Origin: Moniliella sp. 'wahieum'
Lineage: Eukaryota
Reading direction: 5' to 3'
DNA length: 64,000 nucleotides
Assembly (NCBI GenBank): GCA_003971905.1
Contig: RSEE01000014.1
Location: 186,001-250,000, forward strand
Under the pieces are notes generated by a model that saw nothing but the letters and a program-made list of their open reading frames with translations, made no database searches and had not been told where the DNA came from. The number at the start of each line of letters is the position of its first letter. Position 1 is the stretch's first letter. Below are positions 1-64,000 of the stretch, piece by piece. The translations under genes were made by a program, and so were the position numbers.

Positions 1-829
1 TTGCACCAAGAGAGGCAGGGTGCAGTCCCATCCTGAAGATTGTGCACTCCATTCAGGGCATACTTGTGTTTTCAATCGACCGACGGCGTGGAGAGAGGAA
101 TGAGAGAGAACGCGACAGGAAGAAGACCAGGTTAGGAGTGATGGTGCCAGAGAGACGCGTTTGTGCATCAGGGAGGGAGGTGGACCTCACCTTGAGGAAC
201 TCGGGTACAAAGGAGGCCAACGCGGGTCCCCATGGTCGCACCCAAGCCACCCCCTTCTTCTCTCTGGTCGTATGCATGCGATGCGCGCGGGGTAATACAC
301 GGGTAATAGTCATGGCTCCTTGATCGATCAACAACAAGTGGAAGACTGGGGATTCCATATTCCCTCGTATTCGGATCAGACTCCTTGGATAGATGCGGTT
401 GCACGTGCAACTGCATCGGAGATACCGGTTCAACCAAGTGATCGTCGAAAAAACGCTGGCACATTTCGGTGCTCCTCGGCTTCAGACCTGCTTCCGGTCT
501 CAGGCCTCTCATATAACCCTCGCAGGGTGGATACCTGCGCCCGATTTTTTCCTGCGCCGGCCCCACCTCCCGTACTAACCTTAACGTCTTCAACCCCGTT
601 ACGCGTTACGCTCTCTCCGTCCGACCCCTCTCTCTTTCATGTTCCCAGCGCCTGAACAGGCGGCGGCTGCCGTCCATCCCACAATAGAGGGCACTCGCCC
701 TACCGACGACGAAACCAGCACTTTGGTATCCCAACCGAGCATTGGGACGAGCTTGACGATGCAGACCGCGACTTGATCCGCGTCGCCTCTCGCCAGGGGG
801 GCTTATCCCCCGTCCATTCCCAAGACACG

Positions 830-2724
830 ATGGGTGGTGATCCTGAGAAGGGAATTGGTCATGCCATGCCGGCGGCTAGCGAGACCAAGACGGACAGCCT
901 GCCCCATACTGACCTTGAGGCTCACAATCAGTGGGCCGATCTGGGCTTGTGCCTCTTTCCTTCACAGCAGCAAAACAAAGAACAAATTATCGTTCATTGG
1001 GAGTCCAATGACGATCCCGAAAACCCCTTGACTTGGAGCCCAGTTTATCGGTACGCTCTTGCTCGTCCCGGACCTGTTTTGTGTCGACCCTGAGGACCAA
1101 AACTGACGCTTTTTTTGTGGATTGACAATACTAGCGGTACATTACCATGCTGGTCGGTTTCCTGGTCTTCAACTCGACTTTTGTTTCTACTATCCCCCAG
1201 GGCACGATGGAACAAATCTTGGTCAAGTTTCACGTGTCGAAGAAGTGGGACATTGGTCATCTCGGTGACGTCTATCGTTGTGCCCCTCCCGTATGTGTGT
1301 TTTACTTGCATATTATCACTTTGCCTCCCCTCCTGTTTCTGTCGGAGAGTGTACTTACCATACGTGTTGCCTTAACTACAGATCTACGTCGCAGGATATT
1401 TGTTGGGCCCATTGATTTGGGCGCCTCTGACAGAAAGAGTCGGCCGATACACCTTCTGTTATAGCCCTCGTCGGATTTGTCTCCTTCAACTTGGGGTGCG
1501 CGCTTTCGAAAAATATTGGGTCCTGCTCGTCTTTCGATTTTTGACGGGTGTGTTTGGCGCCTGTCCCCTAACCACTGCAGGTGCTGTCCTCTTTGACATT
1601 TGGAAACCCAGGGTACGTCCCCCCTTTATGAAGGAAGTTACAGTTGGTAGCGGAGCGCAAGCTGATTCATCCCCCACCCTTCCCAGCCACGTGGGTATGC
1701 GATGGTTTCCTTCTCGCTTGCTCCTTCGGCCGGGCCAGCGTTGGGCCCGATCGTTTCAGGTGCAATTCAGGTAACAGGTACGTCATGGCGCTGGGCGTTC
1801 TATGTGTCCGTCATCTTCAGTGGTGCCATGCTACTGCTTACTACCCTGACGCTTCGGGAACCTGCCCGGTTCTCTTGGCTCGCAAAGCACTTCGCCTTCG
1901 TAAAACGCACAAAGACGAACGCTACGTTGCACCAATAGAGCTAGTCGAATTTAAGCCCAAGGACTTTGCCTATCAGCTTTTTCTCAAACCTTTGGTCATG
2001 ATGGCCACCGAGCCCATGCTCCTCTCTGTTCTGTCTTCCTTGCTTACGGTACGTTCCCTTGAGTATCCTCTTCGTGTATCCACCCCCCCCCCTCATCTCA
2101 GTATTAGTATATTGACGCATGCATAACCAGGGTATGGACTCTTGTACCTTCTGTTTGAGTTTTACTCGACGTACCACACTATTTACGGTCTCAATGCTCT
2201 GCAGGAAGGACTTACCTTCTTACCGTTTTTCCTCGGTAACGTTGGTTGCTGTCTATTCTATGCCTCTTACCTTGCCACGCTACAACCGCCAACTCGATGA
2301 AGCTCATTCGTGGCGAGACCAAGTTACCACCTGAAGCTCGCCTGCCCATCTGCAAGATCTGTGGTCCCGCTGGCCATCAGTTTCTTCTGGTTTGGTTGGT
2401 CCAACTACAAAGAGGCGACGTTGTGGGCCCCGTTATTAAGTGGCCTATTGATCGGCGCTGCCGTTTGCGCCCTCTTTCTCGCCCTTACAACGTACGTGGT
2501 CGAGACGTACCAATCCAATGCGGCGTCCGGTTTGGCTGCCCAGACCATCCTTCGGTCGCGACAGGCGCCGGGTTGCCATTGGTCGCTCAGGCCATGTTGT
2601 CCAACATGCATGTTCATTGGGCCTCGACCCTGCTGGCTTTCTTGGCTCTCCTATGACACCCATCCCCTTTGTGTTGGAACGGTGGGGGGAACAGTTGCGT
2701 ACCAAGTCGCGCTTCGCCTTTTGA
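830..2724 (+). CDS. MFS drug:H+ antiporter (DHA1 family) transporter; multi-exon with several apparent frameshifts
   Basis: Collinear fragments across frames: IIVHWESNDDPENPLTWS (DHA1 N-terminal motif), GPLIWAPLTERVGR (motif A), LLVFRFLTGVFG, GPALGPIVSG, WRWAFY, PPEARLP, YVVETYQSNAASGLAAQTILRS, PIPFVLERWGEQLRTKSRFAF*. ATG at 830. Confidence 0.85.
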
Positions 2725-3389
2725 CACCTTATATACCGTATTACCTCCCTTTCTATCAGCCTTGAGTGGTCATGCCAAAACACACATGCAGCGCTCACTG
2801 CCCAATCTATATACCATTCAGGTATGGCATCGTGGAAAACTACAGTGTGAAGAAAGGCCAAGCAGTAGCCTTGGTGTAACTGATTCAGAAGGGTGTGGGC
2901 TTATGGGTGGCAGAAGGCGGGGGCGCAATGGATGAATGTACTTCGAGGGAGGGGGGGGGCTGCGAGGCACAAAAGTGCACATAATAGACACAAAATGGCA
3001 TTTTTTTTCCAAGCTCAACAGAGCACATCTCGACGGCTTGCGGGTTTGGGTGGTAAAAACCAAGCAAGCGTGGTTGATGGCGGTGGGACGATCGTGGCCG
3101 GGACGCATGCCCCGGGGTTTGTGGACTGAAGGTGGAGCGTTGGGTGTCGTTTTGCGTTATTAACCTCCCCTAGAGTTAGCCGCTGGTTAATTAGCGTCGT
3201 CGACCAACTGAGCCAACATAGATATTTGAAGCGGGCGGAATGGGCGGAAGCGGCGGGCGCGATCGTGTTGCGCTCCAATTTCCAACCCAACCAAAATCGC
3301 ATCTGGGCCGAAGCGACCCGCGACGAAGCCGCGACGAATCCACGGCCGACGTGCCCACCACCACCACCTTGCCCAGCTGTCTGCCCGCC

Positions 3390-5251
3390 ATGGCGTTCAA
3401 CTTCAATAGCAGCGCCGCCAAGCCCGCAGGGGAAGCGCCCAAGTTCTCCTTCGGCGCTCCTGCCACCACTACCGCGCCCGCGCCAGCGCCCCCGCCGCCC
3501 AGCTACCACCTTCAGCTTTGGTGCCGCACCCGCCACCACAACTGCCGCCCCAGCTGCTGGCAGTCTCTTTGGCCAGGCTGCCAAGCCCGCCGCTGCCCCT
3601 GCTGCCGGAACCGGCCTCTTTGGTCAGGCGGCCAAGCCTGCGGACGCGTCTACGACCGCGCCTGCTGCTGGCGCTGGCCTCTTTGGTCAGGCGGCCAAGC
3701 CTGCGGCCGCGCCCGCTGCTGGGGCCAGCCTCTTTGGTCAGGCAGCCGCGCCTGCGGCCGCGCCTACTGCTACTACGGGCCTCTTTGGTCAGGCAGCCAA
3801 GCCCGCTGCTGCCCGGCTAGCGGGACTGGACTTTTTGGCCAGGCGCACCCCAGCGGCAGGTACGACTCCTTCCTTGTTTGGCGCCAAACTCTCCGGCCAC
3901 TACCGCCGCTGCGGGTGGGACCACGCCCAAACCTGCTCTACGGGTTGTTTGGATCTACTACGCCTGCCACCTCGGCCGCTCCGGCTCCGGCTCCGGCTGC
4001 AGCTGCGGGAACAGGGCTGTTCAACTTTGGAAGTAAACCGGCCAGCACACCTGCCACGACTGCTGGAACTACCACCCCTGCCCGGCGACCGAAGCGGGGC
4101 CAAACCCTTGTTTGGTTTGGGGCGCCGACTACCTCGGCAGCTCCGGCTACACGGCCCGGCCGCAGAGAGCAAACCTGCATTTAGCTTTGGTGGACAGACT
4201 GCCTCGGCTGCCTCTACAGCTCCGGCGGCGGCGACGACCAGCCGGCTCTTAGCTTTGGTGCTCAGCTACCTCTGCGGCTCCTACAACTACAGCTGCGCCT
4301 CCACTACCGCCCGGCCTCGACTCCTGCCGCTGGCGGGCTGTTCGCGCCCAAGACTGCGACGGCGACAGCGACAGCGACGCCGGGGACAACGACGACGCCG
4401 GCCACTGGAGCAACTGCACCTGCTGCGACTGCTGGTGCGAGACCGGTGCACCGGCTGCGGCAGGAACAGGAACGACCGGAACCGGGGAGCGACGACTACG
4501 TTGGTCGCGCCAGCACCTTCGCAGTTGCGTGGACGCAGCATGGAAGAAATTGTCAACGGGAGAACGCCGAGTTGGAAAGTTCGGTGCGTGCGTTCCGGTC
4601 GCAAGCAGCGGAAAGTGGCGTCGCTGGATAGTGTGCTGCGAAAGAGTGGAGCGGCACTGGGTCAGCTCGACACGGGCTCCACGCTGCAGAGGCGCGGCCA
4701 GCATGCGCTGGGTCAGTCGTTGGATGACATTGAGGCGGAACGGCGGCGTTGTCGGCTCGTTGACCAGTATGAAGCTACATTGCAGGCGCCCAAAAGAAGG
4801 ACCGTTCGCTTCGCAAGGCCGGCCTCGTTGGCAGATGCCGATGCGGGCTGGCGAATGCCGAGCGGGAACGAGCGTACGTTGCATCTCCATGCTGCGGTCA
4901 CTGTGGTGACGTGATGGGAACAAGCAAACTAACATGAGATATGCGCAGCTACTCGTTGGCCGAAACGCTCAACCTCCAAGAAGACGATGCGGCACGCAAC
5001 GTAGGTGGGATCATTGCGCAAGTCAATGCCTCACCGCCCCAACCGGCATCGACGGAGCAGGACGGCGAGGAGCTGAACGCGGTGGGCGGGCAGGCGAGGA
5101 GGATGCAGTGGCTCAGATCGCCGCCATCTTAAATGCGCACCTGGGCTCGCTGCGCTGGTCGACGAGACGGCAACGGCACTGCGGACCGTCTGGCTGCGCT
5201 CCGGAGGGGACACACCGATGCGGCAGCCGTCGTGGCGGCGCTGAGGCCTGA
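3390..5251 (+). CDS. NSP1: FG-repeat nucleoporin Nsp1/Nup62
   Basis: MAFNFNSS start; many GLFGQ/FSFG repeats; then APAPSQLRGRSMEEIVN..ELESSVRAFRSQA and DAVAQIAAILNAHLGSLRW, typical of the Nsp1 C-terminal coiled coil. Likely intron near 4875-4950. Confidence 0.88.
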
Positions 5252-5530
5252 GGGATGGCGTGTGGCGTGTCCCCCTCTGGTAACGTGGTGCGTCTGCGAT
5301 GCGTCTGGGAGCGCTCGAGCACACGCGGGCATGGCCTGGAAGGGGGGCAGAGAGCGGAGGATGTGTTTCGCACAAGAAGAATTGTACAAGCTTTTGTCCG
5401 GCAGCCGTTGCAGCTTCAAGGGGAGTGGAATGGGGGGATGTAAGTTGGGAGAGGCGCGTGAGGCTCACACCTGAGGGCCTATGGACAGCAGACAGCAGCG
5501 ACAGAGTCATCTTTTCGTCTGACGAGCAAG

Positions 5531-5590
5531 GTTAACACGTTAACGTTTAACCGTTAACCGTTAATCGAGTTAATCGTTAATCGTCAATCG
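5531..5590. repeat. Degenerate tandem array of (C)GTTAA(C/T) units in the NSP1-HD1 intergenic region
   Basis: gttaacacgttaacgtttaaccgttaaccgttaatcgagttaatcgttaatcgtcaatcg, read directly. Confidence 0.75.
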
Positions 5591-6122
5591 TTTGTATCGG
5601 CCATCCCCAGTAGGGTGGAGCCGCGCAGCGCAGCGGGAGTGCCGAGGGAAGAGAAGCGTCGGAGCCCCCCCTGCACAGTGGCGCTGCGCCTGGGAGCGGC
5701 AGTGCCGAACCCTAGCTGGCTACAGCTCGTGTGCAAGGGGGGAGCACAGCGCCGGCAGCGGGGCAGTGTGTTACATGTGTCGTATATCGGGCAGTGCGAC
5801 ACGGGCGCCGTGCGGCCAGGGGGGATGTGCGCTCTGCGGCGCTTCTCTGGTGCCTCTGTTGGGCTACTCGGGGGCTACTCAGTACTCCGTTGAGTACTCA
5901 GCTGCTCCTCAGCTGCTCCTCAGCTGCTCCTGTGGTGCTCCTCTGCCCTCGCCTGCCTCGCCTGCCCGCCTCCCCTCCGCCCCGTCTGCGGCTGCCGTCT
6001 TGCTACCACCCCTGCGCTGCACATTGCCGCCCACTCAGCTGCCCGCCCAACCCATTTCGCCCGTCCTCGCCCGCTCACAACAGAGCGTTCCTCCCCGCTC
6101 CCCCCCCCCCCCCCCCGCCACC

Positions 6123-7875
6123 ATGTCCGCGCCCACTCCACACCCTTTCAGCCACACCCTCCTCCAGATCCTGCGCTGATCGCGCTCCCAACTTGTGCCT
6201 TCTTCTTTCCCATGCCGATGATGCCGATGCTGATGCCGATGCCGATGCCGATGCTGAAGCCGATTCCGATGCCGATGCCGATGCCGATCCCTTTCATCGC
6301 CCCTCGGACTCCGACGGCCCCGTCGCTCCTCCTCCCGATCCCGCCTTGGCGCCGCTCGCTATTTGGGCACGCGCCACCAGCCAGCTCCCGCGCTTGGACA
6401 ACATCGGCGTGATCACTTTGTCGATCTGCTCTCCCGGATCGACACTTCCTCTCCCTCGACTGCTGATGAACCCACTGGTAAGACTAGTACCAATAGTGCC
6501 ACGTACCCTGACGCTTCCGAGTCGCAGGTGTCTTCCGCGATTCTAGCCCGGCGACTGTGGATGGTGCAACACTTTGATTATCTCTTCCCTACCAATGAGG
6601 AGAAGACCCTGATGCGTGAGAACCATTCGTTCGCCCCCACCAACAGCCTGTCGGGAGAAAGCACCGACGTAGTGGCAGATGGTACGGTTTCCACGGCTGC
6701 TACGACCAAGGCCGATATCCGACGTGCCAACAAGAGCATTGATCAGTGGTTCACCAATTCCCGCCGCCGGCTGTTCTGGACCACATTTTACCGCACCTAC
6801 GCCAACGAGGACCGGGACAAGATGAAACGCATTACAAACCAGTGCTGGTTGATGCAGGCTCTCATCCCTTGGGGCGTGGAGGGGAAGGAAGGGTTGGACC
6901 ATATCGACCCAAAGAGCATGGACGATCTACGCTCCATCCTCGCCCAGCCCGTCAATGCCAAACCAAAAGTACTTCGTAAACCGTCCCAGTCCAAATCGCG
7001 CAACCAGCCACAAGGCAAATCCAAGTCGTGGATCAAAGAAACCCCTATCAACTTGCAACAGCGCACACCTAGTGCCGAGACCTGTTTTGCGGACTTTCAA
7101 GAGGTGGTACGTAACATGGCCATGTCGGATGTCGAACGTGTCGGTCCCTGGCTCGATAAAGTCAACGGTCAATCCTGCTTGATATATGGCACGCCTTACG
7201 TCGGCCCCGTGTCCAATGTCGAGATGGAATGGAGCTTACGTCGAATGGGGCCCACGTACAGTCCCGAGCTTGTCGCCGACTCGTATGTTTATTTGTTTTG
7301 TTTTTTACTCTATTATCTGCCTCGTTCTTCCCATACTGACATATCTCCCATCCGTTTTTCTCTTTCAACAGAGTCCCCCCTTCTTCACCGGCAACAGCCG
7401 CCTCGTCCAACCCAGGCAACAGTACTGGTGACACATCTCAACGCGAATCGGAAGCGTTTCCCAACAGTCCCAAGAATCCTAGCACTGACAACCTTTCCAC
7501 TTGGCCTTATCATTCAAGTGACGGTTCATCCGATCTTAATAGTAGCTTAAGATATCCCCGCCCGTGCAACCGACCAATGCACTGCCCACCGAAGCCTCCC
7601 AACCATCTAGATTTGTCCCCCCGGCTTTCAATTCGATGGTACCGAACCCATACGCGAACCCGTATGATGGCTTCCGCCAAGCTATGCCGAACCCACATCT
7701 GAGCATGCCTACTTACGGGTTGGGCCTACCCCCTGACCTGTACAGTAACAATATCCCACTTTCCGCGCTTTGGCCGTCATCAGAACCCGTTACGGCAGGC
7801 CCCATGAACATGTTCCTTGACCCCTCCGTCCCACCCAGCCTTAACTCCCCGTTTTATTTCAACAATCTCTCCTAG
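6123..7875 (+). CDS. HD1-class (bE/bEast-like) mating-type homeodomain transcription factor
   Basis: WMVQHFDYLFPTNEEK...IDQWFTNSRRRLFWTTFYRTYANEDRDKMK, then FQEVVRNMAMSDVERVGPWLDKV. These parallel my recollection of Ustilago bE (YPTQEEK...[27 protein letters not shown]...KEKVGDWV). Intron about 7283-7371 (GTATGT..CTGAC..CAG). Frameshifts in the N-terminal part. Confidence 0.8.
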
Positions 7876-9086
7876 GACGTTTGAGCACCCCCCCCCCCCC
7901 CACAGGCTGCTCTTCATCTGCTCCCCCGTCTTATCTTGTCTTCTTTCGTCTTCTCTCGTCTTTTCTTTCGTCTTCTCTCGTCCTCCTGATGGTTCAGTTG
8001 GCACGACGGTGAGGTACCAACACCGATTCTTTTTTCACATGGATCTTCCACGAGAGGAAATAGTCAGTTAGCTCATCCTCTCTCTCATTTACTTTACCCT
8101 GACCTGCTATATCTCCCCAGTCCCCGCGCTGCTCCTATGCCACGCTCTCTCATCACATATTACGTCGGTCGAGATGGCAGGTTTTTGCACCAGGTTTCAG
8201 CCACATCATTCTGTTGCAGGTTCAACGGCCTGATGTGCGTGTCACAGTCCTTACCCCCCCCCCCCTTGTCTATCTGATCTCATCTTCCCTCTTTTCCTCC
8301 CACCGCAAATTCATATACTGCCGTTCGCCCTGCCCTGTTCCGCCTCGCTCTATGCTCTTCCTGCTGGATCTAGCTCCGTGCATCGTGCTCCGTGTTATTT
8401 CTGTCCTTCTAGTTCTGGCCGGTCCCACAGCATCGACATGCCATGTTCTCGTGCGGTTTTTTTGGGGGGGAGGCACACATTATTGCTACCTGGTACGTAG
8501 GTGGTATTGTACTGTTTGTGTTGCTATAACTATAACCCCATCCGTGAAGTGACTACTACTAGTGACTTGTGAGTACCGAAACGACGGTGCAGAGCAACCC
8601 AAAAATGTACTGCAAATATGCTGCCACATTGCAGGTGTCTGTATACGTCTCTCTTCTCTTCGTTGCGTACACACAGTACCGGATTCAGAACGGGGGACAA
8701 CTGTAGAAGATATACTACCCCTTTTTCGGCGCACTTGGCATCGCAGCCAGTACTACCTATTCCCAACCCCAGATCTGACCGAACCGAGCAGCGGCACCAG
8801 CTACAATACTACCGAATACCAACGCAGCTGTACATTGCTCGATCAACGTGATCAACTGTGTGCGGTCCACAGAGGAGCAAAGGCGGAGAGAGTGAAGCTT
8901 GTCATTGGATGCCATGTTAACAAGAAGTACTAACAAGGCATTTCATCGATCATCAGGGTGGCGGTGGGGGGGGGGGCAATCCCATCTCATTGCAACAGAA
9001 GAAAAAAACCGTGGGAAGGAACCGACGACAGAGAGCTCCCTTCCTCCCCATTTGCAGATGCAGATGCAGATGCAGATGCAGATGCG

Positions 9087-10883
9087 TCACGTTTGACTTC
9101 CCGCTGTCGTAGGCGGCCGGGGATGAAGGAGGGAAGGAATGGGATTGGCAAAGATGGGATTTGCCGCCAACGTACTCACAGGTCCAAATAACTTCTCCGC
9201 AACCACATTCGCTCGTACATTCAGTTCCTTCCACATTCGTACCTCCACATCTTCCCCCGCGCCAATCCCTTTCCCATTCCCTGTACCGGTACCGGGATCT
9301 TGACCGGTAGCTGTAGCTGTGCTCCTACCGGGCTCCTCCTCCCGCGGCTGCAGCAACACGTCCCCCGGTACATCCGCCATCGAACCCACATCTTCCTCTT
9401 CTTCTTCATCCTCTGCCCCCGACACGGGCATCTCGCAGTTCAACACGAGCAGAAACATCGGTTGCGGTACACTTGCACTTTCGCCCGCGCTGATAGGCGT
9501 CCCCAGCCCCGAAGCTAGACTGTGGTGACTGTTGCTCACGCTCCCGGGCGTATGCGCCCCGTGCGAAGGGGGCGTAGAAGCTCGTGTCTTGCCCACTAGC
9601 GGAAGCGTAAGTACTGCGCCCATCTGAGTTCCCGCACAAAGTCAGTATCCTTACACTTGGGTTCTCGGTACCTACCCCCCCCCCCCCCCGCCCGCTTTGT
9701 TCCACAGTACCAGATCAAGCCAACACCAAACACCAAACGCCAAACCCACCACCAAACCCAACCAAGAGAGAGAAAACGTACCTCGCACGTATTGAGCAAG
9801 GGGACGATGCGCTGCGGCGGGTCGTCCGGCGGGGGGCATCGGGGTCGGCGCCTACTGAGCCAGAGGATCGCGAACGGTCTGCCTGATCCGATCGGGTAGC
9901 CGGGACAATCATACCGGGATGCAAGATCGGGCCTTGCTCTTCCTCCTCATCTTCTTTCGATGGTGACGGACTGGGATCGCGTTCGCGTTCGCGTTCCCGT
10001 TCGCGCGCTCCAAAGCCCATCGCAGCAGCTGGCGCAGACGTAGGCGTCGGCATCGACATGCCCATCCCCATCCCCGTGCTCATCCCCGTGCTCGTCCCCG
10101 TGCTCATCCCCGTGCCCATCCCCACCGCACGCGACGATCGAACGTCCGCGTCGTACACTTTGCGCGCCTCCCGGTCCCTTTCCCTTTCCCTTTCGCGCTC
10201 CCATCCTCCCGTCCCACTTGTTTGCGTCCCCGATCGCGACCGACCCGTCGGCGTCCGATCCCGTTCTCGCCCGTCCCGATCTTTCTCTTTCTCTTGTCCT
10301 TGTCCTTGTCCTTTTGATTTTCCTTATCCTTCTCCCGCTCGGCGGTACGCGCAACACTGCTTCGTGCGCGGGGCGCGCGCGGGGTGGCAGCATGCGAATG
10401 GGCAAGGTGACCTGTAGAACTAGGATAAGGGTACCGAGACTGCAATTGCTCCATAGCTTGGCGCCACGAAAGTGACGCCACTGCACCTAGAGCTTGGACC
10501 CGTTCTTGCCCCGTTAACGAGTCCAGTTCCTCTGCCCCGCTTGGGGCAGGTAGCAGCCCAAGTGCCGGTGGAGGATGGGGCACCATCAGCCCACGAAGCG
10601 ACTCGGCCACAGGTGTAAAGTCCCCCGTCCACGCGCCTGGAAGCACAGTCTGCGGTTGCGGTTGGGCGGGGGTGTGGTAGTGGGTGTGGTAGTGGGTGTG
10701 CGTAGGGCGGGCGGCAGAGGCAGCTTGACGCTCGTTGGGCACGTCGAGCGCAGTGGCAAATGCATAGACGGCGCCGCTGTCAGGGAGCACGATGATGGCG
10801 GTGTGCGGTGTGCCGGGCTCAGCTTCGCCGGGCGCAGCAACGCTCTTGGCCAGAACCGAGGTGAACTTTTTGATGCGCACCAT
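9087..10883 (-). CDS. LAMTOR2/Lam2-like roadblock-domain protein with very long low-complexity insertions
   Basis: Ordered blocks MVRIKKFTSVLAKSV..HTAIIVLPDSGAVYAFA / ERVQALGAVASLSWRQA / IVPLLNTCE|MGAVLTLPLV / MFLLVLNCE / MWKELNVRANVVAEKLFGPVSTLA follow the LAMTOR2 element order. Intron 9624-9781 (GTACGT..TACTGAC..CAG). Confidence 0.65.
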
Positions 10884-11886
10884 GGGGGGGCGTGCAGACA
10901 GGCGGAGGGGACGGCGAGGATCATGAGGAGGATCTATCGACGAACCCATATCGATCCGCGCGCTGCCATCGACCGCCATTCAATTTGAATCTCGACTGGC
11001 TATCAGAACAAGGAGACTACCGGTGCAACATCCCGCCTGCGCTGGTTCCGCTGTGCGTTCCGCCTGGCGTGTGTGCTGCGTTGGGGGGACAGGGGGGGTA
11101 GGGTTGGACGTTGGACGTTGGACGTTGGGGCAGGCTAGGCATGTGACGTAAGCAACAATCGGGGGGGCGGGTGGCAAGGTGAAATTTGAAAGTGAAATGG
11201 GTGATGTGCGACGGTGTCGTGTGTGCTGTGTCATGTGCATGTCATGTGACAGACATGCGACGTGGCATGCGTGGCATGTGGGTGGGTTGCAAGTGCGCCA
11301 TGCGCTGATCCCGTGCTGGCGCTGCGAACGATCATCGGTAATCGATTGTCATCAATGGGGGTCAGCCGGCCAGACCTGAGTTCGATCATGCGCCACTGGC
11401 CATGGGATTGGTAATGCTGGGTTGAACGTTTGAGTGTGGATCAGCGGCGATCCTTCTGGCGTGCTGGGTGGGGATGCCGATGACGAGGACCTGCGCGTTG
11501 GGGAAGGTGGGCCGAGCGTGTGTCTTCCGCCCGGCGTGGCTCGCGCTGGTTCCGCCGCGCTCCCCTATTCACGCAGCGGTGTGGTGCGGTGGGAGGCTGT
11601 CACACAGAGACGATGGGTGATGGGCCCAGACGCCACGCACGCGCCAACTCCGGAATTGCAATTTCCAAATCGAGGGGACCGCCCGGGCGTGGCACGAGGC
11701 AGGCTGGGGGCCGGCGCACCCAACACCCACGGCTGGCCGCCCCGTGCTGGAGAGTGCATTATGGCGTCTACGCCCGCCCGCGGCCGCCACCGGTCTTCTT
11801 ATAAGCCCCTCTTGTCTGGGTTTTTGTCTGCATTCTTCCCCTCCCCTCCCCTCCCCTGCTCCCACACTCTCCTTTCGCTGCCCACC

Positions 11887-13556
11887 ATGCCCCTCCTCGC
11901 TCTCCGCTCCTTTGCCCGCCCCGCCCTCCGCACCCACCGCCTGCCGCCCTTCCCCGCTGCCCCGCCCCCCACCCGCTTCCTCCACGCGCCCGCCCCGCCC
12001 TCCTCCCACTCCTCGCCCCCCTCCTCCTCCTCCCCCGCCGCTGCCTCTGCCTCTGCCTCTGCCGCCCCCCCCCCCACCAAGCGCCACGACCCCCTCGCTC
12101 CCTCCCCTCGTCGGCCCGCCGAGCTCGACACCCCCGCTTGCAGCCCGCCCTGGCCAAACGGCCTCCCTCCAAGACCGCCGCCCCTGCCAGTGCCGCCCCC
12201 ACCGGCCCAGCGCCCCCTCGCGGGCCCCGGGCCCCCGAAGGAGATGCCGCCTCGGTTTCGGAGCGCACTGCCACTGCTCGCCAGATGTCTCCCCGCTCGG
12301 CTCCCACTACTACTACCCCCACCAGCAACACGGTGGCCCACCAGCCCTTGTCCAGCACCTTGGTCCCGCCCTCCCACCACCGCCACCTTGGCCTTTCCGA
12401 CCCGCACCCCGTTACCTCTCCCTCCTCTCCTCCGACTTTGGCCCCGCCTCCGGCTCCGGCTTCGGGGCCTGCGCACCCGCTCGCCCGGACCTGGTCCGCT
12501 GTACGCGACGGCGCAGCGCACTACTACCACGGTACGAAGGAGATGTACCGGCAAGTACGTCTTTCGGGGCAGCTGATCCGTCGGCAGTGGACGGGGTACG
12601 ACCTGACCCGTCGGGAGCGGGGACAACTGCGTCGTACACGAGGGGACTTGTTACGTCTGATCCCGTTTGTTCCGTTTGTCGTGATCCCGTTTGCGGAACT
12701 ACTGTTGCCCGTGGCGGTCAAGATGTTCCCACGTATGTTGCCTTCGACATTTGAGCCGGCCAACGCGGAGGCCATGCGTGCCGTGCGCACGCTCCAGGCT
12801 CGTGCGCGTGCAGCTCAAACCTTAGCGGATACCTTGGCCCGGCATGCTTTGCCCCCCACCGCAGGTAACAGTGTGGCGCTAAGTGCCTTGGCTGCGCTGC
12901 GCGCTCACCCCGCCACAGTGGATACCAACACGGTCATCAAGGCTGCCCAGGCATTTGATGAAGACCGGGTCTTGGCCTCGCTCCCGCGCGGTGCGTTGGT
13001 CGCTATGGCCCAGTTCCTCTCGCTCGCTTCGCACGGCACGTTCTCCCTCGCTGGCGCGGCTGAGACGGCAGCCCGTCTCGGTCTTAGCTTGGACGGCTAC
13101 CTCCGCTTTGTACTTCGTCGTCGTCTTACCGCCCTTCGACAGGACGATATTCTCCTCCTTTACTCGGCTAAGGAACGCGCCTTGCTCAATGGCGACGAAG
13201 TACGGTACGCTGCACGCGAAAGAGGGATTGACCTTGCTATCCCTCCTTCTGCATCGGCGGCATCTGTATCGGCCGCATCGGCGCCCCTCGCGGCCCAGGA
13301 ACGTGAACAGGTGCTCCGCTCCGCCTTGCACGATTGGGTCCAGTTGCATGTCGAACACCGCATTGCACCTACAATCTTGGTTCTCGCTTCGGCTGTTACC
13401 GCTGCCCAAGGCGGCTTGCCCACCCCCTTGTCCACCCCCTTGTCCTTGACCCAGTCCTTGACCCAGTCCTTGACCCAGGGCGAGGGCAAGACCGAGGGCA
13501 AGACCGAGGGCAAGACCGAGGGGAGGAGGTACATGCGCCACCAACGACGACGATGA
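11887..13556 (+). CDS. LETM1-domain mitochondrial inner-membrane protein (Mdm38/Ylh47-like)
   Basis: Presequence-like MPLLALRSFARPALR, then HYYHGTKEMY..LTRRERGQLRRTRGDLLRLIPFVPFVVIPFAELLLPVAVKMFPRMLPSTFE and LRRRLTALRQDD..AARERGI. The C-terminus consists of 12-bp tandem repeats. Confidence 0.88.
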
Positions 13557-13983
13557 CGACGATGACCACCACCACCACCGCTGCACGCCCCCAGGCTCAC
13601 TTGGTTGGCTACGCGGCGTGCTTGCATACGCTTCTCACCCACACCCCGGGCGGGTTGGACCCCCGTCTGCCCCGCGCCTTTGTGAGTTGTGAGTTGTGAA
13701 GCGGGTGCGGGTCATCGGTCATCAGTCACCTGTAGCGCGTGCAACAAGCTTGTTGTCACAGTCTATTCCCCTCTTTGGGTCTTCTGGCCTGCCCTGTTCC
13801 GTTCCATTCCCCTTCCCCTTCCCATTCCCATTCCCATTCCCATTCCCCTCCTGTTCCCCTGCCTCTGGACGCTTCCTTGACCCAGGCGGACCCTCCTGTG
13901 CCCCAGCTAATCATTTCAGCAATCATCGTTCATCGTTCACCGTCTCCTCCTGCCTGGCCTCTGGAGCCAGTGGCCCGCTTGGC

Positions 13984-14049
13984 TGTGTACTTGTGTGCTT
14001 GTGTGCTTGTGTGCTTGTGTGCTGTGTGCTTGTGTGCTTGTGTGCTTGT
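13984..14049. repeat. Octanucleotide microsatellite (CTTGTGTG)n
   Basis: Directly visible tandem array in intergenic DNA. Confidence 0.9.
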
Positions 14050-14552
14050 CTGTGCGGTGCGTGTGCGCGCAAGGTAACCCGCGTCTCTCTCTTGTCGTGG
14101 CGCTTGCTGTGTGACATGGGACTAGTATTGCATGCCTTGCATTCTGTGCGACAGGCGCTGGGTTGTGGTCAAGGCACCTTCCACGTGCGGAAGGCTGTGC
14201 AGTGATCCGGTCGCAGAAGAAGCGCGAGAATGAAATGGCGAGCGGTTGCATGTTGCACCGACGCAGATGCTTGGACATGGGATGGCCGACAGCGTAGATC
14301 CAGTGGCACACAGGCGCAGTGGCGGGGCCGGCGGTGCGCGCCACGCACAGAGCACAGAGCGCTGAGCTGCGCAACGTCCAACCCAACACACACAACCCAT
14401 GCACGGGGGCATGCATGATGCATGATGCATGATGCTTGTGTTGGGAGGCGCGTGTGGGACGGGACGGGCACTAGCCGGCACTGCCTGCTTGTGTGTTGTG
14501 CGTCGGGGAGCATGCACTCGGCGTGCTTGCTGCTTGCCACCACCCCCACCCC

Positions 14553-16108
14553 ATGTCGCCGCCGCCTGCTCGCCGCGTCTGCCCCCTGCCCACCCGCCCG
14601 CTCGGCACCGCTTCCACCTCCACCTCCACCTCCACCTCTACCTCTGCCGCCCGCGTACCCAGCGCATCCGCCGCCTCCTTCGTCTCCGCCACTTCTTCCC
14701 TCCAGGACGAAGTCAGCGTCCCCGGCGCATTTGCCCACGGCCACGCCGAGCGCCAGGCCGCGCGCCAGACCGACCGCCAGGCCGAACGCGATGCCGATGC
14801 CCATACCGATCCGGACTTGGCGCCCCCGCCACTCAAACGGCGTCGCGGCTTGGCGGGCGCCTTGGTCGACGGCGCTATGACCGCCTCCCTCGTCGCTGGC
14901 GCCGCAGTGTTTGGCGCCTATTCCCTCTGGCAGTCTTGGGGCCGCAAAGCACACGACGATGCGGACGGTACTGATGATGCTACTGGTCACGATCTGCGCG
15001 CCCAGCGACACGATACCTCCTTGGTCCAAGATGCTCAGACGGACTTTTGACCCCAACACCAGGTACGTTCCTTGCTACGTTTCTTTCTCGTCCCACCCCC
15101 CTTTTCCCTTTGGTCTCCCTTGCGCCTGGCCCTTCTCTCGATGGATCGGTTGCTCGGGTGCCTTGATCGTCGGACGCTTGTATGCCTGCCTGCCTGCCTG
15201 CATGCACGAATGCAGGAAGCGATACTAACCCCCCGCCTTTTTCGGCTGATTTTGCTCGACGGGTATGCTCCTGGGTAGACACCGAGCTCAAAGCGTGCCA
15301 CCCCAACTGCCAGCCCGGCTTCCCCGCACCGCGCCACCCACGCCATATACATTTCCAACCGACGTCGCCGCACCCTCATTCCTTCCCAGCGTCGACGCGC
15401 CACGGCCGGTACGGGCGTGCCCTTACGCTCTACCCCGTCCAAGTCTACTATGGTCCCAGGGGGGTTTGGCTCCCAACCTTCCCTGCCCCTGTCGCACTTC
15501 GACCCTTTCCTTCCTTCCCCGTCCGCAGGCGCCGGCGTCGACGCCTCCCCCCGTCCCCGCGAGGGGGAGAAGAAAGCTGCTGCTGCTGGGACCTCAAGCG
15601 TGGCGCATCCGTACCCTCCGCTCCTGTCCGACGGAATGGTGATGCTGATGCTGATGCTGATGCTGATGGCGATGCTGATGGGGATGGGCATGCGCACGGC
15701 CATGATAAGGAGGAGGACGAGGACGACGCGGCCTTTTCTCGTATGCAAGATCGGTTGGCTGCTATGATAGCTGAATGTACCACGGCCTTGTCGGCCGGGC
15801 CGGATACCGAGGCGTTGCATGCCCAAATACAACAAGATGAACTTGAACATGAACATGAACGTGAACGTGAACTCGAGCACCGTTCTGGCCTTGCCCTGTC
15901 GGGATTGGGATTGGGCCAAACCCCTTCGCTTTATGCAAATGCCTCACCGGCCTCGGTAGCTTCCCGCTCGGCTTTTGGATCTGCATCCGCCTCGCGCTCC
16001 GCTTCCCGCACCGCTTCACGCCCTGCCCGCGCTCCGCTTCGCGCATTCCCGTACCTGCTTCCCCCACGTACCGCCCCCCATCTTCTGCCACGTTTGCCTT
16101 TCGTCTAG
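14553..16108 (+). CDS. Hypothetical fungal protein (basic KRRR motif, one hydrophobic segment, short amphipathic helix)
   Basis: PPLKRRRGLAGALVDGAMTASLVAGAAVFGAYSLWQSWGRK and DEDDAAFSRMQDRLAAMIAECTTALSA. GTACGT donor at 15063 and ACTAAC-like branch sites suggest introns. Exon structure uncertain. Confidence 0.55.
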
Positions 16109-17695
16109 CTCCGACAGCTACCGCTATCGCGACCAGCCCCGCCCGCGAGCGCGAGCTGGATGCTTCCCTCGCATACCCCACCCATGGGAATGCTCATGCG
16201 CATGCATATGCGTATGGGAACACACATGGGAACGTACATGCACATGCACATACGTATGGGAACGCACAAACCGATGGCAAACTGACCCCGCGCGCTCGCT
16301 CTCCTGACCCACTACGTCTCTCCCCCTCGGACCGCTCGCCTCGTCGAACCGCACCTGGACCCGGTACTGCTTCCCACACTCAATCGTACACCCACCGTGC
16401 GTCGCCTCGTGCATCACCTTGTGCATCATCACCTCGTGCCTCCCGCCCTTCTTCTTCCCACCTTACTTCCCGCTCAGCTTCTCGCTCCGCCCACGCTCCC
16501 GCCCCTGCCTCCCGCCCGGCTTGGCGCTAACCCCAGCTTCTCTTCTGTTTGGAGCTGGGGAGCGGTGGGACGAGGCGATTGATGGCTTTATCGGCGGCTA
16601 TGCAAGCTTCAAGAGTCAAGCTTCAAGGATCAGGCTTCACACTTCATGTTTGGGTTGGCGCGAACCGCGAACCGTGAATCCTTCCTGCTGGTTGGTTTGG
16701 CAGCGGAACAGGTGGCTCGCTTGCACGGTCCAGGGCATGGTCTTGGGTTGGGCTGGGGTGGATGGGGTTGGGTTGGGTTGGGTTCGGTTCCTATTGCATA
16801 CCCCTTGCTTCACGTTGGACCAGGAATGGGTACTCTGTCGGTACGGTAGGGTATGGTATGGTGTGCGTAGTATAAGATCGTAGTTGTAGCAGATTATAGA
16901 AGCTACCGTGCCGTACCTGAGGCCTGAGTGGATGCGAAAGTGGATGGTGGCCCTGGAGATTGGACAGTAGCAGCATGTATTACGTTGGAGGTTGGACATT
17001 GGAGGTTGGAGGTTGGACATGGAAGCCTACATACAGGTTGATGGGAGGTATGTGTGTACTGAGGACTGAGTACTGAGAGAGGACTGAGGTCACTGATGGG
17101 TACTTAGATGGCGTTCGATTCTGCGTATAGTACGGACGGTAGTGGGTACCAGTGGTCCGCGCAACGTGGACGTTTTGCTTTTGTTATGTTGCGTTGTGTT
17201 GTGTTGTGTAGTTGCGTTGCGAGTTGCGTTGCGAGTTGTGGGGGATTGTGTGGGGTGGGGTTAGGTGGGGTGGGGTTGGGTTGTGCCGCAGCACTTACCC
17301 CGCTCCCGGTTCTCCCTGGCACAGCAGTCGGGCTCAGGCACCACAAAACCCCCTCGAGCCAGCGACAGGGATACGCGCAACTGATGGGCAGACACTGCAG
17401 TAGGACGGCGCTCGGCATATGGCGCTTTAAGTTCGCCTGCGTCGTAGCCTTGCAGAGTTGGCAGGGAGTCGTGTGCGGGAACGGGGGTAACGCCCGTCAT
17501 TCTAAACGGAGCTTAGGGTAGCGTAGGGCCGAGTAGCATGCACCACGTAGCACGTACCACGTTGTAAGTGGCGTAGTAGTAACGAGCAAGGAGCAAGGTG
17601 CCAGGGCAAGGTACCTACCAACAGGTACGTGGCCCGCACCTGTGGCATGCAGTGCTTAGTTCCCACGTACGTTCCCACCTTGCCCTTTGCACACG

Positions 17696-18878
17696 TTACC
17701 ACCCCGCCGCACTGGCCCGAACCCGCTTCCTCTGTCGTTCCATGCAGTTTTCTTCCTGCCCTTGGGCGAGAGCGTGACTTTGACCTTCTTTGTCTTGACC
17801 TTGGGCTTGACCTTGGGCTTGGGATTCCCCTAACCCTTCCACGTGGCCAGGGTACAGCGCGGGGTACGCCGGCCGTTTCAACGAGTCGCGCGCAGGGGTA
17901 GAAGTCAAGGTAGCCACTTGCGACCAAAACGTATTGTACGTCGTCGTATCCCCTAACGCCAACGGCGTTGCCCCACCCGACCCGATCCCTATCCCCATCC
18001 CCATTCCACTCCCGATCCCGATCCCGCTTACGCTTACGTTCCCGTTCCCGCCTCGCGGTCCCGACCACGGCGGCGCAAGTGTACTGCTCCCATGCGGCGA
18101 GCGGCCAGGCGTACACGGCACATGCACTCCACACCGCGATGGCGTACCCAACCCTCGCTCTGCAGGTGGAGAACTCGTCCGCCGGCTCCGCCCTACGCTC
18201 GTCAAAGCTCCGGGACGCACCACATGCTTCGAGAGGTACGGCGTGGACCAGGGGGGTAGGGTCGGGTGCGTGCCGGTGCCGGTGCCTGTACCAGTACCAG
18301 TACCAGTACCATTCTCATTCCCATTGGCAGTGCCCAGTGCTGCACCGGGGGCAGTACGGGGAGCCGAGCCTGCGCTTGGTGCATGCCAAGACCGACTTTG
18401 CTTGTGCGGGCCCAAGATGGTCGTGGAGGTCGTAGAGGCCGTGGGGATGGAAGGGCGGATCCGGGTATGGGAGGCCGCTGTGGTGGGACGGGCAGCAAGT
18501 GCAGGTGGGAAGGTAGGTCGGATCGAGGCATACGGACCAAACACGTCCCCAAGCGGCGCATCGGTGCGTTGTTGCAAGCACAGCGATTCTACCTCGTCGA
18601 CCGTTTGCTGCGCCTGGAGAAGAGGGAAAGAAAGAAAGAAGGGAGGTGGTTCGTTCGTCAGCACACTTGATATATGATGATATCTCGCCAGAAACGACAA
18701 CCAAGCAAGAGCGAATAAAGGGAATGCCTACCCATCCGTTTTGGACCTTGAAGTGGGCATAGCGCAGCCGGCGCGCACATTGCCGCGCCAGGTGTTGGAT
18801 CGCTTCGGGCGGCAGCGGCGGTCGTGGGCGGGAAGAGGTTGTGGCGGTAGTGAACGTAGGAGGGGGGACAGCGGGCAT
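17696..18878 (-). CDS. Whi5/Nrm1-like G1/S transcriptional repressor (GTB motif)
   Basis: LARQCARRLRYAHFKVQNGW | intron 18731-18614 (GTAGGC..CTCCAG) | AQQTVDEVESL reconstitutes the Whi5/Nrm1 motif. C-terminal TYNTFWS. Confidence 0.8.
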
Positions 18879-19254
18879 GGGGGAGGAGGCGGAGGGGGAG
18901 AAGAAAGAGGCGAAAGAGGAGGAGGAGACAGAGGAGACAGAGGAAGAGGAGGAGAAGCGGGCGGATGGGGGGAAGAGGAGAAGAAGACCAAGCCGGCGGC
19001 GCTTATTTATATCCCGGGCGCCGACCCCGCCCGGTGGGTTGGGCTCTCAGTGGCTGTAGTGTAGATCAACGCGGCGCCACGGTGGTCACGTGGCCCGCGT
19101 GCTAGGGTTGGCGGCGCAGTCGATTGCAATGCAATTAATTAATTGGGGCTAAGGAAAAATGGACAAGTGAGAGACTTCAAACAATTCAAACGCAACGCTT
19201 GGTTTGCCTCACCGCCGCCACCATCCCCTCGCCTTTCTGCCTTGGAACCTCCCG

Positions 19255-19554
19255 ATGGACCAGTCCGGCCGGCTCGCCGAGTTTGAGCTGCGCACCGCAC
19301 TCGTCGACCACACCGTCCTGATCCACACCACCGACGGGCGCGCGTTCAAGGGCCGCTTGGTGTGCATCGATGGTGCACGCAACGCCATGTTGCAAAGTGC
19401 CACTGAGATCCGCCCGCCTGCACCCTATGCTACGCGCTACGTCGGACCCGTCATGGTTCCTGGTGCCCATATTGTTCGTGTAGAGGTAAAGCAGGCACAA
19501 CCTACCCCTGCTCGTCCCGCGGCACACGACCGATCATGGGCTTACCTGCCTTGA
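19255..19554 (+). CDS. LSm-domain protein, Mak31/Naa38-like (NatC auxiliary subunit)
   Basis: LVDHTVLIHTTDGRAFKGRLVCIDGARNAMLQSATE..RYVGPVMVPGAHIVRVEV, containing the Sm1 and Sm2 motifs with the VPGxHIV signature. Confidence 0.75.
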   Translation: MDQSGRLAEFELRTALVDHTVLIHTTDGRAFKGRLVCIDGARNAMLQSATEIRPPAPYATRYVGPVMVPGAHIVRVEVKQAQPTPARPAAHDRSWAYLP

Positions 19555-20681
19555 CGGTGTCCGATCAGAGGCCCTGTGCAGGGTCAAGTTTCAAGTCCCT
19601 TGTCATTTTGCCACGTGGCTGATGCACCTGCCACTCGCTGCCCGTGCATGATACCCTCTCTCATGCCGCTTCCTATGCATTTTGGCATCCTTGCTTTGCA
19701 TCGTTGTGCCTCTCCAAGGGTTGGGGTTAGGGGGGGAGAGGGAGGGGGCGAATACAGGTGACCTGGGCGCGGGTTGGAAAACGCATTCGTCCCGTTCGCG
19801 CTTTCCGACTCTTGCTCAGCTCCTCTTTCGACTTGAGAGATTAATTTTCTACAACATTTGCTCATCTTGCTCCCATTTCCATCTCCATCTCCATCTCCAT
19901 CTCCTTCATTTCTTTCATCTCCTTCATCTTCTTCGCCATCTTCTTCATGCACCACGGGAGTACCCCTTCGAGTCCACTTTCTTGTCTTGCTTGGTCTGCT
20001 CGGCCCCTGTGGGTTGGATTTCCGGGTTGCGGCAACTCCATTTCCTCGCCCCGTGGAATTCACATGGTCACATCCTCGTCCCTGCCACTTGCACCACATT
20101 GACCCTCTCGGCATCAAGTTCAGTGCTGTTGTCAATCTGCATGACCTTGCTATCGTCCTTTCCCTTGTCCTTGTCTTTGTCCTTGCTCTCGCGGTGTAAT
20201 TTGGTGTCCACTACCACTGCCAGCGGTGCTGAGACCGGCCCCCTTGGTTCTCACTTTGCAATCGGTCCGACGAGACGATTCCACCTCCTCGCACAGCCTC
20301 CTCTACCATCACATGCCATGCATGTCGCTGTGACGACCTGTTTACCCTGTTGGACATTGGACGTTGAACGTTGAACGTAATGCATCCCTGCTCGAGTCGG
20401 TTGAACGAGGGTAGCCCAGAGGGAAGATGGAGTTGTGAGATCGGGAGGTGTGCGCGCTGCGCGATGAACATTTCCGACAGCACCGCCCGCAACCCTAGCA
20501 TGCGCGCAGGCCGCCGATGACGTTGCGCGTGGGGGCGGGCGGGCGGGGCGGGCACGGCGCCAGTGTCGCGTGCGATAACGCCCCCCGCGCAGGCTGGCCA
20601 CGTTGCCGCTCCGAACGCTGGCGGCGACGCCCACCACCACCACCACCAGCCCCCCACCACCCGCCTCGTCTCTCCGGCACC

Positions 20682-23600
20682 ATGTCGTACGCTGCGGTCG
20701 TCCGTGCGCTGTACGACTACGAAGCCACCGCCGACGACGAGCTCACCGTCGCCGAGGACGAGGGCCTCTACGTCCTCGACAACACCGACCCCGAGTGGTG
20801 GAAGGTCAAGCGCCGCGCCCCCGTCGATCCCACCGGCCATCCCCAGCCCTTCCCGCCCGGCCGCTCCGCCGCCGACGACACTGGACTCGTGCCCGCCACC
20901 TACGTCGAGCCTGCCGAGCCGCTGCGCATCAGCCGCGCCCTGTACGACTACTCGGCCACGGCCGAGGAGGAACTGTCCATGCACGAGGAGGACCCGCTGG
21001 ACGTGTTTGAGTTCGACGGCGAATGGCTCTTGGTCAAGAAGCATGACGACCTCACCGGCCGCATTGGTTTTGTTCCCGCCAACTACGTCGATGACGCTGA
21101 CACCCAGGGCGAGGTAGCTGCCAGCGGCGGCGCCGCTGCCCATATCCAAGCCCAGGCCCATCAACAGTTGCAGGAGCCTGAGCCTGAGCCTGAACCCGAG
21201 CCCGAGCCCGAGCCTGAGTATGAGCCTGAACCTGCCCCTGCCCCGCCGCCTCCGCCGCCTCCGCCCCTGCACCCGTGGGCGTACCTACCCCTCCGCCTCC
21301 GCCTCCTGCGCCGGTGGCGGTGTTGCCTCCGCCCCAGCGTCCAGTTCTTGCGGCCACGCGGTCTACGCCCGCCGTGGGGAGCGAGGAGGACGAGGAGGAC
21401 GAGGATGCCGAGTACGAAAGTGGCCAGATTAGCAAACCGACAGTCCCATCGGGTTTATCGGCTAGCAATGAGGATACGATTAAGATGTGGTCGGTCAATG
21501 TACGTCTTGGAATTTTCTCCCTTGCGCTCAACTCGTGTAACTGACCTGGATTTCCCGTCTCCTATTTCGTCGTTGTTAGATCCTGGACGCCAAGAAGAAG
21601 AAGCGCAAAGGCACGGTTGGTATCGGTAGTGGCTCGGTCTTTTTCTCTTCCGAGTCGGACAAGATCCCTTCGACGACGCTCAAGGTGCTGTCTATTAACG
21701 ACGTCGAGGTGGCCAAGAAGCAAGTCACGTTTGAGCTCGAACCCGGTACGACGGCTGACATGTCATTTGAGGAGGGGGGCATGGAAGTGATTGTTGTTGT
21801 CGCCAACAACAAGGACGATGCCCGGGATATCTCCGTCAAACTTATTTCCAGCCAAACGGCCACTCGGCAAGCTAAACGTGCGGCCTCCCAGGCCATGACC
21901 GCCGCCGCTGCGGCGCAGGAAGAAGCTCCTCCTTCTCTCCCCGTCCGTGGACCCAATATGTCCTCGCCGCCGAACCAGACTGCTGCTGGTTCGGGTCCGC
22001 TGCCCTTGAACCCCGGAGAAGAGCACGGGTTAGCACTCTACGACTTTGAGGCAGCCGGAGACGATGAACTGTCGGTGATTGAAAACGAACCATTGGTCAT
22101 TGTCGAGAAAGAGAACGGCGATTGGTGGAAAGTGCGCAACAAGGATAACGTTGAGGGTGTGGTACCTGCCTCGTACATTGAAGCCACTGCTCCCGCCGCT
22201 GCTCCCCCGCGTGCAGCCAGCGCTCCAGGCGATCCCATGGCCGCATCGCACCTCACCTCACGGCGGATAGCCGAGGAAGAGGCCGAGTTGGCCCAGCAAG
22301 AGAGGGAGCTGGCTGCTCTCGAGGCCCAGGAGGCTGAGCGCACCCGTGCCGCTCGCGCAGCTGAAATCGAGCGGCGCAAAAAGGAAATTGTCGAACGTCG
22401 TCGGCGTGAGGAAGAAGACCTCGATCGTTCTCGGTCTGCTCCGCCCGGTGGCAAGGGCGAACGCCGCGCCCGCTTTGCTGATGACAACAGTGCCAAGGCC
22501 GGTGGGTCGGGCGACAAGCCGCGCAAGCCATCCCGGAACAACACACGCATGTGGCATGACAAGACGGGACAGTTTAACGTCGAGGCTGAGTTCCTTGGTT
22601 TCCACCACGGCAAGATTCGTTTGCACAAGATGAACGGCGTTGTGATTGAAGTGGCGATTGAGAAGATGAGCTTGGCGGATATTATGTTCCTTGAGGACAT
22701 TACCGGTCGCCGTCTCCGGCCTAAGGACGATGATGATATTCCTTTGGCCATGGCGGGTGGGCGGCGCCGGACAACCGTCGAGGAGGACTTGGCTGCCGGG
22801 CGTAAGAGGCGCGAGGTTGAAGAGCGTGGGGATGCAGAGCATGAGCGTCGCCGTATGCTCCGTGAACAGCGCGAGAAGGAGAAGGAGCGCGAACGGGACC
22901 GAAGTGCACGGTCGAGGGCCGACGTGGAACGGGTGGACCGCTTGGAGCGCGAGCTAGCACGCGAAAAGCAGAAGGCTCGTGAGGCGGAGTTGCAGCGCGA
23001 GAAGGAGAAGGAAAAGAGAAGGAGCGTGAACGCAAGGAGCGCAACAAGTCCAAGCGCCCCAACACGGACTGGTTTGAATGGTTCCTTGCCGCTGGCGTGG
23101 ATGTGGACGACTGCACCCGCTATGCCAATGCGTTTGAACGCGACAATATTGACGAGGCGGTTTTGCCTGAACTCGAACCCTCCGTGCTGAGGTCGCTGGG
23201 GTTGCGCGAGGGAGACATCATTCGGGTGCGCAAGTACATCCACACCAAGTACGGCCTACCTGTACCCGGATCCAAGTCGGACGCGGATCAGATCCGCTCC
23301 GATGAGGCTCTGGCGCGCAAGATCCAGGCAGACGAACAAGCGGCGCGGCGCTCAGGCAAGGCGAGCGACGCTCCCGGTCTTTTCTCCGAGGCTGACGGAA
23401 CGCTCAAGAACAACACACGCCGCGGCAGGCCTCAGAACACGCGCAATGCGACACTGGACTCGGTTGATGCTAGCTCCCTCCAGGCCGCGACGGATCTGCT
23501 GCGCAACCCGTCGCCCCCGCCCGCGCGCAAGGCGTCCGCGGCCCGCCAGGCTCGAACGGCTTTGACGATGATGCATGGACGAACCACCCGGCGAGTACCA

Positions 23601-24564
23601 AATCGGCCTCGTCGGCTCCGCCTCCGCTCCCGGGCAACCACCCTAGCCGGGGCGCGACGCCTCAGGTGGTCTCGCCTCCCCCGGCGCCTGCACCTGCTCC
23701 AGCCCCTGCTCCAGCCCCAGCCCCGGCTCCGGCTCCAGCACCGGTTGCGGCCCCGGCGCCTGCACCGCCTGTGGCACCCACACCCCCCCGCGACCCGAAC
23801 CAAGACTTGTTGGATAGGCTGGCAGCTATGAAAACAGCTTCCCCCCCTGCTCCCAGGCCGGGAGCTACCCCGCTGGGCGGAGGAGGAATGTACGGCATGC
23901 CATCGGTTTCCCTCAACCAGGGATGCTCGGGATCCCCACGCCGCAGCCGCGGGGACCGATGGCGCCCGTGCCGCAAAACCAAGGTCTACTCCAACCCCTC
24001 GTTCCGACAAGCGGCACAGGTCAGTTTGTCCCCACTCACACGGGTATGGGGGGTATGGGAATGGCACCCATGCAGACGGGCATGCCTACGGGGATGCCCA
24101 TGGGCGGCATGGGAATGCCGCCCATGCAAACGGGCATGGGAGGCATGGGGATGGGAATGCAACCCATGCAAACGGGTATGATGGGCATGGCTCCCATGCA
24201 GACTGGAATGCCTCCCATGCAAGCGGGCATGGCTCCTATGCAGACCGGCATGGGCATGGGCGGTATGGGCATGAGCATGCAGCCTATGCAAACGGGCATG
24301 CCCGCGACGACGTTTGGGCAGTCAATGATGCCTGCGCAAGCGCAAGCGCCGCAGCCCACCTCGACGTTTGGTATGCTCTCGGCGCAAGCACAGCAGCAGG
24401 AGCGCGAAAAGGACATGTCCCCCGGCAACGTCTTTGCCCAAATGAAGTCGGGTGCGTTTGCTCAAGACTCGGCCGACCCCCAGTCGGCCGACAAGTACGA
24501 TGCTCTCCGCGGCTTTTCCCAAGGCGGCGTCATCTACCCTCAGCAGACGGGATGGTACCAGTAA
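20682..24564 (+). CDS. SLA1: Endocytic adaptor Sla1 (3 SH3, SHD1, SHD2/SAM, PMQTG repeats)
   Basis: Three ALYD(Y/F) SH3 domains; SHD1 TRMWHDKTGQFNVEAEFLGFHHGKIRLHKMNGVVIEV; SHD2 DVDDCTRYANAFERDNIDE..LGLREGDIIRV; C-terminal PMQTG repeats. Intron about 21500-21579. Confidence 0.93.
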
Positions 24565-25030
24565 CCGTGGTACCACCTTCCCCCCCCACTCCACTCCACT
24601 TCACTCCATCCTACTCCACTCCATTCTACTCCACGCACACTCTCTTGTTTCTGCTCCGCCCCACTTTTTCTGTGTGCTGTCCTTCCGGCTCCTTCCCCAA
24701 TCGGACTTGCTGGTGCCGACGCTTCGACGTAGGTCTACCTTGACTGGTCTGCGACCAGGACACTGGATTGGATTTCGTTGCCTTCGTTCCCTGTCTCGGC
24801 TCGGTGGGAGCCCCAACTACCAGTAGCTGGCTAGCAATCCATTTTGTGATGATGCTCTCCCTCTCGAACGTCATGCTCGTAGTTTGAATCGGGTGCCGTC
24901 CTACGTGGAAAGAGGAGTCACACTGGGCACAACGGTCTAGGTGAGATAGGTTGGACATGTAGGATCGTATTGCGTAGGGTAGGATACTTGAGTAGTACTA
25001 TTAGTCCTAGCCCACCAGCCTTGGGTGGGC

Positions 25031-25190
25031 TGTTGACATCCGTCCTAGGACCGCGCGGACCCTGAGTCACGTGAGTCAGCTTTCATTCCTTCCGAGCTCG
25101 CACCAGTCTTCTGGACGAGTCAGTCGCAGAAGCTTCTTAGTCCAATACGACGTTCAGTGCTCACATTCTGTGGTAGTAGCGAGGCCGACA
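25031..25190 (+). repeat. 5' LTR of copia element
   Basis: TGTTGACATC...GAGGCCGACA, matches 29917-30076. Confidence 0.97.
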
Positions 25191-25243
25191 GAGTTACATC
25201 CTTATCTGCTCATCCTGAGCTGGCCAAAACTACACCCACAACC

Positions 25244-26490
25244 ATGGGCGCCAACGCTAACACCGATCTCTCGGTCAGCGACACCACAATGGTGAACAAG
25301 CGCGATTACTGGACACCAACCGGTCGCGATCCGCCACCGATTGGCACCGACAACGAGGAACTCATGATGCTTTGCGCCGAAGCGCACCTGTGGTTCAAGA
25401 AGACGAACGACATCGATGTCGTTAAAGAGAAGATCAACAGAGCTATACACGACAGAGCCGAGTGGCTTGGATGGAAGGACGAACCTACGTCTATCACGAC
25501 AAACTGGGTTCGACGGGCTACGAATTTTGTGGTGCAAAACATCCACCAAATGGAAACTCAACCCAACGCAACTTTGGGGGCACCTACAGGCGCAGCCTCG
25601 CGACCCGAGTACGACCTTTACAGATCACTACGCGAGTCTCCCACCAAGAATATCAAGTGGCCTGATCTGAACAAAGACCCGTCCGCCTACAGCGCTTGGG
25701 AAGACGAATTTCTCTTCGCGATAACAGATGCCCACCCCCACGCAAGCGACGTCGTCCAGAATGGTCGCAGCTCCCGCTACTTCACCGAGGACCTCGACAG
25801 ACGCTTGCACAACCTTCTTAGGGAAGCCATGCCGTCAACCCTCTTCCGGACGATCCGCACCCACCACGAAATATCATGCACCCAGGACACGCTGAACATG
25901 CTGCGTCAGCGGTATGGATATACGCCTACCGCAAACAGAGGGCCTCTACTCATTCGCTACTTTTCGGCCGACCAAGGAAACCGATCGGGTCGAGACTACC
26001 TCGACTACATGGAAGAGATCAGTGCAAGCCTGACGCGAGCGGGCATCCCACTTACGGAAGAGCAGGAACGCACTGGGATCCTACTCGGCTTACGCGACAT
26101 GAGCATTCGCCAGCGTGAAGAGCGCTCGAGTCTAGACAAGTTACGGCAGGCCGTGATGGACATACCAGCCGCCACGTATCCCGGTGGAGAAAGGAAGAGA
26201 AACGGAGGCAAGCCGGTCAACGGAGGGAACGCCTTGGACTCGACCCGACAGCGGGGGACGACCCACCAGCGGGGGAAAAACTCCAGCGGGGGCAAAGCCG
26301 GCGACGACAACCTCGCGGACACAAAGACCAAGGGGCAAGACCGCACCAACCACCCTGGCGCAGCGCGACGTCTAATAAACCTGTTGTCCCTCCGCGCAAC
26401 CCAGGCCGAGCCAACGCTCACGTCGCTCAGAGAGCGAGCTCTCCCGAGTCTGAAGTGATTGACGTTGATGCGGGCACAGCTGACTACTAG
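25244..26490 (+). CDS. Copia Gag (apparent frameshifts near the 3' end)
   Basis: Long ORF just after the 5' LTR with YSAWEDEF and ADQGNRSGRDYLDYMEEISASL (gag-like). The distal frame ends ..DAGTADY-TAG at 26488-26490. Confidence 0.75.
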
Positions 26491-29400
26491 GAACTCGGGG
26501 GCGAAATGCGAATCATCCGGGCATTATATGACAGTGGGGCATTCCCATCCATTTGGAAAGACAAATCCGTCTTCACATCCATGACCCCTTGCGACGACGA
26601 GATAGAGGTTGCTAACGGGACACATGTAAAGGCGGAAGGACGAGGCACGGCCACAATCCGTATCCGATGCTTAGGAGCACCAAATGGAGATAAAACTCCC
26701 CAACAGCCTATACATGCCCCGTTTCAGCCGAAATCTCGTCAGTGTAGCACACCTGTCGAACACCGGAATCGCATCATACTTCCCCCACACCAGAAGGGTA
26801 TCTGGCTTGGTAACCCAGGATCCACCCTACGAAAAGTAACCGGCAGTGACTATCAATTCACGATCTTACACAACCCGCGAACGCCACCCACACCCCTGCG
26901 GGCCATGGCGACCAAACCGATCAAACCGGCCGACCCACCCTCAACCCCAAACTCCCTCGCAGCATCCCTGGCCCTGGACCACGTCTCTAAAGCCCACAAA
27001 CGCTGGAACCACGCAGCCATCGACCTCCTCCCCTGGCTTACACGATCGGAAACCGCAGGCCTCCGCGTCACAGCCAAGCATATCTCCCTCTGTCGTTCAG
27101 AGTGGGATTGCCCAACATGCGCGGTGGCACTAGCGACAGCATCGCCCCATCCGAGCCGGGACCGCCTCCGATCCAAAAGACCTTTCGAGGTCCTCCACGT
27201 CGACGTAGTAGACCCCCCGGGTAACCGGCATGGGCACGGATACGCCCTCGTCGCCGTTGATGACTTCACGCGGTACGTCTTCACCACAGCGATCCCGACA
27301 AAGGGCGCTGCAACGAAGGAACTGCGGAACCTCATATTGCGGGAGCAACGCTACGGCCCGGACAGACTGCTGCGGACTTTGCGCACGGACAACGCCCCCG
27401 AATTGACAAGCGCACTGCAACCTTTTCTGGACGAGCAAGGCATCACGTCAGAACGGACAATCCCGGGGCAGAGTGCTAGCAACGGTGTGGCTGAGCGTGC
27501 CATCCGAACCATAACGACTCGTGCAAGGCAGTTGCTCTTGGGTACAGGTCTTCCGACGTCGGACTGGTGGGAACACAGCCTCCACGCTGCGTGCTTCACC
27601 CAAAACCAAATGCCACTCAAAACATCCGGGGAAGACAACAAATCGCGATTTGAGCGATACAAAGGCCACGCATACTCGTTACCGATGCAACCCTTTGGCC
27701 GCGTTGCATACCTCCATCTGCCCGAGTCACGCCGCGCGAGCACAAGCTCAGCGCGCGGGCAGAGGAAGGTATGCTGGTAGGATACCACCATCAGCGCGGA
27801 TCAAAGGGATGGCTCTTCGCCACATACCAACCATCCCTGGGTACCTTCACCTACCGCTGGTCGAAACCGTACAAATGGGGCAACGCCATCTACCCCCATC
27901 TCCACCCCGACCACTTCCCACCCGACATCTCCAAATCACCTCAAATTAAAATCGACAGTGAAAAACGCTAACCCTACTCCGCCAGCCGCGGCAGCACCCA
28001 TGCCCCGAACCGCCGCCACACCCCAGACACCCGCTCCCACCACCACCCCCCCTCCGCGCCGCTACCCCCCCGCCAGCGCACCACCCGCACCTCCCTCGAC
28101 CTGCACACACTCCCAATCGCTGACGACCCCACCGACACGACCTACCATGCTCGTGCTGCAGCCGCCACGCCCCACTGCGCCGCACCAGAGATCGGCATCG
28201 CCCGCCCCCTACCTGACACATCCGCCCCCCCGTTTGCCGACACAGTTCAACCTCCCGAATACGCCGCCATGACTGCTCTCAGCGCACCCATCCACCCGGA
28301 CACGGTTCAGCTCACCAAGGATGGCGTACCCCTCGCTCCCAAGACGCTCAAGGGTCTCGAGACTCACCCCTCCTTTGCCATGGTCAAGCAGGCTATGGCC
28401 GACGAGGTGGCCACACTCGCGCGATACGGCACCTACGAGGCTACGTACCCACCACCGGGTGCACAAATCCTCATAGGACTATGGCGCATCACCACAAAGA
28501 CGGACGCCGAGGGCCGGTTCCTGCGCCACCGCGCGCGCTTTGTCGCGGGCGGACACCAACAATCGGCCGAGACTTGGGGCCAGACGTTCGCACCATCGGT
28601 GCGCACACCTGCCATCCTGACCCTCGTCGTGCTGGCCGAGAAGTATAAGTTTGGCCTCTTCTCGGCGGACGTCAATGCAGCGTACCTGAACGCCCCCCTC
28701 GAAGAAGCAGTCTACATCCGCCCACCCCCCTACTTCCCCGAAGCGGGTGGTCGCGTGTGGCGTCTCAAGAAGAGTCTATACGGGCTACATCAGAGCGGAG
28801 CAAACTGGGCACGATACATCCGGAACCTGCTGCGTGACAAGCTCGGCTTCACGCAAAGCTTGACCGAGCCCTGCTTGTTCGTGCGCGCTGCACCACCGGG
28901 TGAGCAGATCCTCCTGGCGGTCCACACCGACGATCTGCTCCTCGCATGCAAGTCACACCAAAAGTACGAGGAGTTTATGGCCGAGATAAACACACACATT
29001 GATGTTCGTGGTAACGGTCCCCTTCACTACCACCTGGGATGCCAATACGATCGGATCGGTGGGGAGCTGTACCTGAGCCAACCAAAGTTCATCGAGGAAG
29101 TGGTGGCAAAGCACCACATCAAAGCCCCGTGGATCCGGACTCTCCCACATCCCGTACGGATGATACCGCCCCGTGCCGACCCTGAACCCCCATCCCTCCC
29201 AGCCTTGCGCAAGGCATATCAGGGGAAGATCGGATCGGGACTGTGGGCTGCACGAATGGGCCGGCCTGACTCCCTCTTCGCTATCACGGCCCTCAGCAGA
29301 GCCGCTGCCGACCCATCGCAGCATCATCATCGTCGATGACTTCCTTCGCTACCTGTACCATACTCGAGGAAAGGGCCTGAGGTTGACCCCAACATCAGAT

Positions 29401-29922
29401 GCACCGGCCATTGCGCTGTATACAGATTCCGACTTGGCGGGAGATCCCATCCAGGCACGCTCCACATCTGGATGCCTACTGATGGTGTACGGTGTGCCGG
29501 TGTCGTGGCGATCCATTCTTCAGCCGAAGAGCGTTACCAGTACCGCCGCCGCCGAATATACGGCAGGATATGATGGACTGGTTGACGCCAACTATGTCAA
29601 GAACATCATGATCGAGCTTGGGGCCATCGGCGAGGGTACACCCATTCATTGGTATTGCGACAATAAGTCTGTCGTCGATCTCGCCCACAAATTTGGCAGC
29701 ACCGGCAAGCTCCGAGAGCTGAAGATCCGGTACCACAATGTACGGCAACACGTGGACTCGGGCGAGGCCATACTTGTACACATCCCCGGCGAAAGGAACC
29801 CAGCGGACGTCCTCACCAAGCCTCTCGGCCGTCCCGCCCTGACAAGCCATCTTGCTCAACTCCGCGTCGAGGAGATGGATCCAGTCCACATGACTGGGCC
29901 CTCCGGTCAGCGGGGGTGTTGA
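26491..29922 (+). CDS. Copia Pol: protease, integrase, reverse transcriptase, RNase H (split by indels)
   Basis: PR ALYDSGA; IN HKRWNH..CPTC, VLHVD, RTDNAPE, NGVAER; RT RARFVAGGHQQ, ADVNAAYLNA, LKKSLYGLHQSG, AVHTDDLL; RH YTDSDLAG, AEY, CDNKS, NPADVLTKPL. Confidence 0.93.
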
Positions 29923-30076
29923 CATCCGTCCTAGGACCGCGCGGACCCTGAGTCACGTGAGTCAGCTTTCATTCCTTCCGAGCTCGCACCAGTCTTCTGG
30001 ACGAGTCAGTCGCAGAAGCTTCTTAGTCCAATACGACGTTCAGTGCTCACATTCTGTGGTAGTAGCGAGGCCGACA
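29917..30076 (+). repeat. 3' LTR of copia element
   Basis: Matches the 5' LTR; preceded by CAGCGGGGG (PPT-like). Confidence 0.97.
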
Positions 30077-31261
30077 TGGGCCACCCTTGAGATCTGGTTA
30101 TTGATTGGCCTGATTAGTAGTTGTGAAAGCCAGGCTGCAGAGTTGTGGCGTGCTGGCCAACACAGGCCACGTGTATTATATACGCCAATCTTATGACATA
30201 GAGATCCCCCGTTCCGCTGTAACCCTCTTCCTCGCTACCACCTATCCTTCCCCTTCCTTTACCTCTCCGACTCACCCACCTCGTTACTTGATTATCACTC
30301 GCTGATTAGATGTCTCCCACAGGTCTCTCCCAAGTCAAAGCCTTTCACGCGTTGCTGCACCGCCACACAGTCCCCAAATCTCTCTCGTGTGTCCTATCAT
30401 TTTCTTCAGGGTGTTAGGTCCTTTTTCTTTTCGGAGGCAACCCGAGCTGGACTCTGGCGCCATGGAGAGATCGGTCATGCCTCGACGTTCAACACACATG
30501 ATAGTCTTTTCAAACCGTTCCAATTCGCCCCGGTCGCGGTCGGGTCAGAAGATCTCCCTATAAAGCCGCCTAGCCGTTTCAGTGACAACTCGTGGGAGAG
30601 AACTTACGCACTCGGAGCCAAGAAGGTTTCTCCTCTCGCTGTTGCAGACCAAATACTATGTCACAAGTCCCGAGCCTCCTCGGCTTCTGGCTCCCGCCAA
30701 CCAGGGCCCTGATCTCGAAATGCGCGCTACGGACCTAATGCACGCCACACGCCCACAACAATGCGCGCCTCGGAAGCATGGCACGGCATCCAGGACAGGA
30801 ATGACGTATACATCAAGTTTCTACTCGGCAATCTCTACCATCCTTCTCCAATATGTCGATTGTCATAAAGTTGTACACCGGGGAGGCAGCGTCCGGGGGT
30901 GCTAAGGGGAGTGATGCATATCGCGCGACAGGATGGCGTGATGGAGGTACTGTCCCAACAATGTACACAAACGGATAACTACAAGAAATGAAGAGACGAT
31001 TCAGGTATGAGGCACGGTGGGCCAAGTAAATTTCAGCACTGAGCCGAACGCCAGTTGTGAAGCATGGAAGGGAGCTTGTCACAATGCATGGGACAAGGAA
31101 AGGCATAATGAAAGCTGCACTCGGGCAAGGAGGGGGGTACATGGGGGGTTCAATCCTCTCCCCCTCCTGCAGGTCCAATGGGTTGGGAGAAGGGTACGCT
31201 GGGGGTTCAATCCTCTCCCTCTCCTCAAGTCCCAAGGCCAGAAGGTAACAAGGCATCTCGC

Positions 31262-31708
31262 TCACAGGCGGCGACCACGACGGCCACCCTTCCTGCGGGT
31301 CGAGTCGGTCGGGACGGGGGTTACGTCTTCAATCCGACCGATGCGCATTCCCGAACGGGCCAGTGCACGCAGAGCCGATTGGGCTCCCGGACCAGGCGAC
31401 TTGGTGCCCGTGCCACCCGTAGCACGAAGCTTGATGTGCAGAGCAGTGATGCCCACCTCTTTGCAGCGCGCGGCCACGTCCTGCGCCGCCAGCATGGCTG
31501 CGTACGGGGAGGACTCGTCCCGGTCGGCCTTCACCTTCATCCCGCCCGTCACACGGCTGATCGTCTCTTTCCCCGACAGGTCCGTCACGTGAATGAACGA
31601 GTCATTGTACGAAGCGAAGATGTGGGCCGTGCCAAACACAAGTTCCCCATCGCCAACCTGGGGGCCAAGTGCGACAGCGGGAGCAGCAGTACGGGTCTTC
31701 GGGGGCAT
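31262..31708 (-). CDS. RPS14: 40S ribosomal protein S14 (uS11)
   Basis: Intact [65 protein letters not shown]. Confidence 0.98.
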
Positions 31709-31712
31709 TGTT

Positions 31713-31884
31713 CTGCAAAAATGAAGGTCTGTCGTCAGTAGCCTGATGGCCTCACGCAGGGGAGGGGGCGCTGCCGCAAAGGGCACAAAGAAACGAGCAA
31801 GGCAAGAGAAAGAGAGCATTTGCTGCTGGCACCGTGCGAACGAGCCAAAACAAGCGAACACTCTCAAGTAGGATGCCGACGCAC
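31713..31884 (-). other. Probable 5'-UTR intron of RPS14
   Basis: AAG|GTGCGT donor at 31884, TACTGAC branch, TTTTTGCAG acceptor ending at 31713, 4 nt upstream of the ATG. Confidence 0.7.
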
Positions 31885-33128
31885 CTTGAGTCTGGTTGGT
31901 GGGAATCTAGCCCAGTTCTGCCGTTCTTCGCCCTCAATTGAGGCGGAACGCTGAAAGAAGGGTAGTAGGGTTGCATATATGCTGCGGCGCAATAATTTGC
32001 GCCACGCTTCACATTCGTACACAGCTTGTAATAACCCTACTGTATTAAAGGATAGTGCTAGGGTTCTGAACGCCCCCCGAAAGAGTAATTGATCGGTGAT
32101 TTACGTCAGCTGGGCAGATTTGTTCCGCGCGCTCCCCCTGCTCGCACCATAAGTTGCTTCTCTGTTTCCTGGCTCCTTTCCTGTAGCATGTTTGAAGGCG
32201 GGTGTTTGCCACCATGCCCTTTTTGCATGCCTTGGGGCTGATCCCTTCTCGGCTTCTGTGCCACCAATGTGTAAGACGGTAAGGCCCCTGAGTGAGAGAG
32301 TGCGCTCATGGTGGTATGAACCTTAGTAGAGTAAACCCATGCAGTTGCAGCCAATGCCTTGGATCACTATACGCGTTTCACCAGGATCACTCTGCCTACT
32401 AATGTACATGGCACTTCGACGCGCTCGCTTCCTCTCGCTGTTGGGGCCATTCCATCCATGTACACTAAAAATTCTTGGCAGTTGTACATAACGTAAAATA
32501 GCACAAAAGGGGCGCCGAGCTCAATACCCGGCTCGCTCATGCGCTCATGATCTACTGGTGGGTGCACCGTTGTAATAGCTCGTACCAACTTAACCAGGAA
32601 GCCTGTCGTGTGACCCGCTGATCAAGACCCTTTCGCACCTACCCTTCTCTTCCAAACTGGATGGAGGGGGAGTGCTGAGGCGATTGAGCACCCGGCATGC
32701 ATGTGAACGAGGGATCCTCTGCAATGAGGCGACTGTGTGACTCTCTGTATAATAACATCTTGCCAATGCACAAAATCTTGTTGACCGTCTCGAGGCGTGT
32801 CAGTACCGTGCCATCGATAATTACCAAGGGGGAACGGCTCTTGAGTAGTACGCTCGTGGTTTTTGCTGTTATTATCACCTTCCGTTTTTGCTCCAACAAT
32901 TGATGCAACTCCTTTTCCCCATGTCCCATACTATGCAGTGCTGTCTCTTTTGGTGTACCGTGACCTTTTCCGGTACGCAACTTCAAGCCCCTTCACAGCT
33001 GAATCCGTCAAGATATGGTCCGCCCCCAGCCCTGATCCTCCAACCGCTCCTGATCCGATCACTTGGCAAATTCCGTGCCTGACCCTGTCCCCCCCCGCTT
33101 TGTTTTCCACTCCTTTCATCGCGTCTGG

Positions 33129-33346
33129 AGTCACCCCGTGTTTGTTGATCTTACTTCTCTGCATCTGATAGCAACCCCGAGCGACGCTAGTCGCCCCATG
33201 CTTGTTTGCCTTACCTTTCTAGGCTGTCCGTGCGGCAGCCGTCTCCCCTGTTCTCCCCTGTTCCCCGTTCTCCTCTGTTGCCTTGTTTTCCTTTTAGTCC
33301 CTGTCTGTTACTAACAGTGATTCATGGTTTTCCCCACGGTCCATCT
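33129..33346 (-). repeat. LTR-family fragment, inverted copy of 37671-37858
   Basis: Reverse complement aligns over about 200 bp (e.g. GTTGATCTTACTTCTCTG, GCGACGCTAGTCGCCCCATGC, CCCACGGTCCATCT). Confidence 0.85.
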
Positions 33347-33786
33347 TTGGGTTGTCCACCTAGTTATCCACCTGCAAAAGGATTATTAAGGCATCGGAAG
33401 CGTTCTCAGAACGTGGAGGTCAGTATTATTAGTTGGCCGAGCATACTAGGATAGATGCGCCTGTGTAAGCAGGTGCCGTGTGCCCCCCCACATCGAACCA
33501 GTTGGATTTTCTGTCAGGTTATGGGATGCCAAAGCCTTATTCCAAAGTAGGACGGACGGGAGGCGCATATCCAGAATTGTAGGGTGCTTGGGCATCAAAT
33601 GAATCAGGTGGATGATAAGCTGGACTTGCCCTTAAATACCTCTTCAATATCTTCGCATGGATCGCAGGTGGACCAGTACACGCGAATGAACTTCTTGCTT
33701 TTGCGGAGATACTAGCACTCGAGGGCGAGTCAGACGGGCTTGATTGTTGGCGATTGGTTCCGGCAGCGACCAAACTCCCCACATAG

Positions 33787-33925
33787 TGTTACGGGCCATG
33801 TCGGATCCGACCCGATCTGATCTTCAAGCTGAGGCCTGTCTGCTCTATCCGATCAAAGAGCTCGCTCCCAAGTCTTTTTTCCAACGCCAACGTGGATCGG
33901 GTCGGATCCGACATGGTCCGTAACA
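33787..33925. mobile_element. 139-bp MITE-like element with 31-bp TIRs and 5-bp TSD CATAG
   Basis: TGTTACGGGCCATGTCGGATCCGACCCGATC (33787-33817) versus the reverse complement of 33895-33925 is 30/31 identical; CATAG on both flanks. Confidence 0.9.
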
Positions 33926-36713
33926 CATAGAACGTACCATGCTGCAAATTGGCGCAAGTACTACGATGCCGAACCGTGGAAGATACAATAAGTGCTTGTG
34001 ATACTTGTGACGGGGTGGCTGGCTTCCCAGGCGGAGACCTTCCCTGCCCATCGGAGACGGTACTCACGGAGGACTGAACGCGTTTCAGATCCAAAGTCCA
34101 AGGCTCACTGGCATGAACGAAGGAGGTCGTGAGTGGTGCTTTGCGGTGCTCGAGCAGGGTTGGCAGCAGAGGTTGCGAAAGGTGCAACGGTCTGCGAGAA
34201 GAGGTTGCGAGCGGGTGCAGCGGTCTGCGAGCAGAGGCTGCGTGTGTAGGGGCTGATGCGAAAGCGGTGTGCTCCGATGGGCGAGGGAGGGCGAGCGTGC
34301 TGAGCGAGACGTGTTCCTTCTAAAAGTGGAGAACCTCGAAGAAGGGTGAAGGGAAAAGAATGGTCGGCGGCTTGGGCCATCATCATTGGATCTAAGAACA
34401 GGCAGTTTATAGAAGAAAAGGGAACAAGGCAGACCAAGAGGTCTACAGAGTAAAGGGGAAACGAGTCAGAGAGAAGAAAGAGGACCAAGCGCGAGAGGAC
34501 GAGGCGAGAGACGAGACGAGGTCAAGGGCAAAATGGACCCGAGACGAGAAACGAGGCGAGAAACCGAGTCAAGAACCATGTGTTGTGTTTTGGATTTTAG
34601 ACGAGCGCGAGCGGAGAAACCAAGATAGTTGTGGGTTTTGTGATAGGAAGACGATCCGAGTCAAGATAGCGAAAGAGAAGAGAAAACGAGTCGAGATAGA
34701 CGAGATAGGGAAAAAAGCCGAGAAGCGATAGAGACGATAAGGAAGTGGAGGCGGCTGTGCAAGGTGGTTCAGACGCCGCCCCATGACAATACTGAACCGT
34801 GTCGCGTTACATGTTAGCAGTTGAGCCACTGATGACGAGCAGCTTGTGCGAGGTTGACGGCTGTCTGTGTCCGGAAGTGGACTTGAACTGATGAGGCCTG
34901 GAGTCCGGATGGTCCTTGAGGGTGATGCAATCGCACTGGTGGTGGTGGTGGTCTAAGCCAACCAGCAACGCCTCCAGAGGAACAGCAAGCAGCGAGTCGC
35001 CACCAGGGGCTAAGCTGCGGAACTGAGAAAACGGAGAGAGAAAACAAAACTCCCAGGCCTGAGGAGGAGCCGAAGGGACATTGGCCAAAGCACGAGCCAC
35101 CCGACAGCTCAACATGAACTGTTGTCTGTCCGTTTTCATAGGTCACTACATGCTGCATAGTAGTTGCATGGCAATATTTGCTTCGCGCGAGCGACCCTGC
35201 CCCGCACGGGCTTCAGCCGCCTCACGTCGCAGGGCAGCACAGCATGCTCTCCAGCACCATGCTTCTGTTTTGGGGTTGATACAGGATGATCGCTGAAACA
35301 GCGGCCCCAGGCCTCAATTTGAGGTGTACAGTCAATTCACGCTCCGCAAATCTCAGCTCGATCGACCCCTGATGGAATCCGACCCCTGGTTGGGAAGCGA
35401 CCACACAGCTGCATCCCTTTTAGGCGAACTGCATGCCCCCGCCCACCACCTTTCCCGCCATCATCTTTCTTGTTGAGCCAGTACTGCCACTCTACAATGC
35501 CTCCCTCCCGCACCGTCAGGCCGCCCCACAGTACCAGCAACGCCGCTCGCTGCTCGAGGACACACGACGTATCAACCCTGCGCGGAGCCCGTGGTGGAGA
35601 CTGCTTTCGAGGTGAAGAACCGTCCCCTGAAGAACCACCTGGTGGCACCAGTGGGCTCAACAGCAATTCCGACGGCGATTCCGAAGGCGGGAGGGAAAAG
35701 AGGAGTACGAACCGAAAGTTACGTTTGTAGTCCCACCTCCCCCCCTGGTTCCCGTGTTGGTTCATGAAATGATTATGCGGGGTCAATTGGACCAGCAGAC
35801 GACCACGATGAACAACGAAAGTTGCGCTGGATCTTGACGCTGACAACCTTGTTCCCCCGCACAATGGACGCTAATCAAGAGCGTTAATCAGGGCGACTTT
35901 GCTGGCATTCCCCTTCTGATCTGGCCCTCTCGCCGGAGGAAGGGTTACATATTTCCGGATCCGCTCGTTACAAGGGCAACAAGCATCACTCAGCGAGGAA
36001 AGCTACGCGAGATCAAGACCCTTCGGGTGCTCTTTTTGTCATTAAACAATGCGAAGCACAGAATCGTTGGCCAGGGCTTTACTATGTCCAACCCACGCCA
36101 GTATTTCGAACGCGTGCTGGAGCACAAACAGGTCAGGGGACCATCAGCTCTCGTCGCACACTCCAGGATTACTTTGTACTATACTGACACTTTCTCTTCT
36201 CATATGAACGGATCGCCACTGATAGAATGGTACAAATGACTCGCGGTATGGGTTTTTCTGTGCATCCCGAGAGCAGGATCGGCAATACTAAAGGATTTAG
36301 GCTTGGTTTTACGTCCGCAAGGGGCTTCTCGAGGTCTGGAAGAGTGCACTTTTGACCCGGGAAGACAACTCCTGGCCCATATCGGTCGTGTGACAGAAAG
36401 TTTGTTCAAGTTCTGTTCACGGTGTTCCTGACGAAGCCGATTTGGTCGACCATTCGTCGTCGCATTTTCGATTTGGCGGTACGTTTTTATACTTACACTG
36501 GTCATGACCTTGCTACCACCTAACCTATAACCCATTGCTTTGGAGGAGAAGGCGCCACAGGAGAGATGGTGCTGGATGTGTGGTCCTGGGTGCTGAAGGG
36601 GCATCAAGTTTGAAGCGCAACGTTTAAGGCCGCGATGGCGGAAGTTGATGTGGCCGCACGCCAGAATGGACACCCTAACCCACGATTAAAATGCATTTGA
36701 TCGAACTGAGGAT

Positions 36714-37031
36714 TAAACAAGTGCGAATTGCTTGGATATAACCCTGGCGCAAACATGAGGTTAAGCTAAGTCGTACTTCTATTATAGCGAGGTTTGGATA
36801 ATGGCCACGAGCACTTCAGTTTATGGCCGTGCTTTTAAAAGCAGTTGTTCCGGGAACTTTCTGGCATGGCTTTTTCCTGTGTAATGAGGGATGTGGACTT
36901 AGTATTAGTAAACAGGTGCGAATTTCTTGGATATACCCCTGGCGCAAACACGAGCTTAAGCTAAGTACTTCTATTATAGCGAGATATGGATAATGGCCAA
37001 ACCCACTCCAGCTTATGGCCGTGCTTTTAAA
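36714..37031. repeat. Two diverged direct repeats of about 125 bp (36714-36839 and 36909-37031)
   Basis: Shared GTGCGAATT..CTTGGATATA..CCTGGCGCAAACA..TTAAGCTAAG..TACTTCTATTATAGCGAG..GGATAATGGCCA..TTATGGCCGTGCTTTTAAA. Confidence 0.9.
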
Positions 37032-37036
37032 CCAAT

Positions 37037-37950
37037 TGTCACGGGGCGGGCGCCGCCAGGGGGCCCGCCCTGGGGGTTTAAGGGGTACAATCCCTTGGGG
37101 TCCTAAGGGCGACTCACGGTAGTTACGCGCTTGGGCTGGTTGGTGGGTCCGCTGCGGAGCTAGGGACAAGGAGTGGCCTCTCGGCGTATAGCAGAGACGG
37201 CTGCACTGAGTGTGGCAAGGCTGACCGGCTTGGGCGGCAGTCATAGCGTGTCTGAAGCCTTCGGGCTCAGGGAAGGGGAAGGCAGCAGAGGACCGATGCT
37301 GCTGGACTGAGGCTGGGCTGAGACTGGGGCGGGGGTGGCGAAGAACCAGATCACACGCGGCTTAACTGGTCTGGACCGATTCGTGGCACGAGGAGGGCTC
37401 ACGCGGACTAGGGGAACTGAGTACTGAGTACTGAGTACGAGGACGAGGACGAGGGCTGGCGATCTGCGCCGGGAGTAGAACGTCGACTAAGTGCGGGAGG
37501 AGTTGCCTGTACTGAATCAATTGGCGAGACGCGGGCAGGGGGTGAAGGGGTGAACAGGCGAGGAGACAAAGGCGACGAAGGGGGGTGACGAAGAGGACAA
37601 GCGACGAAGGACAAGCGACGAAGAGACAAGCGACGACGATGGACAAGGGTTGACGAAGGACAAGTGATGAAGATGGACCGTGGGAAAAGCCACGAACCAT
37701 TGCTAACAGGCAGGGGGACTAAAAGGGAAACAAGGCAACAGAGGGAGAGGGAGAAAGGGGAGAACAGGGGAGACGTAGAAAGGTAAGGGAAACAGGCATG
37801 GGGCGACTAGCGTCGCTATCAGACACAGAGAAGTAAGATCAACAAGCACGGGGCGACTACTAGCGTCGCAAGAAACACAACGGGGGAGCGGGGAGCGACG
37901 AAACTGAGAGGTTCTCAATCAACTGAGGCGGAAGGCGACTATTGTCGCTG
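37037..37950 (+). mobile_element. Degenerate LTR remnant, same family as 42331-43181
   Basis: Starts TGTCACGGGG. Collinear with the solo LTR (GGGCGGGCGCCGCCAGGGG, GGGGTACAATCCCTT, GCGGAGCTAGGGAC, GTGTCTGAAGCCT, TGCCTGTACTG, GGCGACTATTGTCGC). 3' end not identifiable. Confidence 0.75.
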
Positions 37951-38416
37951 AGTACGTAGACTTGGACGTCGGCCGGCGCTTGCTCTTCGGGGACAGGAAC
38001 GAGGTAGGGGATGTGCAACAGTGTCCAGCGGGGTTGATCTTGAACGGGAACCAGGTGGAAACTGAGTCTACACCAGTCTTGGGCCGTGAAAGTTCTCCAC
38101 AGTTTAGATTCAGGAGAATGCCGGAGCAATGAGTGGTTGGCAACCTGGAGCGGCGAAGGAGGCACCTATAAGAGAAGGACGAGATGTCGGTATACCGGAT
38201 GGATTGACGAGGGTGGAGAGGCCAGCTGATTGCCAAAGATCGGTGGTCAAGAGCCAAGGGATCATGGGGAATCTGTTCCCCCGAGAAGGGGGGAGTTCCT
38301 CAAACTGGTGCAGCCCTCCCTTAAAAGCCCACTTCCCCACAAACTGTCAAGGGCTGCGCTGGATCTGAGATGGGCTATCCAAGCTAAAGCCCGCCTGTTC
38401 TGCACATGCTGTTGTG

Positions 38417-38577
38417 TGGGTTAATTGCGTGCTACACTGGTGACACGCGACCAATGGCACTGCAGCAGCAGTGTGCATTTTTCCTCTTCTCCCTTCCTCT
38501 GAAATGGGAGTATAGCCTTTCATGTGAGAGCTATGCAATGAACATGATGACTTTACCACCTCTATCCCCAGTTCGCT
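38417..38577. repeat. Dispersed repeat of about 160 bp, inverted copy at 43428-43591
   Basis: GCTACACTGGTGAC..TGGCACTGCAGCAGCAGTGT..ATGACTTTACCACCTC..ATCCCCAGTT matches the reverse complement of 43428-43591. Confidence 0.85.
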
Positions 38578-41500
38578 ACGCCATTCATCACATTTTTGTC
38601 TCCAAGAGAGAGCAATACTTTAGGGATAAACAAGACATAATAACTTATCGAGCGTCCTCAACAAGGCGTATATTGGCCAACATCTCCCACCGTGTCTGTC
38701 AGACAGCAGAGTTGAATGTGATGTGGTTTGATGACAGGAGGTGGGTCTAGGCCCAGCAGAGAACAGAAGAAGTGAGAGGGATGATGGGGCCCGGTGGGGC
38801 TGGTCTGGCGACCTATTGGACATAATCGAATCTAGACTCTGCGCTAGTCGGGCGGGCATCTAAACCGTCATCCCGATCGCGGGTTCCCCAGGTTTGACCC
38901 GGCTGTGGACACATTACTGAAGGTTTTTTTTTATTTCTTTCTGACGCTTACTACAGGTGTTTTCTCCTTTTGTGTATACTACCATAATCATCTACATTAT
39001 TCTGCCAGAGGCCCCTCAACCATTTTATTTTGACCTTGAATAAAAACAAATAGAAATATCTAGCTGTCGCACAACACTCCACTCAGCTCATCTCGGTGTC
39101 ACCCTGGAGAGCGTAGGTGTTGTCTGAGGTCCCCTCACTTCAAGTCGATAGACAAAGGTCAGCGTGGTGCCATTGACCTCAACAATACTGGTGTCTGCCA
39201 TTGTGATGCTGCGCATGTTGCATCCATTCTCTCCAGGATGGCTCAATCTAGCCTGTGCATAATGGCGGTGACTATGCAACAGGATTCCTTACAATAACAT
39301 GTCCCAGTGGTAACTACACCTGGGCATATACATTAGGGGCATTTTTTTAATACGCTTTGAATCATGGCAGGTAATGATGCTCTAACGCACTGCCTGTTCG
39401 ATCGTGGATCAGAGACAGCTTTATCCAGTTCACAGGTTAGAAACGTCTAAACAGACAAAATGTGGGTGGATGACGGACTTGTTCAAATCAGCTATTAACT
39501 GGGGTGAGCTTTCCGCGCACCTCATTTTCGGACTGCCAATTGGTGAAGCGCTGAAGTCAAACTTAGGCCCTCAGGGCTCAGTTGTCTTGCTGGATCGGAT
39601 GCTACGCAGTCTTCGTACGTGGCAGAAGACAATTGGGTTGCCTCCATATATCCCTTACGCGTGAATGAAAGGAAACGGGAAGCAGAGGAGGGAGATGGAT
39701 GAGGGGGCACATCGCGCTAACCTTTTCAATCGGACCAGGTGAGCTTCAACGATCAACTCGGGGACTGTGCCGGAGAGCAATAACACTTCTCAGAACAATG
39801 CCAGCATTGGTGTTGAGCTGAGGGTATATATAGCGCCAGCGGCGCGAACCTGATTTTGAATTTATTTTGACAGGAGGTATCCAGAACCTCCTGGAAAATT
39901 CATTGTGGAAGAATATCCCTCCATGAAGATGGAGACATCCTATGTTTATTTGGTCTTGGGGCTACGATGGATGAATCATGACCTATATACAGCCAACATA
40001 TGGTATGCTACGTGGACCAGCGAACGCTTTTACTCCCCGAAATATAATGATCCCAAAGCAATACTGAGACCCAGGATTGTGGCCGCCGTGTCTCCTGGGG
40101 TTGGTGTTGTGCTGGGACGCTGCGGGTTCCAACCGCTCTTGTTCGCATCCAAGAATTATTTCCCTTTTGTATTGACGACGGGAGGATATTACGCAACAAG
40201 AAAGTAGGCAAAATCCCCATGATCTGGAAGGAATTAACAAACGAATATCAACGGACATGGTTCAGCACTGGGATATCTACTATGTTCATGCGTACCCACA
40301 CATGTTATCTAGGGGGTATGTGAACTGAAAGTGGCCTCCAAAGAGTCTGTACGTTCCGGCAGGCGGTTTCCCTGTTTCCTCAAGCAGAGTTGGTGGTATC
40401 AAGTAGGACACGCAGGATGAACGGGTCGGTTGAGGTGCAGCGGTTCTTTTCTCAGCGATAGGCTCTGTTAATAATATGATCAAGGTATTGGAATTGGCAC
40501 AAAGCTCGTTTCGTCGCTCGAATAGCTAGCTGTAAGCATAACTAACGACTGAGGCATGGGAAATGATTATCCTGGGTGCCTACTCAATCATTACTTGCAG
40601 CATTTTTCACATCTAACTGATAAACGAGAAAACATATCCGTAGGTTCATCTGAACTTATGTGAGGGTGCTGACAGAAGCGTACAACGTATAGCACAGCAG
40701 TGTGATAGATGTCACTCTGGTCACAGTGTGACGGAGGTAAGGTACTACGAATTCACTAGACGTGCCTCGGTTGATCGGTGACGCTCGCCAACTAGGGTGG
40801 AAGAGTTGACCTCGCTGGTAACCCATCCCCCTGTTCTAACGCTATCTCTCCTGTCTCCGCTGTCTCCTTCCTTTAGGGTGTTGCATAAATACTCGTTGCT
40901 CATCTGTTTATCGTCTCGGCATGTCTGAAAGTTGCTTTGTAGCTGATCTGTGAGAAGATCGGGGTGCTGGCTCCCAAATCGACACAAACACACTGTTGTC
41001 TGCGCAAATATTGGATTCAGCAACTATGTTGACTAACTTCAGTCATACATGCACATCTTTAGCTGACAACAGTATTACCCTGCCAACCCGATTTGGAAAG
41101 GAAGACCAACAAAGTAAGATGCATAACATTATTTTACGGTAATGGCCACTGAAACATCAATTTGTCACCGTTTTGCTGAACGTATACCCATGTCCAATCT
41201 ATTTATCCCAAGGATCTCGATTTTCCACGTTTTTATTATCAGTTTACATGGGCCCTTCAGCAGTTGAGCAGTACCCCATCTGGGGGACATCTCGGCGTAT
41301 AGAAGATGGCGCTTGAATGGCAAGGCTGCGGAGGTAGGTATTTTTTGGTCAGATCTGATATCCATATTCCACAGCGGATCACGAAAAGACATCATTTATG
41401 TTTAAGATATAAAATACCTTCAAAAATGTCGGAGGAGTAATTTGCCGTGGGTGAGGCAATTCTGTCAGCGCTGCAGGTCAGTGACGTCGTCAATGTCACC

Positions 41501-42330
41501 ACTCTGAACGTCAGATATGTCCTCGATGTCATCCCCTTGAACGTCAAACACTTCCTTGACATCAACGACCTCTTTTTCGACGTCGCTGACATCATTTTCC
41601 TCAAAACCATGCAACACGTCGCCGATGTCAGCCTCCGGACATCGCTGATATTTTTTACCTCTTTTTGAAATCCGCTGTGTCCCGGTGTGAATAAAGCAGC
41701 GTAAGAAAATTCTTCCATCTGACGGGGATCAGTGTAACGGGAACCGGGACTGCATGACACGTCGGGCTCTTAGCGACTGAAACTATGCTAGAGCTGAGAG
41801 ATCTACTAGGTTTATGTTGGGTGCCAGCAAGAAGGCAGAGAGAACAGAGACTTCAATTAAGAGGGGAAAGAGTTGCCTGTACCGTATACGGACAACCGAA
41901 TCAGGAGAGGATGGAGGGAAACATAAAATGAACAAAGCGGAGTCGTCCCCCACCATTCCCTCGTAGGCTGGGAACAATGAAACAACCGGTCTAGCTGGGG
42001 CCCCAGGTGTTAAGGACAAACAATATAGACAAAAGGGCACGGTCGTCGCCAAGGATTAAAAATATGGTCGATGATAGTCGATTTGGCCACCTACGGACAC
42101 GTTACGAGTGCCCCACTATTACCGTGAGACTGGATTGGGGCTGATAGGAGTGAGTGTTGCTAGAATAGGACAAAGGATCGCGCAGGAAGACCGTAACAGG
42201 GACGCCCTCGGGCCTCACAGTTGCTTCGAGCAGTTTGACTCGGCAGTGACGCGTTGCCGGTGGAGCAACGCCCCCGGTTCACTCCTGTTGACCTGCGCGT
42301 TGCGTGCGACCTTTTCCACTAGCAGTAGGG

Positions 42331-43181
42331 TGTCATGGGCGGGCGCCGCCAGGGGCCCATCCTGGGGTTTTGGGGTACAATCCCTTAGGCGACGGTAGGT
42401 CGACTCATGGTAGTTTGGGGCTTAGGCTGGTTGGTGCGTCCGAGCGGAGCTAGGGACGAGGAGAGGCCTTTGGTGGGGCGGCTGCACGTGTGGCAAGGCT
42501 GCGTCTGCACCGGCTTGGGCCCGTAGTAACGTGTCTGAAGCCTCCGAGACTTAGGGACGGGAGGAGGCAGAGGGGGACAAACACTGCCTCAACAGAGACT
42601 GGGAATCGCCGCGACCAGAGGAGGGCTCGCGCGATTGGACTGACGAAGGGCTGGAGGACGAGGTCGGAGAGAAGTCGGACGCTAACAAGAGAAGCTGCCT
42701 GTACTGGATAAATTTGGCTGGAAACGGGCAGGAGTCGGACAGGATAGACGGGAAGGCGAGAGGATGACGAGAAAGGACGAGAAGGACGAGAATGGAAGGT
42801 GGGGGAAAAGATCCCCATCAACCAGGGGTACAGGCAGGATCAAAAGGGAAACGGATACAAGAGGGGGTGTAGAAAGGAAGACATGTCAAAAGCGGGGTTG
42901 GTCGCCGCAGGCGCGACCGAGAAAGGAAAAGGAAACGGGAACGAGGCGGCAGACGCCGCCACGGCATTGGAAGCTCGGTGGCCTTATTTAGGCCGGCCGA
43001 CTTGGACTTGGGCGGGGGGCGACTATTGTCGCGCGGAGCATGGCCCTTGTGCCACCGCACAGGGTACAACCAACCATCATCATACTTGGTTGGCCTGCGG
43101 AGCACGCTCTACTGGGCATGTGCGGAGCCGGCGGGCCTTAGCTTCGGTCGGACCATCTCGTGTCCGCCGCAGCCCGTGACA
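42331..43181 (+). mobile_element. Solo LTR (851 bp), TSD TAGGG
   Basis: TGTCATGGG...CCCGTGACA termini (imperfect inverted ends); TAGGG at 42326-42330 and 43182-43186; related copies at 37037 and 46948. Confidence 0.85.
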
Positions 43182-44572
43182 TAGGGGGTGGTGGTTTAGC
43201 TGGAAGCGGGATCACATGCGGGTGCACAGAGCTAGACTCGGAGGGACGGAGAGCTCGAGACGGGGGCTGTGGAAGATCACGTCTCTTCGAGAAGCGGCGG
43301 ATGAGCAACTAAAGAGGAATTGCCGCGGTTGTGCTGGGTTGATCACAATTGTGGCGAGGACAGAAGGAGAGGAAAAGACGTTAAGGGAATGTTGGGGGAA
43401 ACCACGAAACATTGCTTACTACTGTGCAGCTAACTGGGGATGGAGGTGGTAAAGTCATAACATTGACTGCATCGCTCCCACAAGAGCTAGTATGCTCCCA
43501 TTCACAGGAAGGATAAAAGATAAAAACACTGCTGCTGCAGTGCCACTGGTCGCATGCCACCGGTCACCAGTGTAGCGCGCAATTCATCCACGCACTGGCA
43601 ACACTTACAAACAGGGACTAATAGGGAAAAGATGCAGTAGACTCAGGAAGTACGGGGGACAAAGAAGAACAGGGGGGACGATTAGTTTGCCGCACGCGTA
43701 CCCTGGAAAAGTATGGTAAAGAGGCACGGGAGACTATCGTCGCATAGCAGGATATGATGACGATTGCATGGGTGTGGCCACGCGGTGGGTGCCAATCCAC
43801 AAGGGGAAAGGGACTATTGTAGCGCGGATACGTAGAACTGGTGATCGGGCGGGTCGGCTGCTCGCTACTCACTATCGGACTGAATTGGATTTGGGAGCGA
43901 GCCTTATCGTTCAATGTGGGTAGAGCAGACGGGCCTTAGCGGCAGAGAACGGATCAGTCCGGATTTTACCCGATGACCATGCAGGAAGGCCAACCTGGGG
44001 ACGGAGTTAGGAAGGGGAAATATAAGGAGCGCGTAGGCTCCGCCGGGCTTTTACTATCCCGCCTTCGCCTGTTATATAAGGCCACACCCCCACTACCCTG
44101 TATACCTGCATTGGCATGCACCTCAAAAGACACGTCCTCTATCTGGATAATGATATGGGAAAAGACGATACTCTGAGGAAGGGATCATCGATCCGTCATT
44201 GATCTTGATTCAAGCGACACAGCTCGGATGAGAACAGACGCGAAAGTGTGAAAAAAGTATTCAGAACTGAATTCTACTCACTCCCCTCTCGACGTGTTCC
44301 ACGACGACACCGTGTACGGACGAAGGACACACCCGAAGCAGCTGCGTGCTGCTGTACGTTTCTGGGTCCTAGGCGTGAGGGCCTGGTGCGTTCGCGGGGG
44401 CGTGTGGGGGTGGGATGAGGAGCGTGATGGCTGGGTGGCATCACTGGGATTGCAACGGACCTCATGTATTGCCACTATGGGTGCCGTCGCATGTTAGGAC
44501 ACATACGAGTTTACGGTGTGACGAGCGACATCACAAGAGAATAAATCGGCTGAAATGGCTGCACTTTTTACC

Positions 44573-45670
44573 TCAGCTGCCCCGTGACACGTTCCCAGCC
44601 ACCCGCAGCCAGAGTATCGGTGATATTATTTGCCCTCTCCAGCGTGGAAGGCGTCCAGCGTGGAATGGTGGACCGGGGGAACGGTGGCTACGGTGGCGAC
44701 GGTGGACTGGGGGAACGGTGGCTAAGGTGGCGACACAGCAGACCGGGCCGTAGGCCCGGTGGTCTTCTCGTTGTACATATAGGTGGTAGCCTGGTGGCGA
44801 ACGGTGAGGGTAGGCCTGTGCCCAACGATGGTTCATCGTTTCGTACTCCCTTGTCACAGTACGAATTTGAGTAGTCGCATATGCATAGAGCTTTTGAATT
44901 TTCCCGATTTGGTTCTTGAGCTCTTGGTACTCTTCTTCCTTGTCCCAGCCCTGAGGAGGCTCAGGGGGACTGCTGTCCATCGCCTTGCTACCACGTACGG
45001 GAGAAGTTCGTTTCTTATATTCGTCTTGCGGCGGATCAGGTACAACAAATCGGGTCGACTAGCACAGAAGTAAGGGTGCTTAAATTTCCACATGTGGCCA
45101 AACGTTTCGAGGCTGATGGTGCTTGCTGGCAGGCCAAAAAGTTGCTTGAGCCAAGCAGGCTCTTTTGTGATGTTTTCGAACCGAGCTTGTCGAGTGTGCC
45201 GACAAAGGAAGCAAAGCTGGAGTACTTTTTGTTGAAGCCGATGCGAAGCACCACGCTTGTAAATTGATCGTCGTTCTGCATGTAATCAACAGGCATCGTA
45301 TCACAGGCACAGTCTTTGTTCAGAACACCTACCCAGCAATACAACACATCTGAGTCAAAAAGAAAGAGAGTATTGACGTACAACAATCAGAAATGAGTCA
45401 CCAGTAGATGACCAGCGCACGAGGTGGTTCCACGCACCATCTTCGAGCATGTCAAAGAGCTTGCGGATAACACGAGGGGGTTTGTCCTGTTGGGACCCCT
45501 TCTTCTTTTTTCCCACTTTGGCGCTCGTTCCCCGGGTGGGTATGGCCGGGCGGGGCGGATAAAGTGCTTGACTCCCTCCGGATTGCCTGGCGGTTGTGTG
45601 TTGGAGGAGGAGGGTTGGTAGTATACTGCAGTGATCTGCACCGGGGGGAGAGCAGGTGCGGATATGACAT
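44573..45670 (-). CDS. Divergent HSF-type DNA-binding domain protein (Skn7/Hsf-like, no receiver domain seen); possibly a pseudogene
   Basis: PRVIRKLFDMLEDGAWNHLVRWSSTGDSFLIV | intron about 45381-45276 | NDDQFTSVVL..SSFASFVGTLDKLG..MWKFKHPYFCASRPDLLYLIRRK, then a coiled coil YQELKNQIGKIQK. Several frameshifts. Confidence 0.75.
44619..44760 (+). repeat. Partial copy of the arm of the 63.5-64 kb palindromic element, ending in hairpin ACCGGGCC-GTA-GGCCCGGT
   Basis: Shares TCCAGCGTGGAA, GGTGGACC, GGGGGAACGGTGGCTACGGTGGCGA and GACCGGGCCGTAGGCC with 63589-63707. Confidence 0.85.
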
Positions 45671-46947
45671 GGGGGATGGCGGGCGGTGGGTGATGGTGGG
45701 AGGGTGGATGGAAGGAAATCCAGATGCACCCCCCTACTTATACTACTGTGGGGGAAGGATGCTCTCGTCTCGTGCGGAAGGAATGTCTGCCCCCCCGCTG
45801 AGACGCAAGAGGAGAAGCCGAGACTGCCGAACCATTCAATCAATAATCATCGATCATCTTCCAGTTGTGTGTGCTCTACTACTGCTCACTTGCTGTTACT
45901 GTGTCTATCTACAGTCGTCACTTGCGCCACGGCGACGCGTCATTAGTCACTCCTGGTCTGTTTACGCGGTACGGAAAAGAGCGGGGCCCCGCCGCCTGGG
46001 GTTGCGACTTCCGGGTGCCGCAGGACACGAGTAGTAAACGTTGGACGGGTCTCAATTGCGACTCAAACTTCGCATCGCGTCATGCAAAGGTCTTAATATC
46101 CAACGGGACCAGAGGGAAACATCACCTCTGTGTCCGCGCCCAAAATGGCTCTCCACTGCTGCACCAACTAGAACACAGTCTACGCCCACTGCAACCCGCG
46201 TCCCGGACTGTGGGAAGAGTCCGTCCAAAAGTATACCGACAGCTTACCCGCGCACGTAGAGACTATACTATCAGAAAGGCTTTATTCTTCCCTCAAAGGC
46301 CTCATCAACCACTGCAGCACCATACACATGTTATGTTACTCATACCCCGTTACTTTCATATCATACCAACAAAAAATGGGTAGCACGCTGTGTGGTACTG
46401 TGCATAACCAACAGTTTCACCACGGTGCTAATATACTAGCATCGTGGACAACACCCCAACTCTTCCCTTCAAAAAACAGAGCGAACTAATAATAGCCAAA
46501 AGGGACAGGTACAACGCTCACTGTATTCCGTTGTCATGCATAGTTGCCAATTAGGGTCACTATAGTAGGTATAATACTGACCAACGCGGCACTCTGCGCC
46601 ACTCTCCTCACCCTAGCGTAATTCGATCTTATAGTATGCCTTCATGAAGCGACTGAGTCGGAAGCAGAGTATACACTCACAGACGGATGTACACTAAAGT
46701 CTGCCTCAGATTATATCTAACTGGCTAAACCAAACACAAACCACAACGTTGGCAAGTTTCCTGTGATTCTTACGGCGTATATTCACCGGGCTCTCCCTAC
46801 TACGAGAAAAGCAAAATACGCTCGCAAGGTAATAGGCCGTTGATGCTTCAATGATTGAGTGTGCAGTTCGGACATCACAACAGAGACCGCCATACACCGG
46901 AAAGATGGATGCTAAGGAAACTTGTGTACGACTGCCATGCATGAAGA

Positions 46948-47236
46948 GTAGTAACGTGTCTGAAGCCTTTGGGGTTGAGGGACCGAGAGTGTGGCAGCGG
47001 GTGACAAACACCGCCAGAGCTGGGACGAGGGACTGGACTTGGCCTCGATTCGAGCTGGAAGAGGGCCCGCGCGACTCGACTGGAATTGGATTCGACATAG
47101 TAGCTGTAGGATGATCCACCCGACAGGACACTGGAGAGGTGGGAGGGGATAAACAGACGAGGACAGATATCGAGGAGACGATTACGGGAAGAGACAATGT
47201 TCCTTATACCGGATGAATTGGCTGGAAACGAGCAAG
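46948..47236 (+). repeat. Further fragment of the solo-LTR family
   Basis: GTAGTAACGTGTCTGAAGCCT, GACAAACAC, GAGGGC.CGCGCGA, TTGGCTGGAAACG shared with 42523-42730. Confidence 0.7.
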
Positions 47237-47942
47237 ACTCAGTGGCCTTTATAACCCACCGACTTCACGTGTCCAGGGGACGATTGTTGTTGCACGGATA
47301 CGTGTGGCCCTGGTTGCCACACTGCTGGCACCGCTCATGGTTCGAACAATGACACGATGGAGCTTGGTTGAGTTTGGGAGCGAGCTCTATTATGGGCTTG
47401 GGTAGAGCAAAGGGGGACCATAGACTGTAGAGTAGATTAGATCGGATCACATCCAACGCTACCCATAAAACATCACACCGACTCTCCTTCAAAAGGCGTG
47501 TCCTGGCGCCTTGCCATCAGGGGGTAGTTTCTGCATCATACTCAGTCCACTCCAACGAGGAGGCGATGGCATTACCGTTGGTCATTCAACGAACCTGGGG
47601 TCGGCGGGGTGTTGAGCCACCGTGGGTGTTGGCTCCTGTGTTTTGGCCAACGTCCTTTAGTCACTAGTCATCCCTGCACTCAGGGCTAGGAGTTGCTTTT
47701 CGCTTCTGTGTTTTCTTTGTTCCGCAGCCTATTGTTCCAATTGAGCGCGGTGGACAGTCAATTCATTCAATCAACTCCAGCTGCAATGTTCAACAACCGT
47801 CGACGTGCGAGGGCCGTGTGCTGACATAAGCCGGATGCCGGTCCGTCGCGTGCCCCGAAGCGACGGCCGTCGCGGTCGCCATCACCCCCATCGCCTCGGC
47901 CCGCCCCTCCCCGTCCCCCCCCCTTGGTCGTGGCGTCTCACC

Positions 47943-50900
47943 ATGAGCGACGACCGCCTGCTCACCATCCCCGTGGGTGGCAACCAGTACATCGACGTCG
48001 ACCCACCCGTCTCTTTGCCCCCCGCCGTGCCCAACGAGGAGGCGGTCGACTTTGACTTCCTTCTCCAAGTCTTGGGCGATGAGCGCCCCCCGCCCAAGTA
48101 CTGGCTCGGTCGCTGCATACTGTGCCGCCAATGGCCATCCTGCTGAGGCCGAGGAGGTGTGTCGCGCCGTGCAATTAGCATCTTTGGCCGTCTCGCCCGG
48201 GGATGCGCCTGCTCCCGAGCTCGTCGGTGTTTACAATCCATTGCGTCCCTCCTTCTCGCCCGCGCCCGCGACGCTCCTACGTCCCTTCTCCCGGATGCTC
48301 GCTTCAAGATCCTTGATCCCAAGGCTGTTCCTCTTCGTTCGGCCTTGTTTTCGGAAGCGGACACGCTTCTGCGCCAAGCTGAATCTCTTGCTCATCTTGT
48401 CCGCCCTCCCCCTGCCGGCCACCCAACCCATTTGCCTATGCCCGCCAGCTCACCGACCTGTCCAAGGGCGTTCTGTTTCTATCCCGGGACATGCGTGATC
48501 AGGCCATGTCTGCGTTCGAAAAGATCTTGGCCAGTCGCCCGTACCACGCGATCGCGCTGCTGGGCAAAGGATGCCTGCTGCTGCGTCGCAAGAGCAGCGA
48601 GGCGCTAGCGGTGTACCAAGTGGCGCTGCACGTATATGTGGCTCAAAGCTCACTGGTCCTGACCCACGGATTGGTATCGGGTTGGCGTACTGGGGCCTGG
48701 AGCGTTACAGTGAGGCACGCCGAGCGTGGCGTCGCAGCTTGGTGTTGGACCCGACGAACCACAGCGCGTTGACACTGCTCGGTCTCTCGTCGCTCTACCT
48801 GTTCAAGTCCAGTTCCCCGCTTCTTTCTCAGGGCGGAAACGAGGACGCCCTGCGCCAAGACTACTATGCAGAGGGCATCCGCCTCCTTTCGCGAGCTTTC
48901 CACATCAACGATCGCACTGCCATCACGGCCGTCGCCTTGGCAGAGCACACTTTATCAGCAAGGCCACCTTGGTGATCTCCTCTGGTCTCCTCTCTGACGA
49001 GTCTGACACGCACTGGGAAGTCGTACGTGACATGTTGAACCGCGCCTTGACGCTGGGAGAGCAAGCGATCCAGTATGCCGATGCGTCCCGCTCCACGATC
49101 CAAGCCAAGCTCCAACACGCGCGCGCACTTCATTTCATGTCCTACCTTCCTGGTGGCGAGATCGCGCTTCGAACGGTAGCCCAGCGCTTCTATACCTCCG
49201 TTTTGGAGGACAGTACCCGCTTGGCCCTGGCGCGCAGCTCGGGGCAGCTGCGGGTACCGTAGCAACCAAACACATTCCTCCCCCTGAAGCCCTCGCAGCC
49301 ATCGGTTTGGCCCAGATTCAAATTTCGACCGGAAGCACCGCACCGGCCAAGGAGACGCTGCTGAAGTACACTACCAAGGCCATGACCGGCGGTTCGAGCG
49401 GGGTGGAGATCCTTTTGTTGGCTGCTGCCCTGCGTGCGCGGCAGAACAACAGCGAAGAGCCTCGGCAGATGCTGGAGCGTGCTCTCAAGGTAATTGAAGC
49501 AGCACAAGAGCAAGTGGGGGTGGATGAGACGATGCGGGTGGCTGGCCAAGGCCCGATGTTTAGTGCATCAGGCGATCCCCATCAAGTACCCTGGAAGGGA
49601 GAGCAACTTTACACGGGCTCGGTCCATGCGCTTGCTCGCCTGGGGCAGCAAGATCCCTACATCTACATTGACTTGGCCCAAATGGTCCAGACGCAGGATT
49701 CTGGTCTGGCTGGAAGAGCATACGCATCGGCGCTTAGAATTCTCAATGAGCGTGGCTTGGGGCCGCGCGATCAGATGCTGGCCTACCGTGTGCGGGCCAA
49801 TCTGGCTGCCCTCATTGCTCTTGGGTCCCAATTGTCGGATGCGGAAGTGGAGGAAAAGACGGCATCGCTCAACTTGGCTTTGGATGAGATCCAAGGCGTG
49901 CTGGCTCAAGTTGGGAGCAACAAGGACGAACCAATCCGGGTTGTTTCGCAGTACAATCTCGGTCGCACCTATGAACTGGCGGGGAAGCGCGCTGACGCAC
50001 AGCACGCGTACGAGCAGCTGCTCCAGGAGCACCCTGAGTATGTCGACGCCAAGGTCCGTCTGGCGCTCATGTACAGCGACCACAAGGCCAGTCGGGAGGA
50101 ACGAGACCATGCATACACTCTGTTCCGCGAGTCGATTGCCTCGGCCCCGGCCAACCTGGATGCTCGGCTAGCCTATGCAGTTTTCTTGGCTGGTGAGTTG
50201 CCCGGGTCGCCCTCGAACGTCAACTGGCTCAGTCTCCGAGACTTTTTGGCAGAGCCGCTCAAGCCGCCTGACATGGGTGCCTCGACGTTTGGTTCCAAAG
50301 CAGCAGCAGCCGAGCTGCAGGCCAAAGCGCGTCGGGACGCCACATCGCTGGCTGCGCTCGGCTGGTCCTACTACCAAACCGTTTTGGCCCAGCGTAACAA
50401 GCCCGCTGCAGGCAAGACGGCGGAGCAGGCCAAGGCGGAGCGGACCAAGGGGTTGTTCCGTGCAGTTGACCTCTTTGACCGGGCGATTGCGGTGGACAAA
50501 AAGTGTGCCTTTGCTGCCCAAGGCTTGGCCATCTTACTCAGCGAGGATGTGTTTGAGATCACTGAGCGCGGTTCCAACCTCTCCCTTCAGGAACGCTATC
50601 ATCGGAACGCGGACGAGGCCATCTCGATCTTGTCTAAGGTCCGCGAGGTCCGCAACGATGCCAGTGTGCACATTTGTATTGGCCATGCCCTGATGCGCAA
50701 GAAAGAGTATTTCCGAGCAATCAAGAGTGTACGTCCTGCCCTCTCACATTCCTTTGTCTGTCTGACTGCCATACTGACCTTCTCTGGTGATGGCAGTACG
50801 AGCTTGCTGAAAGCCTGTACCATCCTCAGGGGTTGCTACTTACTTCGTTGCTGCAGAGCATGGCCCGAGCCGAGTATGCCGAGGGGCTTTTGGTCCGCTC

Positions 50901-51987
50901 CCCTACGCACTTGGGGAATGCGATTGCCTATTTGGTTCGAGCACAGCGTCAGCTGAAGGAGATCAATACGACCAGCTCGTTGCTTGAGGCACGGTGGGTG
51001 AGCTACAATGAGGCGGTACTGCGGCAGCGTCTGCTAGCGCTGCTGCATGACGTTGGACCGCAGTATCGTTCTGCCAAGGAGATGCGTGAGGCGATCGAAG
51101 GAATGAAGCAGGCAGTGGAGCTGATGACGAGCTTGACCCCGTTGGCCTCGGCGCGCCAATTGTCTCATATTACTGCGGATGTGGTGGAGCAACGGATCAA
51201 GTTTGCGACAGGCACTCTGTTGCCCCAAGCCGAAGTCGACTTGGCGCAGCAAGAAGCGTATGAAGCGCAGGAGCAGACCAAGATCAAGGCGGCGGAGGAG
51301 ACGCGGGCTGAACGACAACGTCTGCTCGCCGAGAAGGCGCAAGAGGCCGAGGCGGAGCGGCAGCGTCGGGCGGAAGAACTGGTGCGCCGTCGCGAGGTGG
51401 CGAAGGAACAGTTGAACGAGAAGCTCGACTGGTCCGTGCTCGAGGCTGTGGGGCAAGAGAAGAAGGCACCGCGCCCCAAGAAGGACAAGGCATCGAAAAA
51501 GAAGGGTCGCAAGAACCAGCGTGGGGAAGGAGAAGGCGACGATGCCGTTCTCTCGGATGGAAGCGATCTCTTTGCTTCGGCTGGTTCCGACGCGGACGAT
51601 GGAGATCCCGAGGAAGCCGAGGCCAAGCGGCAACGCAAAGCGAACGCAGCCTTGGCCCGAATCAAGAAGTCCAAGAGCAAGAAGGGCACGGGTAAGGGTA
51701 AGAGCAAGGGCAAAGGGCGTGGCAAGCGTCGCACTCGTAAGGTTGCCAGTGACGAGTCGGGTGATGAGGAGGACACCCCTCCCGATCTCAACGATGAGTC
51801 GGAGGAGTCGGGGAGTGAGTCGGATGCCCGTCCGAAGAAACGGGCGCGGAAATCAACTCAAATGTAAGTGCCTTTCTGACTTGTTGTATACTAAGTGCAA
51901 GGAAACTGAACACTTTTTCTTCCTTTCCTCCTCCTGTTTGGCAGTATGGACGACGACGACATCATCGACTCGGACGAAGAGTTTTGA
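47943..51987 (+). CDS. CTR9: Paf1 complex TPR subunit Ctr9
   Basis: TPR-rich: PDPRIGIGLAYW, YNLGRTYE..YEQLLQEHPEYVDAKVRL, FAAQGLAILLSED, AISILSKVREVRNDASVHICIGHAL; K/D/E-rich tail ending IIDSDEEF*. Introns near 50729 and 51864. Confidence 0.9.
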
Positions 51988-52851
51988 TTGTGGGCGTGGT
52001 TGTGGTTCGGTTAGCGCACTCCCAAAAAAATGCACCTTGTATCGACTGTTTGTTTGTTCTTGTCGTTGTGTCTCTAGCATGAGAGAGCGTCAGTGCATGC
52101 TACATGTTGCATTTGACGATTCAAGTTTCGACAGGCATCCGTCCGTGGTCCGGAGCCACCTTCCCACCCCGCTTTACTCCTCCACGCCCCTCACCTCCAC
52201 ACACGCAGTGACAGCGACAGGAAGGGAAGGGTGGTCTATATACTGTTTGGGGAAAGACTGCGGGGTTTACAGTGCCATTAGTCAGGCCTCAGACAAAGCA
52301 TCATCACTTTCTGAAGAGGTTGACAATCTCACAATATTGGCTGCATTCCTTTGGCCAAAAGTCCTCCTAACATCCTGTGCCCCAGGCACCGCTTCCCCTT
52401 TCCCCTCGACTACTTGCGCATAAGTCCAGTGAAGCCCGCAGAAGCAGGGAAAATGCCACTGGCCGTTGTCCCATAATACACACACCCGTACCTTCACCAT
52501 CACTTTGGTTGCCATGAAAGCTTCAAACCCACAATCGAATCGCCTGCGGACTGGATCTGGGTGTATGCTCTGTTGTGGCTTCGTAACTCCTGCCCACTCG
52601 ACGGTTACAGCTTGATTAAGGGCTTGGTGTTCGGCGTATTTGTGCGCCATCTCCGTCCGTATACTCTACTACCACTCAGCTCCTGCCCAAGTGTTGGGCG
52701 TACCCGCGTACCCGCGTCACCGCTGCTGGTTATAATACGAGGCGTTACATGTTATCCTTGGCACCATCTGCTCAATGTACTACAACACTTGGTGCTATAG
52801 GGCGCGTAGACATATTTTTTTCTTCTTTCTCCTCCAAGATACCTGCCCACA

Positions 52852-54725
52852 TCAGGCCGATTCGTCCTTGTTGTCCTTGAGCATCTCGCCCGCCTTTTCT
52901 GCGACAATAGCTTCGTCCTGGAGCTTGCGCGCATGGATGGCGGTCAAGACATGTTTGACGTTGGCCGAAGGGATGCCCTGGCGACGGGTCATGAGCGTCG
53001 AAGGGATGCTGGCCACCAACGCGCCCGTCGAGTCGTACGCGTCCACCGGCTTGAGCAACTTGACCCCGCGCCAGCGTGTCATCACACGGAACGGATCACC
53101 GCGGATCATCATCTTGGACCGCTCATAAGCAATGTCGTCAGCCGACAAGGTCTTGCTAAAGGTCGGCATCACCTCGGGCCAAATAAAGGGCTCGAGCAAG
53201 CCCACTTCGAACTTCTTGAACGAAGGTCGGCCACCATCACGGGTCTTTTTACCAGTCAACGGGTTGCGACGGATGTGGGGGCGGAAGATCATGGAACGGA
53301 TAAAGGTGGTGCGCAATCCATAAACGGCCAAAAGGTAGCTACGCAATTGATGTTTGTCCACGCCGACAGAGGTGCGGAAGGTGGCCTTCCACGCATCGTA
53401 CGGCTTGCCCTGGGGGTGTAGTTCTTGACCATGCGAATGCGCATATCGGGCAAGAATTCCAGCTCACCCGCCCGTTCCGGCTGGGCGTACCAACGCGGCA
53501 TGGTCAAGTCAAACCCTTGGTCGACAAGGAGTTGTCGACGTACACCAAGCTCCGATCGCGGTTGTGCCAGCGGCAAGGAACTCCTCGTTGCGCTGAGCGG
53601 GTGTCATGGACATCCAATCGATGAACGCTTCCTGCTCCTCGGCAGCATCGAGTCGGCGCCCTTGCTGAGGAACTCGGAGAGAGCGACCTGCTGCGACTCG
53701 ACCGAAGTGGCAAGCTGGAAGCATGTCGGCCTTGTTGGTGACATCCATGCCTTGCATGTACTCGATTTGTTTTGCAAGACGGCTTTGCGTTTTTTGAGCG
53801 AGCGCACGTACTCGGCTTCTTCTGCCTCGATCGCCTTCAACTTAGCCTCGGGTAGCCTCTTGCACTTATTGGCAAACTGGGCTTGACTCCTCGTGCTGAA
53901 CAAGCAACGTGTCAACCTGGGTAATCATTTGTTCCATCTTGGCCACCCGTTCCTTGATCACCTCCTCCGACGGAAAGGGTACCCCGAGGTAACCCAGTTG
54001 CGCCAACCAAGGCGACGAATGCAATCGTACCGCACCTGGAGCATAGCGGCGGACTGGTCGGCTTCGCCCAAGGACTGCCAGATAGGCCAAAGGATGGTAT
54101 CAATCTCGGACTCGAGTTCGGACGGGGTCAAGGCAGTGTAATAATCCTCGTACGGCAGCTCGCCCGAAATCCACGATTCCACATCGACCAAATCTTCGCT
54201 CGACTCGGGCACTTGGTTCCCGGTATCCTTGAGGTAGGCGTGCAATTGCTCCTGCGACGGACGCCAAAGCATCGAGCGCGCCTGGACAAAGCGCCGCTTT
54301 TCATACGAGAGGGACGGGAGGTGGACCTTTCCAATGGACGCTCTCGCCTGGTGGTACAAGCCACCACCGCGGCTGCGGGACAAGCGGCCGACGTAAGTAA
54401 GTCTGCGCACCATCTTCTTGTACACTCTGGCCTGGCGCATGGCGTGCTTGCGGGTGGGGTCGGCAAAGGGGATGCGCTTGGGCTTTTTCGTGTGCGACAG
54501 GGGGTTTTCGGGGGCGATCACACGGGCCTGGAGAGCGGTCTGGTTGGCGGCGGCAGCGACGACGGGGGAAGCCTGGGCGGCGGGGGCGGGCACGTCGGCT
54601 GCGTCGGAGGCGGTGGCAAGCATGCGCTTGGCGATGGGGACGAGGGGGCGGCGGGGCGCGCGCGGCGAGGCGGCGGCCGCCGCGTGGGCAACGGCGCGGC
54701 GCACGGCAGACGTCAGCCGGTACAT
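52852..54725 (-). CDS. Mitochondrial ribosomal protein uL23m (Mrp20) with a long N-terminal extension
   Basis: C-terminal FLPDMRIRMVKN..VDKHQLRSYLLAVYGLRTTFIRS..FKKFEVGLLEPFIWPE; presequence-like start MYRLTSAVRRAVAHAAAA. Frameshifts between segments. Confidence 0.78.
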
Positions 54726-55078
54726 CGGATCCTTCGTGGTCGTCGGAGCGCAGAAGGCAGAGCGAGCGCTGGCCGGCCAAACATTCTCGGCGTCCATTCC
54801 GCCGCGGGCGGAACTTAGGTGTGGCGGACCCCTTGCAATTGCGGTTGAAACGTAAAAAAAGAAAACACATCCCAACCATGCCATGTTGCACTGCAACGAC
54901 CAGTGGGTTATGACTGCTACTGCTACTGCTACTACTCTCTCCTGCTGCCCTATCCGCGTCACCTGCTGGCCCCCTCGCTTAGGGTCCGTGGCGTTTTGTG
55001 TTGCATTCTGGTCGCGTCTCTGGGGGCCCTGGTCTCGGACGCGCAATACCATATGCCAGCTCACGCCCACGCTCACGC

Positions 55079-56310
55079 TTACGCCCACTCCCTCGGCTCC
55101 CGCAGCACCGCAACCGTCTTACGTTCGGCCTCGCCTTCGCCCGGCGGCGCCCGCTCGATGCCCGTGTCGGGTCCCGAGAAGCGTTCCATGTACTGCCATC
55201 CGGCTTGGAGCGGCAGCTCATCAGGATGCTCTCGATGCGCGCGCCGGGCGTCTGGAGTCCAAACTTGGTCCCGCGGTCGTACACAAGGTTGAACTCGACG
55301 TAGCGGCCGAGTCGGATCTGTTGCCAGGCGAGGTCGTGGTCGGTGTAAGGAGTAGCTTTGCGTTTTTCGACAATGGGTACGTAGGCCGGGACAAAAGCGT
55401 CGCCGAGGCTACGCACCGTAGCAAACAAGCTCTCCAGATCATGTTTTTGGCTCGACACGGCCGTTTGGGGCGCATGCTTCGTACCGTCAAAGAGCGAGAT
55501 GTGAGCGGGTTCCAACGGGTCGGACAGAGCAAGGTCATCAAAAAAGATGCCCCCGACACCGCGGTTTTCGTTGCGATGAGGGATCCAAAAGTACTTATCG
55601 CACCACCGTTTCCAGGCAGGGTAAAACCCCGTGTCGTGCTTGTCGGCGGCCTGCTTGAGCGTCTGGTGGAAATGAGTGGCATCTTCCTCGTTGAGGTACA
55701 TGGGCGTCAAGTCGGCGCCCCCGCCAAACCACCACGCCACAGGCTCCGTCTTGCCATCGTCGCCCTTCTTGGCCTGTTCAAACCTAGGGTTGGCCGATCC
55801 ATCCTTGAGAGTGGGCGGGTGGGTAAGCTCAAAGTAGCGGTAATTCAAGTGGGTGGTAGGGCAAAACGGGTTTTTGGGGTGGATCACCATGCTCAGTCCA
55901 GCGGCATAAAACGGCAAGCCAGTGATCTCGGCTGCGGAGCCATCGATTTTGTACCCCGTCTTTTCGACCAAATTGGAATGGTTGGCGCTCATCTGCCGAA
56001 TGGCAGCAGGCGGCAGGTGACCATGGACAATGGAGATGTTGACGCCAGCCTTGTTGAACGTCTCGCCACCCTGGACGACACAGGAGATCCCTTCGCCACC
56101 TTCCTTGCGGGTCCACTGGTCCACAATGAACTTCTCGCTGGGTTCGGTCGCTTGAAGCGCCTGGACGATCCGGTACTGGAGATCCTTAATGTAGGTCTCC
56201 ATACGCAACCGCATCGGCTTGGACGGATCGTCCAGTACCTTGAGATCCAGCTTGGAGACATCGGGCAGGTTGGCCTTGGAGGATTTCCAAGCGTCGGTCG
56301 AAGCAGACAT
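55079..56310 (-). CDS. HEM13: Oxygen-dependent coproporphyrinogen III oxidase
   Basis: GGEGISCVVQGG..KAGVNIS, AGLSMVIHPKNPFCPTTHLNYRYFE, WWFGGGADLTP, RGVGGIFFDD, GRYVEFNLVYDRGTKFGL. One frameshift after ESILMS; the restored end is ..VLREPREWA*. Confidence 0.97.
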
Positions 56311-57154
56311 GGTGGGTTTGCACAGCAGAGAGAAGGGAGGAGGAGATACGATCCAAGCGGTACAACCAGGGCCTGTCTATACGCCGGCGGAAGACGAGTG
56401 GGGAGGATGGTGGGGTGAGTGACACCAGGAGTCGGAACGAAGCTCATATCCGGTTCGGGACGGTATGATCAGTGATCAGTGATCGATGATCTCGTCCGAG
56501 ATTGGCCCAGGCGGGAATCCACCAAGCCGAAGCTAATAGCCGGTAACCCTGACGCTCTACCGGCCGGTCTGAGTGGCTGACCAATAGGAGGGGGATTGAT
56601 TCGAGCGGTGGAAGCACAATCGCCAGATCGCTACCACAACCACCCAATTGCATTGCCACTCCTCAGGCCACCGCTGTCCTGGATCCCCTCTTCTCACCAT
56701 CTTCATCTTCTTCATCTTCTTCTTCCAAGCCAGCACGTGGATGGCACGCTTAGCTGATCTCTCTACCTACGTGTCAACCCAACACAAGCTAACCCAACCC
56801 AAGCCAAACCAAGCCATGCACCCAAGCCATGCACCCTCCCAACCCCCAGGGCCTCAAGGCCTCATCTGATACATCCACCGCAAGGCGAAAAAGCAACGAA
56901 GCAAGGTCATTGGTAATTGGTAGAGATGAGCAAGCACTCCCGCTAGGCCGGTCGACCGTCCCATTGCATCTCCCTGCCTTTTCTGAGGGGCATAGGGGGG
57001 GGGGGGGGACAGAGAGAAATGGAAGACGGAGGATGGAGGAAGGCCGTGGGAGACCAACGTGGGAGACCAACGTGGGACACCAACGCGGGACACCAACGTG
57101 GGAAAAAGGAACGAAGGAACGAGGACGGTGGAACGGTGGGGGGAGAGGCGACGA

Positions 57155-60100
57155 TTACTTGGCCGCATTGACGCGTTCGCGCAACTTATTGAGGAACTGA
57201 GCGTACGACACGCCGCCCGGTCCCGGGTCGCGATCTTCAATCAACTGGCGCAGGGCCCATTGGCGCAACGACGGGTCGCCACCTTCCTTGACCACGTAAA
57301 GGGTAGGGTAGAAGGGGCCCTTGCGCACCGTGCGAAGGTAGTCAACCAATGCACGCACCCGTACGTTCATCTTATTCTCCAGCTCGGGCAGGAGGGTCTG
57401 TGAGGCGGAATGGTAAAGGGGTCGGGTCAGTCGCCGAAACAAAGATAAGAGGAGGGAGGGGGAAGGGAAGGAGGAGAGATACGGTACCTTGCCACCAGGC
57501 ACGTCGGCTTGGTTGTCCACGCCAAACACGTCAATCATGAGTTGTGGTACGGCATCGCGACCCAACCAGAGGAACAAGGTGAGTCCATCGTCAATCAGGT
57601 ACAAGCCATGCCGTTCAAACTTTTCCGATGTCAAGTTAAGCCGGGGCGGGAGGACAAAGTGGCCGCCTTGCGCGGTCTCGTCGGGGGAAGAAAGGGAGGG
57701 GGGGGAGGGAGACGCGACCCAGGTTCCGGCCAAAGCGGGCATGTTGTGCAACGAGTACAGATTGGGAACAAGATAGGGCAGTACCCGTTCGCTTGGCAAG
57801 GTTGTCAACAACGCCTGTGCATACGCGCGCAGATCGGGCGGCAGCTGTGCCGATTCTTTCAGTGCAGGGGTTTTGAGCAACCCAAGCACCAGCAACGGCA
57901 ACAACGCCAGGTTCGAACACATGGCCAATGCTGCCGACACGCCTCCCTGAGCGCCCGTGACAGCATGTTTGTACCCGACGAAAATGTCGATCAACTTGTT
58001 CAGCACAGCATCCCGAGCGTCTTCCAAGCGCGAAGAAAGCGAACGTTCAATGCTCTTGTTGGCCAAGAGCATGTGATCGCTTGTTGGTCCGCCGAGGCGT
58101 ACACGTCGCTCAAGTTGGTGGTGTGGGCAAGGCCAGGTTGATCACGCGAATCCGACGTTCGCCAAACGACGTTGAGTGTAGCAACACGGCCTGGAACAGA
58201 CGAGCGGGGTAGTGATGTTTTCCTCAATTTCGCATTCCACCGCATAGTTTTGGTCAAGCGGCACGGCGGACATGGCGAGCAAGTCGGAGGAGCGAACGAA
58301 AAAGTTACCGTGAAAGGCGGTGGGGCGGATGCCGCGCGAGTGCGAACGCGCAAGATGGCCTCGAGACCAATGGGCGAGCCAAGCACCTTACTAAGCTCAG
58401 TGTGGAACTTGGTGGCTTCCTCGGCGTTAGCAGCGTTAAAGCCAGGGTAGAAAAACGTTTCGCCACCCGTGTAACGGGGCAAGCAAGCCAAACTTGCCAC
58501 ATCCGTGTACCGCGAACTGAACAGCCACATATCCACCGACACTTGAGCCCGAGCACAATCAATCGGGAAGGTTTTGTAAACTGCGAGCCGGCTTGGAGCA
58601 AGCTCGATTCCTTGGCCGTGCCAAGCAACTTGGGATCGTCCCGGACCTTGAGCGGACCCAGGCCCAATGTAGGCAACGTCGAGGTCAGTGTCACGATTTT
58701 CCCGCCCGTAGGGCTAACCAGTTGGAACGCCGCCTGGAGTGCCGAGCCCATCCCCGACCCCACCTGGGTCGAAGCGGCAAACATGTCCGGGAAGCCTTGG
58801 AGCAACGCTTCGATCCCAGCCCTGGCACCGGCCAAGTTCATCAAATGTCGGTGGGTTTAGGCAAGAAAGGGTCGTCGAGGTCAGACACGACGAGGATTTC
58901 AGGGTCGGAGCGGCCCTCTGCCACACTAAACACGTGCAAAGCTTGGTCAACCGCAATAAAGCCAACGCGGGTACGGCCGTCGGCATTGGGGATGTCATCA
59001 AGCGAGTCCAGGATGGTTTTGGGCGGCGAGCGGCCATGCCGTTACGGATGCTATCGACCGTCACGTCGATAAGAAAGTAGGTGGGCGCTTGAGGAGAGCG
59101 AACCATGTACTCCCTCGGCGCGATGAACTCGACAACGGCACTGTTGAGTTCCGGACGGGTACGCCGATCCCGTGGCTGGTTCGTCTCGTGATCCCAGTCA
59201 AATGTGCTGGGAACTTCGTTGCCGATCCCACAGATGGTGCACTTCCACCGATTGCCATTGTCGGTAAACTGGACAAAGGGGTTGATGTACGCGCGACACT
59301 TGCGGCACCGCACAATGATCGGTTCATCCACCAACGGCACCTGGTCCACTAGCGGTACGTCCGTCGACCCCGGTGGCGGGACGGAGCGATTGGGGGTCAA
59401 GATCAAGCCGAGCGGAATGTTGGTCTTGGCCAGCAGCGCTGCCGTGGTTGGGATGGCAGCGAGCGTGCACCGCTGCCACACCGGGTCGGCATTGACGACG
59501 GGGCTCGTGGTCAAGGTGGCGTAAGAAGGAAGTTTGGGCGAAGGCGGGCGGGCGTCGGAAGCATATGGGTCGGGAGCCATGCCGCTCAAATTAACCGTCG
59601 ACAGCGCAGGGCCTTGGGGAGGGAGGAAGCCATTGCCATCCATCCCACCTGGTGCCATACCCATGGGAGCAGGGGCGCCATTGGCAGCAAGGTGCATGCC
59701 GGCCATCTGGTGCGCCAAGGCACTGGGATCGTGACCGCCCATGGCGGGCACGCCTGCCGGCATGCCGGCAAAGTCGCTGGCGGGGAGCGGGGCTACGCCA
59801 TACGCAACCGCCTCATTGACAGCCTGCGAAGGCATGACCGCCGGTGTATCCGGCGCACCGGGGGTGAAGATTTCGGGCTGGCCGCTCATAGCAGGTGCAC
59901 CGTACCCCGAGGGCGCCGGGCCCGAGAAGGGGAAGCCGCCGGCGGCGCCGGCCTGCGGCTGCATGGGATGAGGCGGAGGGGGCGCAGACGGGCCAGGCGG
60001 GACCATGCCCATGGGCGCGGGCGTGGGGTACGCTCGCCTCCGATTGGCGGGTGCAAGCGGGGCGGGCGAAGAGCCGATGCGCGGGCCAACGGGCGGATGG

Positions 60101-60447
60101 ACAGACGGGTGGCCGGGCAAGGGGCCTGCGGCGGGCGGCGGGCGGGCGGCAGGAGGACGGGGGGAGGTGCTGGGCGGGAGAGGCATGCGCTGGGCGGGCG
60201 GGCGCGGAGAGGCGCCCGCGGGGGCAGTTAGGGGTACACCGGGGCGGGCGGGGAAGAGCCGGGTGGGATCGGGCGGCGGCCGGGCGGGACATGGGCTTGA
60301 GGCGTGAGACCGGCAGCGGGAGCAGGAGCAGGACCGGGCCTGGAGCAGACCGAGCGGGAAGAGGGTCAGACAGACGTCGCGGCAGAAGGAGGACAGGATA
60401 CGCCACCACTGCTGGCGCCAGGGGCCGTTGCCGTTGGGAACAGCCAT
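57155..60447 (-). CDS. SEC24: COPII coat subunit Sec24
   Basis: Pro-rich N-terminus; Zn finger [18 protein letters not shown]; trunk (YFLIDVT, TGGKIV, LPRYTGG); gelsolin-like [18 protein letters not shown]-terminal LIEDR..SYAQFL. Start exon uncertain. Confidence 0.93.
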
Positions 60448-61043
60448 GGAGGTGGTGGTGGTGGGGGGTGGTGGTGGTGGGGTGGCTAGGGCGTGCGGGA
60501 TGGATGGATGCTATGCTGTCTTCTGTGGGTGCTGACGTGGAGCACCGCACACTGGCGCGGCGCCTGTGCTCCCACCTGCCCAGCGACACGCCGAGCGTTT
60601 GGATCGTTTCGGGTGCTGAGCTCAGCGGCTGAGCCAACGCGAGCAACGCCACCGGGCCAGCGGGCCCGGCGACCGCGAGGCGCCTCCACGTGGCCGCCCT
60701 TGGTTTCAACTTGCCGCCGCGCTCACGTCAGCCAGCTCCTTCACATCTATCACCTAACACCTATCACACGCTGTCGACGGCTGTCTGCTGCCCACCGGCG
60801 CACGCAGAGCAGACAACCAGTCAACACGTTGATCAATAACACGAGCAGGCTAACGAACATGTCTGAACTCTGAACAGGAGGTCCACAGAGGTGCAGGCGA
60901 TTTCCCCGAGACGAGAAGGCTGGTAGGGGGAGATCGGCGGCAGAGTCGTGGCGCTAGACAGAGGGCACCTGGAGGGCGCGCCCGATAGAACAAAGATCCG
61001 TAGACCCTAGAACCACCTACAGCCAAAACGTAGAGCCAAGAGC

Positions 61044-63023
61044 TTACAGATGGGCCGGAGGCTGCTGGCCTTCGCTGCTGATCGTCTCGGCCATCCACCC
61101 AGCCACGATGCCCGCTATCCGGTCCGGCAGCAGCTGGGGCATCATGTGTCCCGAATCAGCCACCACCACCGCCTCGCCCTGGATGGGGAACCGAGCGCGC
61201 AATCGTCCCACCCCACAAGCGCTGTCTCCGCCTCCTTGCCCCCGGCTGCGATGGCCTGCCGATTGTCCTCAATGAACTGGGCGCGCACCCGTTCGCCTTC
61301 GTGCAACTGGTCCGACAAGGTGGGTAGTACGCCTCCCGGACCGGGCTCCATCCAGCGAAGCCGTTGGTAATACGGAGTGATCTGGTGATATCTCCCGTAC
61401 TCGGTTGCAAATGCAGTGAACGTACGGCCCTTACGGTGAGAAGCTCGAACCTGATCACCACCACCCCACACCAATGCGATTCCAATAGTTGGCAAAACGC
61501 CCAGAAAGGAGAGCAAGCATGTTATGCATCCCGCTCCAACTGCTTGCAAACAGGGCACCTTCCGAGTACTTGGACGTGCTCAGGTGCACTGCCTCTTCCG
61601 ACTCTTGTGTCAGCGGAGGGATGCTCCCGTCAGCCCGAGGGAAGGGGACGAGGGCATGGTTGAAAACAGGTTGCGTGCCGCCTCGTGCCATGCACCATAA
61701 AACGGCGAACGGGTCAAGGCAGTCTGTGCTGCGGCGAAGGAAGGCCACGTATCGCGTCGACGGACCGTCACCCCAGCGAGGGACGAAGGGGCAAAGTTTT
61801 CCTCGAGCGAGGGCATTGGTGGTCCACGTGGGATCTCAGTGCCATCGGGAGCTAGGAGGGCAGGTAAGCCCTCGACGGAAAAGACAGGCGGGTGGGCCAA
61901 AGGCGGGTCCAACATGATCAAGGTATCGATCAGGTGAGGATGGGAGTTTGCGGCCATAGTAGCAAGACAAGCGCCTACGCTGTGCCCGATCAGAACGACC
62001 CTGGGAGGCGGGGATGTCGCCTTCGCATCATCCTTGACGCGCGGCAACACGGGTCCTAGCTCTTCCTCTTGGCCGGCGCGGGTGGCGGGGAGGTAGTGTT
62101 TCAGAAACTGAAGCACATCCCGGGACAAGTCGGGCCAAAAGTGGACTGGCAACAACAAGTAGCGGGGGGGGAAGGAGGTCAGTACCACTCCATTCAAAAA
62201 GGTATTAGGACCAAAAAAAACGTACGACCAGCCCCGACACCATGTCGATTGAGCGATGCCGACTCGCCCATATCCAGTGCATCCAGGGACCAAATATCAT
62301 CCACCACAATATCGGACGAAAGTTTGGCCAGTAGCGCAGCCAAGAACGGCTCAAATGTCTGACCCAAATCCACCTGGTTAATTTGCTGGGGCCACAACTC
62401 CCTGATTCTCAAGACAGGCAGAAAGACAGGGCGGGGGGACTCACCTCCTTATGAAGGCCATTCGCATGAAGCAAAACGAGAGTAACATGTTGGTCCTTGG
62501 GGGTGGCCCGCCTACGGCGGGGCTCAGCCGGAACGATGCGCTGGGCCACAGCCCACAGTTGCCGTTCTCTCTGCACGATGCGCTCCTGGACGACACGCTC
62601 GTGGCCTGTCGCTGTGGTTGGGAGCTGAAAGCCCGACGATTCGAGGGCCTGGGGCGTCCACGTCTCCCATGCGGCTGCCGCGTCTGGTTTGGACAAGCCG
62701 GCAGGAGGAAGCGGATTTCCCACGGGGATGGTCGCTGTGGGCAGCGCGCGCGGCCAAGCAGCGGGGAAAACATGGGATCGGGAAGTCCAGGCCGTACCAT
62801 CGGGGCCTCGGAATGCCGTGCGCTCCCCAGACAGTTGACCACCGGGAAGAAGGTGCAGCGGCGGGGCCAAGGCGTCGGGTGCCGTCGCTGGGACCTGCCA
62901 TCGGTGGGGCCCGCCAGCCCGAGGGGGAGGGGCAGTGGCAGGTGGGACGAGCGGCAGAAGCAGTTGCGCCGGGTTGGTGACCGCAGCCTGCAGGGCCTTC
63001 TTGGTCAGCGTCGCCGTAGCCAT
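61044..63023 (-). CDS. Alpha/beta hydrolase (Lpx1-like) with C-terminal PTS1 (AHL)
   Basis: LVLLHANGLHKE, IWSLDALDMGESA, nucleophile motif LIGHSVG, LIMLDP, RRRDTWPS, catalytic His in SGHMMPQ; ends QQPPAHL*. Confidence 0.82.
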
Positions 63024-63331
63024 GGGGGATGGGCTCTGGGATCTGGGAGCACAGACAAGAATCGGTGGAACGAGAAGGTAATAAATGGATTGCGCAAGTG
63101 AAAGAAATGCAAGGTGCCAGCCAACATCCGGGTACCGGGGGGTAGATACCGGTTAAAGCAGTTTGTCTCCGGATACCGAGGCAATCGATTGCGATCTGGA
63201 TACCGACCGAGGCCGACCGAGGTCAACCGAGGCGGCGGTTGCCTTTTCCGAAAGAGGTTTGAATCAAAACAGTGACTGGTGGCTTGGACCGACAGTCCCT
63301 CTGATATCGTCCCTGGCAGTTGGTAGGAAAA

Positions 63332-63427
63332 GGCGAGATAGCGAAGTGGTCTAACGCGCTGTGTTAAGGAGTTTCGGCTTTCTAACCGCAGTCCTCCGGG
63401 GCGTGGGTTCGAATCCCACTCTCGTCA
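63332..63427 (+). tRNA. tRNA-Leu(AAG) with 16-nt intron (63370-63385)
   Basis: Acceptor GGCGAGA/TCTCGTC, D-arm with TGG, anticodon stem CTGTG/CGCAG around TT-AAG-G, long variable arm, T-arm GTGGG-TTCGAAT-CCCAC. Confidence 0.93.
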
Positions 63428-63428
63428 C

Positions 63429-63442
63429 TTTTTACTTTTTTT
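63429..63442 (+). terminator. Pol III oligo-T terminator
   Basis: T5 and T7 runs immediately after the tRNA. Confidence 0.8.
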
Positions 63443-63509
63443 CGTTACCAAGAACAGGAAAGCAATTATGGTCATTGATCCCACGCTGTACACGGGCGGG
63501 TGAAAATCC

Positions 63510-64000
63510 CTGTTGAATAAAGCGGCGTGCGCGTTGTCAATGTTCTGACGTAAGCGACGGGCGTAAGCCGGAGGTCACCCGCCCACATGGGTGATAAATA
63601 CCCTCCAGCGTGGAACGGTGGACCAGCGGCTGCGGTGGCGACGGGGGAACGGTGGCTACGGTGGCGAGCAAGCACCAAGCACCAAGCACCTGACCGGGCC
63701 GTAGGCCTCTAGTTTGAAATATGGGTCATGGCGCTCTAGTTTGAAATATGGGTCATGGCGGGATTGGAAAATGGGTAAATCGGCTGCATATTTGAAACTA
63801 ACCGGGCCTACGGCCCGGTCAGGTGCTTGGTGCTTGGTGCTTGCTCGCCACCGTAGCCACCGTTCCCCCGTCGCCACCGCCCGCTGGTCCACCGTTCCAC
63901 GCTGGAGGGTATTTATCACCCATGTGGGCAGGTGACCTCCGGCTTACGCCCGTCGCTTACGTCAGAACATTGACAACGCGCACGCCGCTTTATTCAACAG
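63510..64000. mobile_element. Large palindrome / foldback element: arms of at least ~195 bp, 97-bp spacer, truncated by the window end
   Basis: 63510-63707 is a near-perfect reverse complement of 63805-64000. The spacer holds a 27-bp direct repeat (CTCTAGTTTGAAATATGGGTCATGGCG x2). Confidence 0.85.

Follow-up and report, generated by a model that had tools for sequence, protein, structure and literature searches.

The gene at positions 6123-7875 (+) of the window, by which we mean the whole 64-kb stretch of DNA analyzed here, is a genuine member of the bE/HD1 family of TALE homeodomain genes of the Ustilaginomycotina type, and it has no neighboring HD2 gene. In smut-related fungi, bE/HD1 TALE proteins pair with bW/HD2 proteins to switch on post-mating development, and bE/bW is the textbook self/non-self switch of the smut fungi, which is functional only because both genes are inherited together. 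With a probability that we put close to even, the HD1 gene of the window is a displaced or duplicated solo copy, not half of such a tightly linked self/non-self pair. It spans ~553 codons in two exons, and the features of the locus are as follows.

3130-5251, + strand: NSP1-type FG nucleoporin gene, the upstream neighbor (Nucleoporin_FG, E 1.5e-9, and Nsp1_C, E 5e-4, in ORF 3130-4911)
5252-6122, no strand: 871-bp intergenic stretch, putative HD1 promoter/5' leader, with no room for a divergent gene
6123-7282, + strand: HD1 exon 1, with the start (ATG at 6123), a low-complexity N-terminus, the homeodomain and the constant region
6220-6288, + strand: (GATGCC)11.5 microsatellite in the N-terminal coding region (TRF score 110, 87% matches; (DA)n in phase 1)
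6478-6527, + strand: candidate 50-nt intron (GTAAGA...CCCTGAC...CAG), which would take the place of a 1-nt indel near 6390-6410
6513-6770, + strand: TALE homeodomain (AF2 helices and VIA-align)
6513-6569, + strand: homeodomain helix 1 (AF2 residues 41-59)
6594-6623, + strand: homeodomain helix 2 (AF2 residues 68-77)
6624-6707, + strand: disordered 28-residue loop between helix 2 and helix 3 (AF2 pLDDT 47-49)
6708-6770, + strand: homeodomain helix 3 (AF2 residues 106-126), with WFTNSRRR from 6747
6762-6830, + strand: post-homeodomain bE block RRRLFWTTFYRTYANEDRDKMKRI, which aligns in 7 relatives and 18 published bE rows
7074-7163, + strand: bE constant-region block AETCFADFQEVVRNMAMSDVERVGPWLDKV, which aligns with relatives P0001-P0004 and with Fig S1 of PMC7766764
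7283-7371, + strand: 89-nt intron (GTATGT...TACTGAC...CAACAG) with canonical signals, leading from phase 0 to phase 2; the codon score falls across it
7372-7875, + strand: HD1 exon 2, an S/P-rich C-terminal tail with stop TAG at 7873-7875 (phase 2 best for 7373-7540, phase 1 best for 7546-7872)
7662-7745, + strand: optional in-frame 84-nt intron candidate in exon 2
9090-10979, - strand: downstream neighbor in convergent orientation, a LAMTOR2/Roadblock-like gene that contains long inserts of low complexity (ORFs 10107-10979(-) and 9090-9641(-))

The preliminary description of this DNA had recognized an HD1-type homeodomain (FPTNEEK..WFTNSRRR) followed by motifs that recall the bE constant region (YANEDRDKMK and ERVGPWL), and this assignment holds in both parts. 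A six-frame motif scan of the 64 kb detected a single homeodomain helix 3, the intact WFTNSRRR at 6747 (+), and both motifs fall within conserved blocks of the published bE alignment (PMC7766764 Fig S1, 18 rows from 16 Ustilaginomycotina genomes). In the open frame, LARRLWMVQHFDYLFPTNEEK is followed, after 42 residues, by SIDQWFTNSRRRLFWTTFYRTYANEDRDKMK and, further on, by ERVGPWLDKV. The first block, RRRLFWTTFYRTYANEDRDKMKRI, fits the pattern RRRSGW..F.RK[FY]A..D+..M, with SG replaced by LF (RRRLFW for RRRSGW), and the second, AETCFADFQEVVRNMAMSDVERVGPWLDKV, matches both C..[FY]..I......ERVG.W of P0001-P0004 and the E[RK]VGDW block of Fig S1, where the counterpart of ERVGPW is KEKVGDW in U. 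maydis and PERVGDW in T. anomala.

A check of the family assignment by HMMER against 1.84 billion representative proteins gave 7 matches at E<=1e-3, all 7 of the basidiomycete HD1 type. One of these relatives, P0007 (Acaromyces ingoldii PWN87709.1), has the same sequence as the row labeled Acain in Fig S1. The nearest atlas look-alike clusters are also basidiomycete HD1 types (Mating_C, Mating_N, Ustilago_mating), which we treat as leads only because their scores are 0.85-0.88.

The predicted fold of the homeodomain is the three-helix TALE type, with block-mean pLDDT values of 65-95 across the three helices in the AF2 model. The best VIA-align match is Meis2 (3k2a_A; Z 7.7, rmsd 3.0, 55/55 aligned), TALE homeodomains fill the first 12 rows (Meis1/2, TGIF1, Exd, PKNOX1 and TGIF2LX; Z 5.7-7.7), and Z drops to 4.4 for the unrelated row that comes next; a Foldseek search with the whole HD1 model against PDB gave nothing at E<=1e-3. 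The recognition-helix residues W48, F49, N51 and R53 are all in place, with W, F, N and RRR invariant in 8 aligned sequences, and so is the TALE extension of three residues that separates the first two helices (the P-Y-P position), where HFDYLFPTNEEK aligns with H...PFPT.EEK of the relatives. The insert in the loop (...SLSGESTDV...) is shared with Acaromyces (...SLGESTNIG...); its interpretation as an intron was ruled out, given the lack of canonical signals and the presence of the insert in Acaromyces bE. In the constant region, the model places helices at residues 228-243 and 246-264.

The similarity to known proteins is nevertheless low. The window HD1 is 25-32% identical to its nearest match, and a word-indexed protein search with the HD1 ORF yielded 1323 candidates, none at E<=1e-3. 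The Pfam Homeobox_KN profile (PF05920) scores 19.6 bits on this ORF, under the cut-off of 24 (E 8.4e-4), and matches over profile positions 27-40, that is, helix 3 alone, because the insert between helices 2 and 3 splits the homeodomain; 6 of the 7 HMMER relatives exceed the cut-off. PF05722 does not match the ORF at E<=1, and this model is narrow, given that it scores a weak 21.5 bits (cut-off 28.1) on just two of the 7 relatives. In the tree, the window HD1 is basal to or outside the other Ustilaginomycotina bE rows and groups with these, not with the Tulasnella-type group, a weakly supported placement (89/87) of a row that covers 44% of the columns. Its terminal branch is 2.62 vs a median of 0.74, a length that may come from the partial coverage together with long-branch effects. 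Among named species, the host CPOX gene is closest to that of Tilletiaria anomala (69% identity), and it is 82-84% identical to the CPOX of other relatives. The window HD1 is a very divergent bE-family member that escapes the PF05722 and PF05920 models, and its lineage, near Georgefischeriales, has been sampled poorly.

The likeness to bE extends to the gene as a whole. As in U. maydis bE and its orthologues in Fig S1 of PMC7766764, the TALE homeodomain contains ..RRW.L.H...PFPT.EEK.. and WF.N.RRR, and as in the Ustilaginomycotina bE proteins represented there, it is followed by the post-homeodomain block (RTYANEDRDKMK in the window HD1) and by ERVGPW (vs E[RK]VGDW) in a protein of ~550 aa with one intron and an S/P-rich tail. 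Unlike these proteins, the window HD1 has RRRLFW rather than RRRSGW, misses the Pfam cut-offs, and comes without a divergent bW/HD2 gene and without a readable helical N-terminal variable domain. With Acaromyces ingoldii (PWN87709.1) and T. anomala bE, it shares WFTN, not WFIN; with Acaromyces, the long insert between helices 2 and 3 that contains SL.GEST..; and with the T. anomala row, a long S/K-rich insert ahead of AETC. Both of these bE genes are treated as parts of bW/bE loci in section 3.3 of PMC7766764, whereas the window HD1 is solo and sits on a far longer branch.

The reading frame is open over 6258-7550, with an open core of 342 codons, but HD1 as a whole is interrupted by frame breaks, at about 6126-6180, at about 6390-6410 (unless the intron 6478-6527 takes its place) and at about 7545-7560. 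In exon 1, the codon score is best in phase 1 for 6170-6390 and in phase 0 for 6395-7282, and the 5' part of the gene can be modeled with either two frame breaks or one intron. The candidate intron would carry phase 1 into phase 0 without a frameshift, and GC3 is 68% in phase 1 (6394-6477) vs 51% in phase 0 (6393-6527); against it, the codon score prefers phase 0 over 6395-6530, and the read-through is an S/T-rich linker as in other bE proteins. Typically, bE/HD1 proteins carry a helical, allele-variable N-terminal dimerization domain of ~100 aa. The three frames of 6123-6540 translate into proline-rich sequence and repeats of the (DA)n, (MP)n or CRCR kind, and no helical N-terminal domain could be read; the short N-terminal helix QHRRDHFVDLLSRID has a pLDDT of ~50 in the AF2 model. 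Assembly indels could hide part or all of a real N-terminal domain.

A second point of the preliminary description, that no ORF of the window encodes a WFQNRR-type HD2 domain, was borne out by four detectors (motif, Pfam, helix 2-3 pattern and local profile), all negative over the 64 kb. There is no WF.N.R motif in the 64 kb besides that of HD1 itself, the helix 2-3 pattern for HD2 has 0 matches in the window, and the best window score of the local HD2 profile is E=11. By Pfam, there was no homeodomain in 97 ORFs of at least 40 aa across 4716-11801, in the 164 ORFs of at least 130 aa of the whole window, or, among the 393 ORFs of 60-129 aa in the window, in the 90 located at 1-20.7 kb. A candidate second homeodomain, WFDDRR at 38724, was rejected, having no homeodomain family match. 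As a positive control, the same kinds of detector were applied to 9 related metagenome loci that reach at least 1.7 kb upstream of HD1, and 8 of these showed a divergent HD2 there; locus L009 has no HD2 within 4 kb upstream. At locus L010, a diverged HD2, of the form split by an intron after W48, was missed by Pfam, which alone is therefore too insensitive for HD2. The window covers 6.1 kb of DNA upstream of HD1.

The immediate surroundings leave HD1 between two other genes. The distance of ~870 bp from the same-strand NSP1 gene, as given in the preliminary description, is right if NSP1 extends to the stop at 5249-5251: the Nsp1_C match stops at about 4789, the frame switches after 4914, and ORF 4910-5251 contains IAAILNAHLGSLRW, which we take to correspond to the Nsp1/Nup62 C-terminus. 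Codon scores over 5250-5850 are negative on both strands, and none of the ORFs of at least 40 aa wholly inside 5252-6122, nor ORF 5034-5531(-), contains a homeodomain at E<=0.5. Downstream, codon scores over 7876-9090 are negative in nearly all frames, the exception being + phase 0, which rises to zero near 8200. Beyond this stretch, ORF 10107-10979(-) begins with MAVDG and contains MVRIKKFTSVLAKS and, further on, AIIVLPDSGAVYAFAT, whereas ORF 9090-9641(-) has PMFLLVLNCEMPV; presumably, these ORFs belong to a LAMTOR2-like gene, with no Pfam match for either at E<=0.5. No pheromone or receptor gene was recognized in the 64-kb window. A TPR gene at 48.5-51 kb was considered as the b-flanking nat1 and ruled out, as it contains TPR repeats only, with no NatA-type family match.

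Of the readings that had been offered for this locus, an idiomorph-style or rearranged HD locus or a solo HD1 paralogue, the shared basis (bE/HD1 family, no adjacent HD2) stands, and the evidence leans to the solo paralogue because of the very long branch, the lack of a readable helical N-terminal domain and the lack of a DEAD-box helicase neighbor. Such a helicase lies within 20 kb of bW/bE in most species according to section 3.3 of PMC7766764; in the window, DEAD/Helicase_C domains were found in none of the 164 ORFs of at least 130 aa or the 90 smaller ORFs. Under the solo-paralogue reading, the HD1 copy would have been displaced or duplicated, and its protein, predicted to retain DNA binding via the homeodomain, would either act together with an HD2-like protein encoded at an unlinked site or dispense with allele-specific pairing. 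We infer both this mode of action and the paralogue status, the latter of which requires a second HD1 gene.

There are precedents for parts of this arrangement. Section 3.3 of PMC7766764 lists extra bE copies in Meira miltonrushii, Meimi_2 and Meimi_3, so that a bE duplicate is already known; like the window HD1, these are bE-family copies outside the classical pair, and the aligned sequence of Meimi_2 in that paper is likewise missing the N-terminal region. A single HD-class gene in place of a divergent pair is also described (PMC6730849, PMC12510652 and PMC12119880) for Cryptococcus neoformans (SXI1 or SXI2), Trichosporonales and Microbotryum, the last with HD loss of function. Unlike the window HD1, those cases follow HD-P/R linkage and belong to other subphyla, and no P/R linkage is visible in the window.

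A rather unlikely alternative, and the strongest among those that compete with the solo copy, is that this is the true mating-type HD1 of a broken-up b locus, with HD2 unlinked elsewhere in the genome; such an unlinked HD1/HD2 pair would fit homothallism or an altered compatibility system. The intact helix 3, the retention of both constant-region blocks and the length of the open core are in keeping with a functional mating-type gene, the start of HD1, MSAPTPHPFSHTLLQIL, resembles bE N-termini, for example, MSAPSFSIKSLLHSL of P. hubeiensis, and the closest named relative by CPOX, Tilletiaria anomala, is homothallic. The very long branch and the atypical N-terminus speak against this possibility, as does the lack of synteny with the helicase that usually neighbors the b locus. 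The motif ACAAAGGGA, which we take to be the pheromone-response element, is not enriched: with at most one mismatch, there are 18 matches vs 13.4 +/- 3.4 expected, and 0 in the spacer 5252-6122, a result that by itself weighs on neither side.

It is improbable that the gene is a decaying relic of a former b locus, in which the frame breaks would be real. The 2-3 breaks, the N-terminal microsatellite, the long branch and the missing partner gene could all be read in this way, but conserved genes of the window are broken likewise: the trunk domain of Sec24 continues over two overlapping frames, the MFS gene matches the MFS_1 profile over 40-120 and then 119-182 in two frames, and SLA1 is split at ~21.6 kb. 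Therefore, the HD1 frame breaks fit assembly indels; their number matches the indel rate of the assembly, and the break near 7545-7560 coincides with a C-run. Moreover, 342 codons remain open with all key homeodomain residues retained, which is not what a pseudogene would suggest.

Still less credit is due to the possibility that an adjacent HD2 was lost from 5250-6120 by collapse or misjoin. The assembly is error-prone, and the spacer contains repeats (a period-7 GTTAACC array at 5531-5592, CT-rich repeats at 5897-5971 and a C17 run at 6100-6116, followed by CCGCCACCATG), but the observed errors amount to small indels and not to absent kilobases, NSP1 reaches ~5251 on the same strand, the spacer resembles an ordinary CT-rich promoter, and the composition is continuous at 2-kb resolution, with no break. 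Equally remote is the view that the gene encodes a TALE homeobox protein with no relation to bE or to mating, for which the sub-threshold Homeobox_KN match, the absence of PF05722, the three weaker matches with no assigned role (Tulasnella, L009/L011 type) and the lack of HD2 at L009 could be cited, whereas the best matches and the shared blocks behind the homeodomain point to published bE proteins and the tree position is with the Ustilaginomycotina rows.

For now, the many indel errors in the sequence limit the value of the finding. A bE-family gene that has kept its DNA-binding and constant parts, and has neither its neighbor nor a readable recognition domain, would point either to a switch that has been dismantled, in connection with homothallism or asexuality, or to a copy that has been re-used. 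It is quite unlikely that the b locus has come apart in this relative of Tilletiaria, with HD1- and HD2-type genes on different chromosomes or contigs. If true, HD1/HD2 compatibility would no longer be passed on as a linked pair, and the dispersed b locus would offer a route to self-fertility or to mating-independent use of bE/bW that, to our knowledge, has not been described in Ustilaginomycotina.

The gene at 6123-7875 (+) contains WFTNSRRR at 6747 (+), the sole homeodomain recognition helix found in the 64 kb by a six-frame motif scan; the second motif match, WFDDRR at 38724, is without a homeodomain family match and was rejected as a homeodomain. The open frame 6258-7550 encodes LARRLWMVQHFDYLFPTNEEK, followed after 42 residues by SIDQWFTNSRRRLFWTTFYRTYANEDRDKMK and, farther on, by AETCFADFQEVV...ERVGPWLDKV. 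The coding phases in the following model come from a codon-usage score, for which seven conserved window ORFs served as the training set.

Gene model of the window HD1
6123 (+), start codon ATG in the context CCGCCACCATG, downstream of CT-rich sequence and a C17 stretch
between 6126 and 6180 (+), frame break
6170-6390 (+), coding phase 1
6395-7282 (+), coding phase 0
6478-6527 (+), candidate intron, 50 nt, GTAAGA...CCCTGAC...CAG, in frame
7283-7371 (+), clear intron, 89 nt, canonical GTATGT...TACTGAC...CAG, from phase 0 to phase 2
7373-7540 (+), coding phase 2
near 7545-7560 (+), frame break at a C-run
7546-7872 (+), coding phase 1
7873-7875 (+), stop codon TAG

The switch from phase 1 to phase 0 can be explained either by the 50-nt intron, a reading favored by GC3 (68% vs 51%), or by a 1-nt indel near 6390-6410, favored by the codon score and by an S/T-rich linker resembling that of other bE proteins. 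The resulting length, ~553 codons, agrees with that of the relatives, which span 508-587 aa; the N-terminal region combines proline-rich sequence with a (GATGCC)11.5 microsatellite.

The preliminary description had recognized here an HD1-type homeodomain gene with bE constant-region motifs and had proposed an HMM search of its family. This search, performed with HMMER against 1.84 billion representative proteins, yielded 7 matches at E<=1e-3 and none at E 1e-10, the top one (P0001) with E 2.4e-9 and 32% identity. Three of these relatives are named: PWN87709.1 of Acaromyces ingoldii and proteins of a Phenoliferia sp. and a Tulasnella sp.; six of the 7 exceed the Homeobox_KN cut-off, and two weakly match PF05722, “Ustilago B locus mating-type protein”. 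In the window HD1, Pfam matched helix 3 alone (Homeobox_KN, 19.6 bits vs a cut-off of 24, E 8.4e-4), with no match to PF05722 in the ORF. The assignment to bE is supported by a published alignment of 16 Ustilaginomycotina (Fig S1 of PMC7766764), in which the Acain row reads identical to P0007, the A. ingoldii relative, and the conserved blocks ..LNA..MR.WFL.H...PFP...EKE.L, LWFIN.RRRSGW..F.RK[FY], A..D+..M..LV and C...[FWY]..I......E[RK]VGDW are all present in the window protein. In the same alignment, the long insert between helices 2 and 3 with SL.GEST.. is shared with Acaromyces bE, and the long S/K-rich insert ahead of AETC with the Tilletiaria anomala row.

Equally borne out is the absence of an HD2 (bW-type) partner from the 64-kb window, where none of four detectors found one. 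The WF.N.R motif, scanned in six frames across the entire window, gave no HD2, nor did Pfam on 164 of the 169 ORFs of at least 130 aa (of the other five, four were scanned separately and 3410-3817 was left out), on 97 of the 123 ORFs of at least 40 aa that reach into 4900-11900 (E<=0.5; of the other 26, 10 were scanned elsewhere and 16 lie inside the HD1 gene body), or on those 90 of the 393 window ORFs of 60-129 aa that lie between 1 and 20.7 kb (the other 303 lie beyond 20.7 kb). A search pattern for helices 2-3 with W48 as its last residue had 0 matches in the window, and a local profile derived from four HD2 segments and applied to 5427 ORFs of at least 25 aa from the window and 12 related metagenome loci gave E=11 for the top window ORF.

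Nine of these 12 loci extend 1.7 kb or more upstream of HD1 and served as controls; in eight (L001, L003, L004, L005, L007, L008, L010, L011) the opposite strand carries an HD2-type homeodomain at a distance of 1.5-4.7 kb. The sole exception, L009 (contig FSVU01000819.1), has a Tulasnella-type HD1-like ORF at 4047-5756; the contig extends 4 kb upstream of this ORF, where HD2 gave no signal. The pattern and the profile were added because an intron directly behind Trp48 of helix 3 cuts four of the control homeodomains, so that single-ORF WF.N.R scans miss them; Pfam missed that of L010. These four metagenome loci represent at least three different basidiomycete lineages.

HD2 homeodomains cut by an intron (ends ...QVTIW, ...QVLTW, ...QIGIW at Trp48)
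L007, 8318-8941 (-)
L008
L010, 4212-5678 (-)
L011, 256-1170 (-)

The window is fungal nuclear DNA (GC 47-65% in 2-kb bins), with an AT-richer stretch at 38000-42000 (GC 47-49% vs 52-65% elsewhere) that has few long ORFs. Coproporphyrinogen oxidase (CPOX), at 54982-56376 (-), is 69% identical to that of T. anomala, its best match with a species name, and 82-84% identical to other database proteins, which points to an unsampled member of Ustilaginomycotina near Georgefischeriales as the host.

Neighbors of the window HD1
to about 5251 (+), NSP1 (Nucleoporin_FG and Nsp1_C), upstream
9090-10979 (-), presumably LAMTOR2/Roadblock-like gene, convergent, downstream
11805-13553, LETM1, outer neighbor
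25049-29900 (+), Copia-type retrotransposon (Pol_BBD, rve integrase, RVT_2), in several frames
farther from HD1: Whi5-like ORF, LSM gene, SLA1, ribosomal S11 gene, CPOX, Sec24

The spacer behind same-strand NSP1, previously put at ~870 bp, measures 871 bp and is repeat-rich and non-coding-looking; at 5531-5592, it carries a period-7 array of 8.4 GTTAACC/GTTAATC copies. In the ~1.2 kb downstream of HD1, codon scores are negative in nearly all frames. The 9090-10979 gene resembles LAMTOR2/Roadblock but has no Pfam match at E<=0.5, and it is broken up by long acidic and RE/GM-repeat low-complexity inserts.

With about even confidence, we read the gene as a solo HD1 copy that was displaced or duplicated, given its long branch and basal placement. 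Among the 13 HD1 rows of a maximum-likelihood tree, it has an end branch of 2.62 (median, 0.74) and takes a basal position in the Ustilaginomycotina group, weakly supported (89/87); a long-branch artefact may contribute to this, since the row covers 44% of the columns. Its best identity to any row is 25% over 225 columns. P0001 and P0002, which resemble the T. anomala row of Fig S1 in their constant regions, are not adjacent to it. The same leaning follows from the N-terminal helical domain of ~100 residues, present in the other HD1 rows and in none of the three frames of 6123-6540, although assembly indels may conceal part of it. It also follows from PMC7766764, which places a DEAD-box helicase close to bW/bE in the majority of species, without T. 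anomala among the listed exceptions, and describes additional bE copies in Meira miltonrushii; no such helicase was found by Pfam in 164 window ORFs of at least 130 aa or in the 90 scanned ORFs of 60-129 aa between 1 and 20.7 kb.

Less probably, the b locus is split and this gene is its true HD1, because its core is open for 342 codons with all key homeodomain residues retained and its start, MSAPTPHPFSHTLLQIL, resembles that of P. hubeiensis bE, MSAPSFSIKSLLHSL; moreover, no second HD1 gene was seen in the window. The pheromone-response motif is not enriched in the window and carries no weight either way.

A pseudogene is improbable, since conserved window genes are broken likewise.

Conserved genes divided among overlapping frames, by contiguous Pfam profile coordinates
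57158-60510 (-), Sec24: Sec23/24 trunk profile 83-173 in ORF 58308-58856 (-), 168-240 in overlapping ORF 58003-58713 (-)
1376-1935 (+), MFS transporter: MFS_1 profile 40-120 in 1376-1771, 119-182 in 1666-1935
20499-23187 (+), SLA1: frame change near 21.6 kb

These splits imply ~1 small indel in every 1-1.5 kb of assembled coding DNA, a rate that the 2-3 breaks in 1.75 kb of HD1 fit, so that they are no evidence for a pseudogene. That the solo state is an assembly artefact seems very unlikely, and there is just as little to recommend a TALE protein unrelated to bE. In an AlphaFold2 model from an 8-sequence alignment (mean pLDDT 67), three helices (residues 41-59, 68-77 and 106-126; block-mean pLDDT 65-95) are seen, with a disordered loop at 78-105. 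Foldseek with the entire model gave no match at E<=1e-3; in VIA-align, TALE homeodomains fill the first 12 rows, including Meis2 (Z 7.7, rmsd 3.0, 55/55 aligned), MEIS1, TGIF1, Exd, PKNOX1 and TGIF2LX, and the next row has Z 4.4.

Solo HD genes are reported from Cryptococcus and Trichosporonales and, as loss of function, from Microbotryum (PMC6730849, PMC12510652, PMC12119880); in a non-exhaustive literature search, a solo bE was not found described for Georgefischeriales or relatives. In Fig S1 (PMC7766764), Meimi_2, the third M. miltonrushii bE row, has an HD2-like stretch, ...KPRQVTVWFQNRRSR, behind its HD1 part, and represents a gene fusion or else adjoining bE and bW genes merged into one model. 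The preliminary choice among an idiomorph-style locus, a rearranged locus and a solo paralog thus holds in part: bE membership and the solo state stand, and a displaced or duplicated copy is the origin to which we lean, ahead of a split locus. We class the window gene with the bE/HD1 family, as a new and very divergent member whose solo setting is unusual.
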